Shown one piece after another: positions 1 to 64,000 of a stretch of DNA of 64,000 nt. The position numbers and the translations under genes are program-made. The notes under the pieces were generated by a model, which saw only the letters and a program-made list of their open reading frames with translations, did not search any database and was not told the origin of the DNA. Source of the stretch: an uncultured Thiotrichales bacterium (GTDB taxonomy: Bacteria > Pseudomonadota > Gammaproteobacteria > UBA4575); contig CAZAOO010000013.1 in NCBI GenBank assembly GCA_964486815.1, positions 9,965 through 73,964 on the forward strand, given 5' to 3'. Within the stretch, counting starts at the first letter, position 1. The number at the start of each line of letters is the position of its first letter.

Positions 1-956
1 ACACGACCTTGTGGAAAGTTATAAGTACGGATGCGTTCGGAGCGATCCCCGCTGCCAACCAGATTGCGGCGTTTTTCTGCTTGTTCGTCAAATTGTTTCT
101 TTCTTTCTTGGTCTAACAGCTTGGCGCTTAATAGTGACATCGCACGAGCTTTGTTTTTATGTTGAGAACGTTCATCCTGACACTCGACTACCACACCAGT
201 AGGTAAATGCGTGAGACGTATAGCGGAGTCGGTTTTGTTGACATGCTGTCCACCGGCACCTGATGCACGGAAAGTATCGATGCGTAAATCTGAGGTGTCA
301 ATTTCTATTTCACCAACTTCGTCGACTTCAGGCATGACGGCAACCGTGGCAGCAGAAGTATGCACGCGTCCTTGAGACTCTGTTTCGGGCACGCGTTGCA
401 CACGATGGACACCTGACTCAAACTTCAAATTAGAAAATACTTCTTTGCCGATAATTTTTACGATTATTTCTTTATAGCCACCATGATCACCTTCGTTTTC
501 ATTCATCACTTCAACTTTCCAGCCCTTATGCTCTGCGAAGCGTGTATACATGCGATGCAAATCTCCTGCAAAAATCGCTGCTTCATCACCTCCGGTTCCG
601 GCGCGAATTTCTAAAAACACATTGCTTTGGTCGTGAGGATCTTTTGGTAGTAATAATGTTTGCAGTTCAAGCTCAAGCCGTGCTAATAATTTTTCAGCGC
701 TTTTTATTTCCTCTTGAGCCATGACTTTCATGTCTTTGTCAGAATCGTTTGCCATTTCTTGTGCAGTTTCCAAGTCTTCTACGGCTCGCAGATGTTCATT
801 GAACTTTGCAACAATAGGGCTTAAATGGGCGTACTCTTTAGAAAGCTTGGTGAATTCGTTTTGATTGTTAATTACATCAGGATCTGAAAGCTCGGCAGAA
901 ATCTCTTCGTGCCGTTCTTTTATGCTCTCGAGTTTTAACAGGATGGAATCTTTCAT
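1..956 (-). CDS. prfA: peptide chain release factor 1 (N-terminal ~318 aa; 3' end lies beyond window start)
   Basis: Minus-strand translation starts [18 protein letters not shown] at 956 and contains the GGQ motif ([11 protein letters not shown], around 240-270). Conserved hemA-prfA order. Confidence 0.9.
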
Positions 957-1110
957 TAGCAAGTACTCAGTTTCAAAAAAATTATTCAAATATGCTCTGT
1001 TTATTAAGAGCATATATGCTGGATATAAGTTTTTTTAAAGCTAATAGAATTGAGGCGTAACGAAGTCTTTGTCAGTACGCTTGGAGGGAGAGAGTAAAAT
1101 GTTATGTTGT

Positions 1111-2376
1111 TTATTTATCATCAGGTATATTTAACAGGATTCGTGCTGCATCAATCAACTCATTTTTACCTTGTTTGCCTGCTGTGTGTAGTGCTTCGGT
1201 AGGCTCATGGGTAAGTTTGTTTGTTAGTGTATGTGCGATAAATTGCAAAGTTTCTTCAGTTGATTTGCCTTGCTCAAGCATTTTATGGGCTTTCTCTAAT
1301 ATCTCGTCACGATGCATTTCTGCTTTGTTGCGATAAGCTCGCACAGTATCAACAATACCTTGTCCCCTAAGCCATTGGGAGTATTCTAATACTTCATGGT
1401 CAATAATTGTTTCAGCTTCATCGGCCGCTTGTTGGCGAGATGTAATATTGACTTCGATTACATTTCGAAGGTCGTCAATAGTGTATAGGTATACATCAGA
1501 AAGTTTTGCTACTTCGGGTTCGATATCTCTAGGGACAGCTAAATCTACCATGAAGATAGGTTTGTGTTTACGCTGTTTAATTGCACTTTCAACCAGGCCT
1601 TTTCCAAGGATAGGTAATGGGCTTGCAGTTGCGGTCATAACAATATCAGACTGAGGTAATGCTTCGCTAATGTAACTTAAACCAACTCCACGCCCTCCTA
1701 CTTTGTCTGCAAGACTTTGTGCGCGTTCAACACTGCGGTTTGCCACTATAATATTTTGCACTCCAGAGCCTTTTAAGTGTTCTGCAGCAAGCTCAATCGT
1801 TTGACCGGCACCAATTAGTAATGCGGTAAGTTTTTTGAAGTCGCCAAAAATATTTTTAGACAACGAAACCGCAGCTGAAGCGACTGATACTGGATTTGCA
1901 CCGATTTCAGTGTTGGTGCGTACTTTCTTTGCAACATTGAAAGAGCGTTGAAAAAGTTGATTCAGATTTCTACCCAGGGTTTCTGCTTGCACAGCATCCT
2001 GATAGGCAGATTTTAGCTGTCCTAATATCTGGGGTTCGCCCAGCACCATGGAATCTAGTCCACAAGCAACTCGAAAAATATGTCGAACTACTGAGTCATC
2101 CAAGTGGTCATAGATATAGGGTTGCGTATCTTTAGCGCTTAAGTTGTGGAAGCTGTTTAACCAAGCAAGAATTTCCTGCTTACCTTTATCTACATGGTTT
2201 ACTTCACAATACAATTCTGTGCGGTTGCAGGTAGAAATAATAGCGGCTTCATCAACTTGAGGGACGGCGATCAGTTTTTTTAGTGCATGCCCCAGGTTTT
2301 GCTCATTTATAGCCACGCGCTCACGCACCTCTACAGGGGCTGTGGTGTGGTTGATACCTAGTGTAAGTAAGGGCAT
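1111..2376 (-). CDS. hemA: glutamyl-tRNA reductase
   Basis: 421 aa. N-terminus MPLLTLGINHTTAPVEVRERVA is the classic HemA start. Sits upstream of prfA as in other Gammaproteobacteria. Confidence 0.92.
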   Translation of the reverse strand: MPLLTLGINHTTAPVEVRERVAINEQNLGHALKKLIAVPQVDEAAIISTCNRTELYCEVNHVDKGKQEILAWLNSFHNLSAKDTQPYIYDHLDDSVVRHIFRVACGLDSMVLGEPQILGQLKSAYQDAVQAETLGRNLNQLFQRSFNVAKKVRTNTEIGANPVSVASAAVSLSKNIFGDFKKLTALLIGAGQTIELAAEHLKGSGVQNIIVANRSVERAQSLADKVGGRGVGLSYISEALPQSDIVMTATASPLPILGKGLVESAIKQRKHKPIFMVDLAVPRDIEPEVAKLSDVYLYTIDDLRNVIEVNITSRQQAADEAETIIDHEVLEYSQWLRGQGIVDTVRAYRNKAEMHRDEILEKAHKMLEQGKSTEETLQFIAHTLTNKLTHEPTEALHTAGKQGKNELIDAARILLNIPDDK

Positions 2377-2481
2377 GAAATTACAAGGTTTTTGCGATCT
2401 ACAGTAATATAAATTTACTAGAGTTTAATAGATTGAAAGGGTTTATAAAATCTGGTCTAAGTACCCGTAATAACTGTCAAA

Positions 2482-4314
2482 ATGCGTATGCATTACCCAG
2501 ATAACTACAGTAATATTAGGTATAGTCTAATAGACCCCGCTACGCAACACAGTATATTGAAGATCAACGCAACAATTCGACAGATTCTCTACCCACCTAT
2601 GGTGTATTTAATAGCTATTTTGCTGGCATTTGGGCTAGTCAGCTGCTCATCTATGCAAGGCGGGGCAGGCGAAACCCTATCTTCGGCTGACTCCATTCAG
2701 ATTCGTGAACCTCATCCTGAGAAATATAGCGCCCAGTCTGAGCTTATGTACGAAGTGCTGGTGGGTGAGTTATCAGGACAATATGGTGAAGTGGATCTGG
2801 CGCTTGAGCATTATGTCAATGCAGCCCAACTTACAGACGATCCCTCTGTGGCTGAACGTGCGACCCGAATTGCGATGTTTGCAAAAAATTGGCCTGCCGG
2901 TATTCAAGCTGCAACTCGCTGGTCGGAGTTGGTGGGAGAAAATTTAGAGATCAGCCAAATTTTAGGTGTACTTGAATTACGCAGTGGCAATATCGATGCT
3001 GCGGTACCGCACTTTGAAAAAATCATGCTGGCAGCAGATGACTCGCCGGCAAAAGGCTATAGCATAATTGGTGCCGTGCTCTCGCGTGAACCTGATTCAG
3101 AGTCATCACTAAAATTGCTCGAAATATTAGTAAACAAAAATTTTGAAAACCCATACGGCCATTTAACCTTGGCAAGTCTTGCATTTCAGTCGCAAGATTT
3201 TCAACGCACGATTGACGAAAGTGAACTCGCACTTGGTTTTAAACCTGATTTGATCGAAGCGCGCGCCATGCGTGCACAAGCGCTAATGAATCTTGATGAG
3301 ACTGACCAAGCGCTTTCGGAAATGAAAATTATTGTTGAAGAAGAGCCTGGTAATCGTGAAATGCGCACTGCATATTCGCGCATGCTAATCAGTGCAGAGC
3401 GTTACGACGAGGCTATTCAAGAATTCGAAGTACTGTTAGTTGTCAACCCAAATGATGGCGAACTCATATATCGTTTAGGTTTGTTGTATTTGCAAGAAGA
3501 AGAGTTTGCAAAGGCTAAAGTTAAATTTAAACGACTGGTGGATCGCAAGCAGCGTGTCGATGAAAGTCATTACTACATTGGTCGAACTGAAGAGGAGCAA
3601 AAGAATTTTTCTAATGCGATTGCTGAGTTTGAGAAAGTTAAACAAGGTGAGTATTACATCGATGCAAAAGCTAGAATTGCATCAATTTATGTAGAGCGTG
3701 ATGGCATAGATAAATCACAAGCTTACTTAAAAGATTTGCGTAGTCAATTGAGTGCGCCGGAAGCGATTATAGAAGTGTATTTAATTGAAGGACAACTGTT
3801 GCATGACGAAGAGTTATATGTGGCTGCAATGGATCTATATAGCGAAGGATTACAGGAATTCCCAGGCCATAGTGATTTGTTGTATGCGCGTGCTTTGATG
3901 GCCGAAGAAATTGATCGCATTGATTTATTAGAGGCTGACTTAAAGTTAATACTTGCTGAAGATCCTGAAAATGCCTCCGCATTAAATGCGCTTGGTTACA
4001 CACTCGCGGACCACAATACTCGAATAGATGAAGCGTTTGGCTATATTAAAAAGGCATTGGAGATTCGCCCTGATGACCCTGCTGTAATGGATAGCATGGG
4101 TTGGGTGCATTTTAGATTGGGTAACTACGCTGAAGCCGAGACGTATTTGCGTAAAGCGTTCAGCATTTTAGAGGATGCCGAGATTGCAGGCCATCTTGTC
4201 GAGCTGTTATGGGCACAAGGCAAATATGACGAAGCAAAAAAAATTTTGAGTGACATGATTCAGCGCTATCCTGAAGATGAATACATATTAGAGTTAAAAC
4301 AAAAACACCAGTAA
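2482..4314 (+). CDS. TPR-repeat lipoprotein (true start may be the internal Met before lipobox GLVSC)
   Basis: 610 aa with repeated TPR-like helices. Signal/lipobox LAFGLVSCSS. The position divergent from hemA and upstream of lolB matches the Pseudomonas-type arrangement. Confidence 0.7.
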   Translation: MRMHYPDNYSNIRYSLIDPATQHSILKINATIRQILYPPMVYLIAILLAFGLVSCSSMQGGAGETLSSADSIQIREPHPEKYSAQSELMYEVLVGELSGQYGEVDLALEHYVNAAQLTDDPSVAERATRIAMFAKNWPAGIQAATRWSELVGENLEISQILGVLELRSGNIDAAVPHFEKIMLAADDSPAKGYSIIGAVLSREPDSESSLKLLEILVNKNFENPYGHLTLASLAFQSQDFQRTIDESELALGFKPDLIEARAMRAQALMNLDETDQALSEMKIIVEEEPGNREMRTAYSRMLISAERYDEAIQEFEVLLVVNPNDGELIYRLGLLYLQEEEFAKAKVKFKRLVDRKQRVDESHYYIGRTEEEQKNFSNAIAEFEKVKQGEYYIDAKARIASIYVERDGIDKSQAYLKDLRSQLSAPEAIIEVYLIEGQLLHDEELYVAAMDLYSEGLQEFPGHSDLLYARALMAEEIDRIDLLEADLKLILAEDPENASALNALGYTLADHNTRIDEAFGYIKKALEIRPDDPAVMDSMGWVHFRLGNYAEAETYLRKAFSILEDAEIAGHLVELLWAQGKYDEAKKILSDMIQRYPEDEYILELKQKHQ

Positions 4315-5003
4315 TGATATGTCTCCCATTGCGCAGGTGGCAACGCTTTTGCGAGCTATCATTTTTTGTTTGTTTGTTTCCTCCCGTGTTGATTTTATCT
4401 GCCTGTGTCACCGTTGAGAAACATCAGTTACCACCTGGCTCAGAAGTAACTAAAAAAGCTGCATGGGAGGTTCACCAGGCAAACATTCAAAGTCTGAAAA
4501 CCTGGAAATTACAAGGGCGTGTAGCTGGGAAATCAAACAATGAAGGGTTTCGTGCCGGAGTGCATTGGAATCAGCTACAAAGTAATTATGCAATTGATTT
4601 GTATGGGCCACTTGGTAGAAAAGTAGCGGTAATCTCCGGGAGAGAGGGAAGCGTTCAATTGAAAACTTCCAAAGGCGAAAGTTTTCAGGCGAATAACGCT
4701 GAAAACTTAATGCAGGATTTGTTTGGTTATTCTCTGCCTATAAATGGGCTTCGCCACTGGTTGTTAGGCATTCCTGATCCAAAACAAACTCACAATTTAT
4801 TAGCTTTAGATGAGCAAGGACGTTTGAAGAAGCTTGAGCAAGCGGGTTGGATCATCGATTATGCTGGTTATCATGAAAACCCCCTGATGTTGCCGGCATT
4901 GATTAAAATTTCTAATCCCACATTAAATGCAAATATCAAAGTAGATCGATGGATACTGGGCACGAAAGAAATAAGCACCAAAGAAATGGGCCCCAAAAAA
5001 TAG
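4314..5003 (+). CDS. lolB: outer-membrane lipoprotein LolB
   Basis: 229 aa. Lipobox LILSAC. Conserved lolB-ispE-prs synteny. Confidence 0.75.
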   Translation: MICLPLRRWQRFCELSFFVCLFPPVLILSACVTVEKHQLPPGSEVTKKAAWEVHQANIQSLKTWKLQGRVAGKSNNEGFRAGVHWNQLQSNYAIDLYGPLGRKVAVISGREGSVQLKTSKGESFQANNAENLMQDLFGYSLPINGLRHWLLGIPDPKQTHNLLALDEQGRLKKLEQAGWIIDYAGYHENPLMLPALIKISNPTLNANIKVDRWILGTKEISTKEMGPKK

Positions 5004-5083
5004 CCAAGCAAGAAAGTTGATTGGTACTCTTGCCGGTATATTTACCATTATATTTTAAATAATTTTAATCAGCTGATCTTGCT

Positions 5084-5968
5084 ATGCAAATATGGCCTGC
5101 ACCTGCAAAGTTAAATCTGTTTTTGCACATCGTTGGACAACGTGATGATGGTTATCATCTGCTGCAAACTGCCATTCAATTTATAGATATTTGTGATGAA
5201 TTAACATTTTCTTCTCGCACTGATAGCAGCATTAGTTGCGTAAATTCTAATCACACTATTTCTCAACAAGAAGATTTATGCTTTAAAGCAGCCTTAATGT
5301 TGCAAGAACAGATGTCAGCAAAGTCGCAAAATAAACAAGGCATTGATATCAGGCTAAACAAGAAAATTCCAATCGGTGCGGGTTTAGGTGGAGGAAGCTC
5401 TGATGCTGCAACGACCTTGTTGGCATTGAATCAAATTTGGGATTGTGGCTTAGAGCGGCAGGAGCTTGAGCTGATGGCGGCTAAATTAGGAGCAGATGTG
5501 CCGATATTTGTTCGAGGTCATGCGAGCTGGGTAGAGGGGATAGGCGAAAAACTTACACCTATTACTTTAGAAGAGCCATGGAGTGTTGTGGTATTTCCAA
5601 AAGTGCATTTAAATACTCAGCAGATGTTCGCAGATCCCGAGTTGACACGTGATTGCGTGCCCATCAAAATACGCGACTTCTTGCCAAAGAGTACCGGGAA
5701 ATTGAAGCTAGCCGACTTTGGGAAAACACAGAATGTGTTTGAATCGATAGCGCGACGTCAACCTAATATAGAGCGTGCTTTTCAATATTTGGGTAAGTAT
5801 TCGTCTGCTCGATTGACAGGTTCTGGAAGTGCACTGTTTATTACTTGTGCATCTAAGCTGCAGGCTGAAGAAATAGCTGCAAGTTGTACAAAAGAATTTA
5901 CCGCTTACGCAATGAAACGCTTAAATGTGTCACCAGTAATTTCGTTAAGTGAGTATAATAGTCCATAG
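5084..5968 (+). CDS. ispE: 4-diphosphocytidyl-2-C-methyl-D-erythritol kinase
   Basis: 294 aa. GHMP-kinase motif PIGAGLGGGSSDAA. Synteny with lolB/prs. Confidence 0.9.
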   Translation: MQIWPAPAKLNLFLHIVGQRDDGYHLLQTAIQFIDICDELTFSSRTDSSISCVNSNHTISQQEDLCFKAALMLQEQMSAKSQNKQGIDIRLNKKIPIGAGLGGGSSDAATTLLALNQIWDCGLERQELELMAAKLGADVPIFVRGHASWVEGIGEKLTPITLEEPWSVVVFPKVHLNTQQMFADPELTRDCVPIKIRDFLPKSTGKLKLADFGKTQNVFESIARRQPNIERAFQYLGKYSSARLTGSGSALFITCASKLQAEEIAASCTKEFTAYAMKRLNVSPVISLSEYNSP

Positions 5969-5995
5969 TTGCAGCAATTATAGACACTAAAAAAT

Positions 5996-6070
5996 TGGGC
6001 CGTCGCCAAGTGGTAAGGCACCGGGTTTTGATCCCGGCATTCGCAGGTTCGAATCCTGCCGGCCCAGCCA
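5996..6070 (+). tRNA. tRNA-Gln (UUG)
   Basis: Cloverleaf: acceptor tgggccg/cggccca, anticodon loop ttTTGat, discriminator G plus CCA. Close to E. coli tRNA-Gln. Confidence 0.85.
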
Positions 6071-6118
6071 ATTTCTCGTCATTCTAAATGACGTTTTAAA
6101 ACTAAAGACATTAATACT

Positions 6119-7093
6119 ATGCTTCTACAAAGATCCTTGCCTGCAGATAGTAATTTAATGGTGTTTTCCGGTAACGCACATCCAAAACTTGCACAGGGTA
6201 TTTGCGATGACCTAAACATCCCGATTGGTAAAGCATTTGTTAGCCAGTTTAGCGACGGCGAAGTGCAAGTTGAAATTCAAGAAAATGTACGCGGCAAAGA
6301 TGTTTTTGTAGTGCAACCAACCTGTATGCCAACCAATGACAATGTCATGGAACTGCTGATTATGATTGATGCATTAAAGCGTTCTTCAGCTGAGCGAATT
6401 ACAGCAGTCATGCCTTATTTTGGCTACTCAAGACAAGATCGCCGCGTGCGATCCATTCGTGTGCCCATTTCTGCCAAAGTCATTGCTAACTTATTACAGG
6501 TCGCAGGAGCAGATCGCGTCTTGACGGTAGATCTCCATGCAGATCAAATTCAGGGTTTTTTCGATATTCCTGTTGATAATATTTACGCCTCTCCCATTTT
6601 GCTAGGTGATGTATATAAACGCAAAGCCCCTAATTTAATAGTGGTGTCACCGGATGTGGGTGGTGTGGTACGTGCGCGCGCGCTAGCGAAAAGGCTGGAT
6701 GACGCTGATCTGGCAATTATTGATAAACGACGACCAGAAGCGAATAAATCCGAAGTTATGCACATTATTGGTGAGGTAGAGGGTAAATCTTGCTACATCA
6801 TTGATGATTTAGTCGATACTGCAGGTACTTTGTGTGCGGCGGCCAAAGCGCTGAAAGAGCATGGAGCAGTTAGTGTTAGGGCCTATGCCACTCATCCTGT
6901 GCTCTCGGGTAAAGCAATTAAAAACATTGAGAATTCTGTGCTGGATGAATTGGTAGTAACTGATACAATTCCGCTCCGCGAGGATGCTATCCGTTGCAGC
7001 CGGATCCGCCAGGTAGAGGTCTCGGGGCTGGTTGCCGAATCAATGCGTAGAATCAATAACGAAGAGTCTGTTAGCACCCTATATATGGATTAA
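6119..7093 (+). CDS. prs: ribose-phosphate pyrophosphokinase (true start probably the internal Met at ~6158)
   Basis: [13 protein letters not shown]..., PRPP-binding loop [12 protein letters not shown], 324 aa ORF. Confidence 0.92.
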
Positions 7094-7152
7094 GGTATAT
7101 GGGCGAGTAAGTGCTTAGTAGCAGAGAATAAGAGAAAGTTTGGAGTAATAGA

Positions 7153-7842
7153 ATGAGTGTCGATTTCACATTAAATGCAGAGTTACGCAACGAGCAAGAG
7201 TTAGGTAAAGCTTCTAGCAGAAGATTGCGAAATATGGGTAAAGTACCTGCCATTATGTATGGTGGTGGAGTAGCACCGGTGTCCATAACATTTGATCATG
7301 ACAAGCTTATGCATAGTCTTGAACAAGAAGCTATTTACTCCCACATTCTAACGATTGATGTAGCAGGTAAGTCACAACGAACAATCTTGCGTGATTTACA
7401 ACGTCATCCATATAAGCCAACCATTTTGCATATGGATTTGTTACGTGTCCGTGAAGACGTTGCCATTAATGTACACGTTCCATTGCACTTTTTAAACGAA
7501 GAGTCTTGTCCCGGCATAAAACTTGAAGGTGGTGTGGCTAGCCATAACATCGTTGAGATTGAGATTTCATGCTTGCCTAAAGACTTACCAGAATTTATTG
7601 ATGTCGATGTAGCGGATCTTAAATTAAATGATTCATTGCATCTTAGTGATATCAAAGTTGCAGAGGGTGTCACCATTGTTGAATTAGCGCATGGCGAAGA
7701 CCATGATCACGTGGTTGTGTCTGTGCATGCTAAACGCGCGGTAGAAGAAGAGCCGGTTGCGAGTGATGAAGCTGCAGCAGAAGATTCGCCAAAAAGCGAT
7801 GCAGCTAAGGATGAAGAAAAATCATCTGGAGATGATACATAA
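7153..7842 (+). CDS. rplY: 50S ribosomal protein L25 / general stress protein Ctc (long form with acidic C-tail)
   Basis: 229 aa. The L25 N-domain and its position between prs and pth are typical. Confidence 0.85.
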
Positions 7843-7871
7843 TTTATTCCCTTTAGTGTCTCAGCACACAT

Positions 7872-8453
7872 ATGTCTAATCTTAAAGGCATACGGCTAAT
7901 TGCCGGCCTTGGTAATCCAGGCGAAAAGCATGAACAAACCCGGCATAACGCCGGGTTTTGGTTTGTGGATGCACTCGCTGCAAGAGAAAAAGCAACCTTC
8001 AAGCTGGAAACCAAGTTTAAAGCTGAGGTTGCACACTTTTCATATAAAGGTGAAAAAATCTGGTTGCTTAAACCTCAAACCTATATGAATGATAGTGGTG
8101 AGTCATTACGGTCGTTCTGTGATTTTTATAAAATTCCAAGCGAGCAAGTTTTGGTAGCGCATGACGAGATCGATTTACCAAATGGCGAAGCTAAAATTAA
8201 ATGGGCTGGCGGACATGGTGGGCATAATGGTTTGCGAAGTATTTTCTCTCACTTAAGTAAAGATATTTGGCGTTTGCGACTAGGTGTTGGCCATCCTGGA
8301 CATAAAGACCAAGTGGTAGGTTATGTGCTAAAACAAATTAATAAAAGTGATCGTGCTGCGATCGATAATGCGATTATTGATGCGATGAACACCTTAGATG
8401 AATGTGTTGAAGGCGATATGGAAGCTGCTATGCGCCGATTGCATACTAAATAA
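7872..8453 (+). CDS. pth: peptidyl-tRNA hydrolase
   Basis: 193 aa. N-terminus LIAGLGNPGEKHEQTRHNAGF and the HDEIDLP motif. Confidence 0.92.
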   Translation: MSNLKGIRLIAGLGNPGEKHEQTRHNAGFWFVDALAAREKATFKLETKFKAEVAHFSYKGEKIWLLKPQTYMNDSGESLRSFCDFYKIPSEQVLVAHDEIDLPNGEAKIKWAGGHGGHNGLRSIFSHLSKDIWRLRLGVGHPGHKDQVVGYVLKQINKSDRAAIDNAIIDAMNTLDECVEGDMEAAMRRLHTK

Positions 8454-8484
8454 CTAGCGTCAAAATTCAGAGTAAGTAACAGCT

Positions 8485-9576
8485 ATGGGATTTAAATGTG
8501 GAATTGTAGGCTTGCCTAATGTGGGTAAATCGACTTTATTTAACGCCTTAACGGCTGCAGAAATTGCAGCTGAGAACTACCCGTTTTGCACGATCGATCC
8601 TAATGTGGGCATCGTTCCAGTGCCAGATGTACGTTTGCAAAAGCTCGCGAGCATTGAGAGCTCAAAAAAAATCATACCTACAACCATCGAGTTTGTAGAT
8701 ATCGCAGGCTTGGTTGCAGGCGCCTCGAAAGGTGAGGGTTTAGGTAATCAATTTTTGGGACACATACGTGAAACCGATGCGGTTGCGCACGTAGTGAGAT
8801 GTTTTGATGATGAAAATATCATTCATGTAGATGGCAAGGTTGATCCATTGTCAGATTTAGAAACGATCTATACTGAACTTATTTTATCGGACCTGGAATC
8901 GGTTGATAAAGCAATTGCTAGAGTGGAACGTGTCGCAAAATCTGGAAATAAAGAATCGGTAGCACAATTAGATTTATATAAGAAATTAAAACAGCATTTG
9001 GAAAATGAAGAGCTAGCCTTTACATACTCGGTAAGTAAAGAGCAGATGCCATTAATTCGCGAATTACAATTGATAACCGGTAAGCCAGCTTTATATATTG
9101 CGAATGTTGCTGAAGATGGTTTTGAAAATAATGAACATTTAAAAAAGCTTGAAGAAATTGCAAACAAGCGATCAATTCAAGTGATTCCGGTATGCGCACA
9201 AATTGAGGCCGAGATCGCACAACTAGATGCTGATGAGCAACAAGACTATTTATCTGAATTGGGTTTAAAAGAGCCTGGCTTGAATCGTGTTATTCGTGTT
9301 GGATACGAGCTATTGGGCTTGCAGACATTCTTCACAGTAGGCCCAAAAGAAGCCAGGGCCTGGACCGTATCAAAAGGAGCTACTGCCCCAAAAGCTGCCG
9401 GAAAGATTCACACAGATTTTGAAAAAGGCTTTATACGTGCTGAAGTGGTTGCCTATCAGGATTATGTAGATGGCAATGGTGAGTCTGGAGCAAAAGATGC
9501 AGGAAAGTGGCGCCTTGAGGGTAAAGAATACCTAATGAATGAAGGAGACGTGGTACATTTCAGGTTTAATGTTTAG
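8485..9576 (+). CDS. ychF: ribosome-binding ATPase YchF
   Basis: 363 aa. G1 motif [15 protein letters not shown]-domain C-terminus. Downstream of pth. Confidence 0.92.
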
Positions 9577-9819
9577 ATCTTTTGTAATGCATTTCAGGTT
9601 CTAACATATAGAATCTGGAATAGCTATAAAGCTCATTGCCGTTCACTTTAAGCTTCTATGTGTAGCGAGTTTGACCTGAAACTACCCCATTCGTTGATTA
9701 ATTTAGATTAAATATCTAGATCTGGATCTGTGAATTGTAGTATTAAGTTCGGTAGAATTGACACTTGGCCTGGTGTTTTATAAGGTCCGTCATCCAAAAT
9801 CAAATATGGCATCAAATAT

Positions 9820-9896
9820 GGCTATGTAGCTCAGCTGGTTAGAGCACAGCATTCATAATGCTGGGGTCGTTGGTTCAAATCCAACCATAGCCACCA
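9820..9896 (+). tRNA. tRNA-Met (CAU), intact, with encoded CCA
   Basis: ggctatgtagctcagctggttagagcacagcattCATaatgctggggtcgttggttcaaatccaaccatagccacca. Full cloverleaf. Accessory DNA begins immediately downstream. Confidence 0.85.
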
Positions 9897-10032
9897 TTTT
9901 CTTATTTAAGTAATTGTTTTTTGAAATGCATTGGGCGATCACAACAAACTATTACAAAAAATTTTAAACTAAGTACAATTGAGCACTATAATTCAGTGCA
10001 ATAGTCAGGCTAATTTCAAACTGATTAAAATC

Positions 10033-10098
10033 AATCGAGTCTGACCCCATTGATTCTCCAAATCGAGTCTGACCCCATTGATTCTGACCATTGATTCC
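10033..10098. repeat. two tandem 25-nt direct repeats (aatcgagtctgaccccattgattct) plus a partial third (gaccattgattcc)
   Basis: Read directly. Copy 1 at 10033-10057, copy 2 at 10061-10085, partial at 10086-10098. About 140 nt downstream of tRNA-Met at the island boundary. Confidence 0.8.
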
Positions 10099-10175
10099 TT
10101 AATTAATCTGTCCGTTTTTTTGTTGCAACCTCAGACCTCTTTTATTGAATTCACCTCTTAATTCAGTCAAACATT

Positions 10176-12380
10176 TTACATTTTAGGTATAGGGTTAGTA
10201 TCAGAAAATCCGCTTCTTATATGCAAATCTCTTTGAGGGAATGGAATTTCAATTTCATACTTGTGAAGTGCAGATTCAATTTCCCAGTTATATAGTGCTC
10301 TCCATGAGCCTGGCGTTGCATGGTTGCCTAATTTATTTACAACCCAAACAATTAATTCAAAATTTAAACTACTGTCGCCAAATCCAACGAGCCATACTTG
10401 TGGGCGTCTTTTGGCGCCGTCATCATAGGTGACTTCAACTTTTCTGGCTGCTTCTAGACCGGCTTTTTCAACTATAGCTTTATCCGTTCCATAGGCGACA
10501 CCAAAAGGTACATGGATGCGAAACATCGGCTCATTCATTGTGTAATTAACTACTTTTGCAGTGACTAACTCTGAATTAGGAACAATAATATCAAGGTTAT
10601 CTAAGGTAGTTATTACCGTGCTTCTTACATTTATGCCTTTCACAATCCCATTCATGCCCGAATCTAGTTGGACAAAGTCTCCTACCTTTATATTCTGTTC
10701 AAATAAAACAATGATTCCAGATACAAAGTTGTTAACAATAGATTGAAGTCCGAATCCGATACCTACACTTAATGCACCCGCTACTATAGCGAGGTTGGTA
10801 AAATTTAAACCAATAGAAGCGAGTGCTAATATAATTCCAATTATAATAATTATGTAATGTGATAGTCTGCCTAGGGTATAGAAAACAGGAGATGTGCGGC
10901 CATCATTGGGGCCACTTATTCGAGTGATGATTTTCCGTACTAACCTTGAAATGATATAAGCAACCAGAATGACAATTAATGCACGTAAAATATCGGATAA
11001 CGTTACCGGTACATCACCAATTCTAAATAAGCTTTTCTCAAATATTTTGTTTGTGCTTCTCCATAGTTCACTAAAAGTATAGGAGCTATCTGAACGAAGT
11101 TTAAATAGTGGGCCCTGTGTTTTAGTTAGTTTGCCTTGAACAATGGTATTGAAGAAATTTAAATCAGCGAGGGCGTTATCCAGTTTTTGTAATGCTAGCG
11201 CAATCCCTCTGACATTTTCGTTGCGATCTTTAGCTGACTGCTCTGTATTTTCAAGGTCGTTTGCGTTACCTGCGCCCAAGTTAGTTTCAATGAGAGTGTT
11301 AATTTCTTTCATTAAGGATAAATGCCACTCATTGCTTTTTGTTGAAGCGTCTTTTAAAAATGAGTCATTAATTTTATACTGTTCAACTAACTCATCGCTG
11401 GGGTATTTTGGGTCCTGGAGTGAAAGAAGTATTATTGATTTTTTTCCTTGCAAATGATTTAGTATTGCTTCCTCGCTTGTAGATTGAATTTTCGCCAATA
11501 AATATTTTTGTTTTAGTAAATTAGATTTCAAATACCCCGCTAAGTCTTCTTCAACGTTCTCTAAGGATAAGCTCTGGGCTCCCAAAAAATTCTTCTGGGC
11601 AGATTTTAAAATAGATAGCTGTTTATCTATTTCTTTTTCAATAGTATTAAGTTCATCCTCATTGATAGCTAGATTAGATTGTGCAAAATCAATTTCTTGT
11701 TTAAGCTTTTCAATTCTAGTGTTTTGGCGTTCAAGCAACTCTTTTTGAATCGGTTCTTTCTGAATTGAAACAAGCCAAGCAATTCGATTTGCTATAATTT
11801 CAAGACCTGCGGTTAGTTTTTCCTGGTTTGCCGCATCAATTTTTTTGTAAGATGCGTTTAATGTATCAATTTTACCTGCTAATGCTTTGGAAGCCCTTTG
11901 ATTTTCTTTAAAGGCAGGTAATTCAGTTTCATAAATAGACTCTAATTCACGCAGTGATCTATTCAGATTTAGTATTTCATCCAATGAGTATGCTTCTTTT
12001 TTAAAAGTAGCCTTTTTAGGTTTTTTCTTTGTGCTGGTTTTCTTGGCATCTGCAAGTGCTTTTAAACTTGACTTTATTCGAGTGATATATTCGTCTGATT
12101 TTTCTTTGTGCTTTTCTCCTACAGAATTAGACAGTTTGTTTAGATTTGTGATGAACGTATTTGCTTTTATGCTTAACTGTTCTTCCGAGTCTTCAAAATA
12201 TTCCCACCAATTAGATTGTAGATTTAATGGATTAGGTTCTAACTCAATTCTAGGTTGCTTATCTTCTTTTACTGTATTATCAAGTATCGTACCCAGTACT
12301 TCAGTTTGGGCCCATAGTGCCTGGGTTGTAAGCACTATGATAAATGCAGAAATTAGTAAACTGCCAAGCCATCGAATCAT
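10176..12380 (-). CDS. MscS-family mechanosensitive channel with long N-terminal coiled-coil periplasmic domain
   Basis: 734 aa. N-terminal signal, a long charged coiled-coil region, then multi-TM and an MscS beta-domain (…IVPNSELVTAKVVNYT…). Confidence 0.75.
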   Translation of the reverse strand: MIRWLGSLLISAFIIVLTTQALWAQTEVLGTILDNTVKEDKQPRIELEPNPLNLQSNWWEYFEDSEEQLSIKANTFITNLNKLSNSVGEKHKEKSDEYITRIKSSLKALADAKKTSTKKKPKKATFKKEAYSLDEILNLNRSLRELESIYETELPAFKENQRASKALAGKIDTLNASYKKIDAANQEKLTAGLEIIANRIAWLVSIQKEPIQKELLERQNTRIEKLKQEIDFAQSNLAINEDELNTIEKEIDKQLSILKSAQKNFLGAQSLSLENVEEDLAGYLKSNLLKQKYLLAKIQSTSEEAILNHLQGKKSIILLSLQDPKYPSDELVEQYKINDSFLKDASTKSNEWHLSLMKEINTLIETNLGAGNANDLENTEQSAKDRNENVRGIALALQKLDNALADLNFFNTIVQGKLTKTQGPLFKLRSDSSYTFSELWRSTNKIFEKSLFRIGDVPVTLSDILRALIVILVAYIISRLVRKIITRISGPNDGRTSPVFYTLGRLSHYIIIIIGIILALASIGLNFTNLAIVAGALSVGIGFGLQSIVNNFVSGIIVLFEQNIKVGDFVQLDSGMNGIVKGINVRSTVITTLDNLDIIVPNSELVTAKVVNYTMNEPMFRIHVPFGVAYGTDKAIVEKAGLEAARKVEVTYDDGAKRRPQVWLVGFGDSSLNFELIVWVVNKLGNHATPGSWRALYNWEIESALHKYEIEIPFPQRDLHIRSGFSDTNPIPKM

Positions 12381-13339
12381 TTCATTTTCCTTAAAAAAAT
12401 GATAAGCGCGACTTCAATTAATACCATCACTCCCAAGACATAAAAATATCCGTTTTTAGCTTGTAATTCTGGTATATGCTCAAAATTCATGCCATATAAA
12501 CCGGTTATGAAAGCGAGTGGAACAAATAAAACCGTAAAGATGGTCAATGTTTTTACGATTTTATTTACACGATGAGATGTAATAGATAGGTAGCTATTCA
12601 CCAAGTCTGTGGTGAGTTGTTGATGCATAAGCGACAAGCTTGCGCTTCGTTCCATGTGCTCATATACATCATTAAATTCATGTAGGCTTTTTTGTATGAA
12701 GCTATTTGTTGAAGTGTGTAAAAGTGAGCTAAATACACCTTTATGATAAGTCATTGCCCTATGTATTTTTCTCAATGCGCTATTATATTTAGATAGCTCT
12801 GCCAGATGTGAGTCATTTAGGTCAGTGGCCAACTGGTTTTCTAGCTCTTCAAGACGTTCCTCTAACTTTTTCAAAGTATTGAAATAATGATCAGCCACAT
12901 TTCTAGAAATATGGTATGCAATGTTACTAGTTCCATTAGAGCAGTCTATTATATTATTTAACAAACAGTTCCATATGTTGTCTATACACTCATGAGTATT
13001 AATTTTTCGAGTCACAATATAGCGATCGGAAACAAACATGGCTAACTGTGAATAAGTAAACTCATTTTTTATCTCGCTTGAGTCAATAGTTCTGAGTAGC
13101 ATTAAAAAGTGATTGTTAAAAAACTCTATCTTAGGGGGGTGACGGCGCCTTGTGGCATCGGCCATTTCTAAGGCGCTAAAGCCAAATGTATTGGCAATTA
13201 ATTCATCTTCTTTGTTTGTAGGATTAGAAATATTAACCCAAATTAAGGAGTTGTCTTGATCTTTCCAGTTATTTATTAGGTCAAACTGACCTTTTCCTAT
13301 AAGTCCAGAATCTTTTGTAAATATAGCTACTTCTATCAT
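12377..13339 (-). CDS. CorA-family divalent cation transporter
   Basis: 320 aa. Two C-terminal TM helices with the signature YGMNF. 4-nt overlap with the MscS gene, so they form an operon. Confidence 0.8.
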   Translation of the reverse strand: MIEVAIFTKDSGLIGKGQFDLINNWKDQDNSLIWVNISNPTNKEDELIANTFGFSALEMADATRRRHPPKIEFFNNHFLMLLRTIDSSEIKNEFTYSQLAMFVSDRYIVTRKINTHECIDNIWNCLLNNIIDCSNGTSNIAYHISRNVADHYFNTLKKLEERLEELENQLATDLNDSHLAELSKYNSALRKIHRAMTYHKGVFSSLLHTSTNSFIQKSLHEFNDVYEHMERSASLSLMHQQLTTDLVNSYLSITSHRVNKIVKTLTIFTVLFVPLAFITGLYGMNFEHIPELQAKNGYFYVLGVMVLIEVALIIFLRKMK

Positions 13340-13523
13340 TTGCTAAGTGTGCATCAAGATGTGCTGTATGATCAAATTATATGTATATGCTATTGACTAA
13401 ATGAAGCCAAATTATCTAGGTAATACAACTTTTATACAATGTATTTTCAACAGTGTTATGTCTAGCTTAAATGTTGATAGATGAGAATTTGAACTTTTAT
13501 TGTCAATGCATAGCGATTAAAAC

Positions 13524-13982
13524 ATGCCTAAATCTACCGAGTTAAGTGTAATTGGCTGGCGTGAATGGGTGTCGCTACCTGATTTAGATATAGACCAAAT
13601 TAAGCGCAAAGTAGACACAGGTGCTAAAACTTCTGCATTACATGCTTAATTTATCGAACCATTTAATATATCAGGAGTTGACTATGTGCGGTTTGGATTG
13701 CACCCATTACAAAAAAGTTCCAAGGGAGAGGTGATTTGTACCAGCAAGGTCGTCGATCAGCACGCAGTAACTGATTCGGGCGGCCACCGTGAAACTAGAT
13801 ATGTTATCTTCACACGAATAAAACTATCCCAGCATACTATTGATGCTGAGATTACACTTACCGATCGTGATAGCATGACGTTTAGAATGCTGCTTGGGCG
13901 TAATGCAATAAAAAATCAGTTTATAGTCCATCCTGCATGTTCGTATTTAATTGGTAAAAAGAAAAAGACAGGTCCAAAATGA
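13524..13982 (+). pseudogene. RimK-associated ATP-dependent zinc protease (retropepsin-like) interrupted by an in-frame TAA at 13647-13649
   Basis: ATG 13524 gives [45 protein letters not shown] follows, and the same frame continues FIEPFNISGVDYVRFGLHP… to 13982. The stop at 13982 overlaps the rimK start, as in intact homologous pairs. Confidence 0.65.
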
Positions 13983-14887
13983 AGATAGCGTTATTAAGTA
14001 AAGGTAGTACAAGGTTATATTCTAATAAACGCATCATTGAAGCTGCATTAGAACGAGGCCATGAAATCGATGTTATAAATACAACTGACTGCTATATGGA
14101 CATAGCAACAGACAAGCCAAGCGTTCATTTAAAAGGCAAAGAACTGCAAAAATATGATGCAGTCATACCACGTATTGGAGCATCTATCACTTTTTATGGA
14201 GCTGCGGTATTGAGGCAGTTTGAGATGATGGGAACCTACCCACTCAATGAATCAGTAGCAATAACACGGTCACGTGACAAGTTGCGTTCTCTACAAATAT
14301 TATCTCGTGCAGGGATAGGTCTGCCATTAACAGGCTTTGCAAATTCAACAAAAAACACAAAAGACCTAATTAACTTGGTAAAGGGTGCTCCCTTAGTCGT
14401 CAAATTAATTGAAGGTACTCAAGGGAAAGGCATCGTACTGGCAGAAACTTACAAAGCTGCTGAAGCCATAATTGATGCCTTTCGACAACTTGGTGCTAAT
14501 TTTTTAGTTCAGGAATTTGTCAAGGAGGCTGGTGGGGCAGATATTCGTTGCCTGGTTATCGGAGATAAAGTTGTAGCAGCAATGATGCGGCAGGCAGCTC
14601 AAGGCGAATTCCGTTCTAACTTACATCGAGGCGGTACAGCTTCACTTGTAAAGTTAACGCCTAAAGAACGGGCAACTGCAACACATGCTGCGAGAAAGAT
14701 GGGGTTAAATGTGGCTGGAGTAGATCTTTTGCGGTCCAGCCATGGGCCAGTCGTAATAGAGGTAAATTCTTCGCCAGGTCTTGAAGGAGTAGAAAAGGCT
14801 ACAGGGAAAGATGTTGCGGGAATGATGATAGATTTTATAGTTAAACATGCAAAACCACACAAGACGAAAACTCGTGGTAAGGGCTAA
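13979..14887 (+). CDS. rimK: ribosomal protein S6--L-glutamate ligase (ATP-grasp)
   Basis: 302 aa. [24 protein letters not shown]…, ATP-grasp motifs. Confidence 0.88.
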
Positions 14888-14932
14888 TCAAAATAGTTTT
14901 ATGACTCTTCTTATATTAAGGATGATTGTGCT

Positions 14933-15945
14933 GTGATTGAAAAAATCAGCATTGCTAGCAATGATATAAAACCTGCAACAAGCTCTGTACTACAACTTGA
15001 GCTTCCTCCGTTATATACCAATACGCCTTTGACCATGCCTGTACATGTGATTCGAGGCAAGAATGATGGTCCTAAGTTATTTGTCAGTGCTGCAATTCAT
15101 GGTGATGAACTAAATGGTGTCGAGATTGTTAGAAGATTAATTAAAAAGATATCAGTAAAACGACTTACTGGTACTTTGATCGCTGTACCTGCAGTAAATA
15201 TATATGGAATGTTACAACATTCACGCTATCTGCCTGATCGCGAGATCTAAATTGCTGTTCCCCGGGTTCTTTGCAAGGCTCATTGGCTGGGCGGTTGGCA
15301 TATTTGTTTATGAATGAGATCGTATCCAACTGTGCCTGTGGCATCGATCTTCATACTGCTGCACTGAATCGTAGCAATCTCCCCCAAATACGCGCAGATT
15401 TAAGCGATGAAAAAATTTCAGGATTAGCTACTGCCTTTGGTGTTCCAGTAATTGTTAACTCAAAACTTCGTGATGGTTCTTTGCGTGAATCTACCACAGC
15501 TAAGAAAGTGCATGTACTTGTGTCCGAGGCGGGTGAAGCTATGCGTTTCAGTGAATCAGGGATCAAAGCGGGCCTAACTGGAATATTAAATGTGATGAGG
15601 TATGTGAATATGATTCCGCCTCCAACAAAAGGCGTACGGACTAATAGTGTTCCACAAGTAGCTCAATCAAGTAACTGGATGCGTGCTCCTGTAAGTGGTA
15701 TTTTCAGAACCAGAACTCGTTTGGGAAAAGAAATTAAAAAAGGACAGATCATCGGATATATAGAAGATGTATGTGATTACCATAATCAAGAAGAAATTGT
15801 TGCGCCTGATGATGGCATCATCATAGGTCAGTCGCATATCCCTCTGGTTTATGAGGGTGACCCTTTGTTTCACGTTGCTTATTTTAAGAATGTGAAGAAA
15901 GCAGTGCAAAGCCTGGATGACTTTGAAACCGAACAGACTACGTAA
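14933..15945 (+). pseudogene. succinylglutamate desuccinylase/aspartoacylase (AstE/AspA) family protein split by a frameshift near 15240
   Basis: Frame A reads …YLPDREI* (stop at 15248). Frame -1 reads RDLNCCSPGSLQGSLAGRLAYLFMNEI…, which restores the family DLNRxFPG-type motif. The two listed ORFs (105 aa and 224 aa) are halves of one gene. Confidence 0.7.
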
Positions 15946-16040
15946 ATATGTGTTAAAGATTTTCACTTTTCAATAATTGCAATTAATTTAATGCAGTCAA
16001 CTTCTATATATGGAAAATATAATTTAAAATTAATAGTCAA

Positions 16041-16085
16041 TGTTCATAATGCTGGGTCGGTAGTTCAAGCCCACCCATAGCCACC
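16041..16085 (+). repeat. degenerate copy of the 3' half of tRNA-Met (att-like island junction)
   Basis: tgttcataatgctgggtcggtagttcaagcccacccatagccacc aligns with anticodon loop through acceptor 3' strand of the intact tRNA-Met at 9820-9896. Confidence 0.75.
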
Positions 16086-16255
16086 GCACTTGCGACTGGG
16101 TATTATGCGCAAGTTAGCTGTGTAGAAAGGCACACATATAGTTAGTAAAGCACAACAAGTTCGTCATAAGTCCGTCAGTAAAATTAATATTACCGTTATT
16201 ATTTCCTAAATATTACATTTGTTAGGAAGGAACATTTACCAGAGGTTGCGCCTGC

Positions 16256-16846
16256 TTATTCTTCTTCATAGATATCTAATTTTACTTCTTTCATGCTATA
16301 GGAAGCGGGTCCATATTCGCTATTGATACTTTCTGTTGTCATGGTGCCTTCAATCCAGACTGCATTATCTAACCACTTTTGATCAAGTGGTTTGGTCGAG
16401 TTTACGTATACCATTTGATTAGATGGAGGTGGTGGCACATGTATGCATGCACCAAAGTAAGGAGCTAATAAGAACTCATTAAAGATACCATTATCAAAAT
16501 CATACTCTAAAGGCACAATAAAACCCGCAAGTTTTATATATTGACCATTTAACTCAGGCACAATAGGTGCTGAGCGTAACGATACCAGTAATTCATCATA
16601 GGCTTGTTGCGCTTTTTCGGAATCATCTTCGATATCGTCAAAACCAAGAGCGTCACCAAAATTATCAAATATTCCGCTCAATGTTGATTGCTGTTTTTGT
16701 TGCAAATTTTCAAAATAACCTTCAGGTGCAAGGTCATCCCAGGTCAATTCTTTAGCTTCCTTCGCTAGTAATGTTGAGCTTATTATAGATACGAAAACCA
16801 GAAAATTCAGCGCAAGAGAAAAATATTTATTAGAGAAATAATTCAT
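16256..16846 (-). CDS. DUF3299-like periplasmic protein (ZrgD-like)
   Basis: 196 aa with signal peptide. Last gene of the Zur-box operon, directly downstream of the ABC permease. Confidence 0.55.
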   Translation of the reverse strand: MNYFSNKYFSLALNFLVFVSIISSTLLAKEAKELTWDDLAPEGYFENLQQKQQSTLSGIFDNFGDALGFDDIEDDSEKAQQAYDELLVSLRSAPIVPELNGQYIKLAGFIVPLEYDFDNGIFNEFLLAPYFGACIHVPPPPSNQMVYVNSTKPLDQKWLDNAVWIEGTMTTESINSEYGPASYSMKEVKLDIYEEE

Positions 16847-18111
16847 GTGCGTATGGTCAGCCCGTCTTGTAAAGTTTTCCTATAAGCACTGATCGCAGGG
16901 AAGATTGCGGCGATCAGTCCGCCTGTAATAATGGTTAACAGTATGAGCCATTGGAGCTTGGTTGGTGCATGAAGTTCAATGTTTAATCCATAGGTATTAA
17001 ACAAAATAGGGTTAATCAAAGCCAGCGAAGTGTATAGAATTATTAAGCCTAAAAGAATGCCAAGTATTACCAATATTTCTGATTCAATTACCATTAGTGA
17101 AAATATTGTCTTTGGTGAAGCACCAACTGAACGAAGGACCGCAATTTCACGGCGACGCTCATTTAGGTTGGTTAAAATAATGGCTAACATCCCTAGTAAG
17201 CCGGTCACAACAACAAGTGCTGCGATAATCAACATTACTTTTTCAATAGCGCCTACAACTTTCCATAGTTCCATGAGAGCAATACCTGGAATAATTGCGA
17301 GTAGAGGCTCAGATTTATAGTTGTTGATTCCACGTTGAATGGAGAAGATGTCTTGTTTATTTTTAAGTCCAAGTAAAAATGCTGTTATGGATTTGATTTG
17401 AAGTCTAGAATCATCTTCTTTTAAGTTGTCCGTCTGAATTGACTGCTGATTAGGTACGCCTTGTTCCCAACCTATATGCACGGCTTCTAATCCTTTTAAT
17501 GATATTAATACAGATCGATCTATGGGGGTCCCAGTTGGTTTTAATATGCCTGTTACAGTAAAAGGTAAGTTTTTATGTTCAGCAAAACTCACGTTCCCCA
17601 TTCCATGTGCCAGGATGATTTTATCACCAAGTTGATAATTAAGGGTTTTTGCAACTTCTGCACCAAGGACTGTATCAAAGATCCCTGAAAATTCTTCTCC
17701 GCTTAAGAAGGATAACTTATAACGTTTTCCATAATGATAATATTGAAATATATCTCTTGTCGTGCCAACGACTCTATGTCCTTTGTGAGAATCACCCAGA
17801 GAAATAGGGATGCTCCAATTTACACGTGGATGGTTGATGATTTTGTTATAGCTTTCCCATGAAACGTTATTCGTTGCATTTCCTAAATGAAAAACACTAT
17901 ATAGCAATAATTGCGCAGAACCGCTTCGCGATCCCACAATCAAATCTGTACCACTAATGGTATTGGCAAATTTTTCTTTGGCTTGTACACGTATGATATC
18001 TACACCTAGAAGTAACACAACACTGATTGCTAGTGAGAAGATGGCTAAACCAATAGAAAGCTTACGAAATCGAAGGCTTTTTAAAGCTAGTTGGATAATT
18101 TTGATGTTCAT
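16843..18111 (-). CDS. ABC transporter permease, MacB/LolC/FtsX type (ZrgC-like)
   Basis: 422 aa. N-terminal TM, large periplasmic domain, C-terminal FtsX-like TM bundle. Overlaps ATPase gene by 4 nt. Confidence 0.8.
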   Translation of the reverse strand: MNIKIIQLALKSLRFRKLSIGLAIFSLAISVVLLLGVDIIRVQAKEKFANTISGTDLIVGSRSGSAQLLLYSVFHLGNATNNVSWESYNKIINHPRVNWSIPISLGDSHKGHRVVGTTRDIFQYYHYGKRYKLSFLSGEEFSGIFDTVLGAEVAKTLNYQLGDKIILAHGMGNVSFAEHKNLPFTVTGILKPTGTPIDRSVLISLKGLEAVHIGWEQGVPNQQSIQTDNLKEDDSRLQIKSITAFLLGLKNKQDIFSIQRGINNYKSEPLLAIIPGIALMELWKVVGAIEKVMLIIAALVVVTGLLGMLAIILTNLNERRREIAVLRSVGASPKTIFSLMVIESEILVILGILLGLIILYTSLALINPILFNTYGLNIELHAPTKLQWLILLTIITGGLIAAIFPAISAYRKTLQDGLTIRT

Positions 18112-18812
18112 GCGTTTTCGACTGAGCTAAAGTCATTTAACGAAACAGAGCGATCGAATAAACTTGCTAATGTAAGGTCATGGCTGACAAATAATATCGC
18201 ACTATTACTTTTCATTGCTTCTTCAAATAATAGTTCTAAAAAGCCCTGTTTGGCATCTTGATCTAATGCCGAGGTGGGTTCATCTGCAATGATAATTTCA
18301 GGAGAGCCGATCAAAGCACGCGCTGCTGCTACACGTTGTTGTTGGCCAGTACTGAGCTCGGTGACATTTTTATAGATAATATCTTTGTCTTTTAAACCAA
18401 GTGCGGCTAATAACCTTAACGCTTCTTCCATAGTATTGCGTTTTTGTATAGATAACATTTCTCGTCTGCGCCATGAAAATAGACAGGGTAGAGTGATATT
18501 CTCTAAAACGTTGAGATAGGGTATTAAATTGAATTGTTGAAAAATTATACCCATGTGATCAGCTCGATACTGATCGCGTAATTTTTGTTTTTGGGAGAAT
18601 AAATTTTTTCCTAAAACAGTAATTTCTCCATGGGTAGGTTTGAGAACTCCTGAAATCAGATTTAATAAAGTTGTTTTCCCGCAACCACTTGGCCCGTGAA
18701 TAAATAACTTTTCTGCTTTTTTAAGAATCAGTGATTCAATATTGATTAAAGGCTTTTGGGTATTCTCCCAACAAAATTCAATATTTGATAACTGAATACA
18801 GGTTTGAGACAT
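18108..18812 (-). CDS. ABC transporter ATP-binding protein (ZrgB-like)
   Basis: 234 aa. Walker A GPSGCGKTT, signature LSTGQQQRVAAARAL, Walker B IIIADEPTSALD. Confidence 0.88.
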   Translation of the reverse strand: MSQTCIQLSNIEFCWENTQKPLINIESLILKKAEKLFIHGPSGCGKTTLLNLISGVLKPTHGEITVLGKNLFSQKQKLRDQYRADHMGIIFQQFNLIPYLNVLENITLPCLFSWRRREMLSIQKRNTMEEALRLLAALGLKDKDIIYKNVTELSTGQQQRVAAARALIGSPEIIIADEPTSALDQDAKQGFLELLFEEAMKSNSAILFVSHDLTLASLFDRSVSLNDFSSVENA

Positions 18813-18833
18813 AGAATAATTGATTTGATTTTG

Positions 18834-19460
18834 TTATTTTAATGATAGCGCACGTGTATTTGGTGTTGCAGTAAATAGATTTTGGCTCTCATTAGAAACA
18901 AATTGTACTTCAATCTTCTCAATTGTGGGGAAGTGATCAAATATTATATATTCAATTGATTCTGGGTTGTCGTGTGAGCAGCTGTATTTATAATGAATGG
19001 ATACATCGCTATGTTCTCCATCATTGTGTGATTCATCGTGATGATGTTCGTCTGAACCATGACCATCATGACCATCATGACCATCATGACCATCATTCTC
19101 TTTATTAACTAAATCAAAAATTCTACTTTCAAGGCTGACAGAATCAAGTTTGCATGCATTAGTTGGGTATATAGTAACAATGTTATCGTCACTTTCTAGT
19201 ATGGTCTTAGCATTTGTAATGCTTTTACGCTCTTCATTATTAAGTGGTTCATGCTCAAATCCAAATACGTCTATGGAGGGTAGTAATATCTCTAAGCTGA
19301 GTGTTTCGTCAATAAACGTAATTTGAGAAGTGGCCTGACCATGTACATGTGCTGCATGTTCCTCATGATCTGTTTCCAAGTGATGGTCTTCACCCGCATA
19401 TAAACTGATGCAGGAGGTTGTCATAAAAACTGCAATTAAATATTTAAGTATTTTCATCAT
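18834..19460 (-). CDS. His-rich periplasmic metal-binding protein (ZrgA / DUF2796-like)
   Basis: 208 aa. Signal peptide. Repeated DGHDGHDGHDGHGSDEHHHDESH and HEEHAAHVHG segments. Confidence 0.65.
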   Translation of the reverse strand: MMKILKYLIAVFMTTSCISLYAGEDHHLETDHEEHAAHVHGQATSQITFIDETLSLEILLPSIDVFGFEHEPLNNEERKSITNAKTILESDDNIVTIYPTNACKLDSVSLESRIFDLVNKENDGHDGHDGHDGHGSDEHHHDESHNDGEHSDVSIHYKYSCSHDNPESIEYIIFDHFPTIEKIEVQFVSNESQNLFTATPNTRALSLK

Positions 19461-19501
19461 GGTTGATATCTTTGGTTTATATGCAAGAAGTCATTTGGTT
19501 T

Positions 19502-19924
19502 CTAATTAGCAGATTTGACTTTGCATTTTCTTGTAGCTATTAGGTTAAACATGTGGCCTGACGCGTGAATTATACCTCCAAAGATGGTCAGCCAGGTTTC
19601 TGCTGTGTGAGGTATTGTGTGGTTTGCAATTAATGTTCCTGCATAAACTGCAGTAAATACTAATATCGTCAAACCTAATAATGAGATTATGGTGGGCGAA
19701 ATATTTCTATGAAAACGATATCCGGATATCGTGGCAAGAATACTCACTGGCAAAATAAATATTAGAATAAACTGGTGAAACCAGAATTCATGTAACGCAT
19801 GTCCATAGTGTATCGTAGTAGATATTAAGGGGATTAGGCTGGCAACAATTGGGAAAATCGCACAGTGAATAGCACATATACCTGATAGAGAAATTGCTAA
19901 ATGATCAAATTTATCTTGTAACAT
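19502..19924 (-). CDS. MerC-like small integral membrane protein (Cys/His motif CAIHCAIFP)
   Basis: 140 aa, 4 predicted TM helices, Cys-x-x-His-Cys motif. Paralog of the next gene. Confidence 0.5.
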   Translation of the reverse strand: MLQDKFDHLAISLSGICAIHCAIFPIVASLIPLISTTIHYGHALHEFWFHQFILIFILPVSILATISGYRFHRNISPTIISLLGLTILVFTAVYAGTLIANHTIPHTAETWLTIFGGIIHASGHMFNLIATRKCKVKSAN

Positions 19925-19999
19925 AATTATTATTAGTAAACTGAAAACAGTACTTGATGATGAAAAAAGTAACGAACGCCACTTCTATGTACTGCTTTG

Positions 20000-20398
20000 T
20001 TACTGATATGCACAGGTTTTATGATATTGGCATAAACGATAATTCCATATGTGAGAAGCAGCAATAATCGCTGCGCCGATGACTGTGAATGCTTTTTCTA
20101 AACTTTCTCCTAATAAATCGTGACCAAAAAGGGCAACCAGGCACAAAGTTAACAAGCCGATGCCGCCTAGCATTAATACTGGGTAGTGCTTGTGATTTTT
20201 GCAGCCCATTGTTAGTGCATAGGCGGAAATCGGCAAAATAGCAATTATCATCCATACATGAAATATTTCATCATTTAATGGCAAGGCTGCAATAGATGGG
20301 AGTAAAACAGCTAAAAGAGGTAGAGCTAAGCAGTGAATTGTGCATAGTAAAGATAAACTAATAGCTGTTTTATCTGTTATGAATTGAGTATTAACCAT
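20000..20398 (-). CDS. MerC-like small integral membrane protein (CTIHCLALP)
   Basis: 132 aa. Same architecture and motif as 19502-19924. Confidence 0.5.
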   Translation of the reverse strand: MVNTQFITDKTAISLSLLCTIHCLALPLLAVLLPSIAALPLNDEIFHVWMIIAILPISAYALTMGCKNHKHYPVLMLGGIGLLTLCLVALFGHDLLGESLEKAFTVIGAAIIAASHIWNYRLCQYHKTCAYQ

Positions 20399-20402
20399 TT
20401 AA

Positions 20403-22430
20403 TTATTCAAACTCAAGTGAGACACCTAGAGTAGCGCCTATACTAGGTAGCACAACACGGTCTTTTGTGAAGGAAGTATGTTGGCGTGCATCTTCATCCA
20501 ATAAATTTTCACCTCTAAGAAATACTTTTATGTCTGAATCACCGGCATAAAATGTCTTCGTTAAACTTGCGTTCAACATGGTGTAACTATCGGTATCGGT
20601 TTCAAGATCAGCTTCGTTGTTTGAGTCATCTACAAAGACAAGATCAACGGTTCCACTCCAAGTGTTACGAAAGCCCTCTAAGCCCAAGCCTAAGCGCCCA
20701 GTGGGAATACGCGGCACATCACCTGCATCGCTATCGTCAAACTCTGCTCGCACATAATCACCAAAAATGCGGCCACGCAGATCATATTTGCTATTGCTAA
20801 CAAGTTGCTTCACAAATTCTACTTCAATGCCGTAAAACTCCGCATCTTCATTTTCATATACACCGGCAAGTAACTCACCATCAAGCTCGAACATGCCTTC
20901 TTCATCTGTACGATCGGCGATGCCGTCATTATTGGCATCCAAAGACGCGAGATAAATGAAATCATCAATGCGGTTGTAGTAGGTATTAACCGCCCAGCTG
21001 TAACTGCTTTTATTTTGTTCTAGACCAATTTCAAAATTGTAGGACGTCTCCTCATCAATATTGGTAGAGCCGGTTTCAAATGTGAGGGTCGCTAGATGCG
21101 GGCCGTCAGCATATAAAGCGGTTTCTTGTGGTGCACGTTCAGTACGGGCAACAAATACATTCAATTGCATATCATTAGCCAATTGGCGTTGCGCACCGAA
21201 TGAAACTGAGTACACGCTAAAGTCTTCATCATCACCATTGTCAGGCTCAAATTCATCGCGATCAAAGCGTAGACCACCTTCTAAATCCCATAGCTCGTTG
21301 TGATAATGGCTTATTGCAAAGATTCCAAAGCGTTCTTGATCCAGTGGCGGAATAAATGCTTCTTCGCCTTCTGCAGCAAACTCGCGATCGTTATATTGCA
21401 CACCAAAGGCATTTTTCCAATCGTCATTGATGGTATGAATAAACTCGAGTCTTGATTCTAGCTCTTCATTATCAAATGCCGTAGCCACTTCTCCATCTTC
21501 TTCAATTTCAAAATGGCGGTAGTTGTTGTAAGCGGAGCGTAATGATATTTTTTCAATGTTGTTGAAGGGGTTATACAATTCTGCAAGCATGTCATAGCGA
21601 TATTGTTTTAAATCGATACGAATATCACCCTCTTCGGCTCCTGGCACACCAAAATTGGTGTCAAATCGATTATAGCCAAAGCCGATCATGCCTTTATCAG
21701 AAATATAACTTGCACCAAAACCATGGTTATCGGTTTCTACATCACTATTAGCTAATCGCCCTTTGTTTTCAGGTTCTTCTTCATTTGCGAAACCATCGAT
21801 ATCATAATCATTGGTATCGCGGGTTAAGCCATCGAAATGCCATGCAAAGTTATTAGTTGCGCCATTAAGTTCTAAAGCAGCTGTTTCACCGTCTGATACC
21901 GTGTCATGCTCCACTGCGGCTTTTAACTCAAATGGGCCTGTTTGTAGTGATTTTGGAATGCGATTATTAATGATATTAACAACACCACCAATGGCACCCG
22001 GCCCAAAACGCAATGTCGAAGGCCCACGCAAGATTTCAACTTGATTGGCAAAGTAGGGTTCAATCGACACAGGATGATCTTCACTAAGGCTGGAAACATC
22101 TAATGCGCCAATACCGTTTTCAAGTACCCGCACTCGGTTGCTACCTAGACCACGAATAATGGGGCGACTGGCACCGGGCGCAAAGGAAGTAGCGTTCACG
22201 CCTAGTTCATATTTAACAGTTTCACCAATTGAATTGGATTTTTTACGTTCCAATTCTTCACCGCTGAGGATGGTGACAGATTGAGCGAAATCATCTGGTT
22301 TTTCACCAGGAAACCATTTTGATTCAATTACAATTTCGGGTAAATCAATGGTTCCTGTTACTGATTGGTCATCTGCATACAGGTTAAAGCTTGAGAAACA
22401 TAGTAAACATATAGCTACACGGGCGTACAT
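20403..22430 (-). CDS. TonB-dependent outer-membrane receptor (Zur-regulon, ZnuD-like)
   Basis: TonB box-like N-terminus, plug and barrel motifs, C-terminal …LGVSLEFE with terminal aromatic. Likely start MYARVAICLL… at 22430 with GGAG upstream; the ORF track extends to a TTG at 22442. Confidence 0.85.
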   Translation of the reverse strand: MYARVAICLLCFSSFNLYADDQSVTGTIDLPEIVIESKWFPGEKPDDFAQSVTILSGEELERKKSNSIGETVKYELGVNATSFAPGASRPIIRGLGSNRVRVLENGIGALDVSSLSEDHPVSIEPYFANQVEILRGPSTLRFGPGAIGGVVNIINNRIPKSLQTGPFELKAAVEHDTVSDGETAALELNGATNNFAWHFDGLTRDTNDYDIDGFANEEEPENKGRLANSDVETDNHGFGASYISDKGMIGFGYNRFDTNFGVPGAEEGDIRIDLKQYRYDMLAELYNPFNNIEKISLRSAYNNYRHFEIEEDGEVATAFDNEELESRLEFIHTINDDWKNAFGVQYNDREFAAEGEEAFIPPLDQERFGIFAISHYHNELWDLEGGLRFDRDEFEPDNGDDEDFSVYSVSFGAQRQLANDMQLNVFVARTERAPQETALYADGPHLATLTFETGSTNIDEETSYNFEIGLEQNKSSYSWAVNTYYNRIDDFIYLASLDANNDGIADRTDEEGMFELDGELLAGVYENEDAEFYGIEVEFVKQLVSNSKYDLRGRIFGDYVRAEFDDSDAGDVPRIPTGRLGLGLEGFRNTWSGTVDLVFVDDSNNEADLETDTDSYTMLNASLTKTFYAGDSDIKVFLRGENLLDEDARQHTSFTKDRVVLPSIGATLGVSLEFE

Positions 22431-22486
22431 TATTAACTCCAATATAAAACCCTATAATTAGGGTATGAAAACTAGGGTATGAAAAA

Positions 22487-22813
22487 TTATGAATTTTTAA
22501 GAGGATTAATTACGTAAGGAGGTGCGCGTGCTTTAGTGAAGTACTGATAGGTCGTGAATGTATGGTTTGTTGAAAATGCTAATGTTTCTTGTACATAAAA
22601 GTGTTGTATTAGTGGTAAATAATTATCAAGAGATGAATCAGAAAATTTTAATAGTACGAGACAGATTTCGCATTCGTTAGAGCCGGGTTCATTGTCAATG
22701 TGTTCATATCCATGCTGCGCATTTAGCCAAAGGGATATCAAGAGTATTGATGCAATTAGCGATCTACATATAGAAGACTTATGCATGTATTTAGGTGAAA
22801 ATGAGTCAAGCAT
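22487..22813 (-). CDS. small secreted Cys-containing protein (probable true start MHKSS… at ~22786)
   Basis: 108 aa in the ORF track. An internal Met gives a signal peptide MHKSSICRSLIASILLISLWLNA. CEIC motif. The Zur box abuts the annotated ATG. Confidence 0.45.
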   Translation of the reverse strand: MLDSFSPKYMHKSSICRSLIASILLISLWLNAQHGYEHIDNEPGSNECEICLVLLKFSDSSLDNYLPLIQHFYVQETLAFSTNHTFTTYQYFTKARAPPYVINPLKNS

Positions 22814-22815
22814 TG

Positions 22816-22836
22816 TAATGTTATATTATAACACTA
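22816..22836. promoter_or_regulatory. Zur box (taatGTTATAtTATAACacta)
   Basis: 6-1-6 perfect palindrome GTTATA-T-TATAAC with AAT/ATT-like flanks. Matches the gammaproteobacterial Zur operator consensus. Lies immediately upstream of the 8-gene minus-strand operon. Confidence 0.7.
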
Positions 22837-22949
22837 ATTTCTTGAAGTAAACAGCAATCGTCCATTTTGTATTATGAGCGAGAATACAATCTGAATTCAC
22901 TTGGGGTTTTGGTCGGTCGAAACAATGCTTCACACAGGGCTTTAATCTG

Positions 22950-22997
22950 GCATTCATAATGTTGGGGTCGGTGATTCAAGTCCACCCATAGCCACCA
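22950..22997 (+). repeat. second degenerate copy of the tRNA-Met 3' half
   Basis: gcattcataatgttggggtcggtgattcaagtccacccatagccacca. Its T-arm is closer to the copy at 16041-16085 than to the intact gene. Confidence 0.75.
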
Positions 22998-23049
22998 TCC
23001 TAGTATATTCACATTCTGATCACTCATAGAAATTAATACCTGTTAGATC

Positions 23050-23727
23050 TGATGTTTTCCGCTTCTGGTTGGTTATTGCCTGAGTACATTAATTGGTTTG
23101 CAATATAACGATAAAGGATTTTCTACGGTCGGAGAAGAGGCGTTTATTTCGGCAGTTGAGTCTGATCGTTATGGGTTGTTTGTGATAACACAAAAAGAGT
23201 TCAATAAATGGAATATTGAATTTAGTGTGCGTGCGGAGCAGGTCGACTATGATCCCCAGTTTTTTTGCTGATGAAGATTTTGATGTCTATTCGCTATCGT
23301 TTGGCCTCATTCGAAAGCTACCCAATGACTTGAAAATACGCTTTAACCTGAGCCGATTCGAACGTCCACCAGAAGAATCAGCCTGTTTGCAGAAGGACCG
23401 CACTTGGCTACACTTACCTTCGAGCGTGGCAACACAACTATTGATGAAGAGGTTTTTAACAACTTGGAGATTGGGTTAAGTCAAGAAAATCGCAATACAA
23501 ACTGGCAGTTAAATGCATTCTATAATCGAGTGGATAATTTTATTTTTCTATCATCAGTGGATGAGAATAATGATGGCTTAGCAAACCGTGTAGATGAAGA
23601 AGGCATGTTTGAACTCGATGGAGAGTTGCTCCTGGGTGACTTTGTTAATGAAGATGTGGAATTTAATGCCGAACGTGTTCCACTACCAGGTATTGGCGCC
23701 AAATTTGGAATTTCTGTGAAATACTAG
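23050..23727 (+). pseudogene. decayed C-terminal remnant of a paralogous TonB-dependent receptor
   Basis: Three frames piece together …AEQVDYDPQFFADEDFDVYSLSFGLIRKL… / …LATLTFERGNTTIDEE…MFELDGELLLGDF…GISVKY. These align with the last ~220 aa of the receptor at 20403-22430. No N-terminus, several frameshifts. Confidence 0.7.
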
Positions 23728-23758
23728 GCATGATGAAGGAGCGCGCTGCAAATTCAAT

Positions 23759-23908
23759 ATGGATTGGATAAGTGTTGTTTTAGGATCGTTATTGATTGCA
23801 ACCTTAATTGCTTATTTTGCAGGCGTGTTTCCTTATCCGTTCGGGTGGCTTATTTTATTAGCTTTATTAATGGCTAGATTGGGTATATTGCGAATTAAAA
23901 ATAAATAA
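23759..23908 (+). CDS. possible 49-aa small membrane protein
   Basis: ATG-initiated ORF MDWISVVLGSLLIATLIAYFAGVFPYPFGWLILLALLMARLGILRIKNK, two hydrophobic helices. No clear SD. Below the ORF-track size cutoff. Confidence 0.25.
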   Translation: MDWISVVLGSLLIATLIAYFAGVFPYPFGWLILLALLMARLGILRIKNK

Positions 23909-23981
23909 AAATTTCTATTATATTGTTAGCTTGACGGGTTGAATGCAATATTATTGAGTTTATTTTATTGTGGGAAATAAT

Positions 23982-25193
23982 TTAATTTGTCACTGCTAAT
24001 TTTTGCTTTGCACGATGATCTTTCGTTCCAGGAATGTATTTCGCGATACGTGGCACCTCATGCGCCAGTATGCATATATCTTTAATACCGTTTTTTTCTG
24101 CCTTGGATTCCACTGCGTCAGTTACTGAATCAGCTGTAGTTTGATTGGTAATGCAGCGAATGGTGGCATACTCATTATTAATATGTGCATGAGCTAATTC
24201 TGGGTGTTCGTGTTCATCTTCATACATAGATATGAAGCGTGAGTAACTTACATTTAATCCTGGGGCACCTGCATTAAGCATTAGATCCATCAGGTTTTGA
24301 GATTGGTCGCGATTCACAACGGTTGAGAAACAAACTTGATTAGTTAGCTCTTGTTTGTTCCGTTTACCAATAGCTAGTCCAGTGCCTTTGCCTTGATCAC
24401 CTACATCAAACACAGTTTGGTCACGCCAGTGTGTATGGCCCGTTAGGTGGTCGATTGCATGTATAATTTGTTGTGTATTAGCAGTGTAGTGTGGGTTTGC
24501 AATTCTACTTGGTAGATTAAACATACCCTTGTCAATTGGTAATCGATACATGAATCCACGACCGGGCAGATGAAATTCACCCGCTTTTTCCATAGCGGTA
24601 AAGATAGCTTCAACATCCGAGTTGTCTGCGAGTACCATTAAAATCTCTTGTTCACTGTCTTTAGTGATGCGAAGCCAGCCTAGTCGGTCGCGCAATCCTT
24701 TCCCTTCAGCAAAGTAAACAACTGGACCATGTGCGCCAGCATTGATTGCGGCTTTGGCAATATGGTCGCTTAATTTATGGCTAACGCTACAAAATATTGC
24801 ACTTAGGTTTCCAGAAAGCTTGTCCGAGTCAGTTGTAGTATTTAATTGTTCTTTAGTATGAAGGTTTTGAAAATCAGTACCGATGTAAGAACTTGTACAC
24901 GGTGTGCTAAACACTGCGCCTGTAGACTGCATGTCCAGCTTTCCTTCAAGAATGACCGTGTTAATAACACGATCGACATCATGTGCAGGCACGACCATAT
25001 GGAGTAACGTTTTTGACGGGCTAATGGGCGGCACCCAGGATTTCCACCAATGGTCACGAAGCACTGTACCACGTGCTTTTGAGACTAGAATATCGGTTAC
25101 TTCGTTGGTTGTCAGGGTTTCTATTACCGCATTTGCAGAGGGTACTGGAAGTGCTGCGGTAATGAGTGAGATATGGTGGTTGGTATTAAACAT
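23982..25193 (-). CDS. protein composed of tandem P-II (GlnB)-like domains (at least 3, probably 4)
   Basis: 403 aa. Repeated beta-alpha-beta…beta-alpha-beta modules, e.g. ISLITAALPVPSANAVIETL…LVSKARGTVL…LLHMVVPAHDVDRVINTVILEGK…GAVFSTP and LSAIFCSV…EILMVLADNSDVEAIFTAMEKAGE…GRGFMYRLPI. Overlaps the downstream DUF1538-like gene. Confidence 0.55.
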   Translation of the reverse strand: MFNTNHHISLITAALPVPSANAVIETLTTNEVTDILVSKARGTVLRDHWWKSWVPPISPSKTLLHMVVPAHDVDRVINTVILEGKLDMQSTGAVFSTPCTSSYIGTDFQNLHTKEQLNTTTDSDKLSGNLSAIFCSVSHKLSDHIAKAAINAGAHGPVVYFAEGKGLRDRLGWLRITKDSEQEILMVLADNSDVEAIFTAMEKAGEFHLPGRGFMYRLPIDKGMFNLPSRIANPHYTANTQQIIHAIDHLTGHTHWRDQTVFDVGDQGKGTGLAIGKRNKQELTNQVCFSTVVNRDQSQNLMDLMLNAGAPGLNVSYSRFISMYEDEHEHPELAHAHINNEYATIRCITNQTTADSVTDAVESKAEKNGIKDICILAHEVPRIAKYIPGTKDHRAKQKLAVTN

Positions 25194-26652
25194 TTATGCA
25201 GCTCCTAATTGTTTTTGAGTCACTGTCTAGTTCACCTTCCAAATTAGATTCGTTGGTCGCTTGAAGTTTCTTCTCCATTCTTTGGGTATATAGACCTACT
25301 GACAACACAGTCATGATTGGTCCGACAGATGCTAGGGCTAGAATTCCAAAACCATCACTTACACCTGGTACATTCGCACCCACACCAAGACCCATGGCGA
25401 GTACTAGGGGTACTGTTATTGGACCGGTTGTTACACCAGCGCTATCCCAGCCAAAATTCACAAAACTGTTTGGTGCACGCCATGTTAACAACAGTACTAA
25501 AACGTATGGTGGAATTAACATCCAAATAAGCGGTAAGTTATAAGCTATTTTTACTATGCCAGCACCGATGCCTAAACCAACACCGATTGCAACGGTTTGC
25601 ATGAGTAATTTCTTACGGAAAGCACCAACGGTTATACGTTCTACAGTATCTCCCAAGGCATTTAGCGCAGGCTCAGCTAGCGTGGCACCATAGCCTAAGA
25701 AAAATGCGAAGCCTACAGCAACAAATTTACCAAAGTGACCTTCACCAAATAGCGGGCCTTCTGAATGTTCAAATCCCCAAGGTACAATTTCTGCAAACGC
25801 TAATGGAATATTACTTCCAAGTTGTCCACCCAGTGGCGTTAATCCAAGAGTAATACCTAAGCTGAAAAGCGCCATGCCAACTAATGCAAATGTTACGCCA
25901 ATACCAACATCGTTACCTTTGTCCAAACGCTGTTTAAGGATTAGTCGAAGTACAAAATAGAGGAATAGACAAAGAGGGATAATTGCACGTAGGGCGCCAA
26001 TAAAGGCTTCTTTAAATTGATCAAACACAGAAGATTCTGTGTTCCAGGTTTTGTCGTCAATAATTTTAAAATCACGAGAGTAAATCTTCTTAACTACTAA
26101 ATTAGGGTCTTTAACAACGATCTTTCCACCTACTAAATCAGCCTTGCCACCGTTAAAGTCCAATTTATAACCATCAGGCAGTGCACCGGTTTTTAAATAT
26201 TCATTAAATTCAACATCAGAGATAGCCACTAACTTTGCACCAGCTTCTGTTTTGCTATTTTTTGTAGTAGTTGATTGAGTTTCAACTACTATGGAATCTT
26301 TGTAGTGTGAAGCACCATAATAATCATTACTGTTATAGTGATATAACGATAAAAGTAGGACTGCTAGTATGGGGAACAAAGATGCGAGCGTAACAATGCC
26401 AAAGCCAGAATGTCCGCCTCCACCATTACCACTACTTACAACTCTGCAAACACCTAAACCAAGTGCTAGCACCAAAGGAACGGTAACTGGGCCAGTAGTT
26501 ACTGCGCCACAATCCCATGCAAGGCCGAGTACATCACGTAATTCTGGTACCTGGCTAAAATAAAAAGATAATGTAAGTAAAACAACAACCGCAGGTATGG
26601 CAAGAAACTTTAGTGGCCATGCATAGAAGAAGCGTAACACACCTATCATCAC
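25186..26652 (-). CDS. DUF1538-like integral membrane protein with internal duplication and a ~130-aa soluble insert
   Basis: 488 aa. Two copies of WDxxxVTTGP(V/I)TVPLVLAxGLGV and a GATLAEPA motif. Gly-rich loops. 8-nt overlap with the P-II gene and 4-nt overlap with the next gene. Confidence 0.5.
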   Translation of the reverse strand: MMIGVLRFFYAWPLKFLAIPAVVVLLTLSFYFSQVPELRDVLGLAWDCGAVTTGPVTVPLVLALGLGVCRVVSSGNGGGGHSGFGIVTLASLFPILAVLLLSLYHYNSNDYYGASHYKDSIVVETQSTTTKNSKTEAGAKLVAISDVEFNEYLKTGALPDGYKLDFNGGKADLVGGKIVVKDPNLVVKKIYSRDFKIIDDKTWNTESSVFDQFKEAFIGALRAIIPLCLFLYFVLRLILKQRLDKGNDVGIGVTFALVGMALFSLGITLGLTPLGGQLGSNIPLAFAEIVPWGFEHSEGPLFGEGHFGKFVAVGFAFFLGYGATLAEPALNALGDTVERITVGAFRKKLLMQTVAIGVGLGIGAGIVKIAYNLPLIWMLIPPYVLVLLLTWRAPNSFVNFGWDSAGVTTGPITVPLVLAMGLGVGANVPGVSDGFGILALASVGPIMTVLSVGLYTQRMEKKLQATNESNLEGELDSDSKTIRSCINV

Positions 26653-27140
26653 TGCAAGCCCACACCAACACCCACGCTACTAACAAGTTGGCCTGAGAAA
26701 TCGTTCAATAAGCTATAGAGCAGCGGTGCTTGGTCCGGTAGCACTCCACTGCCAGCAGCTTTTAAAACTGCAATTGCAGGTTCAGCAAAAGTTGCTCCCG
26801 CACCAAGAAGAAAGGCAAATAGTAATATAATTGGCATGCCGCTTTTGCGTGGCAATATACTTCCTATGATTTCGCCCAAAGGCATTAAGCCTAAGCGTAA
26901 ACCTTCCATAAAAAACATTAAGCCGATTGCAACGATGAAGATGCCTACTGCAATCATGGCTGCATAAACAATTGGCAGTTGTAGAACGAGTAGTTGGAAT
27001 ATGATGAGATAAAATACAATAAACCAAATGCCTTCAATTTGGCTCATGAAGTTCCGCTTACCATAGGGCCAGAGCAGACGAAATGTATCGCGTAGACCTA
27101 AGCGAAAACGAGAGTTTTCAGTAGTATTTGGTGCATTCAT
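26649..27140 (-). CDS. DUF1538-like small membrane protein (GATFAEPA motif)
   Basis: 163 aa, 4 TM. Shares the …LGAGATFAEPAI… motif with the 488-aa partner. First gene of the three-gene operon. Confidence 0.5.
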   Translation of the reverse strand: MNAPNTTENSRFRLGLRDTFRLLWPYGKRNFMSQIEGIWFIVFYLIIFQLLVLQLPIVYAAMIAVGIFIVAIGLMFFMEGLRLGLMPLGEIIGSILPRKSGMPIILLFAFLLGAGATFAEPAIAVLKAAGSGVLPDQAPLLYSLLNDFSGQLVSSVGVGVGLQ

Positions 27141-27450
27141 TTTCTAAAACACTTGTTGAGATAATGGGTTATATCGGCGGATATAGATTTTCCTTAAACC
27201 TGGGCATGGCGTTCAATAAGCCTCTAGTGCTTGAATCTTACGAAAATTGGCCGACCAAGAGATATCAGTAGGGCATAAAGGTTGGGATATAGATTTAAAG
27301 TAAGATCTTTTTGTTGCCATGCATGCCCTATATTGCTCCAAATATGCAGTTCATTACATTAATTGAAATATTGCTGCGTTATGATTGATATATTTTATCT
27401 AAATCTGGAATATTTAGATTTGCAAGTTATTAACTCGATATGGAAATCAT

Positions 27451-28188
27451 TTGTATCAACACAATCAATCAATAACTACGTTTGATTCAAAAGCTTCTAC
27501 TTTAGATTCAGCGAGTATTAATTTCCTATGTTGGAATATTAAAAAAGGTTTGAAGCCGAATTGGCAAGAGGATTTATCTGATCTGGCCTATGGTAAAGAC
27601 TTGGTTATCATTCAAGAAGCTGTGTTGCATCCAGATTTAATCGGGGCTTTTGATAAGACCATGCACAGGACCTTTGCGAAAGGATATAAAACCAAAAAGC
27701 GTACCACAGGCCTAATGACGATCAGTAAGCATGAACCGGTAAGGCGGCACCAGCTGACCTGTTGGGAACCATGGTTGGCAACACCAAAATGTACAAGCAT
27801 TACTGAACATGCCTTATCAGGTACTCAAGAGACTCTAATCGTGGTAAATATTCACGCCATAAATTTCACCTTAGGGGTTAAACTATTTCGTAAGCAGATT
27901 GATAAAGTGCGCAAAGAAATCGCCAATCATAAGGGCCCGATCATACTTTCTGGAGATTTTAATACCTGGCGAAAAAAACGCATGAAAATTCTTGATGCGC
28001 TGGCATTGGAGCATGGACTTGAAGCATTGTCTTTCCAAGAAGATCATCGCAAGGCTGTATTTGGCCAAACATTAGATCATATTTATGTGCGTGCACTAAC
28101 GCCAGAAAGTACTGATACCTATAAGGTCAAGTCTTCTGATCATAATCCGATTTCAGCTGAACTAAGTTTTAGTTGGTCTCTTGCCTAG
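27451..28188 (+). CDS. endonuclease/exonuclease/phosphatase (EEP) family protein
   Basis: 245 aa. EEP motifs …IVVNIHAINF…, SGDFNTWR, LDHIYVR, SDHNPISAEL. Confidence 0.75.
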   Translation: MYQHNQSITTFDSKASTLDSASINFLCWNIKKGLKPNWQEDLSDLAYGKDLVIIQEAVLHPDLIGAFDKTMHRTFAKGYKTKKRTTGLMTISKHEPVRRHQLTCWEPWLATPKCTSITEHALSGTQETLIVVNIHAINFTLGVKLFRKQIDKVRKEIANHKGPIILSGDFNTWRKKRMKILDALALEHGLEALSFQEDHRKAVFGQTLDHIYVRALTPESTDTYKVKSSDHNPISAELSFSWSLA

Positions 28189-28701
28189 CTTTCTTTGTAG
28201 AGTTCTCCTGTGCATGTTTAAAGCGCGTGCGGTAGCAGAAAGATTTCCTTCATTTTCATTTAATACTTTTTGAATGTGCTCCCATTCTAAACGTTTAACT
28301 GACATAGGATTCATTTCTAGTGTTTGTTTGCTATTTCCTTCAGGCTTAAAAAATGCATTATAGATTTCATCACTGCTGGCAGGTTTTGTTAGGTACTGAG
28401 TTGCTCCTAGTTTAATAGCATCGACAGCTGTAGCGATACTTGCGTATCCAGTGAGCATAACTATTTTAATTGTTGAGTTAATCTCTTTTAATATAGGTAT
28501 TATCTGTAGGCCTGATTCACTACCCAGTCGCAAATCTACTAATGTATATTCAGGTTTGAATTGTTTTGCTAAGTCAATGGCATTGTCTATTGAATTGGCA
28601 TTGAATACTTTAAAGCCTTTTTTTTCTAAAGCCTTCTTCAGAGCAGAAGAATAAGCTTCATCATCTTCGATCACTAGTAAGTTTTTATTACCAATGCTCA
28701 T
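28162..28701 (-). CDS. response regulator, RegA/PrrA/ActR/RoxR family (REC + Fis-type HTH)
   Basis: 179 aa. LLVIEDDEAY…, receiver Asp in TLVDLRLG, LTGYASIATAVDAIKLGATQYLTKPA, C-terminal HTH_8. Confidence 0.8.
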   Translation of the reverse strand: MSIGNKNLLVIEDDEAYSSALKKALEKKGFKVFNANSIDNAIDLAKQFKPEYTLVDLRLGSESGLQIIPILKEINSTIKIVMLTGYASIATAVDAIKLGATQYLTKPASSDEIYNAFFKPEGNSKQTLEMNPMSVKRLEWEHIQKVLNENEGNLSATARALNMHRRTLQRKLGKRPTKT

Positions 28702-29951
28702 GCAATAGCTAATGTATCAAGAGATAGAGAGATGGTGGTTATCAATCCACCTTCAGCTTTATTTTTTAATGAAACCTTTCCGCCAAAACGTTTTATGATG
28801 CCATGGGATAAAAATAGGCCTAACCCTAAGCCTTTACTTTTGTCAGCAAACGGTTGTTGACCGATTATTTCAGAGTCATCCAGATGAATACCGGGGCCGT
28901 GATCTGATACTAATAAAGTAAGCGCTTGAGGCTCGAGGATAGCGTCAAAGCATACATATCCTGGTGAAACATTTGCTGCATTATCCAAAATATTTTTAAT
29001 TGCCTGTTTTAATGAGCGCTCGGCAATAATTTCTGGTCCGGGTGTAACGCCTTGCCAAGTTGATGTGACATTTACTTCAGGACGGGACGATGTCCAGTCG
29101 TCTAATAACTCAGTTACAAACTCTTGCACTAACATTGGCTCACCTTTTTCCAAGGGTGCGCTACCAACCGAGGCAGATAAAATAGATAATGCTTCTTTAC
29201 AACGCCTAATTTGATCTTTAAGTATATTGAGTTGTTTGTTGCTATCCCTTGTTATGTTATTTTCTTCTAGTTCTTCTATAACGAGCTGCATAGTCCCTAA
29301 TGGTGTGCCAAGCTCATGTGCAGTACTTGCCGCGATAGCACCGAGCCTAACTATTTGTTCATTTTGTAAGGCATTTGTTTTTTGCTCAGCTAATTCTTTT
29401 TGTTGTAACTGAATTGTGCGTCCCATTCTCACTACAAAGAATGAGACCAAAATAGCACTGATAACAAATCCTAGCCACATACCTGTGACGTGTAGTTCAA
29501 AATTATGTGCATGTGAACTATGTTCGTTCATAGGATTGAATACCCATACAAGCAAGCCATAACAAGCAATTGTTATTGTGGCAAGTAGCCAAGTAAAAAT
29601 GGCGGGCAAAGTGATTGCAGATATGGTTAACGGGATTAAATAAAGTGAAACAAAAGGGTTAGATCCACCCTCAGAATATTTAAATAGTATCGTTAGAATA
29701 ATTATATCTACTAATATATGAGCAAAGAATTCCCAGCGTTGAATGATTAAGCTGCTGCTGTAGGTGCGTAAGTAAGTTAGTAAATTTATGAGCGCATAAA
29801 TTCCGATCCACAAATATAAATATTTTGTTTGCAGGCTGATGTTTAGAAAATTGCTGGTAAAATACACTGCTGCAAACTGGCCTACGATAGCAATTAAACG
29901 CAGCCAAATTAACAAGCGTAAATTTATACGATATTCTTGAGATTGATCCAT
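28698..29951 (-). CDS. sensor histidine kinase, RegB/PrrB/RoxS type (6-TM N-terminus)
   Basis: 417 aa. Multi-TM N-terminus. H-box TAHELGTPLGTMQLV. HATPase_c G-boxes. Overlaps the regulator gene. Confidence 0.78.
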   Translation of the reverse strand: MDQSQEYRINLRLLIWLRLIAIVGQFAAVYFTSNFLNISLQTKYLYLWIGIYALINLLTYLRTYSSSLIIQRWEFFAHILVDIIILTILFKYSEGGSNPFVSLYLIPLTISAITLPAIFTWLLATITIACYGLLVWVFNPMNEHSSHAHNFELHVTGMWLGFVISAILVSFFVVRMGRTIQLQQKELAEQKTNALQNEQIVRLGAIAASTAHELGTPLGTMQLVIEELEENNITRDSNKQLNILKDQIRRCKEALSILSASVGSAPLEKGEPMLVQEFVTELLDDWTSSRPEVNVTSTWQGVTPGPEIIAERSLKQAIKNILDNAANVSPGYVCFDAILEPQALTLLVSDHGPGIHLDDSEIIGQQPFADKSKGLGLGLFLSHGIIKRFGGKVSLKNKAEGGLITTISLSLDTLAIA

Positions 29952-30221
29952 GTAGATTATGCGTGCATTAGTAATGTCTGTAGTTAGTAATTATAAGTCA
30001 TTAATTGGATTGACAGCTGAAAAGAGTTTTCTTGCTCTTATTACCTTATGCATCATGCTGTTTATCTTTTTACATTTCTAGTCTATGTCTTTGGTAATAA
30101 TTCGGCCTTAACTGTAGTAGCTAATTACCCTATTGGGTTAGTGCGACACTTTGTCACACTTCAAAGGCCACAAAAACTCCTATAATAGTCACGCAAGTAT
30201 CATTTACAAGGAGATTTTCGG

Positions 30222-31337
30222 GTGCGTATAACACTATCAATTTTTACTACCCTATATGCGTTGTATTCAATAGGTGTGGCAGTAGCGAGTGAAACACAGC
30301 ACCAACCTGTAGGTATCAATATTGGTACTCATGGTGCACACAGTGCTGATGGACATGCACCCATTGGGGTAATGGGAGATCATATGCATGCAAAAGGGGA
30401 ATGGATGCTTTCCTATCGTTATATGCGAATGGAAATGAAAAACAATCGTGATGGCTCAAGCAGTATTAGCCCTGAAGAGATTGTTACTACAGTAGCGAAT
30501 CCTTTTTTTGGGCAACCTATGCAGCCCCCTACACTAAGAGTAGTACCCACTGAGATGACAATGGATATGCATATGTTCGGTGCAATGTATGCTCCAACAG
30601 ACTGGCTAACATTAATGATAATGGGTTCTTACCTGAAAAAAGATATGGACCATCTCACGTTTATGGGTCCAGTAGGAACAACTGTACGCGGAGGTTTTAC
30701 AACACGCACGAGCGGAATAGGGGATACAAAAATTGGAGGTTTGATTCGTTTATATGAAGATGAAACTCATCATTTTCATTTAAATGCAGGTTTTAGTTTG
30801 CCAACTGGTTCGATCACTGAAACAGATGACGTGTTAACACCTACCGGTGCTAGACCAACACTTCAGCTCCCATACCCTATGCAGTTAGGTTCAGGAACAG
30901 TTGATTTTCTTCCAGGCATAACCTACACCGCAAAATTTGGGAACATAGGTTGGGGAGCTCAGTATTCCAGTGTGATAAGACTAGAAGATGAAAATCACGA
31001 AGATTATAGTTTGGGCGATGAGCATCGCATTACTGCATGGGGTAGCTATTTATGGAAACCATGGATAAGTACTTCTGCACGAATTGCAGGCCAAACTATA
31101 GATAAGATAGATGGCCAAAACCCGGATATAGTAGCACCTATACAAACTGCAGATCCTGATAATCAAGGCGGCGAACGTGTTGATCTTTTGTTAGGTGTTA
31201 ATTTGATAGGGCAATCAGGTGTTTTAGCTGGGCACAGAATAGCAATGGAATTTGGTGCACCTGTCTATCAAGACTTAAATGGGCCACAGCTAGAAACAGA
31301 TTGGACCTTGACACTTGGGTACCAAAAAGCTTTTTAA
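30222..31337 (+). CDS. secreted outer-membrane beta-barrel protein with His/Met-rich N-terminus (CopB/PcoB-like?)
   Basis: 371 aa. Signal peptide. HGAHSADGHAPIGVMGDHMHAKGEWMLSYRYMRMEM. Alternating beta-strand pattern, C-terminal …LGYQKAF with terminal Phe. Divergent from the RegB/RegA-like pair. Confidence 0.4.
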   Translation: MRITLSIFTTLYALYSIGVAVASETQHQPVGINIGTHGAHSADGHAPIGVMGDHMHAKGEWMLSYRYMRMEMKNNRDGSSSISPEEIVTTVANPFFGQPMQPPTLRVVPTEMTMDMHMFGAMYAPTDWLTLMIMGSYLKKDMDHLTFMGPVGTTVRGGFTTRTSGIGDTKIGGLIRLYEDETHHFHLNAGFSLPTGSITETDDVLTPTGARPTLQLPYPMQLGSGTVDFLPGITYTAKFGNIGWGAQYSSVIRLEDENHEDYSLGDEHRITAWGSYLWKPWISTSARIAGQTIDKIDGQNPDIVAPIQTADPDNQGGERVDLLLGVNLIGQSGVLAGHRIAMEFGAPVYQDLNGPQLETDWTLTLGYQKAF

Positions 31338-31519
31338 CTGTAGTTATAGAGGTTAATTTAATAACGTAACTACTTGGTGATCATTTAGCTATGTCTATCG
31401 GCTTTTTGCTACATGCTGGTATGCATGGCTTGACCACACGCTAACCTACATAAACAATTGAATTTAAATAGAATAATAGTTATTCAATCAATTCAAAGAA
31501 ATTATTTAGGGAAGTATTT

Positions 31520-31939
31520 GTGTCTGTACTTGAGACAATAATAGGTAAAAGAAAACCAAAATTAGATTCTTATAATTTGGTAATAGGCTTATTGCAAAAG
31601 TTTATGATCGAAAGTAAGTCTCAGTCATCAACGCGTGACCACACCCCGCCTCAGCAAGCTGTGATGACAATGTATACTTATGGTTCTTTGGTGTACTTTT
31701 TAGAAGTATACGATGTGCCAGAACAAGAGTTGATAATGGTTTTGGATGCTTATTTGCAGCGCCAAGGGTTATCGGATAAGCAAGCCGGTATCGAAGCGAA
31801 AATAATTGTTGAGCAAGCCAGGGATCCCGGCATGCAATGGGGTATAGAGACGGGCTACAATTCTTCAATGTATTGGCATAAAGATAGTGATGCTGATGCA
31901 CCTAAAGCACTAGCTAGATTATTAAAAACAACCAGATAA
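31520..31939 (+). CDS. hypothetical protein
   Basis: 139-aa ORF, no recognisable motif. Confidence 0.35.
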   Translation: MSVLETIIGKRKPKLDSYNLVIGLLQKFMIESKSQSSTRDHTPPQQAVMTMYTYGSLVYFLEVYDVPEQELIMVLDAYLQRQGLSDKQAGIEAKIIVEQARDPGMQWGIETGYNSSMYWHKDSDADAPKALARLLKTTR

Positions 31940-31956
31940 CTTCTTAACTAGGTTAA

Positions 31957-32637
31957 TCAACCACCACTTTTGATGGTTAAATTTGCAACCGCACTCCTAA
32001 GATCATCTGCATGTGAATTTGTTTGGCTACGTTTGATTAAAATTTCGCGTGGCGCGGTTTGGCTACCATAATAATCATGGTTCCAATCATCTCTAGTTTT
32101 AAGTACAGCACCTTCAATATTTACTCCACCATAAATTCCCTTGGTTCTAGAGAATGCTAAAATATCTGCAGTTTGTGCTTTTGCGCCGGCACCAATAGGT
32201 CCAGCAGCAATGCTCACATCGCCACCTAATTTAAAGGAAGAGGTGAGCATTGTATCCACGCCACGGTCGGTCATGATCATTAATATGATCTCAGACACTT
32301 CAACACCGATCTGAAATCCTACTGTTCCCGAACCCATAGTGTAGAAAGCCGGATCGCTCCAGATATTGCCCTCACCTTTAACCAGTAACACACCGCTACC
32401 ACCGGAACCACCGAAAATTAGTCCACCCTTTATTAGTTGGGGCACGATGAGTACACCTTTCGCCTGGCTCATATTGTCTCGAAACCATTTCATGTCTGGG
32501 TCGATGGTGAAAGTATTTACAGAATTTGTAGCTGCGTCTACTAATGCTTCAGAAGTAGCTTGGTTGGCAGCAAGCTGAGAAGAGGTTAATAACAAAAAGC
32601 ATGTAAATATCAAACTCTGAAGTAAACGCTTATGCAT
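31957..32637 (-). CDS. SYLF (Ysc84/DUF500) domain lipid-binding protein, secreted
   Basis: 226 aa. Signal peptide. Gly-rich GGLIFGGSGGSGVLL … GGDVSIAAGPIGAGA segments typical of SYLF domain. Confidence 0.65.
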   Translation of the reverse strand: MHKRLLQSLIFTCFLLLTSSQLAANQATSEALVDAATNSVNTFTIDPDMKWFRDNMSQAKGVLIVPQLIKGGLIFGGSGGSGVLLVKGEGNIWSDPAFYTMGSGTVGFQIGVEVSEIILMIMTDRGVDTMLTSSFKLGGDVSIAAGPIGAGAKAQTADILAFSRTKGIYGGVNIEGAVLKTRDDWNHDYYGSQTAPREILIKRSQTNSHADDLRSAVANLTIKSGG

Positions 32638-32727
32638 GGTGTATTCCTGAAAGTAAGAAAAAGAGCTTAGTTACTATATGACTAAATTAAACCATTTTTG
32701 AGCAATAAAGTTCAATTATATTAAGAT

Positions 32728-33482
32728 TTACTTTCTTATATAGCGTCTTGCCCAGCTAGCGATGTTTTCAGCGATATATTCCGCATCATACTTTTTTGAG
32801 ATTAAATGGCCAGTTTGGTCAAGCGATATAAAGCTTTTAGGATGTTTAGCTTCTGAGAATATTTTTGCTGCTTCATCAATCGATACAATATTGTCAAATG
32901 GCGAATGAAAAATCAAAATGGGCTTGTTTAGCTTTTTGATGAAATGACGTTCATCATAATCTTTCAGGTCTAATATATATTCTTTTGTGATTCTAAAAGA
33001 GCGATTAAATATAGTTACATCGTCAAAACCATTTCTTAGAATTTTAGGGATATGCTTTTCAAAATGATCTAACACATGTGCAGGACGACTGGGTGCAGCA
33101 ATTGTGGCTACGGCCTGTATCTCGCTTAATTCGCACGCCGTCGCTGCGGCTGCTATTCCACCTAGACTATGACCAATTAATAATTGTGGCGTTAAATTTC
33201 TCTCAGATAAATACGATACGGCCGCTTTAATATCATCGATGTTGCTAGAAAAATCAGTTGCTGTGAAATTACCTTCACTCTTGCCCAGTCCAGTCCAGTA
33301 AAGTCAAAGCGAAGTACTTGTATGTTTTTATCTGCAAGTGCCTTGCATATTCGATAACTTGCAGCATGGTCTTTAGAGCAAGTAAAGCAATGTGAGAATA
33401 CTGCTTGCGCTATCGGATTATCAGCTTGATCTATTACTCCTGATAAAATATCACCTCGATTGTTTTTGGATGCTATATCCAT
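32728..33482 (-). pseudogene. alpha/beta hydrolase disrupted by a 5-bp tandem duplication (CAGTC x2 at ~33286-33295)
   Basis: Upstream frame …RFDFTGLDWARVK…*. A shifted frame restores FDFTGLGKSEGNF…LLIGHSLGGIAAAATA… (nucleophile elbow GHSLGG) and continues to 32728. Confidence 0.7.
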
Positions 33483-33492
33483 AAGTAATCAG

Positions 33493-34674
33493 TTATCTGG
33501 TTCTACTTTCTAGTGGTGCTTTTTCCCAAGGGTAGCCATCTTTAGCAAGTTCATAGCCAATTCTAAATAATGCTTTTGTATATTCTGGATCAAATGATTG
33601 CTTGGGCTTTAAGTTAAATGATTTAGGGATAATTGCTAAGTTAAATTCTATACCGTCTCGTGATGTGATTTCATATATTCTATACAAATCACCTATAGCT
33701 TTATTTTCAATTGTCATGCTTAGAGATTTAAGCGCAATTGAATATAGGTTGGTGTTTACCGGTTCATATATCGCTTGGCTACGGCCGTTACGAATTATGA
33801 AAAGTCTTCGTTGTATCTTGTTTTCTTCATGTATTAATCTAGTTTCAACTAACTGAGGTGGGTAAAGAAAAGCTTGTCGGGTCACTCCTCCATCTACATG
33901 TAATTCGGTAAATTGTTGATTATCTACAGTGACATTAATAATTACAGGCGGAAATATTCCTGGTACTGCCGATGAGGCTAGCAATATATTGTGGACTAAA
34001 TCGAGAGCATTAAGCTTGCCACTCAATGCTATTTCGCCGATATCCCAAATTACAGGTCTGCCTGCATCAAGATTTGTAGTGCCTATCCACAGGCGTCGTC
34101 CCTGCAGGTGTTGTTGTGCAATTTGACTGAGCACATCAATGGTTACATATTTACGTATTAAGTTTTTCAGGGGTCGCGTGTCTAATATAGAGCTGCCACC
34201 AAATATGCCGCTGAAAATTTGTGTTCTATAAATGTCTTCATGCCCCAGGTTTGAATATACATTTAAAAGAATTGCATCATACTCGGGGCCAAGGAAAATA
34301 AAGGGTGCGGCAAGTGCGCCCGCGCTAACACCTGTTACTACATCAAACTCAGGGCGATCACCATTTTGAGTCCAGCCGGTGATAATACCCGCAGCAAACG
34401 ACCCGTCTTCTCCACCACCAGATAGTGCTAGAAAATTAATGGTGGGTTTTGAATGGCCATTGTCACTTTGTTGTGAGCGTTGTTTAAGCCATGCTTTAAC
34501 ATTATGAGCTTTTCGATAGCTGCCAGTTTCTTCATCGCCCCAAAATCGTATCGAAGGCGAATTCATGACGTTAGCTTTTGATACTAATTGCTCTGGTACA
34601 GGTGCATGAATTATTGAAGTTGTACAGCCGGTAATGGAGAACAAGATAAAGGCAATTAGTATTTTTAAATGCAT
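33493..34674 (-). CDS. patatin-like phospholipase, lipoprotein
   Basis: 393 aa. Lipobox FSITGCTT. Gly-rich oxyanion loop LSGGGEDGSFAAG. GxSxG serine GVSAGAL. Confidence 0.8.
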   Translation of the reverse strand: MHLKILIAFILFSITGCTTSIIHAPVPEQLVSKANVMNSPSIRFWGDEETGSYRKAHNVKAWLKQRSQQSDNGHSKPTINFLALSGGGEDGSFAAGIITGWTQNGDRPEFDVVTGVSAGALAAPFIFLGPEYDAILLNVYSNLGHEDIYRTQIFSGIFGGSSILDTRPLKNLIRKYVTIDVLSQIAQQHLQGRRLWIGTTNLDAGRPVIWDIGEIALSGKLNALDLVHNILLASSAVPGIFPPVIINVTVDNQQFTELHVDGGVTRQAFLYPPQLVETRLIHEENKIQRRLFIIRNGRSQAIYEPVNTNLYSIALKSLSMTIENKAIGDLYRIYEITSRDGIEFNLAIIPKSFNLKPKQSFDPEYTKALFRIGYELAKDGYPWEKAPLESRTR

Positions 34675-34923
34675 ATTTAAGATTGCAGTATTCAGGCTGT
34701 GTATCTAGGTTTAAATCGGATAATTAAGCAACATTATAAAGAATTGCTATTAATATTATTGACTAATTAAATTATGTAACCGTTGGGATTTCAGTGGATT
34801 TTTCCATAAAAGGAACTTTCTTCTATAGTCAGACTCAATTAAATATCATTAATTTCAAGATTTATATATTAGTAAGATCTGATGATGAAGATTTATTGGC
34901 TCTTTAGCAACCGGGGGGTAGGA

Positions 34924-35277
34924 ATGAAAAAGTTATTAGTGCTTCTAGCGATATTACTTGCAGCTACATCAACAAATGCTGTGGTGTACAATTTTTTTAA
35001 TGGAGAGAGATTGTCAGAAGCAGCTTTGGAGTGGGAAAAATCGCAAACTCATCCAAAAGATTCTGATTTGTTATTGGTCACAGAGTTCGCCGGTTATGTG
35101 GGTGCAATGTTTGATCATTTATCAGAAAAACAACATATTTGTGCACCAGATGAAATTTCTAAAAACCAGGTGCTAAAAGTTGTTGCAGAATACTTAAAAA
35201 ATAACAGGAAAGGGCTAAAATATTCTGGTTCAATTTTAGTTAAAAAGGCATTATATAAAAAGTATTCCTGTACTTAG
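34924..35277 (+). CDS. small secreted protein (two Cys; possibly Rap1a/Tai4-like periplasmic immunity-type protein)
   Basis: Start at internal ATG with AGGA SD. MKKLLVLLAILLAATSTNA signal. AT-rich context. Confidence 0.4.
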   Translation: MKKLLVLLAILLAATSTNAVVYNFFNGERLSEAALEWEKSQTHPKDSDLLLVTEFAGYVGAMFDHLSEKQHICAPDEISKNQVLKVVAEYLKNNRKGLKYSGSILVKKALYKKYSCT

Positions 35278-35649
35278 GATTCTCATAACGTATTTTATAA
35301 ACTTGCTATATATTTATTAGAAAATCCCAAAAATTTGAAAATAGACGAAGATCTAGCAATTAGGTCTTCGTAATGAACTGGTTTTATTATATTTAACCCT
35401 TAAATATCTATTGTCTATAGATCTTTAATTAGTGATATTGATGATGACGTTAATCAAGTAACGCACTCAATTGTCTTCGGTATGAGTTAAAAGAAAGCTC
35501 CACTCAACACGAAGTCACATGTCGTTCTATAGGGTCAAATACCGCTACGAGTGAGTATGGTTGTTCTGGTCGAATAATTTCTTGTCCATAAGATAATCAT
35601 GCTTAAAGGCCTTGTGAGCCACTCTCTTCGGGTTTTGATATTCAGCCAG

Positions 35650-36237
35650 TTAGTGAGGGCGCACTAATAGAATTAATAAGTCGGTTGTTCCAGTGGTTTT
35701 TCTAATGTTCTCTACACTAGTATTTTTCTCTATCAAAAGTTCCGCGCTCATATGTGAGCATTCATTAGTTACTTGACCGTTATTACTCGATAGGCTTTGC
35801 TTGGTAATAGAAGTGCCTTCGCTAAGTAACATTTTACTTTTATCTTTATCTTTTAAGTAAATATTGTATAGATGTGTGTTTGAGTTTTCATTTTGTGTAA
35901 GACTATCAACGACTAAATCATATGGCACGCTAGTATTATCATTAATCCCACTGTGAGCAATGCAGAACGGTTTGCTAGCAGTTGATTTAGTTTTACTTGA
36001 ATCATTTAGTAATAATTCTATTGGACTCACTACACTTAAAGATTGGTGAACAGTAACTGATATTTCAACTGAAGCGGAGGATTGTGCACCTAGTTTTCCT
36101 TGTGATGCAGCATCCACAACATTACAACTTTGCACTACCAATACACTCATTAGTAAATATTTTACTAGCAAGTAAGACTTATCATACGTTATGTATATAG
36201 TTGAATGGTACATATTATGTCCAATTGCAAGTCGCAC
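35650..36237 (-). CDS. hypothetical secreted Ser/Thr-rich beta protein
   Basis: 195-aa ORF in a very AT-rich block. Repetitive S/T/N-rich strands (ASVEISVTVHQSLSVV…). Confidence 0.35.
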   Translation of the reverse strand: MRLAIGHNMYHSTIYITYDKSYLLVKYLLMSVLVVQSCNVVDAASQGKLGAQSSASVEISVTVHQSLSVVSPIELLLNDSSKTKSTASKPFCIAHSGINDNTSVPYDLVVDSLTQNENSNTHLYNIYLKDKDKSKMLLSEGTSITKQSLSSNNGQVTNECSHMSAELLIEKNTSVENIRKTTGTTDLLILLVRPH

Positions 36238-36737
36238 GGATAAACAAGACCACTCAGATGAGTATGATTACATGCTCGATGAATTCACATCGATGACTAT
36301 TGATTCAATACTTACTGGCGGTCCCGCTATCATAGATATATACGTTGATTTGTTTAGATCAAACCTAGAATCCTTAGACCGGTGACTTTGCGTCTTCACC
36401 TTTCAATGAATTTGCCTTTTAATACACAATCAACGTATCGGCGGTTGCGGAATAAAATTGAGTGTTAAATCCTGGATTTGTGCGAATTAGGTCTATTAAT
36501 ATGAGTTATTTATTTAAACAACATTATTTATAATTATTATGCTAGTTTTCTCTATAATTCTGAGAGTTATAAATAATAGTATAGCGTTCCTTAAATGACG
36601 TTAAAATAACTTTCATTAATAAGCTATTATTTATATAAGAGTTTATTATTGTGTGCTTAGATCAAGTTTGCAAATAGCATCACTTAAGTTAAGTGTTTGA
36701 TCGGGAAGAATGCTTGTAGAAGTGATGTGTGGAGAAT

Positions 36738-37080
36738 ATGAATATCATTAGAATCGTTAAGGAATCATTTTTAATTTTACTATGTGGTTGTTTTTTTTAC
36801 AGCAGAAGTATATGCAAGTGACACCAGTTATCGCTATCATGGAAGCAATAATGGTTATTACTTTGCGCAGTCAGGGTCTACTGAGGCGATGGTTGCAGAT
36901 GTTATTATTGCCAGACCTATTGGGTTAGTTGCAACTGTGGCGGGTTCAGTGGTTTATGTGGTTTCTCTACCTTTCCGCTTATTAGGTGGTAATGAAAAAC
37001 AGGCAAGAGAAAAATTGCTAACTGAACCTGCTGTGTTTACTTTTAAGCGGCCTTTAGGTGAATTTCCAAGTTTAGATTAA
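36738..37080 (+). CDS. small lipoprotein-like secreted protein interrupted at a T8 homopolymer (36791-36798)
   Basis: ATG 36738 with GGAGA SD gives MNIIRIVKESFLILLCGCFF… and stops 7 codons after the T8 run. With T7 the frame continues …TAEVYASDTSYRYHGSNNGYYFAQSG… to 37080 (the 98-aa ORF in the ORF track). Confidence 0.5.
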
Positions 37081-37095
37081 TTGGATTTAGAGGTT

Positions 37096-38205
37096 CTAAA
37101 GAGTGCTATGTAGAACTACTTTGTTTCGACCATCTTGCTTGGCTTGATAAAGCGCTTTATCTGCTCGGCGTAGTAACTCGCGTCCAAGATCGAAAGTATT
37201 TTGATTGGTGTTTGGCTGTTCAATGGTGGAAACACCTATGGAAACCGTTAAGTTGCAATCTTCGCCTTTCACAAAAGTCGTTTCTGCGATACTTTGCTGG
37301 ATTCGCTCAGCTACTTCTTCCGCCCAGTCTTGTCCAGATTGCTCTAATAGCACTGCAAATTCTTCACCACCGTAGCGTGCAACAACATCAATATTTCTTA
37401 ACTGTGCTCGAATTAACTCTGCGACTTTAGTTAGTACTTTGTCTCCTGTTTCATGCCCAAAGCTGTCGTTGACTACTTTAAAGTGATCGATGTCGATAAA
37501 TAAACAGCTTACAGATGATTGCAGGCGTTGTGCGCGAGATATTTCTTCGTTGAGGCGCTGGTCAAAGAATCTGCGATTATTAACACCGGTTAATGAATCG
37601 GTTAGTCCTGCTTGTTTGAGTTTTTCTTGTGCCATGGTGGTATCTAGGCAGGTAGCTAAAACAGCTGCTAGATGTTCAAGAAAATCAGTCGCATCCTGCT
37701 TATTAAATCTTCCGGACTGAAAGCTGCCCAGATTAAGGCTGCCGAGTAATTTATTTTTACGAAATAGTGGTAATAATGCCACACTGTGGGGGAACTTTCG
37801 GTCCGTTAAAAATAGATCTTCATGCAAGTTTATATTAAAAGAACCAAGTAGAGGTTTTTTGAATCGCCCATAAAACTTTTTAAGCTTTAAGATATCATTT
37901 GTAAATATAAGCTCTGGATAGCGACTAGTGTCTTCACCAACATCACGCAATAATCGTTTTATATCTTCATGTTCGTCATGCAAGATTATTGTTAATACAT
38001 CCCAACCAAATGTAGATTTACTTTTATGTGCAACAAGTTGCATTAATTCTGCAAGAGAGCTGCAGCTAAGTAATCTTAATTCTAGATTTTGAAATTTTCG
38101 TAAAGTGGTTTCATTCCTGCGCGCATCATGCACCAGCGACTGTAATTTGTTGCGCAGTGCTTCTACTTCAGTAAGTTCTTCTTCAATGTGGGGTGCGGTA
38201 GGCAT
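37096..38205 (-). CDS. diguanylate cyclase with N-terminal GAF/DUF484-like sensor domain
   Basis: 369 aa. Intact GGEEF site. …DSLTGVNNRRFF… … RYGGEEFAVLL. Confidence 0.8.
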   Translation of the reverse strand: MPTAPHIEEELTEVEALRNKLQSLVHDARRNETTLRKFQNLELRLLSCSSLAELMQLVAHKSKSTFGWDVLTIILHDEHEDIKRLLRDVGEDTSRYPELIFTNDILKLKKFYGRFKKPLLGSFNINLHEDLFLTDRKFPHSVALLPLFRKNKLLGSLNLGSFQSGRFNKQDATDFLEHLAAVLATCLDTTMAQEKLKQAGLTDSLTGVNNRRFFDQRLNEEISRAQRLQSSVSCLFIDIDHFKVVNDSFGHETGDKVLTKVAELIRAQLRNIDVVARYGGEEFAVLLEQSGQDWAEEVAERIQQSIAETTFVKGEDCNLTVSIGVSTIEQPNTNQNTFDLGRELLRRADKALYQAKQDGRNKVVLHSTL

Positions 38206-38206
38206 G

Positions 38207-40795
38207 CTAAGTTAATTGTTTCAAACCTTCGATTGGAACTGGGGAGCCCATTGCATAACCTTGGGCATAATCAACACCGAGTTCACGTAGCATGTCTACG
38301 ACTTCTTGACTTTCAGCACACTCGGCAATGGTACCGATACCCATAATATGTCCAACTTGATTGATTGCTTCAACCATTGCGTGATCAATAGAGTCATCAA
38401 TCATGTCATGCACAAAGCTCCCATCAATCTTTAAATAATCAACAGGCAGATTTTTTAGATAGGTAAATGATGAAAGTCCACTACCAAAATCATCCAAAGC
38501 AAATCGACATCCAATTCTTTTGAGTTCCAAAATTAATTGGCTAACTTGATCTAAATTACTGACTGCTGCAGTTTCAGTTATTTCAAAACATACGTTTGTG
38601 GGTTGAATAGCAGTTCGTGTAATCTCACCTTTAATGAAATCTAGCAATGAGTCATCGTTAAGTGAGTTGCCTGATAAGTTAATGGCAATCTGTACTCCAG
38701 AATGCTCACCAAAGGTATCGTTATAACTATTGAATGCAGTGCTAATCATCCATCGATCCAGGCTGGTCATTAAGCCATAACGTTCTGCTGCTGGTATAAA
38801 GCTTGCCGGCATAATCAAATCGCCTTGTGGGTCTGTAAGCCGAATTAATAATTCATAATGTAATGATTCATTATGTTTATGTGATAGTGCAACTATTGGT
38901 TGGCAATAAATTCTGAATCTATCTCCTTGTAGAGCACCAGTCACACCAGCTGCCCGCATCATTTCTGTGTGCCGGCGTGTTAGCTCGTCATCTTCTTTTC
39001 TATGGATATGTAGTTTATTTCGGCCATGATCTTTTGCTGTGAAGCATGCAAGTTCTGCACGCGTTAACATGTGTGCTGGATCTTGAGAAAGTTTGTCTAT
39101 TGCAATCAGTCCAATACTTATACCTATTTCAAAATGTTGGTCGCGCCATTTAAATGTTGAATTGCGTATGGTATTAATGAGGTTCTGTGCAAGCATTTTA
39201 GCTTGGTCAGTAGTGGTATTTACAAGCAATAAAGCAAATTCATCACCACCCAAACGGGCAAAAATATCAATACTACGTATATGCTGTTTCATATGTTCTG
39301 CAGCTTGTTTGAGTACAATATCACCAGCAGTATGGCCAGCTTGTGCATTAATAATTTTAAATTGGTTTAAATCTAAATAACATAAAACATGTTGTACATC
39401 ATGTGTTACTGCACTGGATATTGCGCCTTCCAAACGCAACTCAAATTCTTGTCTATTAAGTAATCCAGTTAAAGCATCGTGTGAAGCCTGATGGCTAATC
39501 TCTTGTGTAAGTCTATTTGTTTCGGAAGAGTCTTTAAAAATTAAAACCAAGCCGCCGGTTTCAATATTTAACGAACTACTTGGAGTGATGGATAGCTCAA
39601 TTGGATGCTCATTATTAAAGCGATCTAATAGAATTAAGTGGCTTCTTGACTCTATTGGTTTGCCTGTATCTAAGCTGTCTTTAGCCAAGTTTGTGATGCG
39701 CTCTCTGGTGTTAGCATCTATCAGCTTCAGTACACTATCTACATGTTTACCTTTTGCCTCATAACTCGGCCAACCAGTTAAACCTTCAGCAACCGGGTTC
39801 ATTGATTCAACCTGACACTTCATGTCAGTGGCAATAACACCATCCTTAAGTAACTTTAAGATGATGTGGTTACGTTGTTTTTCCTGTTCAAGCTTGTTTT
39901 CGGTAACTGAAGTTGCAGTGATGTCTTGTAAAATTAAACTAAATACAGTTTGATCCTTTCCATCTTGAAAAGCAGAAGCTTTAAAATATTTAATAACATC
40001 ATCTGAACCGGTATATTTAATTTCAGGATTGATTTTTTCTGAATCATCATGGCATGTGTTAATAATATGATGCAGTTTAATGATTTCAGACTGTTTAAAA
40101 ATTAATGATAATGGCGTGCCTAATGAGTCTTGTTCATCCAGGTTAAGCATCTTGGCAACAGTGCTATTTAGTTCTACGATGGTGTCTTCTTCATCAAGAC
40201 TTAGAAGGCCAATTGCAGCGACTTGCATAATAGTATCTAACTTATGCTCGGAGCTTTGTTTGGCCTTAATAAAAATATTTTCTGGCTCAGTTGAAGGTGT
40301 GTTGTCAAATTCTATTAAATTATCTTGTACTTGATTAGTATCATCCAAAGAGCTTTTTAATGCTGTTGGTAATGCTTTAATATTTGCGGTAGACCAAATC
40401 TCTACACTTTTTGAAAGTGAGGGTGATGCTTGAATACTTTGATCCATAAGGTCAAAGTCAGTGGGTTTGCGAAGTAAAAATATTTTAATTTTCGTATCGT
40501 GTTCAAGAATCCAATTGATAACTTGTAACGGTTCTTTGATATGGTGCCCTAGTACAATGGCTTTACTATCGATATGCCCACCATGCAGGATATCGGTTAG
40601 TTGTTGTTCGCTTGCAAGGTTTGAAATGGCAAGTGGTGGTGGAGTATGGCGACATAAGTATGTCCACAAATCTTTGCCAACATTAACTAAAGATACTTTC
40701 ACGGCCATATTTGTATATTGACTAGTATCTGCAGCATCGTGTGCGTGATTTGCGCTCATCTTGTTTTTGAAGCGTTTGTCGATTGTTCGAATCAC
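38207..40795 (-). CDS. multidomain c-di-GMP protein: REC-like N-domain, two PAS, GGDEF, EAL
   Basis: 862 aa. GGDEF site RLGGDEFALLL. EAL domain with YELLIRL, …DDFGSGLSSFTYLK…, EITE motifs. Confidence 0.8.
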   Translation of the reverse strand: MIRTIDKRFKNKMSANHAHDAADTSQYTNMAVKVSLVNVGKDLWTYLCRHTPPPLAISNLASEQQLTDILHGGHIDSKAIVLGHHIKEPLQVINWILEHDTKIKIFLLRKPTDFDLMDQSIQASPSLSKSVEIWSTANIKALPTALKSSLDDTNQVQDNLIEFDNTPSTEPENIFIKAKQSSEHKLDTIMQVAAIGLLSLDEEDTIVELNSTVAKMLNLDEQDSLGTPLSLIFKQSEIIKLHHIINTCHDDSEKINPEIKYTGSDDVIKYFKASAFQDGKDQTVFSLILQDITATSVTENKLEQEKQRNHIILKLLKDGVIATDMKCQVESMNPVAEGLTGWPSYEAKGKHVDSVLKLIDANTRERITNLAKDSLDTGKPIESRSHLILLDRFNNEHPIELSITPSSSLNIETGGLVLIFKDSSETNRLTQEISHQASHDALTGLLNRQEFELRLEGAISSAVTHDVQHVLCYLDLNQFKIINAQAGHTAGDIVLKQAAEHMKQHIRSIDIFARLGGDEFALLLVNTTTDQAKMLAQNLINTIRNSTFKWRDQHFEIGISIGLIAIDKLSQDPAHMLTRAELACFTAKDHGRNKLHIHRKEDDELTRRHTEMMRAAGVTGALQGDRFRIYCQPIVALSHKHNESLHYELLIRLTDPQGDLIMPASFIPAAERYGLMTSLDRWMISTAFNSYNDTFGEHSGVQIAINLSGNSLNDDSLLDFIKGEITRTAIQPTNVCFEITETAAVSNLDQVSQLILELKRIGCRFALDDFGSGLSSFTYLKNLPVDYLKIDGSFVHDMIDDSIDHAMVEAINQVGHIMGIGTIAECAESQEVVDMLRELGVDYAQGYAMGSPVPIEGLKQLT

Positions 40796-40977
40796 GTGTT
40801 AAATAAATCTTCCTGTGAGCTGGCTTTTACGTATTGCCGGATCCATTGTCTTACCAGGCGAGAGGCACTATCGTCTTCATCTTTTACCATGCGCATGAAT
40901 TCATCGCGTAAATCACGTGAAATCCTTACTTGTAATAGGGCTGAATTTAGTGGCTTTTTTTCTACTGGTGATGTCAT
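40792..40977 (-). CDS. ribbon-helix-helix (Arc/MetJ/CopG-like) DNA-binding protein
   Basis: 61 aa. LQVRISRDLRDEFMRMVK…ASRLVRQWIRQYV fits a beta-strand plus two helices. Stop overlaps the start of the PAS-GGDEF-EAL gene. Confidence 0.5.
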   Translation of the reverse strand: MTSPVEKKPLNSALLQVRISRDLRDEFMRMVKDEDDSASRLVRQWIRQYVKASSQEDLFNT

Positions 40978-41188
40978 TTTATTATCATTCGAATATCATG
41001 ATAATAGTATGACAAAGTTCTCATAACTATACAAAAAAAGTGGTTTCAGAAGGTGCCCGAACGTACTGATAAATAAAGAGGCATTGCTTCAATGGAAGAA
41101 AAACCGGCAATTAATAAGTATATTAACGGTTACTAATATAAAAATATCTAATAGACTAATAATATAACAAGGATTAGATCACATATCG

Positions 41189-41989
41189 ATGGATAATATG
41201 CTGCGACTACTTAACATAATGCAAATGCTGCGTGATCCTGAAGACGGCTGTGCTTGGGATATTCAACAGTCATTTGCCTCCATACTTCCATATACGATTG
41301 AAGAGGTGTACGAGGTTGCTGATGCTATTGATCAGCAAGATTTTGAACAGCTTAAAGATGAACTTGGAGATCTGTTATTACAGATTGTTTATTACACGCA
41401 AATGGCAAGGGAGAAAAATCTATTTGATTTTGATGATGTGGCGAGAAACATATGTGACAAATTAGTTCGCCGTCACCCTCATGTGTTTGATAGACAAAAC
41501 GTTGAGGAGGGTGAAGGTTCTGTTAAGAATAGTTGGGAGCAAATCAAACAGCAGGAGCGTAGCGAAAAAGCAGAAACAAATTCAACAAGTAGTATATTAG
41601 ATGATATCCCTGCAGCATTACCTCAGCTGTTGCGTGCAAAAAAAATACAAAAGCGTGTTGCAAGTGTTGGTTTTGATTGGCAGGAGATTACAGGGGTGAT
41701 CGAAAAAGTTGAAGAAGAGCTTGCTGAGTTAAAAGAAGTTATAAGTACCGATAATAATCCAGTAGCTCTAGAAGAAGAGTTGGGTGACTTGTTATTTTCT
41801 GTCGTCAATCTTAGTAGACATATAAATATTAATGCCGAAGAAGCATTGCGTAAAGGTAATAAAAAATTTATTGGACGTTTCAAGTACTTGGAAGATAAAA
41901 TAAATTGCGAGGGTGGTGTAATTGCTAATTACAGTTTGCAAGAGCTAGAGCAATTTTGGCAACAAGCGAAGCAAGCTACTCACTCTTAA
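41189..41989 (+). CDS. mazG: nucleoside triphosphate pyrophosphohydrolase MazG
   Basis: 266 aa. Two MazG EExxE-type modules (EEVYEVADAI…, EELGDLLF). Confidence 0.88.
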   Translation: MDNMLRLLNIMQMLRDPEDGCAWDIQQSFASILPYTIEEVYEVADAIDQQDFEQLKDELGDLLLQIVYYTQMAREKNLFDFDDVARNICDKLVRRHPHVFDRQNVEEGEGSVKNSWEQIKQQERSEKAETNSTSSILDDIPAALPQLLRAKKIQKRVASVGFDWQEITGVIEKVEEELAELKEVISTDNNPVALEEELGDLLFSVVNLSRHININAEEALRKGNKKFIGRFKYLEDKINCEGGVIANYSLQELEQFWQQAKQATHS

Positions 41990-42830
41990 AGCGCATTGAA
42001 AAATCCACTGCATGGACATGCTTCGTTATTGCTCCAATCGATATATAGTCCACACCCGTTTTGGCTACTTCACGTATATTTTCTAAGGTCATGTTTCCTG
42101 AAGCTTCCAGTTTCTTTTTGTTTTCTGTTATTGCAACGGCATTTTCTAATTCTGAAAGAGAAAAGTTATCTAGTAAGATAACATCGGTTTGAGTATTAAG
42201 TGCCTCTTTAAGTTGCACAACATTTTCTACTTCTACTTCCAGTTTAATGTTGGGAAATTGTTGCTTTGCCTGGTTTATGGCTTTTGCAACAGAGCCCGCT
42301 GTGGCAATATGGTTTTCTTTAATTAATATCGCGTCGTATAAACCCATACGGTGATTTGTGCCGCCACCACAGCGCACCGCATATTTTTGTGCATAGCGCA
42401 TACCGGGGACTGTTTTTCTTGTGTCTAATATTTGTGCATTAGTGCCTGAGATTCGATCAACATAGGCTTTGGTTTTGGTTGCTGTACCGGATAGAGTTTG
42501 TAAAAAATTTAACGCAGTTCTTTCACCGGTTAAAATAGCTTGTGCATTGCCATTTAAAGTGCAAACTGTGGTATCTTTTTCTAACGCTCCACCATCTGTT
42601 ACGTGCCAATGTATTGTGATACTAGGATCAAGTTTATGGAATGCATATTCAAACCATTGCTGCCCACACAGAACAGCTTCTTCACGACTAATAACTTCTG
42701 CGGATGCTGTTTCATTATTATTGAAAGATGAGGCAGTAACATCACCAGTGCCGATATCTTCTTCAAGTGCCGTATTAACTGAATGATTGATGACTATTAA
42801 TGCATCCTTGCTATGGTTATTTAAATTCAT
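41976..42830 (-). CDS. nadC: nicotinate-nucleotide pyrophosphorylase (carboxylating)
   Basis: 284 aa. Type II PRTase motifs (…ILLDNFS…, GAITKHVHAVD). Convergent with mazG, overlapping at the 3' ends. Confidence 0.88.
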   Translation of the reverse strand: MNLNNHSKDALIVINHSVNTALEEDIGTGDVTASSFNNNETASAEVISREEAVLCGQQWFEYAFHKLDPSITIHWHVTDGGALEKDTTVCTLNGNAQAILTGERTALNFLQTLSGTATKTKAYVDRISGTNAQILDTRKTVPGMRYAQKYAVRCGGGTNHRMGLYDAILIKENHIATAGSVAKAINQAKQQFPNIKLEVEVENVVQLKEALNTQTDVILLDNFSLSELENAVAITENKKKLEASGNMTLENIREVAKTGVDYISIGAITKHVHAVDFSMRFKSE

Positions 42831-42871
42831 TCCGTATTGCTTAATCGCTTATTGCTATCTAGGGTTAAAAT

Positions 42872-44206
42872 TCAGTTTTTATTTAAGTATTGTTTGGTTA
42901 CTTTGAAAATAACTGGACTCAAAATTACTAATGCAACTAAGTTTGGTATAGCCATAAATCCATTCATTACATCTGCAAGTAACCAAACAAAATCAAGCTT
43001 AATCATTGTGCCTGTTAGCGTGGCGGCTACCCATAATATTCTATAGGGGACGATTATATTTTCTCCAAATATAAATTCAGCACATCGTTCTCCGTAATAA
43101 CTCCAGCCCAGCAATGTTGTAAATGCAAATATTACTAAACCGAAGGTTACGATGTAGTTGCCGCCATTTATTCCTTGTCCGTAGGCGAGCGCAGACAGGG
43201 ATGCACCGGTTTCGCCGCTTGTCCAAGCACCTGTTAATAGAATAACTAATGCTGTCATAGTGCAAATAATTATGGTGTCTATGAATGTACCGAGCATGCC
43301 AATCATGCCTTGGCGAACCGGGTCATTAGTTTGTGCAGCAGCATGTGCAATCGGCGCGCTGCCCAAGCCAGCTTCGTTTGAGAAAACACCACGTGCAACT
43401 CCAAAGCGTATGGCTGCCCACACTGCAGCGCCGGCAAATCCACCTGTTGCAGCAGTGCCACTAAATGCGCTGGAAAAAATTAAATTGAATGCATTGCCAA
43501 TTTCCCCGAAGTTACTGAAGATTACAATTAATGATCCTGCTACATAAGCAATCGCCATCACAGGCACTAGTTTGCCCGCAACAACTCCAATACGTTTTAT
43601 CCCTCCCAAAATAACCAGACCAACCAACACTGAAAGTACAATGCCGGTAATGAGTGGATCGATATTAAAGTTGCTATTAAGCGCATCTGCTACTGAATTT
43701 GATTGCACCATGTTACCTATACCGAATGCGGCAATAGTGCCAAACAATGCAAATAGGAAGCCCAACCATTTCCAGTTATCGCCTAGCCCATTCTTAATGT
43801 AATACATCGGTCCACCAACATATTTACCATTCGCATCAATCTCTCGATACTTAACGGCTAACACCGCTTCTCCATATTTTGTTGCCATTCCGAGTAGTGC
43901 AGTTATCCACATCCAGAATATTGCACCCGGTCCACCTAGGAATATTGCTGTAGCAACACCTGCAATATTACCTGTGCCAATGGTTGCGGACAGTGCTGTC
44001 ATTAATGCCTGAAAGGGAGTGATGTCTCCCTGATCCTTTTCGGCCTTACCGGATATTAATAATTTAAAACCATAGCCAATTTTTCGCCATGGCATCAGTT
44101 TTAAACCTATCGTTAAGTAGATGCCAACACCGAGCAGTAAGGTCAACATAATCGGACCCCAGATGAAACCGCTTAGTGAATTCAAAAGCGATGTTAGTGC
44201 TTCCAT
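42872..44206 (-). CDS. agcS: sodium:alanine (amino acid) symporter, AGCS family
   Basis: 444 aa, about 11 TM. AGCS motifs (GGPGAIFWMW, …GIGNMVQSN…). Confidence 0.85.
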   Translation of the reverse strand: MEALTSLLNSLSGFIWGPIMLTLLLGVGIYLTIGLKLMPWRKIGYGFKLLISGKAEKDQGDITPFQALMTALSATIGTGNIAGVATAIFLGGPGAIFWMWITALLGMATKYGEAVLAVKYREIDANGKYVGGPMYYIKNGLGDNWKWLGFLFALFGTIAAFGIGNMVQSNSVADALNSNFNIDPLITGIVLSVLVGLVILGGIKRIGVVAGKLVPVMAIAYVAGSLIVIFSNFGEIGNAFNLIFSSAFSGTAATGGFAGAAVWAAIRFGVARGVFSNEAGLGSAPIAHAAAQTNDPVRQGMIGMLGTFIDTIIICTMTALVILLTGAWTSGETGASLSALAYGQGINGGNYIVTFGLVIFAFTTLLGWSYYGERCAEFIFGENIIVPYRILWVAATLTGTMIKLDFVWLLADVMNGFMAIPNLVALVILSPVIFKVTKQYLNKN

Positions 44207-44402
44207 TAGCTTCTCCCTCAGTTACTTACTTTAATAGGCATAGGTGTAATGTAATTTGAATGTTTAATAAAAGCATAGTTTGTTATTCTGATTTATGCTG
44301 CTTTTAAAAATGCTGTAATTTTTATGAGTTGGTTGCCTTAAATTCGCTGTTAGTTAGACAGGCTCATAATGCAATGCTACTCTGATTTCAGAATGATATC
44401 TA

Positions 44403-45395
44403 ATGAGTTTTCTTTTGGTTGATAAACGTTTAAAAATACAAAGTCTGTCATTTCAGGATGCAGTGGAAACGCTGCAACAAGATGTTATTACAGGTCTTGT
44501 TGAAGGTCCACGCAGTCTCCCTCCAAAGTATTTTTATGATGATGAAGGTTCCAGGCTTTTTGATGAAATATGTAAAACTCAAGACTATTACCCAACAAGA
44601 ACAGAATCAGCTTTATTGAATAAACATGCGGCTGAAATTATTGCATTAGTAAAGCCTGAAATTTGCACTGAATTAGGTGCAGGAACCTCTACAAAAACGG
44701 AAATATTATTATCTAAATTGTGCGTCAATGCAGAAACATTTATCTATCAAAATATTGATGTTTGCGAGGAGGTGTTAATTGAGACTGCTGATCGATTGCT
44801 CAAAAAATACAATAATTTACACATTGAATCTGTAGTAGGAGAATATATTCCGGCAATACAGATAGCGCCCAAGCATCCAGGTACAACGCTTTATGTGTTT
44901 ATCGGTAGTTCGATAGGAAATTTTTCTGAGCAAGAATCAGTAGAGCTGCTTTCTGAAGTGGCGAATATAATGGATTCGGAGGATTATTTTTTGATTGGTT
45001 TGGATCGGGTAAAAGATCAAGCAGTCCTTGAGCGAGCCTATAACGATTGCGATGGCGTAACAGCAAAATTTAATTTGAATGTTCTAAATGTGTTAAATGA
45101 TAAATTGTCGGCAAATTTCAGGCTAGAAAAATTTTCACATAGGGCTTTATATAATGAACAACAACAACAAATAGAAATGTATTTAATCTCTGATTGTGAT
45201 CAAGAGATAGATTTTCCTACACTAGGTAAAAAAATTAGCTTGGAAGAGGGTGAAAAAATCCTAACGGAAGTGAGTCGCAAATATACTAGGTCGTCTATAA
45301 ATAGGTTGCTTAAGAAAAGTGGCTTGCAAGAAGCGGTTCACTTTGAGCCTGTAAATGAATATTTTTCTTTGCTATTGGCTAAAAAGTTACAGTAG
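44403..45395 (+). CDS. EgtD-family L-histidine N-alpha-methyltransferase-like protein (Methyltransf_33)
   Basis: 330 aa. SLPPKYFYDDEGSRLFDEICKTQDYYPTRTESALL…ELGAGTSTKT closely parallels the EgtD N-terminal substrate-binding region. Confidence 0.7.
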   Translation: MSFLLVDKRLKIQSLSFQDAVETLQQDVITGLVEGPRSLPPKYFYDDEGSRLFDEICKTQDYYPTRTESALLNKHAAEIIALVKPEICTELGAGTSTKTEILLSKLCVNAETFIYQNIDVCEEVLIETADRLLKKYNNLHIESVVGEYIPAIQIAPKHPGTTLYVFIGSSIGNFSEQESVELLSEVANIMDSEDYFLIGLDRVKDQAVLERAYNDCDGVTAKFNLNVLNVLNDKLSANFRLEKFSHRALYNEQQQQIEMYLISDCDQEIDFPTLGKKISLEEGEKILTEVSRKYTRSSINRLLKKSGLQEAVHFEPVNEYFSLLLAKKLQ

Positions 45396-45425
45396 CTAAG
45401 GAGAAGTATGGTTGCTAGTGGCTTG

Positions 45426-46328
45426 TTAAGCTAAAAGATTTTCCATCAGGGCTTTTTGGGCATGCAAACGATTTTCTGCTTCGTCCCACACCACGCTTTG
45501 AGGCCCATCTATTACGTCAGCTGTCACTTCTTCGCCTCTGTGTGCGGGCAGACAGTGCATGAATAATGCATCTTTGTTTGCAAGGGAGATAAGTTGCTTG
45601 TTAACCTGGAAGTTTTGAAATACTTCTTGTCTTTCGCTCTGTTCTTCTTCTTGTCCCATGCTGGCCCAAACGTCAGTGACAATTAGATCAGCATTCCTAG
45701 CTGCTTCACGGGCATCATGTGTAAGCAAAACATTGTTTTTTGTTTTGCGCATGAATTTTGGGCTGGGGCTATAAGATTCCGGGCAAGCAATATTTAACTG
45801 GAAATCAAGTTGAGTAGCAGCATTAATGTAAGAATGGCACATATTATTTCCATCGCCAATCCATGCAACGGTAGCGCCTTTGATGTCACCTCGATGTTCA
45901 AACCAGGTTTGCATATCTGCTAATAGTTGACATGGGTGTACAAGATCAGTGAGCCCATTGATGACGGGAACTGAAGAATGAGCAGCAAATTTTTCGATAT
46001 TTTCATGTTCGAAAGTCCTGATCATAACGCCATCAACCATGCGCGAAAGAACGCGTGCACTATCTTCAATGGGTTCACCACGACTAAACTGTGTGTCTCT
46101 AGGAGATAAAAAAAGTGCATGACCACCTAGTTGTACCATGCCGGTTTCAAAAGAAACTCGGGTACGTGTAGAGGATTTTTCAAAAATCATTGCTAAGGTT
46201 TTATTTTGCAATGGCGTCGGGTTCTTGCCGTTCTTGTGCAGTTTTTTTAATTCTATTGCGCGCGCTAACAATGCCCTTAGCTCTTCAGGGCTGTAGTCTA
46301 GCAAGGTAAGGAAATGACGTGTGCTCAT
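45426..46328 (-). CDS. argF: ornithine carbamoyltransferase
   Basis: 300 aa. STRTRVSFE carbamoyl-phosphate motif and [11 protein letters not shown] ornithine-binding motif. Confidence 0.88.
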
Positions 46329-46361
46329 ATATTGTTGTTTCTAAGTAGATATCGCTGTCAG

Positions 46362-47552
46362 TTATACTTGTGAAGTTGAAAACTCATCGATGCAGTGGGT
46401 TAATATCTCGATCATAGAATCTGCATTGGATTTGTTAAATATTAGTGGTGGCAATAATCGAATTACTTTTTCAGCGGTAACGTTAATTAGTAATTTATTT
46501 TTTAGACAGCTATCTACCAGTTCTGCGCAGGGTATGTTCATTTCTATACCGACCATTAGGCCTTTGCCTCGCACTTCTTGAACGAGTGTATTGCTTGAAA
46601 GTTTTTCTTGTAACTCTTTAACTATGTAATCTCCAATTTCTATAGCATTTGTGAGTAAATTATTCTTTTCAATAGTATCAAGTGTAGTTAGAGATGCTCG
46701 GCATGCTAATGGGTTGCCACCAAAGGTTGAGCCGTGAGAACCGGGTGCAAATAAACTTGCAGCATGCCCATTAGCCAGACAGGCACCAATCGGTACGCCG
46801 TTGCCCAAGCCTTTGGCAGTTGTTAAAACATCAGGTTGAATGTTGGTGTGTTGAAAGCAAAACCACTTGCCGGTTCTGCCATTACCTGTTTGAACCTCGT
46901 CTAGCATGAGTAGAATCTCATGTTTTTCACATAAGTTTTTTAGTTTAGATAGGTAGTTTGCTGCAGGTATTCGTATTCCACCTTCACCTTGTATGGGTTC
47001 TGCTAAAATTGCAGAAATATTCGTGTTGTTCTGCAAAATATTTTCTACAGATTCAATATTATTGTATGCAGCCCTTACGAATCCAGGCACTAGAGGTTCA
47101 AAGCCAGCTTGAGCTTTTCTATTCCCGGTTGCGGTAAGTGTTGCCATGGTGCGGCCATGGAAACTGTTTTCCATAACAATAATAGCGGGTTCGCTTATAT
47201 TTTTATGATGTCCATGTAGACGCGCTAGCTTAATTGCAGCTTCATTGGCTTCAGCACCTGAGTTGCAAAAAAACACTGCATCCATCCCAGATATTTCACA
47301 TAACTTATCACCTAGTGCTTCCTGTAGTTCGATGCGATAAATATTTGAAGTATGGGTTAGGGTTGCAGCTTGATCTGCAATCGCTTTTGCCACTTCAGGA
47401 TGTGCATGACCCAAACCGCATACCGCAATGCCTGCTAAGGCATCCAGGTATTTTTCTTGTTTGTCTGAGATCAGCCACACACCATTGCCGCTTACAAAGG
47501 TGATGGGCTTGCGGGTGTAGGTTGACATCAAATTATTATCATTTACAGGCAT
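46362..47552 (-). CDS. argD: acetylornithine aminotransferase
   Basis: 396 aa, class-III aminotransferase. PLP-lysine region DVLTTAKGLGNGVPIG. Confidence 0.85.
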   Translation of the reverse strand: MPVNDNNLMSTYTRKPITFVSGNGVWLISDKQEKYLDALAGIAVCGLGHAHPEVAKAIADQAATLTHTSNIYRIELQEALGDKLCEISGMDAVFFCNSGAEANEAAIKLARLHGHHKNISEPAIIVMENSFHGRTMATLTATGNRKAQAGFEPLVPGFVRAAYNNIESVENILQNNTNISAILAEPIQGEGGIRIPAANYLSKLKNLCEKHEILLMLDEVQTGNGRTGKWFCFQHTNIQPDVLTTAKGLGNGVPIGACLANGHAASLFAPGSHGSTFGGNPLACRASLTTLDTIEKNNLLTNAIEIGDYIVKELQEKLSSNTLVQEVRGKGLMVGIEMNIPCAELVDSCLKNKLLINVTAEKVIRLLPPLIFNKSNADSMIEILTHCIDEFSTSQV

Positions 47553-47578
47553 TTTTAAAATACAAATTCATAAGCTCT

Positions 47579-47609
47579 AAATAAAAACGGCAGCTAAACA
47601 AAGCTGCCG
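47579..47609 (-). terminator. rho-independent terminator (8-bp GC-rich stem cggcagct/agctgccg, loop aaacaa, followed on the minus strand by TTTTTATTT)
   Basis: Read directly. Lies downstream of the minus-strand membrane-protein gene 47722-48315 and upstream of argD. Confidence 0.6.
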
Positions 47610-47721
47610 AAAGCGGAATTATACTGCTGCTTAATAAATAAGCAAAAAATATATCATACCCAGCGCCTGACAAAAGTCAGGACTGGGTGTGTTGTGGATT
47701 GGCTATTTTTTAATATAAAGC

Positions 47722-48315
47722 TTAGAAAAACAGTCCTGCATTCCCTCCATGCCCCCAAGCAACCATGCACGCTAACATTGGAATGGATAGTAAAGTGTTA
47801 GTACGTGAAGCAATGAAGGCTATTTTCTTGGCCTTGGCTTTTTCATCGTCACTGGCCTGTTTAATGCCCAGCACCTTCTTTTGATTAGGCCAAATCAAAC
47901 CCCATACATTAAGCAGCATGATGGTACCCAACCAAGCGCCTACACTCATTACCGTAATACCGTCGGTTGCAAAGAAATGGGTTGAAAAGCCACCTATATA
48001 CATAAGTGCTGCCGCTCCTGTTAACCAGGTAGCAAGCGCCCCCCAGCGAAACCATGCGAGTGCACGGGGCGCAACATATTTACCAATCGCTGCAGGTCCG
48101 GGCCCACTGCTGTCGGCAGCAGCTTCGCCCAGTGCTGGGACTTGTACAAAGTTAAAGTAATATAGGAGTCCAATCCAAGTAGTGCCTGATAATACATGCA
48201 ACCACACTACTAGTGACCACGAATTAATTGCATTCGGATCAAAAAACAATGCAATGGCAATTGCTAAAATAAAACCCGCAATGATCGTGCCGAGTATAGA
48301 ATTTAAAGGATTCAT
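47722..48315 (-). CDS. hypothetical inner-membrane protein (4-5 TM)
   Basis: 197-aa hydrophobic ORF. No catalytic motif recognised. Confidence 0.45.
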   Translation of the reverse strand: MNPLNSILGTIIAGFILAIAIALFFDPNAINSWSLVVWLHVLSGTTWIGLLYYFNFVQVPALGEAAADSSGPGPAAIGKYVAPRALAWFRWGALATWLTGAAALMYIGGFSTHFFATDGITVMSVGAWLGTIMLLNVWGLIWPNQKKVLGIKQASDDEKAKAKKIAFIASRTNTLLSIPMLACMVAWGHGGNAGLFF

Positions 48316-48935
48316 TAGGTGCGCCTCTCTAGACTGAAAAATAGTTATTGTTTTAATAGAAAATTTTGAACAAGCAGTTTTAGCTTATTCTTAAATTTAA
48401 ACGGATTATAGCTAACCTGAGCAACAAACATAACTGCTAATTTTATACTTTTAGCTGCATGAATCATTTGTGAAATCATGCATTTATGCCAAATCTACAC
48501 CGTTGTTAGCTGTTGCTAAAAAACATCTCTAGCTGGTTATTGGTTATATATTAGCAAATTCCATAGCTATGGAATTAAAGATTTTTTGTGTCTTAAATTA
48601 ATGATTTTATATGCACAAATATTTTTATAGTAATTTAACTTTAAATATAGTTTTTATGGAAATTTAGATCCCAAAATACCATATACCTTATGATAAATGA
48701 GGTTTTTTAAAAGCATATAGCATCCTTGCTTGATGCCTAGAGAGTGAAAGTCACTACTATAATTTTACTTACTTTAAGTGAAAATGCCGTAATCTGAATA
48801 TGAATAACCATTTAATTTTTGCGATTGTGACTCTATTCATAACAAATATTTGCTTCTCAAGTTATAAGCTGAGGTGGAAAGAGCTAGTATTAAAACAAGT
48901 TAAACGATGTATTTAAAATAAAGTAATAAATAGTT

Positions 48936-50192
48936 ATGAATGCGCATTCAGTACTAAGGCTAATCCCAGATTATTTTGCGACAGACATAAAGCACTTTGC
49001 GAAAAAATATTATCGGAAACCAACTATTAAACTTGCGCAATTAAAGCGTAAGAAATTGAGTCATGTACAGTTTATTGGAATAACAGGCAGTTCTGGCAAA
49101 ACTACAACTAAAGAGCTAGCGCACTCAATTTTATCGAGAAAATTTGAAACCTGTAAGAGTGATGACACTAATAATCAAGTGTATTCAGTTGCACGTACAC
49201 TTTTAAGTTTAAATAGTGAGACAATAGTTTGCGTGCATGAGCTTGGTATTTCGCAAAATGAAGATTTTTCGCATTCCGTAAAGTTGTTAAGTCCAAAAAT
49301 TGGCGTCGTATTGAATATTGGTCAAGAGCATTACAAAGCTTTCCGTGGTCGAGAGCATGTTGCATTGGAAAAATCTAAACTTATCAATAATCTTCCTGAT
49401 GATGGCGTTGCAATTTTAAATGTGGACGATGTTCTATCTATTGGTATGGGGCAGTCTATAAATTGTAAAATATTTACTTTTGGTTGCAATCAAGAATGTG
49501 ATCTTCGAGCAATAAATGTTCGTAGTATTTGGCCTAATCGATTGCAGATGACGCTAAAATATAAAAATGAAACCGTTGATTGTAATACTCAACTTTGTGG
49601 TGAGTATTTAGTGTACTGCGTTTTGGCAGCAGTAGCCATTGGGTTAGTGCATGGAATATCTTTGAAAGAGGCTGCTTTATCCGTTCAATCTTTTCAGCCA
49701 TTTTTAGCGAGGATGATGCCGTATGAAACTTCATCTGGAATAATATTTATACGGGATGATTGGAAGGCGCCATACTGGTCTATCCAAGAGTCAATTAATT
49801 TTATTAAAAACGCAAAGGCTAAACGCAAAATAATAATAATAGGTACATTGTCTGATTTTAATGGTACGAGAAGTACTAAATATCGTAATGTTAGTAAAAA
49901 AGCTTTAGATGCTGCCGATTTTGTATTCTTTGTTGGCCCTAATGCCAATAAAGGTGTGCGTATAAAAGACGTACCAGAAAATAAATCTTTGCGAGCATTC
50001 TCAAGTACCAGGGAATTGTCTGTTCACTTAAAATCTTTGTTATCTAAAGGTGATCTAGTGCTTTTGAAGGGTTCTGGTAGTGATCATTTGGCTCGGTTAG
50101 CGTTAATGTATGAGAAAGATGTTAAGTGTTGGCGTGAAAGATGTGGTCGCAGTAATTTATGTGATAACTGCAAATTGCTGTCCATATCCTAA
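48936..50192 (+). CDS. Mur-ligase-family protein (MurF-like central + C-terminal domains only; C-terminal Cys4 cluster)
   Basis: 418 aa. P-loop QFIGITGSSGKTTTKEL. MurF-like …HELGISQNEDFSHSVKLLSPKIGVVLNIGQEHYKAF…. No UDP-binding N-domain. C-terminus CWRERCGRSNLCDNC. Confidence 0.7.
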   Translation: MNAHSVLRLIPDYFATDIKHFAKKYYRKPTIKLAQLKRKKLSHVQFIGITGSSGKTTTKELAHSILSRKFETCKSDDTNNQVYSVARTLLSLNSETIVCVHELGISQNEDFSHSVKLLSPKIGVVLNIGQEHYKAFRGREHVALEKSKLINNLPDDGVAILNVDDVLSIGMGQSINCKIFTFGCNQECDLRAINVRSIWPNRLQMTLKYKNETVDCNTQLCGEYLVYCVLAAVAIGLVHGISLKEAALSVQSFQPFLARMMPYETSSGIIFIRDDWKAPYWSIQESINFIKNAKAKRKIIIIGTLSDFNGTRSTKYRNVSKKALDAADFVFFVGPNANKGVRIKDVPENKSLRAFSSTRELSVHLKSLLSKGDLVLLKGSGSDHLARLALMYEKDVKCWRERCGRSNLCDNCKLLSIS

Positions 50193-50195
50193 GAA

Positions 50196-50924
50196 TTGAA
50201 AACAATGAATATGAAATCCAAACGCTCTATGGTTAAACGTATACGAGAGCGATTCCGTTATGGGTTAGCGCTGCAAGAAGTGATCGATGTTTTGCAGCGA
50301 AGATTTAATATTTTGGTATACCCATACTATATTGTTTCCGAAACCTTGAATGAGAATTACGTGCCTAATTATGAGGATGTGCCACCTTTTAGTATTCGAT
50401 ATCTTAAAATAATTGATATGGAATCAGTTGTGAAAATTAGGCCATGGATGTCTACTCTTGCTAAGCTTCAGTCAGATATACAACTATATAACTGTCTAGG
50501 GATTATTGTTAATGATCAGTTGGCTGGAACAACTTGGAGTCGTGATGACGTGATCCCTGTTCCTAATAGCGGGCAACCATTGGTGGAGTTAGGTTCAGAT
50601 GAGGCGTATTTATTTGACGCATTTGTTGGGCGAGAGTTTCGAGGCTATCGGCTTGCACCTATTGTGCGGCATCAACTTTATTGCGAACTTGTGAAAATAG
50701 GGAAAACTCAGTTTTACAGTATCACGCTTGCCTTTAATAAATCATCGCGTCGGTTTAAAGCAAGACTGGGTGCTAGAGAAATAGAATTAAGGTTAATGGT
50801 AGGTATTGCAGGGTGGAGAGCAATAGATTTTCGATTGACTGCCAAAAATAATAATAAACTTACACCTAGATATAAGTTGCTGAAGCTTAAGAAAAAAATC
50901 ATAACGGCGCAAGATAAGGAATGA
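50196..50924 (+). CDS. GNAT-fold acyltransferase-like protein
   Basis: 242 aa. R-x-x-G-x-G/A-type CoA loop (REFRGYRLA). Confidence 0.4.
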   Translation: MKTMNMKSKRSMVKRIRERFRYGLALQEVIDVLQRRFNILVYPYYIVSETLNENYVPNYEDVPPFSIRYLKIIDMESVVKIRPWMSTLAKLQSDIQLYNCLGIIVNDQLAGTTWSRDDVIPVPNSGQPLVELGSDEAYLFDAFVGREFRGYRLAPIVRHQLYCELVKIGKTQFYSITLAFNKSSRRFKARLGAREIELRLMVGIAGWRAIDFRLTAKNNNKLTPRYKLLKLKKKIITAQDKE

Positions 50925-52096
50925 ATATTCTTATTTTAAACTATGAATTCCCTCCTGTAGGTGGTGGGGCAAGTTCCGCTAGTTATAATTTAGCAAAGCA
51001 GTTCGTAAAAGCGGGGCACAGTGTCGACGTGCTTACTTGCCGTGTTTCTGGGCAATCTAAGGTTGAGAATATTGAGGGAGTTATTGTTTATCGTGTATTA
51101 AGTATTAGAAAAGGCACTCATGAAGCAGGATTGTTAGGAGCGTTCTCGTATTTGGTAGCGGCTTTTTTAAAATTAAGGAAATTAATAAAATTAAAAAAAT
51201 ATCAATATGCAATATTCTTTTTTGCAGTACCAACTGGGCTTTTGTCATTATATTGGCATAAAAAAACAAACTCACCTTATATAATTTGTTTGCGTGGCTC
51301 AGATGTTCCCAGGTATGACCAAGATGCAAAATTAGTAAATTTTATTCACAGCAGTATTTATCCAATAACTAATCGAATATTGAAAAATGCTCACAAGGTG
51401 ATTGCAAATAGTTTGAGTTTGCGCTCTCTTGCCTTAAGCTCATTCCCCGATATACCTATTTCTGTCATTACGAATGGCGTTTCACATACAACATACAAGC
51501 CAAGTTCTTATGTGAATATTAATAATGAAGTTATCAATGCACTTTGCGTTGCCCGTTTGGTGAGACGGAAAGGTATAAATTTAATTTTGCATGCTCTTGA
51601 GCGCACTAATATACAAAATTTGCATATATGGGTTGTTGGTTCTGGCCCTGATGAGGAAAAATTACTACAACTTGCTAAGCAGCTGGGTGTCCAAGAGCGC
51701 GTTAAATTTATTGGGCAAGAGTTATCTGAGCAGTTAGCAGAATATTATGCAAAAGCAGATTTTCTTATTCATGCTGCATTAACTGAGTCATTTAGTATGA
51801 CGTTGTTAGAGGCCATGGCCAGTGGTTTGCCGATTATTGCAAGTGATGTTGGGGGTATTCCAGAGCTGGTGGAGGATAATATTAATGGAATTCTATTTCC
51901 TCCTAGTAATATCGATGCATTAAGTTCAGCAATTGTCACGATGTGTGAGCAAACCCAATTGCGTTTAAAGTTTTCTGAAAATAATCGAATGAAAATACTA
52001 GATAAGTACACATGGGAGCAGATAAGCACTCAATATTTAGAAAATTGCACAATTGATTCTAACAATAGTGATGAATATAGTTGTAATACTTGGTAA
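50921..52096 (+). CDS. glycosyltransferase family 4
   Basis: 391 aa. N-terminus ILNYEFPPVGGGASSASYNLAKQF. C-terminal GT-B EX7E region (…ESFSMTLLEAMASGLPIIASDVGG…). Confidence 0.8.
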   Translation: MNILILNYEFPPVGGGASSASYNLAKQFVKAGHSVDVLTCRVSGQSKVENIEGVIVYRVLSIRKGTHEAGLLGAFSYLVAAFLKLRKLIKLKKYQYAIFFFAVPTGLLSLYWHKKTNSPYIICLRGSDVPRYDQDAKLVNFIHSSIYPITNRILKNAHKVIANSLSLRSLALSSFPDIPISVITNGVSHTTYKPSSYVNINNEVINALCVARLVRRKGINLILHALERTNIQNLHIWVVGSGPDEEKLLQLAKQLGVQERVKFIGQELSEQLAEYYAKADFLIHAALTESFSMTLLEAMASGLPIIASDVGGIPELVEDNINGILFPPSNIDALSSAIVTMCEQTQLRLKFSENNRMKILDKYTWEQISTQYLENCTIDSNNSDEYSCNTW

Positions 52097-53376
52097 TGAA
52101 GTTAGGGAGCACACTCAAGGTTGGGATTAAGTTAGCAAGTCTGTCTCGTAGTCAATGGTGGGATTATCGTAAAATTAATCATTATCAAGAAAAAAAACTG
52201 ACAAGCATGCTTCGTTATGCGGTTACACATGTTCCTTATTATTCTTCATTAAATATCAGCCCAGAATCTATTACTTCTGTTGATGACTTGAAGCGTTTTC
52301 CTGTCTTAAAAAAATCTATGGTCCAAGACTTTGGCGATGATTTGATATCAAATCGCTATGCTAGAAATGACTTGCTTTTCTCTAGAACGTCAGGAAGTAC
52401 TGGCGAACCAACAACGACTTACTTCGATGAGGATTGCTGGCTAACAACTAAATACGCTCTGAAAATAAGAAGGATGGTTGCTAACCAGGTGGGTGCGTTT
52501 AAGCATGTGATCATCATTAGTGAATTAAATAATGACGAAATACATAATTCTCAATCTTTAGCTTTTGCGAATGTGTTTTTTAAGAAAACTATGTTATCCA
52601 TTCATCAGCCTATTCAAGAGCATTTGCCGTATTTAATTGAAAATAAGGTAGATGCTATATATGGCTTCCCATCTTATTTTGATGAATTGATGCATTACTG
52701 CGATGCAAATAGTATTAAGCTTTCACCAATTCCAATTATTTTCACTAGTTCAGAAGTATTGCGTTCAACGCTAAGGGAAAAGATTAAGAGATATTTTGGT
52801 GCACAGGTATGTGATATTTATGGCAGCACAGAATTTAAGGAAATAGCTTGGCAATGTTCTGAAGGGAACTATCATTTAAATTTTGAATCAATTTGGATTG
52901 AAAATCATTATGTAGATAATGATGTAAATAACCATCGTACTTTACAAACAAGTTTGCTTAATAAGGCTATGCCACTTATACGTTATGAGATTGGTGACTT
53001 TGGTAAGCTTGAAAGAATATTTTGTAAATGTGGAAGGCAGTCACCAGTACTAGAGTCAATTTCAGGACGTGAAATTGATATAATTCAGTTACCTGACGAT
53101 AGAAGAATTTCTCCTTATCTTCTTACTACGGTGATCGAAGCTAATGATGTAATCAGCATGTATCAAATCATACAGGTAGAAAATGATCAGTTAGAGATTA
53201 TTTATGTAACCAACAATAGCAAAATGCAAAATGAATATAGTTTTGAATCAACTATTGAGAAATTGAAGTATATCACTGGCTCATCTGTGGCAATCGATTT
53301 CCGTGAAGTTGATTGTATAGATCGTGCATTTTCAGGCAAGCATAAAATTTTCATTAAAGCATCTAAAGAAGGTTGA
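52090..53376 (+). CDS. CapK / phenylacetate-CoA-ligase-like adenylate-forming enzyme
   Basis: 428 aa. AMP-binding motif SRTSGSTGEPTTTYF. PaaK/F390-synthetase-like architecture. Confidence 0.7.
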   Translation: MVMKLGSTLKVGIKLASLSRSQWWDYRKINHYQEKKLTSMLRYAVTHVPYYSSLNISPESITSVDDLKRFPVLKKSMVQDFGDDLISNRYARNDLLFSRTSGSTGEPTTTYFDEDCWLTTKYALKIRRMVANQVGAFKHVIIISELNNDEIHNSQSLAFANVFFKKTMLSIHQPIQEHLPYLIENKVDAIYGFPSYFDELMHYCDANSIKLSPIPIIFTSSEVLRSTLREKIKRYFGAQVCDIYGSTEFKEIAWQCSEGNYHLNFESIWIENHYVDNDVNNHRTLQTSLLNKAMPLIRYEIGDFGKLERIFCKCGRQSPVLESISGREIDIIQLPDDRRISPYLLTTVIEANDVISMYQIIQVENDQLEIIYVTNNSKMQNEYSFESTIEKLKYITGSSVAIDFREVDCIDRAFSGKHKIFIKASKEG

Positions 53377-54506
53377 GTTTGGCGTCATTTACTTGTGAAG
53401 TCATTGAAACAATTAAAGACATTGCTCCTAAAGAGTGGGATAAAGTTGTTGGAGATTCAATAGCAATTCGACATTCAATACTGAATTGTTATGAGGCTAG
53501 CAGTATCTATAAAAATAATCATAGATATTTTTTGTTATTTGATGAAGAAAAAAATTTGCAGGCCGTTGCAGTAACATTATTGGTTAATAATAAGTTTGAC
53601 TTAGGATACGAAAATCTCATCCTAGGAAGACTTACGAAGACAGCACCTATTTTGCGAAACTGTTTTCGGCCTGTGTTGATATGCGGCCTGATTCGAGGTC
53701 CAGGTGCACCGATTGTTGTTTGTTCTAAAATTGAACAAGCTAAATGGGAGTCGATTATATTGGATGCGATGGAAGAATACTCAAGCCTACATAAGTTATC
53801 CATAGCATTTTCTAATTTACTAAATGAGCAGGAAAATCTTTTTAAGGAATTAAAAGAACGTAGCTATTACCATGCGCTATGTGCACCGGAAGCAATAATT
53901 AAAATCACTTGGAAAGATCAAGAGTCTTATCTGAAATATTTACGAAGTATAAGTAAAAATTACCATAAGTGCGCAAAAAAAGAGATTGCTCGATTTCGTA
54001 AATCAGGCATGACGATAACAGAATGGGATGGTAGAAATGAGCGATCGATCTACAATCTATTAAAAGATCATCATTACAGGAAAAATAGTTATAAGTATGA
54101 TCTGCCGTCAAACTTTCTTTCTATATTAAGAAGTGAAACAAATGAATTTTTCTGCATATATGTGGCGAAAAAGGAATCTAAAATAGTCGGTGTGTTCATT
54201 GTATTAATAGGTGAAAAAGTAGCAATTAGTTGGAAAATTGGAATTGATCATGATTTAGATGAGGGTGGCCGCAGCTACTTTAATTTAAACTTTTATAATT
54301 TTTTAATTCAGGCTCCAGCTTTAAATATAGAAAAAATATATTATGGAAATGGTGTACTAAATGCGAAAAAACGTAGAGGGTGTGAAATTGAATTTACACA
54401 TTTTTTCTATAAGCCTAAGAATTTCTTATGGGTGCCTATTGTAAGAATATTGTTTTTAATTCAAAAAATATGGTACCAGAGAAAATTTTTACCCTACACC
54501 TTTTAG
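53373..54506 (+). CDS. FemAB-like (Acetyltransf_6 / BioF2-like GNAT) aminoacyl-transferase-type protein, paralog 1
   Basis: 377 aa. Conserved …YHKCAKKEIARFRKSGMTITEWDG… and …GNGVLNAKKRRGCE… blocks shared with the next gene. Confidence 0.6.
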   Translation: MSLASFTCEVIETIKDIAPKEWDKVVGDSIAIRHSILNCYEASSIYKNNHRYFLLFDEEKNLQAVAVTLLVNNKFDLGYENLILGRLTKTAPILRNCFRPVLICGLIRGPGAPIVVCSKIEQAKWESIILDAMEEYSSLHKLSIAFSNLLNEQENLFKELKERSYYHALCAPEAIIKITWKDQESYLKYLRSISKNYHKCAKKEIARFRKSGMTITEWDGRNERSIYNLLKDHHYRKNSYKYDLPSNFLSILRSETNEFFCIYVAKKESKIVGVFIVLIGEKVAISWKIGIDHDLDEGGRSYFNLNFYNFLIQAPALNIEKIYYGNGVLNAKKRRGCEIEFTHFFYKPKNFLWVPIVRILFLIQKIWYQRKFLPYTF

Positions 54507-54510
54507 CTTT

Positions 54511-55650
54511 ATGAGTATGAAAACTTATTATTCTGAAGTTATCAGGTCAATAGGTGAGGTTGGCTCCATGGAATGGAATCAAGTTATTGATGAAGCAGTA
54601 TCTATTAGTCATGAAGTGTTTGAGTTTGCAGAATGTAATTCAACATATGGTGACAAAGTGCGATATTTTTTACTACGAGACAAAAACCAATGCCTAAGTG
54701 CGGTTTCAATCGCGCTATGTATAGATAAGGAATCAGAGTTTGGTGTAGAGGGTGTGATGTTTGGGCGATTGGTTGAGCGAGTAAGGTTTCTTAATAATAG
54801 TTTGCGCCCAGCATTAATTTGTGGATTGGTTGGCCATGGCGCCCCTGTGATGACATGGCCTGGTGAAAATCAAGCGTTTTGGGTTGAACGTGTTTTAGAT
54901 GTTATGGAGATATATGCAAAAGAGCATAAATATTCAATTGGATTTGCAGGGATTTTGTCTGAACAAAAAACATTAAACAATGCGTTAGAGCGGCGAGGTT
55001 ATTGTCATGCTTATGGATTGCCGGAGACAAAAATTAAAGTCGAATGGCATGATGAAGATTTCTATCTTAAAAGTATTCGAAACATAAATAAAAATTATTA
55101 TAAGTGTGCGAAGAAGGAAATTAATAGATTTCGAAAATCAGGTATTTCAATACAGAAATGGAATGGAAATAATGCGCAAGCAGTATCTAATTTGTTGAAG
55201 GATCATCATAATGAGAGGAATAAATTAAAGTCTGAAATTACTCCAGAAAGCTTGTTAGATCTTAAGTTTAAACTTAAAGATAATTGCCAGATATATCTGG
55301 CTATAAAAGAGGAAGAAATAATAGGGGTAGCTGTATTATTAAAGAAAGGCAGTACTGCTAGAGCATGGAAGATAGGAGTTGATCATATTGCTGATGAAAA
55401 TAGTTTTACCTATTTTAATTTAGCCTATTACCATTTATTGAGTAATGCGCCGAAATTTAATTTAAAAACTGTTTGGTATGGTAATGCAGCTCTGAATGCA
55501 AAAATCAGGAGAGGTTGCAAGGTGGATTGCACGGATTTTTACTATAAGCCTAAAGAAATGCATTGGAAACTGATCTTCTATATTTTATTTGCGTTACAGC
55601 GCTATTGGTATCACAAGAAGTTCTCTTCTTACTTAAATAGTACCGTGTAA
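54511..55650 (+). CDS. FemAB-like (Acetyltransf_6) protein, paralog 2
   Basis: 379 aa. Collinear similarity to 53373-54506 (…YYKCAKKEINRFRKSGISIQKWNG…, …GNAALNAKIRRGCK…). Confidence 0.6.
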   Translation: MSMKTYYSEVIRSIGEVGSMEWNQVIDEAVSISHEVFEFAECNSTYGDKVRYFLLRDKNQCLSAVSIALCIDKESEFGVEGVMFGRLVERVRFLNNSLRPALICGLVGHGAPVMTWPGENQAFWVERVLDVMEIYAKEHKYSIGFAGILSEQKTLNNALERRGYCHAYGLPETKIKVEWHDEDFYLKSIRNINKNYYKCAKKEINRFRKSGISIQKWNGNNAQAVSNLLKDHHNERNKLKSEITPESLLDLKFKLKDNCQIYLAIKEEEIIGVAVLLKKGSTARAWKIGVDHIADENSFTYFNLAYYHLLSNAPKFNLKTVWYGNAALNAKIRRGCKVDCTDFYYKPKEMHWKLIFYILFALQRYWYHKKFSSYLNSTV

Positions 55651-55673
55651 CTAGATCATCAAAACAATAAATT

Positions 55674-56825
55674 GTGAAAATTTTACTCACTAGTTGTACT
55701 TTAAATTCTTCTTTATTGGTACTGCGTACATTGGTGCGAAATGGGCACGAAGTTATAGCGGCAGATGACCGTTTACTACCTTTTGGATTGCATAGTAGAT
55801 TCGTTTCGCGCTATGAGCTTTTGCCTAATTGGCGTGAGTCAAATTATGGTGACGAACTTTTGCGTTTAGTTGAGGGGTGTCGGCCTGATGTAGTATTGCC
55901 GATTTCGGGTGCGGAAATTGTTAGTAGAGATCTCGATAAATTCAAACTATTAACAAATGCTCAAGTTCCAGATTATGATTCCTTTGTTGCTGTAAATGAC
56001 AAAAAAAATATATTAAAACAATGTAGAAAATTTTCAATTCCTCATTCATTGCTAATAGATGGCATAGATCTCGCTAAGGAAAAATTATTAAACAATGATG
56101 TTGTAGCAGTTGTTATTAAGCCGTGTGAGAATTTTGGTGGGGGAGTAGGTATACAAATAGTTTCAAATGCTAAGGAGGTGTACAAAATATATCATGATGT
56201 TGAAGAGAGCTTTGGTGAATGTTTTATCTGCGAATATGTGCCTGGTCCTGATGCAAATAATTATTCCATGCAAATGGTATTTGATAGTAATAATAAACCA
56301 ATTTGCCAATTTGCATTTCAAAAATTACGTATAAGCCCATTGAGAACTGGGGTGACCGCCGTCGCGATCAGTAGAAAAATTCCAGAACTAGTAGAATTAG
56401 TGATGCCTATGCTGAAACAGCTTAAATGGCGAGGGCCATTGGATTTTGATCTTAAAATGGATTCGAGAGATTTGCGGTTAAAAGTTATTGAGGTGAACGC
56501 GAGGTTTTCTGGTGCAGTAGGATTCGCGCTTGGTTGTGGAATCGATATGCCAGAATTAACTTGCCAGGCCGCAATGGGAAATAGAATTGTTCCATTGGAT
56601 GAAAATAATTATGTTGAAGATGTGAAGTATTGGAACCCACAGCAATATATTCGTAGTGTATTTCAAGAGTGGCACGAAAGTTCGCATCGAATTTCAACAC
56701 TTCGAGGAGCGATAAAGGAAATTAAGAAGCCGCGCGTTGGGAGCCCCTATGATTTAACTGACCCTGCACCGCTTTTGGGGAAAGTGTTGCATCAAATAAA
56801 AAACAAGGTTGCAAAGAGTAATTGA
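55674..56825 (+). CDS. ATP-grasp family ligase
   Basis: 383 aa. Pre-ATP-grasp Rossmann region. ATP-grasp core (…VVIKPCENFGGGVGIQIV…, …LKVIEVNARFSG…). Confidence 0.65.
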   Translation: MKILLTSCTLNSSLLVLRTLVRNGHEVIAADDRLLPFGLHSRFVSRYELLPNWRESNYGDELLRLVEGCRPDVVLPISGAEIVSRDLDKFKLLTNAQVPDYDSFVAVNDKKNILKQCRKFSIPHSLLIDGIDLAKEKLLNNDVVAVVIKPCENFGGGVGIQIVSNAKEVYKIYHDVEESFGECFICEYVPGPDANNYSMQMVFDSNNKPICQFAFQKLRISPLRTGVTAVAISRKIPELVELVMPMLKQLKWRGPLDFDLKMDSRDLRLKVIEVNARFSGAVGFALGCGIDMPELTCQAAMGNRIVPLDENNYVEDVKYWNPQQYIRSVFQEWHESSHRISTLRGAIKEIKKPRVGSPYDLTDPAPLLGKVLHQIKNKVAKSN

Positions 56826-56832
56826 GTAAATT

Positions 56833-58263
56833 ATGGAAATAGAACGTAGAATTTTCCGTAATACATTCGTTATGACAGTTGGGCAAGGTATTGTGCAATT
56901 GGTTAATCTATGTTTTGTGATCTATTTTGCTCGTGTATTTGGTGCAGGCACATTAGGTGATTACTCTTTTGCTATGGCGATAGGGGCTTTATGCAGTATT
57001 TTTGTAAGTTTGGGGACTCATTCTTTAGCAATAAAGAGTATTAGTCAGGATATAGCTACAGAGATTAAAATAATAGGTTCATTAATACCATTTGAGATAA
57101 TTACTGGGTCAATTATTTTTATATCAGTTTTTGTGTTTTTAGAGTTTGTGCCAATAGGTAATAGATTATACGCGATGATACTTCTGATACTCGCGTACAA
57201 TATAATTATCAAATGGACAGATTTATTGTGTACGCGTTTTCAGGCGCGTGAAAAAATGGGTTATGTTGCATACGCAGATGTAATTAGGCAAATCTTACGA
57301 GTAACGTTTGGGTTTCTTCTGATATGGCAGTTAAATGATCCTGTTGCGGCTATTGGTGTTTTCCCGGTTTGCGCGTTGTTTGTATTAATATGGATGATGT
57401 ATGCAACTACAAAGCAATATGGCGCAATGCCATTGAGTATTAACTTGAGAGCTTTTAAAGAGCTTGTTATTAAAGCCTGGCCCTATGGTTCGTTGATATT
57501 GATGGGAATTCTATATGAGCGTTTGGGGATCATTTTTTTAACTTTCATGCACTCTGAAGTAACAGTTGGCTACTTTACTATGGCAGAAAGATTGGTTGTA
57601 GCGTTGGGAATCATCCATGCAATGTTTATTAGCTCGATATTTCCTGCGATGACGAGGTTGGTTGCGCATGAGAAAAAAATCATGCCGGTACTAGCGGTTC
57701 GTTGTTTGCGATTAGTGCTTGTTTTTGTTTTGCCTGCTGCATCTTTATTGTTTTTATTAAGTGATGAAGTTATTGCGGTTCTTTATGGAGATGAATTTGA
57801 TCAATCTGTAATTATTTTACAAATTGTATCTTGGGTACTTGTATTCAGAGGTCTAAATTCTTATTTGTCTATGTTAGCTATTGCTGAGGACAATCAATCG
57901 TATTTATCAAAAATTAAATTTTCTGCGCTTTTGTTTTTTGTTGTTATTTCAGTGCCTCTAGTATATCTGGAGAGTGCAGAGGGTTTGTCATACTCAATAT
58001 TGCTTTCAGAGATATTTTTAAGTGCTCTATTGTTGTTGTTGTTCAGGAAAGCTTCTTATTTCTTAGGGTTGATAGCTATAATGTGGAGGACGCTTCTAGT
58101 TTGTGTGGTACTAATTGCTGTAGGAATGACTTTTATAGAGCAGCCATTATTTTACCGGCTTGTAATTTTGTCTGTAACACTTGTGGTAGCAATGATATCA
58201 ATGGGCGCTATTAAATATCATGACTTGAGGTTTTTGAGAGATATATTATTTGATAGTAAATAA
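56833..58263 (+). CDS. MOP-superfamily oligosaccharide/lipid-linked precursor flippase (Wzx-like)
   Basis: 476 aa, about 12-14 TM. Polysacc_synt-type N-terminus. Confidence 0.7.
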   Translation: MEIERRIFRNTFVMTVGQGIVQLVNLCFVIYFARVFGAGTLGDYSFAMAIGALCSIFVSLGTHSLAIKSISQDIATEIKIIGSLIPFEIITGSIIFISVFVFLEFVPIGNRLYAMILLILAYNIIIKWTDLLCTRFQAREKMGYVAYADVIRQILRVTFGFLLIWQLNDPVAAIGVFPVCALFVLIWMMYATTKQYGAMPLSINLRAFKELVIKAWPYGSLILMGILYERLGIIFLTFMHSEVTVGYFTMAERLVVALGIIHAMFISSIFPAMTRLVAHEKKIMPVLAVRCLRLVLVFVLPAASLLFLLSDEVIAVLYGDEFDQSVIILQIVSWVLVFRGLNSYLSMLAIAEDNQSYLSKIKFSALLFFVVISVPLVYLESAEGLSYSILLSEIFLSALLLLLFRKASYFLGLIAIMWRTLLVCVVLIAVGMTFIEQPLFYRLVILSVTLVVAMISMGAIKYHDLRFLRDILFDSK

Positions 58264-58278
58264 TACTGATCAGATGAG

Positions 58279-59265
58279 CTAAATTACTTCAGATCTATTG
58301 ATTAAATCGCTTAATTTTGTCATTGCATATAAGTTCTTTAAGTGTGGCACATCGACATTAGTCATTTCTGCTAATTCAATTACAGCGCCTAGAGTGGCCT
58401 CAAGTTCTAAAGTTTGTTTTGACTCAAAGTCTTGTAACATAGAAGTTCTGTGCTCGCCAATTTTTTCAGCGCCACGAAGCCTCTGTTCAAGTGGAACACG
58501 GAGCTTAATATCTAACTTAGCTGCAACTTGTTGTGATTCCTTCATAAGATTTATTACGATTTCTCTTGATTCTCTGCATTTGCAAATCTGCGACATTGTC
58601 GCCTTAGTTAAAGTGCTAACTGGATTAAATGCTAGTGTGCCCCAAGCTTTTAACCATATTTCATTACGTATGTCACTTAAAATGGGCGATTTGAAACCAG
58701 CATCGGATAATAAGCTTGAAACGATTTTTGCTCGATTAGATATTGTTCCATCTAATTCCCCGATAGGAAATCTAATGCCTTCAATATGCTGAATAACACC
58801 AGGGGCTATAATCTCAGCTGCTGGGTAGGATACGCAGCCAATAATATATTTACCTGAAATGTAGTTAGTGATAGTGCGGTCAGGATCAACTGTTTTTAGT
58901 GTGCGATTGTTAAATTTACCGTTATATTGCTGGAAAAACCACCATGGAATTCCATTTTGCAACGTAACAAGCGTTGTGTTTTCATGTATTAGCCTAGGTA
59001 TTTGTTTGCATACTGATTGGATTTGGTGTGCTTTAAGAGCTAAAAAAATAATATCTTGTGGACCACAACTTGAAAGATTTGTAGTGGGAGTCAAGTCGGT
59101 TATGGTAGATGTTTCTCCATTTGGTTTTTTAAATATCAGCCCATGTTTTTTGATTGCCTCTAAGTGTGGGCCTCTGTCGAAAACGGTTATTGTATTTTTA
59201 TTTCTTATTAAATGAGCAGCTATCAAACCACCTATTGAGCCGCAACCTATGATGCAAATATTCAT
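58279..59265 (-). CDS. 2-dehydropantoate 2-reductase (ApbA/PanE) family NAD(P)H oxidoreductase
   Basis: 328 aa. Rossmann N-terminus MNICIIGCGSIGGLIAAHL. Only minus-strand gene in the cassette. Confidence 0.7.
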   Translation of the reverse strand: MNICIIGCGSIGGLIAAHLIRNKNTITVFDRGPHLEAIKKHGLIFKKPNGETSTITDLTPTTNLSSCGPQDIIFLALKAHQIQSVCKQIPRLIHENTTLVTLQNGIPWWFFQQYNGKFNNRTLKTVDPDRTITNYISGKYIIGCVSYPAAEIIAPGVIQHIEGIRFPIGELDGTISNRAKIVSSLLSDAGFKSPILSDIRNEIWLKAWGTLAFNPVSTLTKATMSQICKCRESREIVINLMKESQQVAAKLDIKLRVPLEQRLRGAEKIGEHRTSMLQDFESKQTLELEATLGAVIELAEMTNVDVPHLKNLYAMTKLSDLINRSEVI

Positions 59266-59393
59266 AATAGTAGTGATTTATAAATTTATATAAATAATAA
59301 TAAGCGTAATTGTGGTTTACCGATATATTGTATCAATAGCGTAATTAAATAATGTCTACTGGATCAAGTAATTGTTTTACATGACTAAATCTT

Positions 59394-60689
59394 GTGTGGC
59401 CGCTTAAAAAAAATAAATATACTTACCTCGTAATGTTGATGCAAAACGAGAAGAAGTCTCGTGAGGAAATTCTTGCATCTCAGTTAGCGAGTTTAAACAG
59501 CATTGTGCGCTATGCATACGAAAATGTTCCGTTTTACAGAGATCTTTATGATGAGGTGGGTGTTAAGCCTTCTGATATCCAGTCATTATCCGATTTAAAT
59601 TGTCTTCCAACTGTAAGTAAATCAGATTTTAAAAAAAACGATGTAACTGATTATTTAGATAAAAATAATAGTGACATTTCAAGCTTGCATTTGATTGCGA
59701 CATCTGGATCTAGTGGCAAGCCCATGAGTTTTTTTATAAATAACGACTATGACCAATTTCGTAAAGCACAATCTATTAGGCCGTATTTATCAAATGGAAG
59801 AAAACTAACAGATCATGTGATGAGGTTTAGCGAAAGATCGGATGTCCAGCAGATGTGGTTTCAAAAAATAGGATTGCTTCGAGAATCATTTGTATTAGCT
59901 AATTCAGATTTAAGCACACAAGTTGAAAATTTTATAAAGCTGAAACCAGATATAATACAGGGATATGGCTCTGAGCTTATGCTACTCGCTAAAGAAATCC
60001 TTAATAAGGGTTTAAGCATACAAAGCCCTAAGATAGTTTTCACAGATTCAGAGCTGTTGACCCCTGATTCACGCGAATTGATTAAAACTGCATTTTCATC
60101 CGACGTAATTGATGTATATGGAACCTATGAGACAGACAATATTGCATATGAATGCTCCGAACATGCTGGATACCATATAGCAGAAGACTGTGTGGTTATG
60201 GAGTTTTTAAATGAATCGATGCAAGCTGTGCAACCTGAATGTGATGGTGAGATTGTTCTGACTGTTCTAAATAATTATACAATGCCGCTCATAAGATATA
60301 GGGTAGGCGATGTTGGTAGTTTTACGCTTGATTCTTGTAGATGTGGCCGATCTTTTCCGCTAATGAACCAAGTAGTTGGTCGTCTAAATGATTTCGCAGT
60401 AACTGATAGGGGTGTGTTTAAATCTACTTTAGGGCTTATGTCTAAGTTTAAATATTTAGCTGAAAAAGTGGCTGAGTATCAAATTCACCAAAAAGACATT
60501 AACAAATTTGATGTATATGTTGTTTCTTATGGTGAGCTCACCGTAAGAACTGCTGATGAATTTAAATTAGTATTGCTCTCTGAGTTTCCAAGTGCCAATG
60601 TAGTGGTTAAATCTGTAGATAATATTGAGCGTACTGCAGCCGGCAAATTTAAAGCATTTGTACAACATTACGTTGCGAATCCCAGCTAA
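59394..60689 (+). CDS. CapK / phenylacetate-CoA-ligase-like adenylate-forming enzyme, second copy
   Basis: 431 aa. IATSGSSGKPMSFF AMP-binding motif. Similar to 52090-53376. Confidence 0.7.
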   Translation: MWPLKKNKYTYLVMLMQNEKKSREEILASQLASLNSIVRYAYENVPFYRDLYDEVGVKPSDIQSLSDLNCLPTVSKSDFKKNDVTDYLDKNNSDISSLHLIATSGSSGKPMSFFINNDYDQFRKAQSIRPYLSNGRKLTDHVMRFSERSDVQQMWFQKIGLLRESFVLANSDLSTQVENFIKLKPDIIQGYGSELMLLAKEILNKGLSIQSPKIVFTDSELLTPDSRELIKTAFSSDVIDVYGTYETDNIAYECSEHAGYHIAEDCVVMEFLNESMQAVQPECDGEIVLTVLNNYTMPLIRYRVGDVGSFTLDSCRCGRSFPLMNQVVGRLNDFAVTDRGVFKSTLGLMSKFKYLAEKVAEYQIHQKDINKFDVYVVSYGELTVRTADEFKLVLLSEFPSANVVVKSVDNIERTAAGKFKAFVQHYVANPS

Positions 60690-60710
60690 CCTTCTAAGAA
60701 CAAAAAAATT

Positions 60711-62498
60711 ATGTGTGGCATATGCGGTGAATTTCGGTTTGATGGTAGTGAAGTAGAGCTGCAAACGTTGCAACGCATGCTTATACCGCTGCAAAGTCGT
60801 GGGCCCGACAACGAAGGTGTGTATCAATCAAAGATGATTGGTTTGGGGCACCGTAGACTCTCGATTATTGATTTATCTGATAACGCAAATCAACCGATGG
60901 TAGATACTGATACTCATCTGACAATCGTTTTTAATGGCACGATTTATAACTATCCGCAATTGCGAGAACAACTTATTCTAAAAGGCCATCATTTTAAATC
61001 AACGGGAGATACCGAAGTTATTCTAAAAGCATTTGCGCAATGGGGTAAAGACTGTGTAGCAAGATTGATTGGTATGTTTGCGTTTGCAATTTGGGATGAT
61101 ACCAGGCAACAGTTATTTTTAGCGCGTGATCGTTTAGGTATAAAACCGCTTTACTATAGTCAAATCAAAAAACATTTTCGTTTTGCGTCCAACACGCAAT
61201 CGTTACTTGCGGCGGGTGATGTGGATACGGAGTTCGATGCAATCGGTCTGCATCATCATTTAACCTTGCATGCTGTTGTGCCGGCTCCAACGACCATACT
61301 AAAAGGCATACGTAAAGTTCCACCCGCGCATTACATGTTAATAAATAAGCACGGCAAAGTATTAACCGAGAGGTATTGGAAACTTGATGCCGATAACATT
61401 GATAATCAACGTGATGATAAAGAATGGCTGCATGATATTCATGCTGCATTAAGTCTGGCGGTTGAACGAAGACTTAATATCGCCGATGTTCCAGTAGGTG
61501 TATTGCTCTCGGGTGGGCTGGATTCTAGTTTGTTGGTTGGCTTATTAGCAGAATCAGGCGTGTCTAATATACAAACCTACTCGGTAGGTTTTGAGGATCA
61601 ACCAGAAGAACAAGGTAATGAGTTCGAGTACTCTGATGCTGTGGTAGATAAATTCTCAACGCAACATCATAAATTCTATATTCAAAATCACGAGGTGATA
61701 CAAAGGCTTCCGCAAGCGATTGAACATATGGCTGAGCCCATGGTGGGACAGGATGCAGTAGCGTTTTATTTGCTCGCTGAACAAGTCAGCAAGCATATTT
61801 CTGTCGTGCAATCAGGTCAAGGTGCGGATGAAGTGTTTGGCGGTTATTTCTGGTATCCGTTAATGCAAGCAGAAAATAATTTTTCTGTAGAAAGTTTTGC
61901 CAAACATTACTTTGATCGTACTCATGCAGAAATGTCGGAAACATTGCATCCGGATTTAATCTCTGAAGATTTCACTTCTAGAAAAATTGCACAACTACTT
62001 GAAGAAGCCAATACAAAAAACTTTCTAGATGCAGTATTGCATATGGATGTCACGACTTTAATTGTAGATGATCCCGTTAAACGTGTAGATAACATGACCA
62101 TGGCTTATGGATTGGAAGCGCGAGTACCTTTCCTGGACCATGAATTGGTGGAACTAGCTATGCGTGCACCGACGAAATATAAGACTAAAGACGGCGGCAA
62201 GTTTCTATTAAAAAATATCGCACGGGGATTGTTGCCAGATAAAGTGATTGATCGTAAGAAAGGTTATTTTCCTGTGCCTGCTTTGAAATATGTGCGTGGC
62301 GAGTTTTTGGATTTTATGTGTGAAGTGTTGAGTTCTGAAGCATGCAAGCAACGTGGTTTATTTCAGGCTGAATATATTCACAAATTATTAAGCAAACCTG
62401 AAGCATTTATGACTCCATTGCGGGGTAGTAAGCTATGGCATTTAGCCTCATTGGAATTGTGGTTACAGCGCAATGTGGATACAGCTATTGCCACTTAA
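60711..62498 (+). CDS. asparagine synthase (glutamine-hydrolysing)-family amidotransferase
   Basis: 595 aa. N-terminal nucleophile MCGICG. PP-loop SGGLDSS. Confidence 0.8.
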   Translation: MCGICGEFRFDGSEVELQTLQRMLIPLQSRGPDNEGVYQSKMIGLGHRRLSIIDLSDNANQPMVDTDTHLTIVFNGTIYNYPQLREQLILKGHHFKSTGDTEVILKAFAQWGKDCVARLIGMFAFAIWDDTRQQLFLARDRLGIKPLYYSQIKKHFRFASNTQSLLAAGDVDTEFDAIGLHHHLTLHAVVPAPTTILKGIRKVPPAHYMLINKHGKVLTERYWKLDADNIDNQRDDKEWLHDIHAALSLAVERRLNIADVPVGVLLSGGLDSSLLVGLLAESGVSNIQTYSVGFEDQPEEQGNEFEYSDAVVDKFSTQHHKFYIQNHEVIQRLPQAIEHMAEPMVGQDAVAFYLLAEQVSKHISVVQSGQGADEVFGGYFWYPLMQAENNFSVESFAKHYFDRTHAEMSETLHPDLISEDFTSRKIAQLLEEANTKNFLDAVLHMDVTTLIVDDPVKRVDNMTMAYGLEARVPFLDHELVELAMRAPTKYKTKDGGKFLLKNIARGLLPDKVIDRKKGYFPVPALKYVRGEFLDFMCEVLSSEACKQRGLFQAEYIHKLLSKPEAFMTPLRGSKLWHLASLELWLQRNVDTAIAT

Positions 62499-62552
62499 TA
62501 TCAGCACAGTAAAATAATATTAAGATAATTTAAAAATTCGGAGCTAGGTGTA

Positions 62553-62876
62553 ATGGACGTATTAGAACGTATCAAAGAACAGGTAGAGTCAAATTCAGTA
62601 GTCCTTTACATGAAGGGTACTCCACAAATGCCACAATGCGGGTTTTCAAGTAGAACAGCTGAAGCGCTCAAGTCATGTGGTCATGAATTTGCGTATGTAA
62701 ATGTTTTGATGGACCCGGAAGTTTTTGAAAACTTGCCAAAATTTGCTGATTGGCCAACTTTTCCCCAGTTGTATATTAATGGTGAACTGGTTGGTGGATG
62801 TGACATCACCATGGAGCTGCATGAGAAAGGCGAGTTGCAAAAAATGGTTAGTGAAGCGATAGCTCCAAAAAGTTAA
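62553..62876 (+). CDS. grxD: monothiol glutaredoxin (Grx4 family)
   Basis: 107 aa. CGFS active site (PQCGFSS). Confidence 0.88.
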   Translation: MDVLERIKEQVESNSVVLYMKGTPQMPQCGFSSRTAEALKSCGHEFAYVNVLMDPEVFENLPKFADWPTFPQLYINGELVGGCDITMELHEKGELQKMVSEAIAPKS

Positions 62877-62898
62877 CCATCCAAGCTAACTATTCGGG

Positions 62899-63537
62899 CT
62901 AACTGTTTTTAGTGGTTGCTAACTGATCGCGCATATTCATAATTTTGCAAAATACATCGGCAGTTTTTTCTGCATCATACACTGCTGAATGTGCACTATT
63001 GCTGTCCCACTCAATCTCGGCTGCTTCAACTATTCTGGATAACACGGTCTGACCATAGGCCATTGCACCAAGGCTTACGGTATCCAGGCAACTGAAAGGA
63101 TGGAAAGGGCTGTTCTTTATACCAGTACGCGTTGCAGCAGCGTTGAGAAAGCCAAGGTCAAAAAAAGCATTATGGCCAACTAGAATGGCACGCGTACATT
63201 TATTTTCTTTTGCATGTTTGCGCACTGGTTTGAAAATTTCTGGTAATGCTTGTTTTTCGTCTAATGCCAGCCGCAGAGGATGGCCCGGATCAATGCCATT
63301 AACTTCCATGGAAGCAGGCTCTAGATTAGCGCCTTCAAAAGGTTTTACATGCGTGGATATCGTTTCTTTTCTATATAATTTGCCATCTTGATCGATGCTG
63401 ATTAAGACTGCGGCTATTTCTAACAAAGCGTCGGTTTGGGAATTGAAGCCTCCGGTCTCAACATCAACAACAACAGGGCAAAAGCCGCGCAATAGATTGG
63501 CAAAAGGGATAAATTCTTGTGCTTGTTCTTCACTCAC
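62899..63537 (-). CDS. rnt: ribonuclease T
   Basis: 212 aa. DEDDh exonuclease motifs (VVVDVETGG…, …[10 protein letters not shown]…, …[10 protein letters not shown]). Confidence 0.85.
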
Positions 63538-63659
63538 CTGGTTATTCTTCGCCTATATATTTTCACTTATGGGGTCATGTCATGGTAATGTTTCACTTCG
63601 AGTTGAAACTTAACATTCATTATAAACGCGTATAACGCCCATCAATCAAATACATACTA

Positions 63660-64000
63660 TGTCATCAGTTCGTAAAGTTGTACTCGCCTATTCGGGTGGT
63701 TTAGATACCTCGGTAATTCTTAAATGGCTGCAGGAGGTCTATGACTGTGAAGTGGTTACTTTTACCGCCGATATTGGTCAAGGAGAAGAGGTTGAGCCTG
63801 CGCGCACTAAAGCGCAAGCGTTAGGCATTAAAGAAATCTATATTGAAGATCTTACTGAAGAGTTTGTTAAAGATTACGTTTTTCCGATGTTTCGTGCCAA
63901 TACTGTATATGAAGGCGAATATTTATTAGGCACCTCTATTGCGAGACCATTAATCGCCAAACGTTTGGTTGAAATTGCAGCAGAGACAGGCGCAGATGCT
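63660..64000 (+). CDS. argG: argininosuccinate synthase, N-terminal 113 aa (continues beyond window)
   Basis: [24 protein letters not shown]… PP-loop start of type-I ArgG. Confidence 0.85.

Follow-up and report, generated by a model that had tools for sequence, protein, structure and literature searches.

A CIME-like array of metal-homeostasis modules, probably accreted by tandem insertion at tRNA-Met, in an uncultured stromatolite bacterium

Earlier work has described elements that stand in tandem with partial tRNAs between them, and decayed elements that have no integrase but retain attL and attR (bioRxiv 10.1101/2020.12.28.424599, PMC5704250). [quoted passage not shown] The resident elements no longer have genes for integration and transfer but retain attL and attR, and newer arrivals integrate at the gene-proximal site (PMC5704250). 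The tycheposon islands of Prochlorococcus adjoin tRNA genes, have extra partial tRNAs scattered through the island and carry nutrient-acquisition cargo including zinc homeostasis (bioRxiv 10.1101/2020.12.28.424599). Moreover, as far as the scheme of Williams (2002) is relayed in bioRxiv 10.1101/2020.11.02.365908, islands and prophages of the 'anticodon-loop to CCA' class lie downstream of the tRNA, with a repeat of ~45 nt made up of anticodon loop, variable loop, T arm, acceptor 3' strand and CCA; this att class has been reported for the tRNA-Met gene met1 and for Klebsiella group II integrases (bioRxiv 10.1101/2020.11.02.365908).

The locus described here, ~14 kb of metal-transport genes 3' of a gene for methionine tRNA in an uncultured bacterium from a stromatolite, lies in a stretch of 64 kb that was analysed as a whole (the window) and resembles these systems in the features just named. 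Unlike CIMEs, its modules have no ICE/IME remnants that would show an origin by decay, its target is the anticodon-loop site of tRNA-Met in an uncultured gammaproteobacterium, and its att scars are decayed; mobilisation is documented for CIMEs and would be hypothetical here. A tycheposon is defined by a tyrosine (or serine) recombinase and a replication module, neither of which is present here; the host lineage is another one, and the material corresponds to the 'non-element' remainder of such islands, not to an element. Unlike the 'anticodon-loop to CCA' class as relayed, the locus has no integrase to classify, and its repeats are imperfect (84–91% identity). We consider it probable that it is an old, accreted, integrase-less (CIME-like) array of metal-homeostasis islands, built by tandem insertions at tRNA-Met.

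The tRNA-Met gene and its partial copies

The anchor genes and repeats are as follows.
8485..9576, plus strand: ychF, the conserved left anchor (TIGR00092, 508 bits)
9820..9896, plus strand: intact elongator-type tRNA-Met(CAT), equivalent to attL (ARAGORN; Rfam, 74.7 bits)
10033..10085, plus strand: two perfect 25-nt direct repeats, AATCGAGTCTGACCCCATTGATTCT, between tRNA-Met and the MscK stop
16043..16086, plus strand: DR1, decayed tRNA-Met 3' half from the anticodon loop to CCG; putative att scar between modules 1 and 2
22950..22997, plus strand: DR2, tRNA-Met 3' half that begins with 3 nt of anticodon stem and ends at CCA; putative outermost att scar

The original prediction of an intact tRNA-Met followed by two copies of its 3' half was confirmed: ARAGORN and Rfam both recognise the gene, and the copies, 44–48 nt long and on the same strand, begin to resemble it in the anticodon stem/loop and stop doing so at the CCA end. 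The intact gene has the T arm GTTGG/TTCAAAT/CCAAC and folds with z = -2.76; DR1 (TTCATAATGCTGGGTCGGTAGTTCAAGCCCACCCATAGCCACCG), with a 1-nt deletion and CCA changed to CCG, folds no better than shuffled sequence. DR2 reads GCATTCATAATGTTGGGGTCGGTGATTCAAGTCCACCCATAGCCACCA. A 44-nt degenerate pattern, for which shuffles predict 0.00 matches, picks out the intact gene and DR2, and no further 3'-half copy (at most 14 mismatches in 45 nt) was found in the 64-kb window. A chance match, or a misassembly of the metagenome at a repeat, is of negligible probability; the source is a metagenomic contig and nothing else favours this explanation, whereas an independent assembly from another run (L002) is 99.99% identical over 6003–19576, DR1 included, the same gene order is seen independently in another clade member (L093), and repeats that are at most 91% identical over 45 nt have too little in common to mislead a k=127 assembly.

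Over the 45 positions compared with the intact site, DR1, which has an indel, shows 7 differences and DR2 shows 5, and the two copies differ from each other by 6. By raw count, then, DR2 is closer to the intact gene than to DR1, and the greater likeness of the two copies to each other that had been proposed is only half right; what stands of that proposal is three diagnostic states that they share against it, the T-stem pair G50:C64 (T:A in the intact gene) and a G in the T loop (A in the intact gene). Among the sequences compared, the nearest to both copies is the intact tRNA-Met of the relative L088 (3 and 5 differences), and the T-stem of the ychF-linked tRNA-Met varies among relatives, with compensation. 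It is plausible that one repeat is the displaced ancestral 3' end and the other island-derived.

The adjacency of ychF and tRNA-Met is conserved across Gammaproteobacteria (most of ~60 loci), and at ~55 other gammaproteobacterial ychF-tRNA-Met loci no extra tRNA-Met 3' half was found within 10 kb, which counts against accretion by insertion. It is highly improbable that DR1 and DR2 are what is left of an ancestral tandem array of tRNA-Met genes whose 5' halves were deleted, comparable to the Met-Leu-Gln arrays that follow ychF in Vibrio and Alteromonas. Two to four tRNA-Met genes do lie downstream of ychF in several Gammaproteobacteria, but each of the seven clade members inspected has just one, and the copies are spaced by 6–7 kb of protein-coding genes, not by tRNA spacers. 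Moreover, three independent fragments (DR1, DR2 and one in L093) start within ~4 nt at the anticodon loop and all end at CCA, which is not expected from random truncation. The flank 3' of the intact tRNA-Met in the window is homologous to that 3' of the displaced fragment in L093, a flank from which the 25-nt repeats are absent; these repeats may once have been an arm-type site, or may have a regulatory role.

Gene content, decay and composition of the modules

Module 1 contains five genes.
10176..12380, minus strand: MscK/MscS-family mechanosensitive channel, 734 aa; only 10 clusters of homologues reach E<1e-50
12377..13339, minus strand: CorA Mg/Co transporter (TIGR00383, 190.7 bits)
13524..13982, plus strand: RimB-like aspartic peptidase pseudogene, in-frame stop at codon 42
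13979..14887, plus strand: RimK, ribosomal protein S6 glutamate ligase (NF007764, 452.8 bits)
14933..15945, plus strand: AstE/AspA-family deacylase pseudogene, frameshift near 15241–15271

Module 2 and the DNA to its right contain the following.
16256..18812, minus strand: DUF3299 protein, FtsX/MacB-type permease and ABC ATPase (zrg-type transporter), module 2
18834..19460, minus strand: ZrgA-like periplasmic zinc protein (NF047873 at 109 bits, below the 185-bit cut-off), module 2
19502..20398, minus strand: two MerC-family membrane proteins (PF03203, E = 4e-22 and 5e-30), module 2
20403..22442, minus strand: ZnuD-like TonB-dependent zinc receptor (NF038289, E = 4e-121, below cut-off), module 2
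22487..22813, minus strand: 108-aa ORF, the first gene of the operon, module 2
22817..22835, no strand assigned: Zur-box-like palindrome AATGTTATATTATAACACT, 4 nt ahead of the first start codon in the operon
23095..23727, plus strand: decayed 3' portion of a second ZnuD-like TonB receptor, frameshifted, ~330 N-terminal residues missing
23982..25193, minus strand: P-II-domain protein (Pfam match), first gene of the conserved right flank

The cargo is thus as originally predicted, with MscK/MscS-like, CorA and RimK genes in the first segment and a zinc-uptake operon in the second. Module 2 resembles the Zur-regulated ZrgABCDE/ZnuD-type loci of Vibrio (PMC8248653, PMC9817125) in its ZrgA-like protein, ABC ATPase, FtsX-type permease, DUF3299 protein, TonB-dependent ZnuD-like receptor and canonical Zur palindrome at the operon start; it differs from them in ZrgA and ZnuD scores that fall short of the NCBIfam equivalog cut-offs, in the insertion of two MerC-like genes and in the absence of a zur gene from the segment. 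PF10986 matches the L093 orthologue of the ZrgA-like protein, whose gene in the window contains an internal CATGACCAT tandem repeat, the ZnuD-like receptor shares 82–88% amino-acid identity with that of L093, and the 108-aa ORF has as its counterpart there a conserved 103-aa gene upstream of the receptor. The predicted Zur box is the sole match in the window (1 mismatch) and agrees with the V. cholerae Zur site TGTTATGTTATAACA (PMC8248653) at 14 of 15 positions; the motif is also present in the L093 intergenic region. Its place before the operon fits the Zur control that had been proposed.

Three genes are pseudogenes (RimB, AstE-like and the TonB receptor), in agreement with the decay of several cargo genes noted at the outset; RimB (148–150 aa) and the AstE/AspA-family gene (337 aa) are intact in L093 and L095. 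The decayed receptor, with 42–44% amino-acid identity to ZnuD, starts ~98 nt after DR2 and together with a small ORF occupies the ~1 kb between DR2 and the conserved flank; that DR2 has no direct contact with this flank counts against accretion by insertion. The GC content is native (0.370 and 0.381 in the modules, window mean 0.386).

Neither module contains an integrase, excisionase or remnant thereof, as the original prediction held. All ORFs in 9897–22949 were assigned to families except the 108-aa ORF, and the interval is 92% coding (intergenic total ~1.1 kb, largest gap 279 bp), which leaves no room for an integrase remnant; elsewhere in the 64-kb window, no scanned ORF of at least 150 aa matched an integrase. 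Solely the repeats, therefore, point to a recombinase. The modules might still be mobile as cargo-only elements, served in trans or in cis via the att sites by an integrase encoded at another place in the genome or brought in by a newly arriving element, and would then resemble CIME cis-mobilisation or the tRNA-flanked island material associated with tycheposons in Prochlorococcus. Cis-mobilisation of CIME-ICE tandems is documented (PMC5704250), the modules are compact and precisely bounded by att-type repeats without recombinase debris, their nutrient/metal acquisition cargo is like that of cargo-carrying tycheposons, and in three genomes module 1 is bounded alike by the 3' ends of MscK and AstE, each time with a different neighbour on its right. 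Yet continued mobility seems improbable given the decay of DR1 and DR2, the pseudogenes, the lack of an integrase in the window, and a module divergence that tracks that of the core genes; furthermore, no near-identical MscK turned up in other genetic backgrounds, the best match being 84% identical, and no polymorphism is seen among three assemblies of one population.

Comparison with related genomes and history of the locus

L091, whose YchF is 84% identical, is collinear with window positions 1–9582 and 23982–33509, the latter matching its positions 12129–21011 by tblastx. Both flanks are kept there and both modules are missing at the tRNA-Met site, so that tRNA-Met and the P-II gene are 0.9 kb apart versus 14 kb in the window; L091 has a near-empty site of the kind that the original prediction proposed to look for. 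At strain level, L086 and L087 share 99.88% identity across 11,326 bp, up to a point 11 nt after CCA, and diverge completely beyond. From these two comparisons, and as first proposed, the locus is a true att-type site-specific integration hotspot at tRNA-Met, with repeats that all start at the anticodon loop. In addition, L085, L090 and L092 have entirely different genes after the tRNA, including a phrog_8366 ORF and RHS/AbiE genes, and in the four closest relatives each of the five contigs ends 0.2–0.95 kb after ychF.

In L093, modules 1 and 2 are contiguous and in the same order as in the window; a truncated MscS gene stands between them where the window has DR1, and no repeat does, which means that DR1 is not a conserved boundary. 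On the MscK side the modules are bounded by a fragment of a tRNA-Met 3' half, which lies 107 nt from the MscK stop and makes another accretion step visible; the fragment is preceded by what looks, from the translated ORF alone, like the 3' end of a gene for RND/CzcA-type efflux. In L095, the deepest-branching and most divergent clade member, module 1 adjoins the same ispE/tRNA-Gln core neighbourhood, and its divergence (MscK 56%, RimK ~70%) is on a par with what core genes show (YchF 84%, HemA 77%, LolB 60%), so module 1 could be ancestral flank and not an element. Together with the native GC, these observations speak against the claim that the two segments carry unrelated cargo as independent islands.

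They also favour an explanation in which the modules are ancestral and never were mobile, DR1 and DR2 being scars of unrelated elements that had integrated at tRNA-Met and were later fully deleted, and local inversions and deletions having brought these scars between resident genes. Local rearrangement is evident, since the unit of the 108-aa ORF and ZnuD is inverted relative to L093, the second receptor is truncated beside DR2 and the block from prs to tRNA-Met has moved to another place in L090. We hold this to be unlikely. Integration at an intact tRNA puts the displaced 3' half only distal to the inserted DNA, so a scar between modules 1 and 2 requires that module 1 entered or moved between the tRNA and the scar, which is an insertion of module 1 anyway; moreover, L091 is without both modules at the tRNA-Met site and yet keeps both flanks.

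For the accretion of islands that we favour, the tRNA-Met downstream of ychF would be the attachment site of integrative elements of the tyrosine-recombinase type, with the crossover in the anticodon loop. At each integration the tRNA would be rebuilt from the element's own 3'-half copy, and the previous 3' half and everything behind it would be pushed farther from the tRNA gene. Two rounds would give the order tRNA-Met, module 1, DR1, module 2, DR2, truncated receptor and conserved flank. The recombination and transfer genes would all have been lost since, leaving cargo-only modules that keep att scars, a CIME-like end state of tandem accretion. The events would be old, because the same two modules are adjacent in another clade member and have diverged in step with the core genes, the composition is native and three genes are decaying. 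We infer that integrases made the repeats, and likewise the order of events and the present immobility. The phrase 'old and immobilised' in the original prediction fits the evidence. The array would thus be the ordinary scar pattern of repeated site-specific insertion, ancient and with its own insertion enzyme gone.

The tRNA-Met gene and its partial copies

The window belongs to an 84-kb contig (ENA ERZ909567, k127_200435) assembled from a stromatolite metagenome. The original run was assembled twice, and its other assembly, like those of the same population from two further runs, is 99.99-100% identical to the window over the covered parts. The two same-strand copies of the tRNA-Met 3′ half announced by the original prediction, here called DR1 and DR2, do exist downstream of the sole tRNA-Met gene found, and delimit two segments, referred to below as modules 1 and 2.

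Features of the tRNA-Met locus (window coordinates)
9820-9896: intact tRNA-Met(CAT), from ARAGORN and Rfam
10033-10085: 25-nt direct repeat AATCGAGTCTGACCCCATTGATTCT located between the tRNA-Met gene and the stop codon of MscK; two copies are perfect, the period is 28 nt, and a third copy is partial
Segment 1 (module 1), tRNA-Met to DR1: MscK/MscS-like channel, CorA, RimB, RimK, AstE/AspA-family gene
16043-16086, same strand as tRNA-Met: DR1, TTCATAATGCTGGGTCGGTAGTTCAAGCCCACCCATAGCCACCG
Segment 2 (module 2), DR1 to DR2: DUF3299, FtsX-type permease, ABC ATPase, ZrgA-like protein, two MerC-family proteins, ZnuD-like TonB receptor, 108-aa ORF
22817-22835: predicted Zur box, AATGTTATATTATAACACT, 4 nt upstream of the first start codon of the operon
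22950-22997, same strand as tRNA-Met: DR2, GCATTCATAATGTTGGGGTCGGTGATTCAAGTCCACCCATAGCCACCA
23095-23727: decayed 3′ part of a second ZnuD-like TonB receptor, starting about 98 nt after DR2

Similarity to tRNA-Met extends to the CCA in both copies; in DR1 it starts in the anticodon loop, and in DR2 it already includes 3 nt of the anticodon stem. A degenerate 44-mer pattern is expected to give 0.00 matches in shuffled sequences; a chance match or a misassembly is extremely improbable. No further 3′-half copy was found in the window at up to 14 mismatches per 45 nt, and no extra one within 10 kb of about 55 other ychF-tRNA-Met loci. A role of the partial copies as functional RNA was ruled out by their folding z-scores against shuffled sequence (-0.70 and +0.82, versus -2.76 for tRNA-Met). 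The two copies had also been described as closer to each other than to the intact gene. This holds for three diagnostic states that they share against it (G:C, not T:A, at T-stem pair 50:64, and G, not A, in the T-loop), but not for raw difference counts, which are 6 between DR1 and DR2, 5 between DR2 and the intact gene and 7 between DR1 and the intact gene.

Positions 1-49 of tRNA-Met are invariant in the clade, save one D-loop difference in L090 (L-numbers denote loci of relatives), and the first two T-stem pairs vary, always with perfect compensation. Of these loci, L085 comes from GCA_045105815.1, L086 and L087 from ERZ23878269 and ERZ23498796, and L088 from ERZ27250328.

T-stem types in the clade
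GTTGG/CCAAC: window (intact gene), L091, L092
ATTGG/CCAAT: L090
GGTGG/CCACC: L088; also DR1, DR2 and a tRNA-Met fragment in L093
CGTGG/CCACG: L085-L087

This T-arm pattern fits an exchange of 3′ halves by integrating elements and is compatible with DR2 being the displaced native end, without being proof of it. Since the intact 3′ half of the window and the displaced fragment of L093 have homologous flanks and different T-arm types, the T arm also changes, in situ or through integration-excision cycles.

Variation at the site among relatives

The host is an uncultured gammaproteobacterium whose best YchF match, among the species-representative matches listed in a genome-collection scan, is just 67% identical, and that scan was set aside as a source of close comparison; a protein search gave many metagenomic relatives with YchF 80-93% identical. 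In a neighbour-joining tree of prs-ychF DNA, L090 is the deepest member of the clade and the window is sister to L085. The adjacency of ychF and tRNA-Met is ancient in Gammaproteobacteria, as seen in the YchF scan and the comparison of loci. Met-Leu-Gln tRNA arrays follow ychF in Vibrio, Alteromonas, Rheinheimera and others (L017, L029, L030, L037, L045, L049, L065, L069, L082, L084), and the lone tRNA-Met of the window clade looks like a reduced form of this ancient arrangement.

The locus is an insertion at an integration hotspot, as had been proposed, and the comparison with related genomes revealed both a near-empty site and the size polymorphism. The near-empty site is L091 (YchF 84% identical, 570-kb contig), which is collinear with window positions 1-9582 and again with 23982-33509, and in which the distance from tRNA-Met to the P-II-domain gene is 0.9 kb, with one haem-oxygenase-like gene, versus 14 kb in the window. 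Moreover, L086 and L087 are 99.88% identical over 11,326 bp, an identity that ends 11 nt past the CCA of tRNA-Met, and they are unrelated beyond. The upstream synteny is kept throughout, and the DNA after the tRNA is different in each relative: a phrog_8366 ORF in L085, RHS toxins and AbiE in L090, and DUF5677, Rrf2 and cytochrome oxidase genes in L092. In addition, all five contigs (5/5) of the four closest relatives stop 0.2-0.95 kb after ychF, a pattern typical of a strain-variable site.

At the right boundary, DR2 is not in direct contact with the conserved flank, which implies either an even older island, now decayed, or a deletion beside the att site. The second ZnuD-like receptor lies between them; its amino-acid identity to ZnuD is 42-44%, and its decay shows in a frameshift, an internal deletion and the loss of about 330 N-terminal residues. 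It terminates in the typical C-terminal aromatic residue (VKY*). It is followed by a small ORF and then by the P-II gene at 23982. In the otherwise collinear right flank, an Exo_endo_phos-like gene (27451-28188, similar to L090 5996-6679) replaces the patatin gene at L091 15521-16450. There, too, a DUF1538/UmpAB-like antiporter is present as two overlapping ORFs of 488 and 163 aa (25186-27140), where L091 has a single gene of 647 aa; a frameshift may have made it a pseudogene, or two subunits may be its natural state.

Cargo and age of the two modules

Some of the cargo is pseudogenised, as expected: codon 42 of RimB is an in-frame stop and the AstE-like gene is frameshifted near 15241-15271, both genes being intact in relatives. 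The ZrgA-like protein scores 109 bits (cut-off 185) and the ZnuD-like receptor 405.9 bits (E = 4e-121, cut-off 950), and judged by these scores both appear to be related proteins, not equivalogs. Control of the zinc operon by Zur is predicted from the Zur box, a canonical palindrome that departs from the query palindrome at 1 position and is the sole match in the window. The orthologous intergenic region of L093 has the motif too; the box agrees at 14/15 positions with the V. cholerae Zur site TGTTATGTTATAACA (PMC8248653). No zur gene was found in segment 2. Inside the zrgA-like gene, a 9-nt tandem repeat CATGACCAT (19058-19102) forms overlapping copies of 18 nt, of which three are perfect and the fourth is at 78%, presumably encoding a His-rich metal-binding stretch.

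Homologues of the MscK are rare (10 clusters at E<1e-50), and a metagenome scan with the MscK alignment and generic MscS motif patterns gave distant matches only, at up to 36% identity over the full length. The locus L093, on the 45.6-kb contig ERZ6863697 c_000001461766, is collinear with window positions 10197-22445, with MscK 68% identical, most other proteins 71-91% and ZrgA lower. Its order is MscK, CorA, intact RimB, RimK, intact AstE, a truncated small MscS gene, DUF3299, permease, ATPase and ZrgA, the truncated gene occupying exactly the place of DR1. The unit of the 108-aa ORF and ZnuD (20403-22813) is inverted with respect to the zrgA operon relative to L093 1-2009, and the Zur box moves with the 108-aa gene; in the window the unit has the same direction as that operon and is separated from it by two MerC-like genes, and in L093 the corresponding 103-aa gene and receptor are divergent, with no MerC genes seen in between.

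In L093 a third tRNA-Met 3′-half fragment, ATCATAATGCTGGGGTC-GTGGTTCAAGTCCACCTATTGCCACCA, again begins at the anticodon loop and lies 107 nt from the MscK stop. The flank past it is homologous to that past the intact tRNA-Met of the window, and on the opposite side of the fragment is the apparent 3′ terminus of an RND/CzcA-type efflux gene, labelled from the translated ORF alone. The fragment and the apparent efflux gene suggest that a further island was integrated there, displacing the old 3′ half with the whole block of modules 1 and 2, and this arrangement, as read from the sequence, is what accretion predicts. The fragments might instead be remnants of a tRNA-Met gene array, a very improbable reading given the boundary they have in common and the fact that every clade member has just one tRNA-Met there.

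Module 1 was also found in L095, on the same 2.67-Mb contig as L090, where it adjoins tRNA-Gln, ispE, lolB, hemA and prfA. This neighbourhood is the upstream one of the window minus prs-L25-pth-ychF-tRNA-Met, a block that lies 60 kb away. Comparison of L090 7656-11309 with L095 12169-12418 shows this essential block relocated from ispE-tRNA-Gln, with tRNA-Gln now directly beside MscK; the breakpoints directly after tRNA-Gln and directly after tRNA-Met suggest rearrangement at tRNA/att sites. A decayed tRNA-Met end between tRNA-Gln and MscK was also considered in L095, and its alignment score was too weak for a claim. Identities of module 1 proteins to those of L095 (MscK 56%, RimK about 70%, AstE 68-80%) fall within the range of core proteins (YchF 84%, HemA 77%, LolB 60%). 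Because module 1 sits by core genes in L095, and the genome of L090 is the deepest in the tree, its age would equal or exceed that of much of the clade. The GC contents of module 1 (0.370) and module 2 (0.381) are close to the window mean (0.386), and a foreign origin was not indicated by composition.

Thus the original prediction was not borne out in one respect, that the two segments carry unrelated, independently gained cargo: they are contiguous in the same order in L093, module 1 stands beside core genes in L095, and the GC is native. On these comparisons, the cargo appears to be clade-resident rather than two unrelated recent gains. The same observations bear on a reading in which the modules are simply ancestral genes and the scars were left by vanished elements plus rearrangement, which we regard as unlikely.

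Other neighbours of module 1 in relatives are again metal-ion genes: the apparent RND/CzcA pump (L093 12455-12742, read from the ORF alone), a Cation_efflux fragment beside MscK on the s-Dhp7Dt contig (P0121, one of the closest MscK homologues), and MgtE, CusB and OEP at L095 1-5700. In another of these homologues (P0123/L176), MscK stands alone, with no tRNA within 182 nt. The tRNA-Met-linked region may be a metal-homeostasis flexible island of the clade. The 25-nt repeat AATCGAGTCTGACCCCATTGATTCT was rejected as a shared arm-type site, being confined to the contig of the window and missing from the homologous L093 flank; a comparable short repeat, GTGTTCCCAT, is present in two copies at the same place in L095.

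Absence of integration machinery and probable class of the element

The absence of integrase, excisionase and transposase genes was confirmed. No ORF of 9897-23981 matched Phage_integrase or recombinase families, no integrase domain was present among the other window ORFs of at least 150 aa that were scanned, and segments 1 and 2 contained neither excisionase nor transposase genes, nor any trace of conjugation, relaxase or integrase genes that would link them by decay to an ICE or IME. All segment ORFs were assigned to families but the 108-aa ORF, which corresponds to the conserved 103-aa gene of L093, and the intergenic DNA of 9897-22949 totals about 1.1 kb, with a largest gap of 279 bp.

Among the hallmarks of tRNA-associated islands of the site-specific, tyrosine-recombinase type, the locus lacks an integrase gene and an atypical composition, and has the others: a site directly 3′ of the tRNA gene, which ends at 9896, with variable DNA beginning at most 11 nt past the CCA in relatives; direct repeats duplicating the 3′ part of the tRNA (DR1, DR2); and variable presence (L091; L086 versus L087). 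A cis-mobilizable element (CIME) is a decayed element that keeps attL and attR and has lost the integration genes (PMC5704250), and here att sites are likewise kept without integration and transfer genes. The integration into a tRNA gene with partial tRNA repeats and tandem arrays is like that of tycheposons, whose definition includes a site-specific recombinase and a replication module (bioRxiv 10.1101/2020.12.28.424599), but the interval differs from them in having neither the recombinase nor the primase, helicase or polymerase of such a module. Since the exact 45-nt att sequences of the DR type and the intact type had no match in two scans of viral contigs, these yielded no candidate attP-bearing element.

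The anticodon-loop 5′ boundary common to three independent fragments (DR1, DR2 and the one in L093), with the extension to the CCA, matches the known ‘anticodon loop to CCA’ class of tyrosine-recombinase att sites, reported earlier for a tRNA-Met gene as well as for group II integrases in Klebsiella (bioRxiv 10.1101/2020.11.02.365908). In Prochlorococcus islands, successive integrations leave elements parted only by partial tRNA, the older ones being pushed outward and decaying (bioRxiv 10.1101/2020.12.28.424599). In the same manner, tyrosine-recombinase-type integrations probably occurred repeatedly at tRNA-Met, displacing older material outward, and the machinery would then have been lost. 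We assume that the window is probably a CIME-like end state, with two cargo-only modules and decayed att scars.

That the modules can still be mobilised, in trans or in cis, is improbable. The same low probability is given to the idea that they are living integrase-less cargo cassettes, shuffled among strains at ychF-tRNA-Met by a recombinase supplied in trans from transient elements, the same att sites also mediating rearrangements such as the relocation of prs-ychF-tRNA-Met in L090; modules 1 and 2 and the apparent CzcA-type efflux island of L093 would then be cassettes of a tycheposon- or CIME-like system.

The outline of an integration hotspot with old, immobilised islands was correctly recognised in the original prediction, and the feature is real and of an ordinary kind, an old accreted integrase-less metal-homeostasis island array at a tRNA hotspot. 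The type of arrangement is known and the mechanism is not new; it shows, in a clean and well-documented case, how a tRNA gene gathers adaptive cargo via repeated site-specific integration and later sheds all delivery machinery. The cargo consists of genes for the transport of magnesium, zinc and other metals, and the host is an uncultured gammaproteobacterium from a stromatolite. The case also calls for caution, as cargo bounded by att scars can equal the clade itself in age. Furthermore, the hotspot explains why assemblies of this clade break directly past ychF-tRNA-Met, and this site is where the strain-variable genes of the clade are to be expected.

Follow-up and report, generated by a model that had tools for sequence, protein, structure and literature searches.

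The window, a 64-kb stretch of a contig from a metagenome assembly, holds a minus-strand operon behind what had been taken for a Zur operator. This raises the questions of whether the operon serves zinc uptake, what its small first ORF does, and whether the segment is mobile cargo. From the sequence, we take it, with moderate confidence, to be a zinc-acquisition operon that is repressed by Zur, has a metal-sensing leader ahead of zinc-uptake genes and lies in a variable region anchored by tRNA-Met.

Gene content of the operon

22487..22786, minus strand: leader upstream ORF (uORF), 99 aa, defined by family alignment
20403..22430, minus strand: ZnuD-like TonB-dependent receptor, 675 aa; Pfam Plug and barrel
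20000..20398, minus strand: MerC-like membrane protein 1 (MerC1), 132 aa, four helices; PF03203 at 104.6 bits (cut-off 27.6)
19502..19924, minus strand: MerC-like membrane protein 2 (MerC2), 140 aa; PF03203 at 79.3 bits (cut-off 27.6) and tblastn
18834..19460, minus strand: ZrgA-family periplasmic zinc-binding protein with a His-rich (DGH)n loop; PF10986 at 138 bits
18108..18812, minus strand: ABC ATPase (ZrgB / PA4064 type); PF00005
16843..18111, minus strand: MacB-type permease (ZrgC / PA4065 type); MacB_PCD and FtsX
16256..16846, minus strand: DUF3299 protein (ZrgD/ZrgE / PA4066 type); PF11736 at 136 bits

The genes abut or overlap, as a sequence-only reading had stated, since the successive gaps are 56, 4, 75, 41, 21, -4 and -4 nt. 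Its gene inventory is likewise confirmed by domain searches (Pfam, NCBIfam, PDB), which find a ZnuD-like TonB receptor, two MerC-family proteins, ZrgA, a MacB-type ABC ATPase with its permease, and DUF3299; the HMM scores for ZrgA, DUF3299 and both MerC proteins are those listed above. The receptor start was set at ATG 22430, which has a GGAG 6 nt upstream, in place of TTG 22442. The best NCBIfam model of the receptor is ZnuD (406 bits, E 3.8e-121), far under the curated cut-off of 950, and among solved structures ZnuD of Neisseria meningitidis (PDB 4rdr, E 1.7e-53) is its best match. The receptor gene stands behind a Zur box and, unlike that of ZnuD, sits between a leader uORF and MerC-like genes. 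ZrgA matches PA4063 (7ahw, E 6.5e-16) and the zinc-binding protein 8ezw, the DUF3299 protein matches 4hsp (E 3.9e-27), and the best NCBIfam models of the ATPase are LolD, DevA and FtsE (MacB type).

ZrgA (DUF2796), a MacB-type ABC pump and a DUF3299 protein also form one Zur-controlled unit in ZrgABCDE of Vibrio cholerae and V. parahaemolyticus and in PA4063-PA4066 of Pseudomonas aeruginosa, where these genes are zinc- and Zur-regulated. The match to ZrgABCD proposed earlier is correct. Here, however, these genes make up the distal half of a longer operon, in which a leader uORF, the TonB receptor and the two MerC-like genes come first, and the small DUF2607 protein of unknown function included in Vibrio zrg operons is absent. 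PA2911-PA2914, named earlier as a second counterpart, was rejected as a homologue: it shares with the present operon its control by Zur and a TonB receptor at the start, but this receptor is of siderophore type, as is its ABC importer, which is not MacB-like, and ZrgA and DUF3299 are missing. That cluster has been assigned to pyochelin-cobalt import; the homologous one is PA4063-4066. A receptor closest to ZnuD and a ZrgA, MacB-type ABC and DUF3299 set of the Zrg / PA4063-4066 kind together point to zinc. The 64-kb window contains no mer, cop or cus genes, and the zur gene of the source organism was not found within it.

The MerC-like proteins

MerC1 and MerC2 are about 31% identical. Both show a clear relationship, over the full PF03203 profile, to MerC of mercury-resistance operons, and like it are small four-helix inner-membrane proteins with Cys in helix 1. 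They are set apart from it by a C-x-x-H-C motif and further invariant His (in MerC1, the alignment gives C19, H22, C23, H47, H69, H116 and N119 as invariant), and by their neighbours, which are zur, zrgA and ZnuD-like genes rather than mer genes. Canonical plasmid merC genes gave no tblastn match at E <= 1e-3. An AF2 model of MerC1 (pLDDT 79) found no significant solved neighbour in a structural search, and no MerC-family protein is known to move zinc.

Gene context was counted in 79 species-level loci collected with the MerC alignment. In 47/79 a Fur-family gene, which scores best as Zur (86 bits vs 50 for Fur), immediately precedes the MerC1-type gene; zrgA is just upstream in 33/79, zrgB/C within 10 kb in 32/79, and a ZnuD-like receptor adjacent in 8/79. 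In 49/79 a Zur-like palindrome is found no more than 400 nt ahead of a zinc gene. A plasmid MerC copy adjoins DUF3299 and ABC genes, and a homologue of MerC1 in locus L005 lies beside a cation-efflux (CDF) gene. The MerC2 type was seen only in the window and in locus L009 among the fetched loci. MerC-like genes are regular members of zinc loci; far from being odd extras, they recur in marine Gammaproteobacteria alongside zur, zrgA and ZnuD-like genes. By analogy with MerC, the proteins may be zinc permeases.

Zur operator, promoter and start of the first ORF

22814..22836, no strand assigned: Zur operator with two overlapping dimer sites, from pattern matches
22820-22832, within the Zur operator: core palindrome GTTATAtTATAAC
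22825..22833, minus strand: extended -10 element TGTTATAAT inside the Zur box, read from sequence, predicted position

The 21-nt string first proposed as a Zur operator is present at 22816-22836 exactly as quoted. Positions 22814-22833 (TGTAATGTTATATTATAACA) show 0 mismatches to TGWNAYRWTATAWYRTNWCA, the structure-based Zur pattern of E. coli (PMC4219657); this is the sole such site in 64 kb, where 0.00 are expected (100 shuffles). The operator has 1 mismatch to the 19-nt consensus AATGTTATAWTATAACATT (0.12 sites expected even at <=3 mismatches) and, by manual count, 4 to the 23-nt consensus GAAATGTTATANTATAACATTTC, a scan for which at <=3 mismatches did not find it. The perfect core palindrome recurs 20-54 nt upstream of a homologous uORF in 7 loci, and also in L013, and a Zur box occupies the same place before the orthologous modules of L009, L013, L025, L029, L095, L096 and L097. 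Its perfect match and its conserved position show the operator to be real.

The extended -10 element, with a transcript start predicted near 22817-22819, lies inside the box, which supports the earlier suggestion that the box occludes the promoter. A simple sigma-70 scan did not list this element because there is no good -35 there. From the -10 only ~5 nt remain before the annotated ATG of the first ORF, and relatives align from residue 10 of the leader query or later (9 in one case). For these two reasons the start was moved to the internal Met already suspected; it is most likely ATG 22786 (MHKSS...), before which no clear Shine-Dalgarno sequence was seen.

A putative arrest leader

22517..22528, minus strand: RAPP codons CGC GCA CCT CCT, putative ribosome arrest site by analogy with CruR
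22449..22464, minus strand: hairpin ACCCTAATTATAGGGT then TTTATATT, a terminator-like scan match between the uORF and the receptor gene

The first ORF had been described as a small secreted CEIC protein. Rather than those of a structural component, it carries the hallmarks of a regulatory arrest peptide of the CruR/CutF type: an export signal (residues ~4-24), a group H25/E28/H29, the C39-E-I-C42 motif, a 44-residue spacer and R87-A-P-P90. Across the family the CXXC is invariant and RAPP near-invariant; the distance between them is 44 (range 43-46) in 20 members, and the spacer sequence is poorly conserved despite its fixed length. RAPP is the demonstrated arrest element of CruR, in which mutating it abolishes expression downstream and no protein product is detectable (PMC9426467); in >2000 DUF2946 proteins the CXXC-RAPP spacing is 45 +/- 1-2. 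CruR (Bp2923, Bordetella pertussis) and CutF (Rhodobacter capsulatus) are both copper-responsive, with opposite polarity. Common to them and to our leader are the N-terminal export signal, the CXXC with a C-terminal RAPP/proline motif some 45 residues after it, and the first place in the operon; CruR, like our leader, has a TonB transporter directly downstream. By this analogy, the small ORF, with its CruR/CutF (DUF2946-type) layout, resembles a leader that senses metal through ribosome stalling. It belongs, however, to a subfamily that stays below the Pfam DUF2946 threshold (weak matches in 4/14 members, best E 0.0058), has additional invariant His/Glu, and stands between a Zur box (in the receptor-linked members examined) and zinc-uptake genes. 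The uORF-receptor spacer is 56 nt here vs 162 nt in the CruR/CutF system, and holds a hairpin where the latter has a C-rich Rho site. The accounts of CruR/CutF arrest peptides that were consulted mention neither zinc nor Zur.

Context was checked in ten relatives in which it could be read. In eight, a perfect Zur core palindrome lies upstream and a ZnuD-like receptor downstream; one runs into a contig end, and the most divergent heads a ZnuA/ZnuB operon. A Zur box precedes every receptor-linked leader locus whose upstream region was examined, a count that leaves out the ZnuA/ZnuB-linked member, and the leader is always the first gene where context is readable. The metal sensed would most likely be zinc. 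Loci L011, L019 and L079 contain the receptor and MerC genes but lack the small ORF, so the transport machinery is independent of it.

In L009, L025, L029 and L013 hairpins with differing stems occur at the equivalent place, which in L096 is taken by a strong intrinsic terminator. The hairpin of the window is weak, and folding of the full spacer is not stronger than in shuffled sequences (z -0.38). Pairing is predicted between the arrest-footprint region and the receptor start in the window (12.0 bp vs 6.2 in shuffles, 11/200) and in L009 (14.7 vs 8.4, 2/200); it was not significant in 6/8 loci.

The tRNA-Met region

9820..9896, plus strand: intact tRNA-Met (CAT), anchor of the variable region; ARAGORN
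16040..16086, plus strand: tRNA-Met 3' half fragment at the downstream boundary of the operon, from anticodon loop to acceptor end
22950..22998, plus strand: tRNA-Met 3' half fragment at the upstream boundary, 90% identical to 9849-9897

Known parallels are genomic islands anchored at tRNAs and cis-mobilizable, att-flanked elements that lack an integrase and accrete in tandem. As in such islands, the repeats here are tRNA 3' halves starting in the anticodon loop, the segments lie in tandem and the cargo varies. The two 47-49 nt fragments bracket the operon in the orientation of the intact tRNA; the window and L009 cease to be homologous exactly at the one at 22950..22998, and the ~85 nt after 16086 resemble the sequence that follows tRNA-Met in L090. 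Two relatives with flanking genes 72-95% identical, L090 and L089, carry at this tRNA-Met a TetR-Rieske segment bounded by its own tRNA fragment and no zinc operon; their tRNA-Met is 3.1 kb from the P-II-like gene, vs 14.1 kb in the window. The operon could also be an old resident of the lineage, the fragments being scars of passing elements. We find this doubtful in view of the repeats, the homology break and the different cargo of these relatives, but it agrees with L009, where this operon borders directly on the same AstE-RimK genes with no tRNA fragment, with the GC content (0.381 in the segment vs 0.386 in the window), and with the gene content: unlike in tRNA-anchored islands, there is no integrase, excisionase or transfer gene between tRNA-Met and the last repeat, nor any transposase in the operon segment. 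Of the earlier description as horizontally acquired island cargo, the island part is thus supported by the sequence, whereas neither composition nor mobility genes support horizontal acquisition.

Alternative explanations

The small first ORF might encode a stable secreted or membrane-anchored metallochaperone that receives zinc from the receptor for delivery to ZrgA or MerC, without any part in regulation. Its export signal, its invariant His/Glu/CXXC, its co-transcription with the receptor in every readable locus and the small DUF2607 protein of Vibrio zrg operons would suit such a protein. It would leave unexplained the near-invariant C-terminal RAPP and a spacing that is fixed while its sequence is not, which is the CruR signature; moreover, the AF2 model is confident for the N-terminal helix only (pLDDT 56-65 after residue 30), and three loci have the receptor and MerC without the ORF. 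We consider a chaperone unlikely. Quite improbable, in our view, is that the module serves copper, cobalt, cadmium or mercury, with a copper-sensing leader, MerC-like carriers of thiophilic metals and export of a cobalt-metallophore by ZrgBC. CruR and CutF are indeed copper sensors, MerC is a mercury transporter for which one study reports cadmium accumulation, and PA4063-4066 has been tied to cobalt-pyochelin export, but that route is itself described as a response to zinc deficiency. The Zur boxes of the receptor-linked leader loci, the ZnuA/ZnuB operon headed by the most divergent leader, the zur-like gene directly before MerC1 in 47/79 genomes, the ZnuD-like receptor, the absence of mer, cop and cus genes from the window and the unmatched plasmid merC all argue for zinc.

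If zinc is the substrate, the MerC-like proteins need not be its importers: they might instead work with ZrgA and ZrgBC as membrane partners or sensors, serve as redox helpers, or protect against overshoot as exporters. For this subfamily transport is a prediction, MerC1 homologues sometimes lie beside a CDF gene, as in L005, and the MerC1 model has no significant solved neighbour. We nevertheless think such roles not very likely, given solid membership of the MerC transporter family, conserved intramembrane Cys/His/Asn/Glu that fit a metal path, and co-occurrence with uptake, not efflux, genes under uptake-repressing Zur-type boxes. In addition, an inner-membrane importer would otherwise be missing from these loci, because MacB-type pumps are described as exporters.

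A model for dual control of zinc uptake

Returning to the zinc-acquisition operon with a sensing leader, we propose that in a zinc-sufficient cytoplasm Zur bound at 22814-22836 would cover the extended -10, and that zinc starvation would allow transcription from about 22818. The export signal of the leader would carry the nascent chain to the membrane, and the ribosome would arrest at R87-A-P-P90, with the H25/E28/H29/C39/C42 cluster, 44 residues upstream, just out of the ribosome tunnel. Metal, most likely zinc, bound at this cluster would release the arrest, as copper does in Bordetella CruR, after which the mRNA would either refold over the receptor start region or terminate at the hairpin in the 56-nt spacer. 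The ZnuD-like receptor would carry zinc across the outer membrane, ZrgA would hold it in the periplasm, and the two four-helix Cys/His MerC-like proteins would carry it across the inner membrane, much as MerC mediates Hg(II) uptake; the MacB-type ZrgBC pump and the DUF3299 protein would somehow support uptake. Expression of the uptake genes would thus need both low cytoplasmic zinc, read by Zur, and low envelope zinc, read by the leader. Metal-sensing stalling leaders of this kind have so far been described only for copper, and a zinc case would differ in this respect.

The zinc operon and its relation to known zinc systems

The gene content proposed for this operon in the sequence-only reading was borne out by Pfam, NCBIfam and PDB sequence searches, and the HMM searches for ZrgA (PF10986), DUF3299 (PF11736) and MerC (PF03203) all returned matches. 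Downstream of a small leader ORF (uORF), the genes are the following:

20403-22430, minus strand, TonB-dependent receptor, with ZnuD as best model and best solved relative
20000-20398, minus strand, MerC-family protein 1 (MerC1; PF03203)
19502-19924, minus strand, MerC-family protein 2 (MerC2; PF03203), about 31% identical to protein 1
18834-19460, minus strand, ZrgA, with PA4063 and a zinc-binding protein of solved structure among its relatives
18108-18812, minus strand, ABC ATPase (PF00005)
16843-18111, minus strand, MacB-type permease (MacB_PCD and FtsX)
16256-16846, minus strand, DUF3299 protein (PF11736)

The intergenic gaps, in gene order, are 56, 4, 75, 41, 21, -4 and -4 nt, which is consistent with a single transcription unit. 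The receptor scores 406 bits against the NCBIfam ZnuD model NF038289, under the curated cut-off of 950; despite this sub-threshold score, ZnuD is by far its best relative in the PDB. A megablast search of the whole operon against plasmids gave no match.

The distal four genes correspond to the Zrg system of Vibrio and to PA4063-PA4066 of Pseudomonas, both of which are zinc-regulated (PMC9817125 and PMC11481552, respectively). The proposed likeness to ZrgABCD thus stands: ZrgA, the MacB-type ABC pair and the DUF3299 protein share one unit, in which stop and start codons overlap. One difference is that the Vibrio zrg operon carries a DUF2607 protein (PMC9817125), whereas no such small protein was matched among the eight operon products. 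The parallel with PA2911-2914 had to be given up. At that locus, a TonB receptor is paired with an ABC importer of the siderophore type (PMC11481552), whereas the ABC pair of the window is of the MacB/FtsX type, and the two architectures are not homologous. The Pseudomonas pair PA4064/4065 has itself been argued to be a MacB-type exporter (PMC11481552), which leaves the inner-membrane route of zinc in Zrg-type loci unsettled.

Within zrgA, four tandem 9-nt copies (CATGACCAT, plus strand; 19058-19102) encode a (DGH)n run in the His-rich loop, the length of which could change through slippage at these repeats.

The Zur operator and the promoter

The source of the contig is a stromatolite metagenome, and the organism is an uncultured gammaproteobacterium. 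The 21-nt string claimed as a Zur box is present, letter for letter, at 22816-22836. Positions 22814-22833 match the structure-based E. coli Zur pattern TGWNAYRWTATAWYRTNWCA (PMC4219657) without mismatch; this is the sole such site in the 64 kb, and none arose in any shuffle (expected number 0.00). The box differs at one position from the 19-nt core consensus and, by our own count, at four from an older 23-nt consensus, for which a scan allowing up to three mismatches gave none. Published patterns do recognize the palindrome.

An extended -10 element (TGTTATAAT), read from the sequence, lies inside the box on the coding (minus) strand, so that bound repressor would cover the promoter. Operator and core promoter of this operon thus overlap, and the operator is conserved in orthologous loci: in seven loci, a perfect core palindrome lies 20-54 nt 5' of the homologous uORF. 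No additional Zur-like site was found inside the operon, and the zur gene of this organism is absent from the window. Binding and repression by Zur are predicted from these features, and the operon is very probably a Zur-controlled zinc operon.

A second Zur-like palindrome (GATATATTGTATC, 59316-59335) has two mismatches to the 20-nt pattern. Its neighbours are a ketopantoate-reductase-like gene on one side and, on the other, an unknown gene belonging to a polysaccharide cluster. With about 7 sites expected when up to three mismatches are allowed, it is probably there by chance.

A leader ORF that resembles metal-responsive arrest peptides

The annotated start of the first ORF (ATG 22813) had been suspected to lie too far upstream. 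This is supported by the relatives of the ORF, almost all of which align from residue 10 or beyond, and by the translations from related loci, which begin at the same point; the real start is therefore taken to be ATG 22786, giving a 99-aa product. Moreover, transcription is predicted to start only ~5 nt before ATG 22813, which makes the annotated start implausible. These relatives are not easily found. A word-indexed homologue search returned only the protein itself, while an exhaustive search of 1.84 billion representatives yielded about 12 relatives of 91-103 aa. One hit of the latter search, a 389-aa repeat protein (P0127), is devoid of the leader motifs and was discarded as a false positive.

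The leader carries a hydrophobic export segment (residues 4-24), followed by the invariant residues H25 and E28, by C39-x-x-C42 and, within a few residues of the stop codon, by a near-invariant R-A-P-P. The CXXC and RAPP motifs are 44 residues apart in the window and 43-46 apart in 20 members, with a poorly conserved spacer sequence. The DUF2946 family is defined by the same elements: CXXC and RAPP about 45 residues apart (+/- 1-2), an export signal, and first place in metal-transport operons (PMC9426467). The leader shares all of these and is a possible member of that family: against PF11162 (DUF2946), 4 of 14 members of the leader family give sub-threshold matches (best E 0.0058) and the window protein gives none. 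A profile of the leader family had no match among PDB sequences, and the AlphaFold model is confident for the signal helix only; CruR has also been reported as poorly structured.

Two DUF2946 peptides have been studied as copper-responsive uORFs. Ribosomes translating Bordetella CruR are arrested at RAPP; copper, acting via the CXXC, relieves the arrest, whereupon Rho terminates transcription before the TonB transporter gene (PMC9426467). On Rhodobacter CutF, copper prolongs stalling, and a stem-loop that hides the ribosome-binding site of the next gene melts (PMC9973294). Zinc and Zur go unmentioned in the published CruR and CutF accounts that we compared. In its sequence features the working resemblance of the leader to these peptides is strong.

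Genomic context ties the leader to zinc. Ten loci had a readable context, and in eight of them (the window; L009, the closest relative; L013; L025; L029; and L095-L097) a perfect Zur core palindrome lies 5' of the uORF and a ZnuD-like receptor gene, 59-92% identical, comes next, starting within ~40-75 nt of the uORF in the seven loci with measured spacing. A ninth locus (L100) is cut by a contig end and retains an 82-residue partial gene after the uORF. The last one (L099, 2737-5934), from a low-GC organism, has the most divergent leader, with CQIC and a CXXC-RAPP spacing of 46 residues; it heads an operon for an unknown 421-aa protein, ZnuA and a ZnuB-type permease. In all nine loci with complete context, the leader is the first gene. 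The unit formed by the Zur box, the leader and znuD stands alone in L095-L097, is found with merC1 in L013 and L029, and is divergent from or beside zrgABCD in L025 and L029. The common form elsewhere is zrgA-zur-merC plus zrgD/zrgBC. The window and L009 fuse all these modules into one eight-cistron operon.

How an arrest might be read out was sought in the RNA between the uORF and the receptor gene. In the window, part of this spacer forms a hairpin with a T-run behind it. Relatives also have a hairpin there, built from other stem sequences; that of L096 is a strong intrinsic terminator. In minimum-energy folds, the RAPP codons or the next 15 nt, i.e. the part that a stalled ribosome would cover, pair with the Shine-Dalgarno or start region of the receptor gene. 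This pairing was equalled in 11 of 200 shuffles for the window, which is marginal, and in 2 of 200 for L009; it was not significant in the other six loci. The RAPP codons themselves are predicted to act as an anti-Shine-Dalgarno sequence in L025, L095 and L097; this arrangement was considered for the window and is not predicted there. RNAalifold, applied to four spacers, gave 5 pairs with one compensatory change only, and an Rfam scan over 15900-23200 returned nothing real.

Because the pairing is only marginal against shuffles, the mechanism is stated by analogy alone. By that analogy, a ribosome arrested on the leader would keep the downstream gene expressible, and metal bound to the nascent chain would end the arrest and shut the gene down. 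Such a polarity, with arrest keeping expression on and metal turning it off, suits an uptake system. By comparison with CruR and CutF, the leader probably acts as an arrest peptide; that zinc is the metal it senses is a little short of an even call.

A MerC subfamily associated with zinc regulons

MerC1 and MerC2 match PF03203 over the full profile with 104.6 and 79.3 bits, respectively (gathering threshold 27.6). The genes of mercury resistance were not found around them: merR, merT, merP and merA are absent among the searched window products and the annotated related loci, and canonical plasmid merC genes and plasmid mer operons gave no match at E <= 1e-3. The MerC1 family has four predicted helices and the invariant residues C19, H22, C23, H47, H69, H116 and N119. 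Foldseek comparison of the MerC1 model with the PDB gave nothing with E below 0.7, and its top matches, to ZnT1, are not meaningful. A terminator-like match inside merC2 (19784-19772) has a 5-bp stem within coding sequence and was treated as chance.

A search with an alignment of MerC1 relatives against one genome per species yielded 79 loci, mostly from marine Gammaproteobacteria. In 47 of these, the MerC1-type gene comes directly after a Fur-family gene, 25-40 nt 3' of it and in the same orientation (L007/L015, 8884-10399, and 46 further loci); Zur is the best-scoring assignment for that Fur-family gene. The gene zrgA is found just 5' in 33 of the 79 loci, zrgB/zrgC occur within 10 kb in 32, and a ZnuD-like receptor gene adjoins in eight. 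Zur-type palindromes are present within 400 nt 5' of one of these zinc genes in 49. A plasmid copy in Catenovulum adjoins the DUF3299 gene and the ABC pair. Thus, this subfamily belongs to the MerC family and is strongly associated with zinc regulons in its genomic context. We found no description of a link between MerC and Zur, ZnuD or zinc uptake in a full-text literature search. Whether these proteins import zinc, a role suggested by sequence and gene neighbourhood, is evenly balanced.

Two of the related loci deserve mention in their own right. In L007, the pair of zur-like and MerC-like genes sits among transposase and restriction genes. In L005/L011 (7795-11107), a ZnuD-like receptor gene and merC1 are divergent, and the spacer between them has Zur-like boxes; merC1 is directly followed by a cation-efflux (CDF) gene, and the leader uORF is absent.

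The operon at a tRNA-Met site

The operon is bracketed by two direct repeats of a tRNA-Met 3' half, and an intact copy is present in the same region:

9820-9896, plus strand, intact tRNA-Met
16040-16086, plus strand, tRNA-Met 3' half, beginning in the anticodon loop, oriented as the intact tRNA-Met
22950-22998, plus strand, tRNA-Met 3' half, beginning in the anticodon loop, oriented as the intact tRNA-Met

The homology between the window and L009 stops exactly at the upstream fragment. Two other related loci, L090 and L089, have flanking genes 72-95% identical to those of the window; the distance from the tRNA-Met to the P-II-like gene is 3.1 kb in them and 14.1 kb in the window. They carry there a 2.3-kb TetR-Rieske (oxygenase) segment, bounded by its own tRNA-Met 3' fragment (L090, 12048-14414; L089, 2769-5135). 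Neither has the zinc operon there, and the L090 interval also lacks the RimK/CorA block. In both, the repeat continues for ~50 nt beyond the end of the tRNA and takes in a hairpin. In the window, the ~85 nt behind the downstream fragment are similar to what comes after the tRNA in L090. Its differing occupancy marks this tRNA-Met site as a hotspot for integrase-less cargo that differs from genome to genome.

The description of the operon as island cargo therefore stands as regards direct tRNA repeats and variable occupancy; mobility genes and a deviating composition were not found. No integrase is present between 9897 and 36237, on either side of the operon, and the GC content of the segment (0.381) does not deviate from that of the window (0.386). 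In L009, the operon adjoins the same AstE-RimK genes, with AstE directly beside ZrgD, and there is no tRNA fragment. The lack of mobility genes, a GC content at the window mean and the fragment-free L009 argue against a recent transfer. Arrival of the segment as cargo targeted to tRNA-Met is nonetheless the reading that we favour, with reasonable though not high confidence.

Several other features were observed nearby. About 100 nt beyond the upstream tRNA-Met fragment are the remains of another ZnuD-like receptor gene (23098-23727, plus strand), frameshifted, without its first ~345 codons and with a deletion inside. They share 43% identity with residues 347-536 of the operon receptor and are absent from L009 and L090. 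An AstE/AspA-like gene (14933-15945, plus strand) is split into 105 + 224 aa, and a RimB-like gene (~13400-13900, plus strand) into 98 + 41 aa, while both are intact in L004/L009 (337 and 149 aa, respectively); either gene decay or assembly error accounts for this. A 25-nt sequence (AATCGAGTCTGACCCCATTGATTCT) occurs as two perfect copies with a 3-nt gap at 10033-10085; this is ~140 nt 3' of the intact tRNA-Met, where the variable region has its left end. Farther away, at 33493-35277, a patatin-like phospholipase gene lies close to one that encodes a Rap1a immunity-protein domain; the two may form an effector-immunity pair.

Significance

The initial interpretation of this region was largely right; it missed the probable zinc-linked arrest-peptide leader and the zur-linked MerC subfamily. 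Jointly, these two elements lead to a tentative reading, which we regard as somewhat less likely than not. A previously unrecognized branch of the CruR/CutF peptides, invisible to Pfam, would sense zinc and add a co-translational, envelope-level checkpoint to the Zur control of uptake genes, namely those for ZnuD-type receptors and, in more distant bacteria, ZnuA-type importers. The C-x-x-H-C MerC subfamily, co-transcribed with zur in many marine Gammaproteobacteria, would be the missing inner-membrane zinc permease working with ZnuD and ZrgA. If true, the permease would explain how Zrg-type loci import zinc despite an ABC pump of the MacB exporter type.

To our knowledge, metal-sensing arrest peptides were described in 2022-2023 only, and for copper only. 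A zinc-linked branch behind Zur boxes would make the mechanism general, and would show that uptake genes can be gated by two zinc sensors reading different compartments. The tRNA-Met site, for its part, shows that integrase-less cargo segments are exchanged at one tRNA. Finally, the zur-linked MerC proteins are a testable candidate for the inner-membrane passage of zinc delivered by ZnuD or ZrgA, beside the MacB-type ABC pair. Because many marine Gammaproteobacteria carry their genes and zinc is scarce in that habitat, they may matter for the cycling of trace metals in the ocean.

Follow-up and report, generated by a model that had tools for sequence, protein, structure and literature searches.

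The window, a stretch of 64,000 nucleotides from an uncultured Thiotrichales bacterium, lists three minus-strand ORFs at 26649-27140 (163 aa), 25186-26652 (488 aa) and 23982-25193 (403 aa); all features of the cassette described below lie on this strand. A sequence-only reading had taken these for two DUF1538-like membrane proteins and a tandem-P-II protein. The overlaps and motifs on which it relied were located in the sequence: a GTGA/TGATG stop/start overlap at 26649-26652, a second overlap of 8 nt at 25186-25193, and GATFAEPA, GATLAEPA and a twice-occurring WDxxxVTTGPxTVPLVLAxGLGV in the ORF translations. An AGGAG lies 9 nt upstream of the ATG of the 403-aa gene. Directly downstream of the cassette, at 23216-23727, is a degraded remnant of a TonB-dependent receptor.

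Assignment of the membrane partner to DUF1538 was borne out by Pfam, PF07556 scoring 266.6 bits with the 488-aa ORF and 81.2 bits with the 163-aa ORF. In the 163-aa ORF the match is confined to positions 1-113 of the 211 in the profile, and the best NCBIfam match of this ORF is UmpA. The 488-aa ORF contains two DUF1538 stretches, the best of which (aa 229-454) covers profile positions 3-210 of 211, and its NCBIfam UmpB match spans aa 216-462. Intact homologs carry two full DUF1538 repeats, UmpA-type then UmpB-type, in one protein of 608-662 aa.

Alignment with relatives shows that a 1-nt deletion divides a single gene into the 163-aa and 488-aa ORFs; two distinct membrane proteins, as originally proposed, were not supported. 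DNA alignment against two related loci (L005 and L003) revealed a single gap in the window, GGTGTGGG-CTTGCA versus GGTGTAGGCCTTGCT, located at 26658-26661 and corresponding to the third base of the Gly codon in VGVGVG/LAVM. The deletion shifts the reading frame, generating a stop and the TGATG overlap. Relatives have single proteins of 646-648 aa, whose residues 1-162 are collinear with the 163-aa ORF; in ~70 related loci the merged protein is spanned by one tblastn match, which lies immediately upstream of the P-II gene. The best homologs measured 559-662 aa in 119 of 120 cases (all but one 608-662 aa), the sole 487-aa entry being the window's own. The gene was uninterrupted in relatives except for three assemblies broken at other positions (L004, L015 and L092); in L005, for example, an intact ortholog pair occupies 4060-6000 and 6001-7212. 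The consequence for annotation is that both ORFs should be recorded as one frameshifted gene.

The segment at 26649-27140 is then the 5' fragment of the transporter gene (aa 1-163), encoding the N-terminal half of the UmpA-type repeat A with GATFAEPA. The second half of repeat A follows at 26341-26652 (aa 1-104 of the 488-aa ORF, with the first WDCGAVTTGPVTVPLVLALGLGV motif), a soluble insert of ~110 aa occupies 26008-26340, and the UmpB-type repeat B lies at 25267-26007 (GATLAEPA and the second WDSAGVTTGPITVPLVLAMGLGV motif), followed by a short tail and the stop at 25186. The internal duplication ascribed to the 488-aa ORF is accurate in that the motif occurs twice, but since the two ORFs are one gene it represents the back half of repeat A and the whole of repeat B.

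The gene in this organism may be very recently inactivated, may be mis-sequenced, or may work as a split protein whose translation restarts at the TGATG overlap. In a homolog structure model the break falls inside predicted membrane helix 149-173 of repeat A, and transporter function may consequently be lost. Both assemblies of run SRR3310977 contain the split, and the TonB-dependent-receptor remnant represents real gene decay nearby; these observations would fit a genuine deletion and a cassette that is dead here, whatever the family does elsewhere. However, the two assemblies share one set of reads, which leaves room for a sequencing error, and there is just one lesion, with zero substitutions in either gene at columns invariant in 50 relatives. 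The new stop overlaps an in-frame ATG, which would permit re-initiation. DUF1538 transporters are also naturally found as separate subunits, yet these are split between repeats and not within one. Inactivation in this organism is therefore considered a serious possibility, although not the favoured one.

The merged protein resembles UmpAB (NF041627 and NF041628) in its PF07556 domains, in having two homologous repeats in A-then-B order, and in its GAT(F/L)AEPA and TTGP motifs; the E and D residues of the AEPA and WDxxxVTTGP motifs are invariant in both repeats. In an intact homolog, repeat A scored 128 bits against UmpA and 72 against UmpB, and repeat B scored 119.7 bits against UmpB and 101.8 against UmpA. 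A UmpAB ortholog was nevertheless ruled out, as repeat scores of 128 and 120 bits compare with equivalog cutoffs of 490 and 500; the window ORFs scored 58-158 bits against the same cutoffs. UmpA and UmpB are separate subunits, whereas here there is one chain with the soluble insert, and a triple P-II gene invariably comes after the gene for the fused protein, while UmpAB is active in E. coli without P-II (PMC5484666). The insert gave no Pfam match; in a homolog model (P0122, ~269-369) it comprises a disordered stretch, one helix and a four-strand beta unit. A structure search with the membrane model found nothing similar among solved transporters, SbtA and AmtB included, and neither an SbtA (PF05982) nor an Amt fold was identified in the membrane partner.

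The 403-aa gene (23982-25193), which shares its first 8 nt with the end of the transporter gene, encodes a multi-P-II chain. PF00543 matched two stretches with 34.2 bits against a cutoff of 25, the best at aa 11-100; taken singly, domains 1, 2 and 3 fell below the cutoff with 17, 15 and 0 bits. The AlphaFold model (pLDDT 72.8, pTM 0.74) shows three domains of twice-repeated beta-alpha-beta units, and the P-II fold is recognizable as a ferredoxin-like beta-alpha-beta-beta-alpha-beta domain of ~100 aa in which a loop joins strands 2 and 3. Foldseek matched the model to GlnK/PII chains with a TM of ~0.73, and CPII and SbtB were among the best structural matches. Domain 1 lies at 24882-25172 (aa 8-104; supported by AlphaFold secondary structure, Pfam and hhalign), domain 2 at 24516-24806 (aa 130-226), with the loop EGxGLRDRLGWLRITK in the T-loop position, and domain 3 at 24042-24338 (aa 286-384), whose loop in that position is acidic and variable. 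A fourth domain, previously thought likely, found no support in the AlphaFold secondary structure and the conservation profile; domains 2 and 3 are instead joined by a conserved linker, in which one helix is predicted. The pTM of 0.74 implies a fixed mutual arrangement of the domains and hints at a possible closed covalent pseudo-trimer. No solved single-chain triple P-II was available for comparison among the Foldseek structure matches.

All three domains have direct homologs in small proteins that carry the annotation 'P-II family nitrogen regulator' and are encoded directly downstream of DUF1538 genes. The hhalign probabilities are 98-99% (97.7, 99.0 and 98.2% for domains 1, 2 and 3, each aligned along its full length to DUF1538-linked single P-II), with an E value of 9e-18 for domain 2, to which the single-domain proteins of Methylocystis and Chelativorans align. 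Against GlnB/GlnK, domain 1 gave 95% (E. coli GlnB/GlnK) and domain 3 gave 85%. The small proteins differ in being chains of 112-122 aa (one domain; Methylocystis and Chelativorans) or 222-224 aa (two domains; Peptoclostridium, Paraclostridium and Vescimonas), in lacking the QIIxAIDxL...WR linker and the third domain, and in accompanying transporters without the soluble insert. CPII, CutA, DUF3240 and PstA/DarA are single-domain chains that form homotrimers; to our knowledge none has been reported with DUF1538, and in structural alignments they share 8-15% identity with the 403-aa protein.

Conservation was scored over 115 sequences, namely 114 representatives of 50%-identity clusters and the window protein. 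The domain 2 loop was the most conserved element of the family (0.73), compared with 0.15 for the domain 3 loop. Second highest (0.62) was the inter-domain motif ANTQQIIHAIDHLTGHTHWRDQ at 24414-24485 (aa 237-260; core QIIxAIDxLxGxxxWR), which is invariant or near-invariant in 52 homologs and has low pLDDT except for the helix at 240-250. In the gammaproteobacterial clade this motif reads AIDHLxGHxHW, with three His and one Asp, and it is followed by W256/R257 in the protein numbering; the invariant residues of the domain 2 loop are R168, D169, R175 and T177. Domains 1 and 3 were poorly conserved across the broad family (0.31-0.45). The canonical P-II signatures of PROSITE, PS00496 and PS00638, namely the T-loop Tyr/uridylylation signature and the B-loop signature TxxxG(D/Y)G(K/R)(I/V)(F/W), were both absent from the 403-aa protein in a regular-expression search in which the E. 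coli GlnB control matched both; the B-loop equivalents are ATGAVF in domain 1, PGRGFM in domain 2 and none in domain 3. As the canonical nucleotide and 2-oxoglutarate signatures are absent, ligand sensing by the triple P-II is putative.

The multi-P-II architecture had been described as rare, but a triple P-II profile retrieved 416 clusters (50% identity) at E <= 1e-10. The cassette of fused double DUF1538 and triple P-II was found in Gammaproteobacteria, Bdellovibrionota (Pseudobdellovibrionaceae), Zixibacteria, Syntrophomonadaceae and other contigs, and it is common in Gammaproteobacteria of marine sediments and stromatolites and in several other phyla. The only recurrent genes were the transporter and the triple P-II, in 73-74 loci, the next neighbour occurring in 12. 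The statement that DUF1538 elsewhere neighbours separate P-II genes proved correct, for one-domain proteins in Methylocystis and Chelativorans and for two-domain proteins in the three Clostridia. The size of the partner differs with the regulator, being 622-703 aa with three P-II domains and ~500 aa with two, and the soluble insert is missing from the ~500-aa fused proteins. A literature search found no paper linking P-II with DUF1538 or describing fused P-II arrays, and the two-gene cassette is both widespread and unstudied.

The triple P-II might alternatively act as a constitutive structural cap for assembly or stability of the transporter, not responsive to ligand, its P-II ancestry being historical. 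The loss of the canonical B-loop and T-loop signatures, the poor conservation of domains 1 and 3, the strict co-occurrence with the transporter and the co-variation of the transporter insert with the third domain are all compatible with such a role. Yet conservation is highest in the domain 2 loop that occupies the T-loop position, together with a Gly-rich PGxGF at the B-loop position, and in P-II proteins these parts serve effector-dependent target binding. UmpAB, moreover, works without any such subunit, and a purely structural role appears distinctly improbable.

With regard to the substrate, it had been stated that none was assigned to the family. A DUF1538 pair, UmpAB of Halomonas zhaodongensis, was reported in 2017 as a Na+(Li+,K+)/H+ antiporter, active in E. 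coli without any P-II in an assay based on complementation of a Na+-sensitive strain (PMC5484666), and NCBIfam holds UmpA and UmpB models. DUF1538 does include one member with a characterized activity, which bears only in part against the original reading, because the window protein falls far below the equivalog cutoffs. The activity of UmpAB, the invariant E and D residues, and the K+-channel, TrkA_N and cNMP-binding genes found directly downstream of the cassette in two remote loci together hint that the substrate is probably a cation exchanged for H+. Transport of bicarbonate, another anion or a metabolite is a less likely alternative, in which the P-II array would signal carbon or energy status in the manner of SbtB acting on SbtA. 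In its favour, transporters of ammonium (GlnK), bicarbonate (SbtB) and nitrate (PII-NrtBCD, 8wm7) have P-II-like partners, the best structural matches include CPII and SbtB, the window protein is no UmpAB equivalog and the gene neighbourhoods are otherwise uninformative. In opposition to this, the sole tested member of the family is a cation/H+ antiporter, the membrane model is unlike SbtA, AmtB or any other solved transporter, and no carboxysome, RuBisCO, carbonic anhydrase or nitrogen-assimilation genes were recurrent beside the cassette in the loci examined. On balance, such other cargo is considered unlikely.

Our overall reading, to which we assign a probability of roughly 0.6, is of a P-II-gated transporter, probably for monovalent cations and H+, controlled by a covalent pseudo-trimer in which one effector loop dominates. 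A P-II-gated transporter or channel had already been proposed, and a P-II-gated transporter is the most reasonable model; interaction of the two proteins is suggested by gene adjacency and translational coupling. The analysis shows the domain content, the homologies, the fusion state of the genes, the frameshift and the conservation of the pair, while the physical complex, its gating, the ligand and the substrate are inferred. Gene 1 encodes a membrane protein of ~650 aa, the fused form of the two-subunit UmpAB-type transporter, and the translationally coupled gene 2 a single polypeptide of three diverged P-II-like domains, all of which descend from the small P-II partners of unfused DUF1538 pairs. 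In the proposed mechanism, the three domains would pack as a covalent pseudo-trimer on the cytoplasmic side, where the T-loop-like segment of domain 2 and the QIIxAIDxL...WR motif that follows it may contact the transporter. On binding a small-molecule effector, the regulator would open or block the transporter, the likeliest transported species being monovalent cations exchanged for protons.

GlnK and SbtB plug trimeric transporters with their T-loops. The proposed gating is similar to that of GlnK-AmtB and SbtB-SbtA, but those regulators are homotrimers, whereas here one chain carries three non-equivalent domains, with a single loop strongly conserved across the broad family and the canonical signatures absent. 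The partner here is a two-repeat protein of another family, structurally unsolved, and the stoichiometry would be one regulator chain per monomeric two-repeat transporter as opposed to trimer on trimer. We suggest, with somewhat less than even confidence, that this is a new single-chain form of P-II with non-equivalent domains, in which the domain 2 T-loop and the QIIxAIDxL...WR motif have been kept, acting as a 1:1 regulator and arising by co-evolution through one-, two- and three-domain forms. If correct, one, two and three P-II domains would track unfused, fused and fused-plus-insert transporters, representing stepwise co-evolution of regulator and target that would remove the mismatch in symmetry which a trimeric regulator faces on a dimeric target.

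Few signal transducers are as widespread as P-II proteins, which have been described as trimers of identical or near-identical subunits. In a covalent asymmetric P-II, should this interpretation hold, the three ligand sites and three effector loops would be free to diverge, providing a natural experiment on which parts of the P-II trimer are needed for target control. The cassette would also supply a regulatory logic for the DUF1538 transporters, a family with one functional report and a predicted fold for which the search of solved structures returned no relative. With two genes and no other conserved partners, it is compact enough to be amenable to heterologous expression; being compact and common, it is therefore directly testable by this route.

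Three open reading frames were identified on the minus strand by ORF reading and Pfam, encoding products of 163 aa (26649–27140), 488 aa (25186–26652) and 403 aa (23982–25193); the sequence-only reading had placed them at exactly these coordinates and the motifs that it quoted were found within them. Pfam assigned the 403-aa protein to P-II (PF00543, 34.2 bits against a cutoff of 25) and both membrane ORFs to DUF1538 (PF07556), as had been proposed, the 163-aa ORF spanning just positions 1–113 of the 211 in the profile. The membrane ORFs also gave weak NCBIfam matches to UmpA and UmpB, subunits of an Na,Li,K/H+ antiporter. The junction between the 163-aa and 488-aa ORFs reads CAG TGA TGA TAG, with GTG/ATG starts within it, while the 488-aa and 403-aa ORFs overlap by 8 nt and AGGAG is located 5' of the ATG.

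Comparison with related loci indicates that the two membrane ORFs, previously considered to encode separate proteins, are one gene. The closest relatives have the same neighbouring genes and a P-II protein 85% identical to that of the window, and their membrane protein is a single product of 646–647 aa. DNA alignment identified one base absent from the window, which reads GGTGTGGG-CTTGCA against GGTGTAGGCCTTGCT and GGCGTCGGTCTTGCG; restoring this base generates VGVGVGLAVMIGVLRFFY, in agreement with IGVGLAVMLGVLRFFY of the relatives. The repaired 651-aa protein gave a single unbroken match directly 5' of the P-II gene at nearly all of 81 loci (tblastn), the exceptions being the window's own two assemblies and two loci, L004 and L015, in which the gene is broken elsewhere. 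The 488-aa ORF was also compared with its 120 best homologs, of which 119 were 559–662 aa in length (all but one of these 608–662 aa), and the sole 487-aa entry was the window's own.

The split site lies inside a predicted helix (149–173 in a homolog model). Neither the repaired protein nor the P-II protein carries a substitution at columns invariant in the relatives, therefore the lesion is very recent, an error common to two assemblies of the same reads (stromatolite metagenome, run SRR3310977), or tolerated. Re-initiation could occur at an in-frame ATG that shares bases with the newly created stop (TGATG). DUF1538x2 genes were split at different positions in L004 (4053–6000, 442 + 185 aa), L015 (4048–5986, shift at residue 29) and a further contig, L092 (2093–4008, 568 + 65 aa); the contig names suggest, without proof, long-read assemblies, and these splits may therefore be assembly errors rather than biology.

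The transporter comprises a UmpA-type repeat A (128 bits, against 72 for UmpB) and a UmpB-type repeat B (120 bits, against 102 for UmpA), both far under the UmpA and UmpB equivalog cutoffs of 490 and 500. The repeats noted earlier within the 488-aa ORF are real, but as the membrane ORFs form one gene the apparent internal duplication represents the back half of repeat A and the whole of repeat B. A model of a transporter homolog (pLDDT 72.6, pTM 0.72) was all-helical except for a small beta unit in the soluble insert. The transporter is not an ortholog of UmpAB and is unrelated to SbtA or AmtB.

Foldseek and hhalign agreed with Pfam on the P-II nature of the 403-aa protein. Its AlphaFold model, built on 52 homologs (pLDDT 72.8, pTM 0.74), contained three double beta-alpha-beta units (aa 8–104, 130–226 and 286–384), in each of which the loop between strands 2 and 3 was of low confidence. 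Units 2 and 3 were joined by a 50-residue linker with one helix, and the fourth P-II domain once thought likely was absent from the model. The pTM, reached despite a quarter of residues being disordered, implies that the three domains pack against one another in a fixed arrangement in the model, and a pseudo-trimer is predicted. Single domains aligned with GlnK/PII chains at a TM of ∼0.73 (Foldseek). The domains are strongly diverged from one another (hhalign, E 6e-5 for domains 1 and 2, other pairs weaker) and each taken alone fell below the Pfam P-II cutoff. Using a broader alignment, domains 1, 2 and 3 matched the small DUF1538-adjacent P-II proteins of Methylocystis and Chelativorans over their full length with 97.7, 99.0 and 98.2% probability; of the three, domain 2 gave the best alignment with these and with the C-terminal domain of the double P-II proteins from clostridia. 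The protein is not a canonical GlnB/GlnK, and the two signatures of that group were not found in it; both were recovered in E. coli GlnB, used as a control.

Conservation was assessed over 115 full-length sequences, the window protein together with 114 cluster representatives (50% identity). The most conserved segments were the loop of domain 2 (GxGxRDxLGxLRIT; mean 0.73) and QIIxAIDxLxGxxxWR after domain 2 (0.62). The domain 1 loop was conserved in the gammaproteobacterial clade only and the domain 3 loop was variable (0.15). The linker motif (aa 237–260; window 24414–24485, minus strand) is invariant in the gammaproteobacterial clade as AIDHLxGHxHWRDQ, with three His and one Asp within 11 residues, and resembles a possible metal site. 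Remote members keep just AIDxL...WR, for example AIDHLNDSMEWRR in the remote locus L081, and the linker His residues are therefore clade-specific.

The architecture had been considered rare, yet 1011 clusters matched the triple P-II profile at E ≤ 1e-3; tightening the threshold to 1e-10 left 416, and 1e-30 left 128. Members are mostly 365–400 aa long. A scan of species-representative genomes yielded 75 loci, from metagenome-assembled genomes of marine Gammaproteobacteria (Thiotrichales, Pseudomonadales/Halioglobus, Woeseiaceae, Granulosicoccus and others) and one Pseudobdellovibrionaceae. When all flanking ORFs were clustered, only two families recurred, DUF1538x2 at 73 loci (median length 646 aa) and the triple P-II gene at 74 (median 398 aa); the next most frequent was found at 12 loci. 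The pair was also present in remote members, including Zixibacteria, Syntrophomonadaceae and other contigs, with transporters of 622–703 aa. The gene pairing is tight and exclusive across phyla.

Upstream of the cassette, 28162–29951 (minus strand) and 27451–28188 (plus strand) hold a 6TM sensor kinase, a 179-aa response regulator (Response_reg and HTH_8, RegB/RegA-like by domain content) and, between them, a convergent Exo_endo_phos gene. This synteny is confined to the nearest relatives (12, 9 and 7 loci among 74), therefore the arrangement probably does not belong to the cassette. Immediately downstream of the triple P-II gene, two short overlapping ORFs of 87 and 107 aa (23216–23727, plus strand) are paralogous to an intact 679-aa TonB-dependent receptor (20403–22442, minus strand), with 62% identity to residues 450–536, 46% to 395–442 and a piece matching 642–678; this is a frameshifted, internally deleted receptor pseudogene. 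A MerC-like membrane protein gene (PF03203) is located at 20000–20398. On contig L001, which is identical, gene calling places another MerC-like gene and an ABC transporter of MacB type (ABC_tran, MacB_PCD/FtsX) farther on, past the intact receptor and away from the cassette. The region 18108–20398 (minus strand) could be a cluster of metal-related genes.

Annotated plasmid and chromid records (L086–L090) showed variation in the P-II partner. Separate DUF1538 subunits were followed by a one-domain P-II gene, of 122 aa after two separate genes in Methylocystis and of 112 aa after a short fragment and a full gene in Chelativorans. A fused ∼500-aa DUF1538x2 without the insert was followed by a two-domain P-II gene of 222–224 aa in Vescimonas, Peptoclostridium and Paraclostridium. 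In this sample P-II domain number rises with transporter fusion and gain of the soluble insert, which suggests a graded series toward the three-domain form. The literature searched contained no paper linking P-II with DUF1538 or describing two- or three-P-II-domain chains of this kind.

The sole functional report for DUF1538 concerns UmpAB, a heterodimer that gave E. coli KNabc back its tolerance of salt and alkaline conditions and showed pH-dependent Na+(Li+,K+)/H+ antiport (PMC5484666); the family is thus not without an assigned substrate, as had been stated. Acidic residues are invariant in the AEPA and WD...TTGP motifs of DUF1538x2. In two remote loci, L083 (6400–8078) and L091 (2022–3578), one of them a Zixibacteria contig, the triple P-II gene is directly followed by genes of the Ion_trans_2, TrkA_N/RCK or cNMP_binding type, and such K+-channel-type neighbours are a possible hint of a role in monovalent-cation homeostasis. 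From the UmpAB activity, the acidic residues and these neighbours, our best guess at the substrate, a weak one, is monovalent cations against protons.

GlnK-AmtB and SbtB-SbtA are established P-II/transporter pairs. The regulatory analogy drawn to them was judged right; the cassette would work like such a pair, and its parts belong to the P-II superfamily and DUF1538. By this analogy the triple P-II protein would sit on the cytoplasmic face, where the domain 2 loop and the motif after it would act on a ligand signal to open the transporter or block it. The conservation pattern suggests that domains 1 and 3 may mainly complete the trimer-like body, which would leave a single effective loop for each monomeric two-repeat transporter.

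Follow-up and report, generated by a model that had tools for sequence, protein, structure and literature searches.

A conserved, horizontally spread gene cassette of amide-forming enzymes, a GT4 glycosyltransferase and a Wzx-like flippase, possibly for amino-acid-bearing lipid-linked sugars

We analyzed a 64,000-nucleotide stretch of DNA from an uncultured Thiotrichales bacterium, hereafter the window, and find that a gene block starting at position 48936 represents one instance of a conserved, self-contained cassette that has spread horizontally, occurs in very different bacteria and is apparently unstudied. The reading that we tentatively favor is that its enzymes, acting at the cytoplasmic face of the membrane, use polyprenyl phosphate as the carrier of a sugar to which they attach amino acids or a short peptide, and that a Wzx-type protein then flips the product.

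Results

A contig scan that sampled the distribution of the cassette, and whose locus counts are lower bounds, recovered the same gene set in at least ten loci from organisms with 35–68% GC, a recurrence that bears out the earlier note's treatment of the genes as one functional unit. The canonical form comprises ten genes, encoding GT4, CapK1, AsnB, Mur-like, GNAT, Fem, ATP-grasp, CapK2, Wzx and PanE proteins. Two related genomes (loci L003/L088 and L089) carry the cassette at the same site and in the same order as the window, so it is not the strain-specific island that had been considered; flanking proteins in these genomes are 64–89% identical, and cassette genes diverge faster (54–78% versus 64–89% identity). 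The gene set is also found in unrelated bacteria of 53–68% GC. Locus L094 (GC 0.53) has the same gene order, L100–L102 (GC 0.67) hold the full ten-gene form with IS21 alongside, the element adjoining the cassette in L101, and L004, L092, L108 and L010 have seven- to nine-gene forms, with no flippase detected in the L010 gene set. Neither in nor beside the cassette, in the window or in the L100/L101 flanks, did we detect priming transferase, polymerase, ligase or sugar-nucleotide genes. NCBIfam holds no curated family specific to the cassette, and we found no paper on it and no characterized product, in agreement with the suggestion that its product is plausibly undescribed.

In the window the block is flanked by argD, a Urate_ox_N-like gene, grxD and rnt. 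Between argD and the first cassette gene, g1, lie the 197-amino-acid Urate_ox_N-like gene and an AT-rich non-coding spacer of 620 bp (48316..48935), the presumed promoter region of a g1–g8 operon, whose genes overlap or are separated by gaps of at most 23 bp. The spacer contains no ORF conserved with L003 and gave zero matches in an Rfam search, and it is not enriched in promoter-like sites relative to shuffled sequence. The description of the block as AT-rich holds for 48936–60689, which has 35.6% GC versus 39.2% at positions 1–48315, and fails for the last gene, g11, whose 41.1% GC is flank-like. Over 11.75 kb, GC content in the window is lowest from 48201 onward (35.0%, against a minimum of 37.1% elsewhere), and the low-GC block stops at 60689, ahead of g11.

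Pfam and NCBIfam profile searches of the 11 ORFs g1–g11, at unchanged coordinates, reproduced the earlier gene list of a MurF-like ligase, a GNAT, a GT4, two PaaK/CapK-type enzymes, two Fem-like proteins, an ATP-grasp ligase, a PST/Wzx flippase, a PanE and an AsnB. Gene g1 (48936..50192, + strand) encodes a MurF-like two-domain ATP-dependent ligase by Pfam, NCBIfam, alignment and AlphaFold2 (AF2) evidence. It matches only Mur_ligase_M (115 bits) and Mur_ligase_C (40 bits) in Pfam, and among NCBIfam models it scores highest on murF, with 215 bits, under the cutoff of 288.6. The murF alignment begins only at model position 63, which indicates that g1 lacks the N-terminal UDP-binding domain. An AF2 model (pLDDT 89.9) places a single long helix, residues 3–39, where the N-terminal domain would be, and its closest fold match is MurF (TM 0.80). 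Across a 24-sequence alignment of g1 homologs the P-loop TGSxGKTT is invariant, as is a C-terminal cysteine motif, CW-x3-C-x5-CD-x-C, and 40 of the 120 best Mur-like homologs are fused to a peptidyl-tRNA hydrolase. Of the features of the MurC–F enzymes of peptidoglycan synthesis, g1 has the P-loop and C-terminal domain, and lacks the UDP-MurNAc-binding domain and a score above cutoff.

A direct Pfam search gave no match for g2 (50205..50924, + strand), yet 33 of 38 g2 homologs match the GNAT family PF00583, nearly all profile matches in the PDB are GNATs, and cassette genes adjoin g2-type GNATs in 17 of 17 loci with usable flank; on this evidence g2 is an acyltransferase of the GNAT family that is specific to cassettes of this type. 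The paralogs g5 (Fem1; 53379..54506, + strand) and g6 (Fem2; 54511..55650, + strand) are 43% identical. The g5 model has a FemX/FemA-like, Fem/MprF-like tandem-GNAT fold, typical of aminoacyl-tRNA-dependent transferases, at moderate model confidence (pLDDT 59, with a poor N-terminal third). Acetyltransf_6 matches to g5 and g6 are weak (E 0.015–0.03), orthologs in L003 match PF04339, and neither protein matches any NCBIfam family at E ≤ 0.01, TIGR03019 included.

The GT4 glycosyltransferase g3 (50921..52096, + strand) matches Glycos_transf_1 at 140 bits; its best and only near full-length NCBIfam alignment is to BshA (residues 11–374; 121 bits against a cutoff of 274), and it scores 112 bits on stp2 (cutoff 409). 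Two PaaK/CapK-type adenylate-forming ligases are present. The first, g4 (CapK1; 52096..53376, + strand), matches NCBIfam DVU1553/PaaK families below cutoff, has intact adenylation motifs SGSTGEP, YGSTE, RYEIGD and SGKHK, and weakly matches the dapdiamide ligase DdaG, and CapK_C was matched on a Logan gene identical to it. The second, g10 (CapK2; 59433..60689, + strand), scores 133–151 bits on NCBIfam PaaK-type families, below cutoff, with intact motifs, and is orthologous to the CapK2 position in L004, L092, L094 and L101 (37–41% identity). Adenylation motifs and PP-loop motifs are both intact. The ATP-grasp ligase g7 (55674..56825, + strand) matches ATPgrasp_Ter and CPSase_L_D2, with PRK12767-type families below cutoff and a weak match to an archaeal pseudomurein ATP-grasp. 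The PST-family (Wzx-like) MOP flippase g8 (56833..58263, + strand) matches Polysacc_synt (93 bits) and Polysacc_synt_3, has 13 hydrophobic segments and a weak SpoVB match (30 bits), and is the sole membrane protein of the cassette, all other enzymes having no predicted transmembrane segment. Convergent with it is g9 (58279..59265, − strand), a PanE/ApbA-type 2-oxoacid reductase that scores 363 bits on NF005089 (cutoff 223) and has a cassette-like GC3 of 0.29. PanE keeps its position after Wzx in L088, L089, L094 and L100–L102, the L101 protein falls in the same subfamily as g9 (388 bits), and L095 contains a bare PanE–Mur pair. PanE, listed earlier but left unexplained, is a genuine and conserved member of the cassette.

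The AsnB assignment came out differently. The AsnB-type glutamine amidotransferase g11 (60711..62498, + strand) scores 923 bits on TIGR03104 against a cutoff of 570, which makes it AsnO-type, and 431 bits on TIGR03108 (cutoff 817). It is 78–80% identical to its L088 and L089 orthologs, as flank genes are. The AsnB of the canonical cassette is another protein, 629–658 amino acids long, that scores 365–386 bits on TIGR03108; it is fragmented, as a pseudogene, in L089 and absent from the window. The window copy has lost the cassette's own AsnB, g11 behaves as flanking DNA with doubtful cassette membership, and its inclusion among seven amide-forming enzymes was mistaken given its flank-like GC and conservation and its TIGR03104 type.

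Single Mur-like homologs occur in other polysaccharide and sugar loci: fused to Pth within an exosortase/polysaccharide-deacetylase locus (L011); between a core-type AsnB and WbpA/WbpB/WbpD-like genes, with WecB adjoining, in a Wbp di-N-acetyl-uronic-acid locus (L013); and with FdtA, DegT, a hexapeptide transferase and ATPgrasp_ST in an amino-sugar locus (L093). These placements favor amino-acid decoration of a lipid-linked sugar. The possibility had been raised that orthologs sit in characterized exopolysaccharide loci, and single homologs do lie in exosortase and Wbp loci, but the orthologous cassette is not so embedded, and those loci themselves have no known product.

Discussion

The logic of the enzymes agrees with the earlier proposal that amino acids are attached to a sugar or a lipid-linked carrier. 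On the pathway we tentatively favor, the GT4 would add a sugar, probably of amino or uronic-acid type as judged from the sites of homologs; the MurF-like, ATP-grasp and two CapK-type ligases would use ATP to activate carboxyls for amide-bond formation; the pair of Fem-like proteins would transfer amino acids onto free amines from aminoacyl-tRNA, a putative donor to which the peptidyl-tRNA hydrolase fusions of Mur-like homologs lend indirect support; and the GNAT may cap a terminal amine. PanE could supply a 2-hydroxy acid building block, and the canonical AsnB would convert a carboxylate to a carboxamide. Wzx would flip the finished unit to the outer face, where enzymes encoded elsewhere may attach it to LPS core, polysaccharide, peptidoglycan or protein. 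With genes for a priming transferase, polymerase, ligase and sugar-nucleotide synthesis all missing from the cassette and its surroundings, the lipid linkage is argued from the flippase family.

An alternative that we consider unlikely is a soluble glycosylated hydroxy-acid or peptide metabolite, such as an osmolyte, low-molecular-weight thiol or antibiotic comparable to bacillithiol, NAGGN or dapdiamide. A 2-hydroxy acid from PanE would be glycosylated by the GT4, as BshA does with malate, extended by the ligases and exported by the MOP protein. The BshA alignment, the conservation of PanE and the bare PanE–Mur pair, the DdaG match of CapK1, the adjoining AsnO-type amidotransferase, the enzymes' lack of predicted transmembrane segments and the missing priming glycosyltransferase, Wzy and ligase are all consistent with it. 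Against this, the transporter falls in the PST (Wzx) branch and not in MATE, the BshA score is far under its cutoff, Mur-like homologs reside in polysaccharide, Wbp and amino-sugar loci, and the AsnO-type gene has no Ngg among window ORFs of at least 500 amino acids.

Modification of a peptidoglycan precursor, in which the MurF-like, Fem-like and ATP-grasp enzymes would make a side branch or alternative stem on lipid II for a MurJ/SpoVB-like flippase, draws on MurF being nearest to g1 in sequence and fold, the FemX/FemA-like fold of g5, and the weak SpoVB and pseudomurein ATP-grasp matches of g8 and g7. It is improbable, as g1 lacks the domain needed for UDP-MurNAc substrates, the GT4, both CapK-type ligases and PanE have no role in murein synthesis, and the cassette is sporadic and mobile, with IS21 beside it in L101 and genes that diverge beyond their flanks. 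A special case of the lipid-linked reading takes the product to be a linking sugar with a free amino acid amine, to which a sortase-like transpeptidase would join proteins, modeled on the Wbp/Vim pathway that serves the type IX secretion system (PMC7468200) and as proposed for exosortase systems. Fem-like, GT4 and AsnB proteins are the Vim/WbpS enzyme types (PMC7468200), and one Mur-like homolog lies inside an exosortase locus, but this version is very improbable: the cassette and its flanks encode no exosortase or other sorting enzyme, the GNAT would cap the very amine that has to serve as acceptor, a VimE-type deacetylase is absent, and g5 and g6 do not match TIGR03019. A chance neighborhood of unrelated enzymes in a low-GC stretch, for which the opposite strand of PanE, the non-member AsnB gene and a GC dip of 3.6 points might be cited, is barely credible and is contradicted by the synteny comparison, in which nine or ten shared families keep co-occurring, frequently in the same order, across organisms of 35–68% GC, and by the tight spacing of g1–g8.

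Among known systems, the cassette shares a PST-family flippase with Wzx/Wzy loci and, as the earlier note held, is not a conventional capsule or O-antigen locus: its genes include no priming glycosyltransferase, Wzy, Wzz, Wza or Wzc, the 11 genes include no initiating phosphoglycosyl transferase or sugar-nucleotide synthesis genes, which may lie elsewhere in the genome, and Wzx is the only membrane protein. A search of 10 proteins with PADLOC anti-phage defense models gave no match at E ≤ 0.001, and a GT4-conflict Pfam match (36 bits) is a generic GT4 cross-match. Dapdiamide synthesis (DdaG, DdaF, DdaH) combines a PaaK-type ligase, an ATP-grasp and an AsnB-type amidotransferase, and NAGGN synthesis (AsnO–Ngg) uses an amidotransferase of the g11 family. 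The neighbors of g11 are CapK2 and grxD, with no adjacent bifunctional Ngg (GNAT plus ATP-grasp, ~590 amino acids), and the other four window ORFs of at least 500 amino acids encode a TPR protein, an MscK-like channel, a TonB receptor and a GGDEF-EAL protein. Unlike the cassette, the NAGGN and dapdiamide systems make soluble dipeptides without a glycosyltransferase or flippase.

In O antigens and capsules, single amide bonds can join sugar carboxylates or amines to amino compounds; enzymes of ATP-grasp or AsnB type form these decorations, some of which are N-acetylated: the ATP-grasp domain Cj1438C amidates GlcA in a capsule (PMC11800379), and E. coli O antigens bear amide-linked N-acetyl-Gly, -Ser and -allo-Thr (PMC7685785). 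There, one decoration enzyme sits in a full Wzx/Wzy or ABC-transporter locus, whereas the cassette has no polymerase and five to seven ligases per glycosyltransferase. Peptidoglycan (MurC–F, Ddl, FemXAB, MurJ) and pseudomurein (PMC10117817) synthesis apply the same Mur-type acyl-phosphate, ATP-grasp and aminoacyl-tRNA-dependent Fem chemistries to a lipid-linked sugar, with a MOP flippase acting next; in contrast, the UDP-binding domain is missing from g1, which carries an additional cysteine motif, and the cassette has no MraY, MurG or MurA/B equivalents, a GT4 in place of GT28, and additional CapK-type, PanE and GNAT proteins.

Exosortase exopolysaccharide loci (PMC1569441, PMC3684757) likewise bring together FemAB-related, CapK-type, AsnB-type, GT4 and Wzx proteins, but span 60–75 kb against 10–12 kb and include exosortase, Wza, Wzc, Wzy and PEP-CTERM machinery that the cassette lacks. 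No cassette or flank gene matches exosortase (EpsH/XrtA), which we saw only beside the L011 Mur-like homolog, and the resemblance to PEP-CTERM families suggested earlier does not hold up: TIGR03019 has no match, the TIGR03108 (431 versus 817) and stp2 (112 versus 409) scores fall short, and no TIGR03088/TIGR04063 assignment exceeds cutoff. The Wbp/Vim pathway of Porphyromonas gingivalis and Tannerella forsythia also makes a lipid-linked sugar bearing an amino acid with Fem-like, AsnB and GT4 enzymes: VimA (Fem-like) puts Ser or Gly onto a sugar amine, WbpS (AsnB) makes the uronamide, and with VimF (GT4) they yield a 2-N-seryl-3-N-acetylglucuronamide linking sugar (PMC7468200). That pathway has Wbp sugar-nucleotide genes (WbpA/B/D/E) and the VimE deacetylase, both absent from the window cassette (WbpA/B/D-like genes flank a Mur-like homolog in L013 only), and g5 and g6 have no TIGR03019 match; what the cassette has in addition is one MurF-like, one ATP-grasp and two CapK-type ligases, together with a GNAT and PanE.

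Results

Eleven open reading frames (ORFs) fill positions 48936-62498 between argD and grxD, and in profile searches we recovered every protein family that an earlier note had assigned to them by eye. Of the Mur-ligase domains, the first product, g1, has only the central and the C-terminal one; among NCBIfam models murF scores highest (215 bits against a cutoff of 288.6), with the alignment starting at model position 63. The predicted g1 structure (pLDDT 89.9) adopts a MurF-like fold (TM 0.80) in which a long single helix replaces the UDP-binding domain, and g1 does not belong to the MurC-F enzymes. The second protein, g2, gave no direct profile match, but an exhaustive HMMER search returned 444 representative homologues, 33 of the 38 tested match the GNAT family PF00583, and PDB matches of the g2 profile are almost exclusively GNATs. 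Profile searches further identify a GT4 glycosyltransferase (g3), two PaaK/CapK-type adenylating enzymes (g4 and g10, here CapK1 and CapK2), an ATP-grasp enzyme (g7), a PST-family flippase (g8, Wzx; Polysacc_synt, 93 bits), a PanE-type reductase (g9; NF005089, 363 bits against a cutoff of 223) and an AsnB (g11), with the two Fem-like proteins g5 and g6 following CapK1. Only PanE and g11 reach a curated NCBIfam cutoff. The adenylation motifs, the Mur P-loop, and the AsnB catalytic cysteine and PP-loop are intact, and among the cassette proteins transmembrane segments are predicted in Wzx only. PDB sequence searches returned no match for g5 or g8, a single structural-genomics ATP-grasp protein for g7 and exclusively PaaK-type ligases for g4. 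The Fem model is shallow and built on a five-sequence alignment, because a word-based search for g5 homologues gave four proteins only.

The region had been described as a 13.5-kb AT-rich block, a description that holds for g1-g10 (48936-60689; 35.6% GC versus 39.2% upstream) and not for g11 (60711-62498). Taken in stretches of 11.75 kb, the window reaches its lowest GC in the cassette block, with a minimum elsewhere of 37.1%, and the dip is over before g11, which at 41.1% GC and a GC3 of 0.35 resembles grxD and rnt. A 620-bp AT-rich non-coding spacer (48316-48935) lies 5′ of the cassette. Rfam searches gave no match at E ≤ 0.1 across 47.5-63.6 kb, spacer included, and a promoter and terminator scan did not exceed the site count of shuffled sequence. 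A 38-amino-acid hydrophobic ORF (48800-48916) was considered as a precursor peptide or leader 5′ of g1 and rejected; it is not conserved in the related locus L003. Between argD and the cassette, a 197-amino-acid protein (47722-48315) matches only the urate oxidase N-terminal membrane domain (PF06181) and is 89% identical to its L003 counterpart. Further upstream are a solitary EgtD-type histidine methyltransferase gene (44403-45395; TIGR03438, 340 bits) with no EgtB near, whose GC content (0.352) is as low as that of the cassette and which is 64% identical to its L003 orthologue versus 80-89% for its neighbours, and, about 8 kb 5′ of the cassette, an adjacent cyclic-di-GMP gene pair (37096-40795; GGDEF and PAS-GGDEF-EAL), the PAS-GGDEF-EAL member of which is conserved in L003.

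We compared the region with a related genome (loci L003 and L088) whose flanking proteins are 64-89% identical to those of the window. There the genes run from the Urate_ox_N-like gene to grxD in the order Mur, GNAT, GT4, CapK1, Fem1, Fem2, ATP-grasp, Wzx, PanE (minus strand), a 629-amino-acid AsnB, CapK2, a third Fem-like gene (Fem3, minus strand) and a 595-amino-acid AsnB, and the cassette proteins share 54-78% identity with the window's. A third genome, L089, shares this layout. With copies at the same site in these relatives, the cassette is therefore not a strain-specific island, a possibility that the earlier note had proposed to test. The three genomes differ in AsnB and Fem3 (L089 9187-9927; L088 8005-9894 and 11208-12371): the 629-amino-acid AsnB is intact in L088, broken into fragments in L089 and missing from the window, and Fem3 is present in both relatives and missing from the window. 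The 3′ part of the block is therefore decaying in this lineage. The 595-amino-acid gene is g11, which belongs to the AsnO family TIGR03104 (923 bits). Because of this family assignment, its 78-80% identity across the three genomes and its flank-like GC content, we treat g11 as a neighbour whose membership in the cassette is doubtful; an AsnB-family gene is indeed present, as the earlier note held, but its role as a cassette enzyme is in question.

The genes of the cassette form one set that recurs in unrelated genomes. Locus L094 (GC 0.53) keeps the window's order (Mur, GNAT, GT4, CapK1, Fem, ATP-grasp, CapK2, Wzx and PanE on the minus strand), and L100-L102 (GC 0.67) carry GT4, CapK1, AsnB, Mur, GNAT, Fem, ATP-grasp, CapK2, Wzx and PanE (minus strand), flanked by an IS21 pair at one side and unrelated genes at the other. 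In L101 the IS21-type pair (1638-3859; IstB and an integrase-core protein) directly adjoins the canonical ten-gene cassette, an arrangement consistent with horizontal transfer. Seven to nine of the cassette's genes occur in L092, L004, L108 and L010, and in a metagenome scan seeded with a GNAT alignment (n = 8 sequences) cassette genes adjoin all 17 of the 17 g2-type loci with usable flank. PanE is a true cassette member, since it recurs in convergent position after Wzx, forms a bare PanE-Mur pair in L095 and belongs in L101 to the same NF005089 subfamily as in the window.

A second cassette type has a BKACE enzyme instead of Mur, PanE and ATP-grasp, as in L133/L134 (GT4, CapK, BKACE, GNAT, Fem, Fem, CapK, CapK), and L090/L091 are GT2-containing variants of it. 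Loci of this type (L090, L091, L133, L134; also L115-L136) combine a g2-related GNAT with one or two Fem-like and one to three CapK genes, in hosts of 30-47% GC. In L090 and L091 a flippase gene comes next, and the L133/L134 sequence ends before that position; L090 has additional 80- and 120-amino-acid ORFs with no assigned function.

In 40 of the top 120 Mur-like homologues, the ligase is fused at its C terminus to a peptidyl-tRNA hydrolase (Pth) domain (TIGR00447, 151 bits; cutoff, 100). The Mur-Pth fusions (L006 10001-11938; L008; L011 9917-11767; L093 10001-11932) lie beside an AsnB-like gene or in an exosortase or amino-sugar locus; g1 itself is not fused. An invariant CW-x3-C-x5-CD-x-C motif at the C terminus of the Mur-like family (window 50127-50171, g1 residues 398-412) is a possible zinc site, and together the fusions and this motif hint at chemistry outside the MurF model. 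A profile scan of genome contigs with the Mur-like alignment, in which genuine MurF dominated the matches, gave at least seven family loci. The sole match in a plasmid collection was a 28%-identical "Mur ligase family protein" on a 284-kb Gemmobacter aquarius plasmid (L137; NZ_CP028919.1, 51307-52632), neighboured by GT25, GT4, pyruvyl-transferase and formyltransferase genes.

Beyond the cassette, Mur-like homologues occur in three kinds of glycan locus: beside a core-type AsnB, WbpA/WbpB/WbpD-like genes and WecB of a di-N-acetyl-uronic-acid pathway (L013), within an exosortase/polysaccharide-deacetylase locus (L011), and with FdtA, DegT, a hexapeptide transferase, a weak Acetyltransf_6 protein, BKACE and a sugar-transfer ATP-grasp (L093). 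Such gene neighbourhoods suggest that the substrates are sugar carboxylates or amino sugars, a reading in line with the literature: the Wbp/Vim pathway makes 2-N-seryl-3-N-acetylglucuronamide with the Fem-like VimA, the AsnB-type WbpS and the GT4 enzyme VimF (PMC7468200), capsule glucuronic acid is amidated by an ATP-grasp domain in Cj1438 (PMC11800379), and glycine, alanine and N-acetyl-amino acids occur in amide linkage on E. coli O antigens (PMC7685785).

Discussion

Gene content, conservation as a unit, folds and motifs are established by these data; how the parts work together is a matter of inference. Our tentative reading, which we rate at slightly under even, is that the cassette decorates a lipid-linked sugar with amino acids and that Wzx then flips the unit. 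GT4 would add the sugar, lipid-linked and open to decoration by enzymes with no predicted transmembrane segments; the Mur-like, ATP-grasp and two CapK-type enzymes may amidate carboxyl groups, the Fem-like enzymes would transfer amino acids from aminoacyl-tRNA onto amines, the GNAT could cap an amine, PanE would supply a 2-hydroxy acid, AsnB, where present, might form a carboxamide, and Wzx would flip the finished unit. In the main rival, which we consider unlikely, the product is a soluble glycosyl-hydroxyacid peptide that the MOP protein exports; the full-length BshA-like alignment of GT4, the link to PanE and the absence of priming, polymerising and ligating enzymes from the cassette speak for it. 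We give less weight to modification of the cell's own lipid II, since g1 has no nucleotide-binding domain and the cassette is mobile and occurs sporadically.

A bolder and quite improbable reading is that the cassette is a portable route to a lipid-linked glycopeptide, independent of peptidoglycan, pairing a MurF-like ligase that lacks the nucleotide-binding domain with tRNA-dependent steps; the many Pth fusions in this ligase family would then indicate that some members couple a carboxylate borne by a sugar or peptide to the amine of aminoacyl-tRNA, and Pth-type hydrolysis would free the product. Mur-ligase chemistry coupled to tRNA is so far undescribed. Some bacteria use amino-acid-bearing sugars as handles to fix proteins and polymers on their surface, and few of the biosynthetic enzymes are known. 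The cassette is compact (10-12 kb) and self-contained, its hosts span widely different GC content and include Gemmatimonadales, and it surrounds one glycosyltransferase and one flippase with four different amide-forming chemistries; it should therefore be clonable as a unit and yield a defined product.

Literature searches for this combination of genes turned up no description of the cassette, and no cassette protein matches a defence system in PADLOC. A NAGGN locus is ruled out, with no Ngg partner of g11 among window ORFs of at least 500 amino acids. The cassette is also not a conventional Wzx/Wzy locus, as the earlier note had recognised from the missing priming and polymerising enzymes. 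FemAB-related, CapK and AsnB genes are part of PEP-CTERM polysaccharide clusters (PMC3684757), and the earlier note had seen a resemblance to the PEP-CTERM/exosortase families; the cassette is not such a system: it has no exosortase, as the note had said, and its proteins fall short of the TIGR03019, TIGR03108 and stp2 models. Solving the product would assign functions to several large, generically named families (MurF-like ligases without the N-domain, Pth fusions, the cassette GNAT and PF04339 Fem-like proteins) and would also inform the chemistry of exosortase-type polysaccharide loci.
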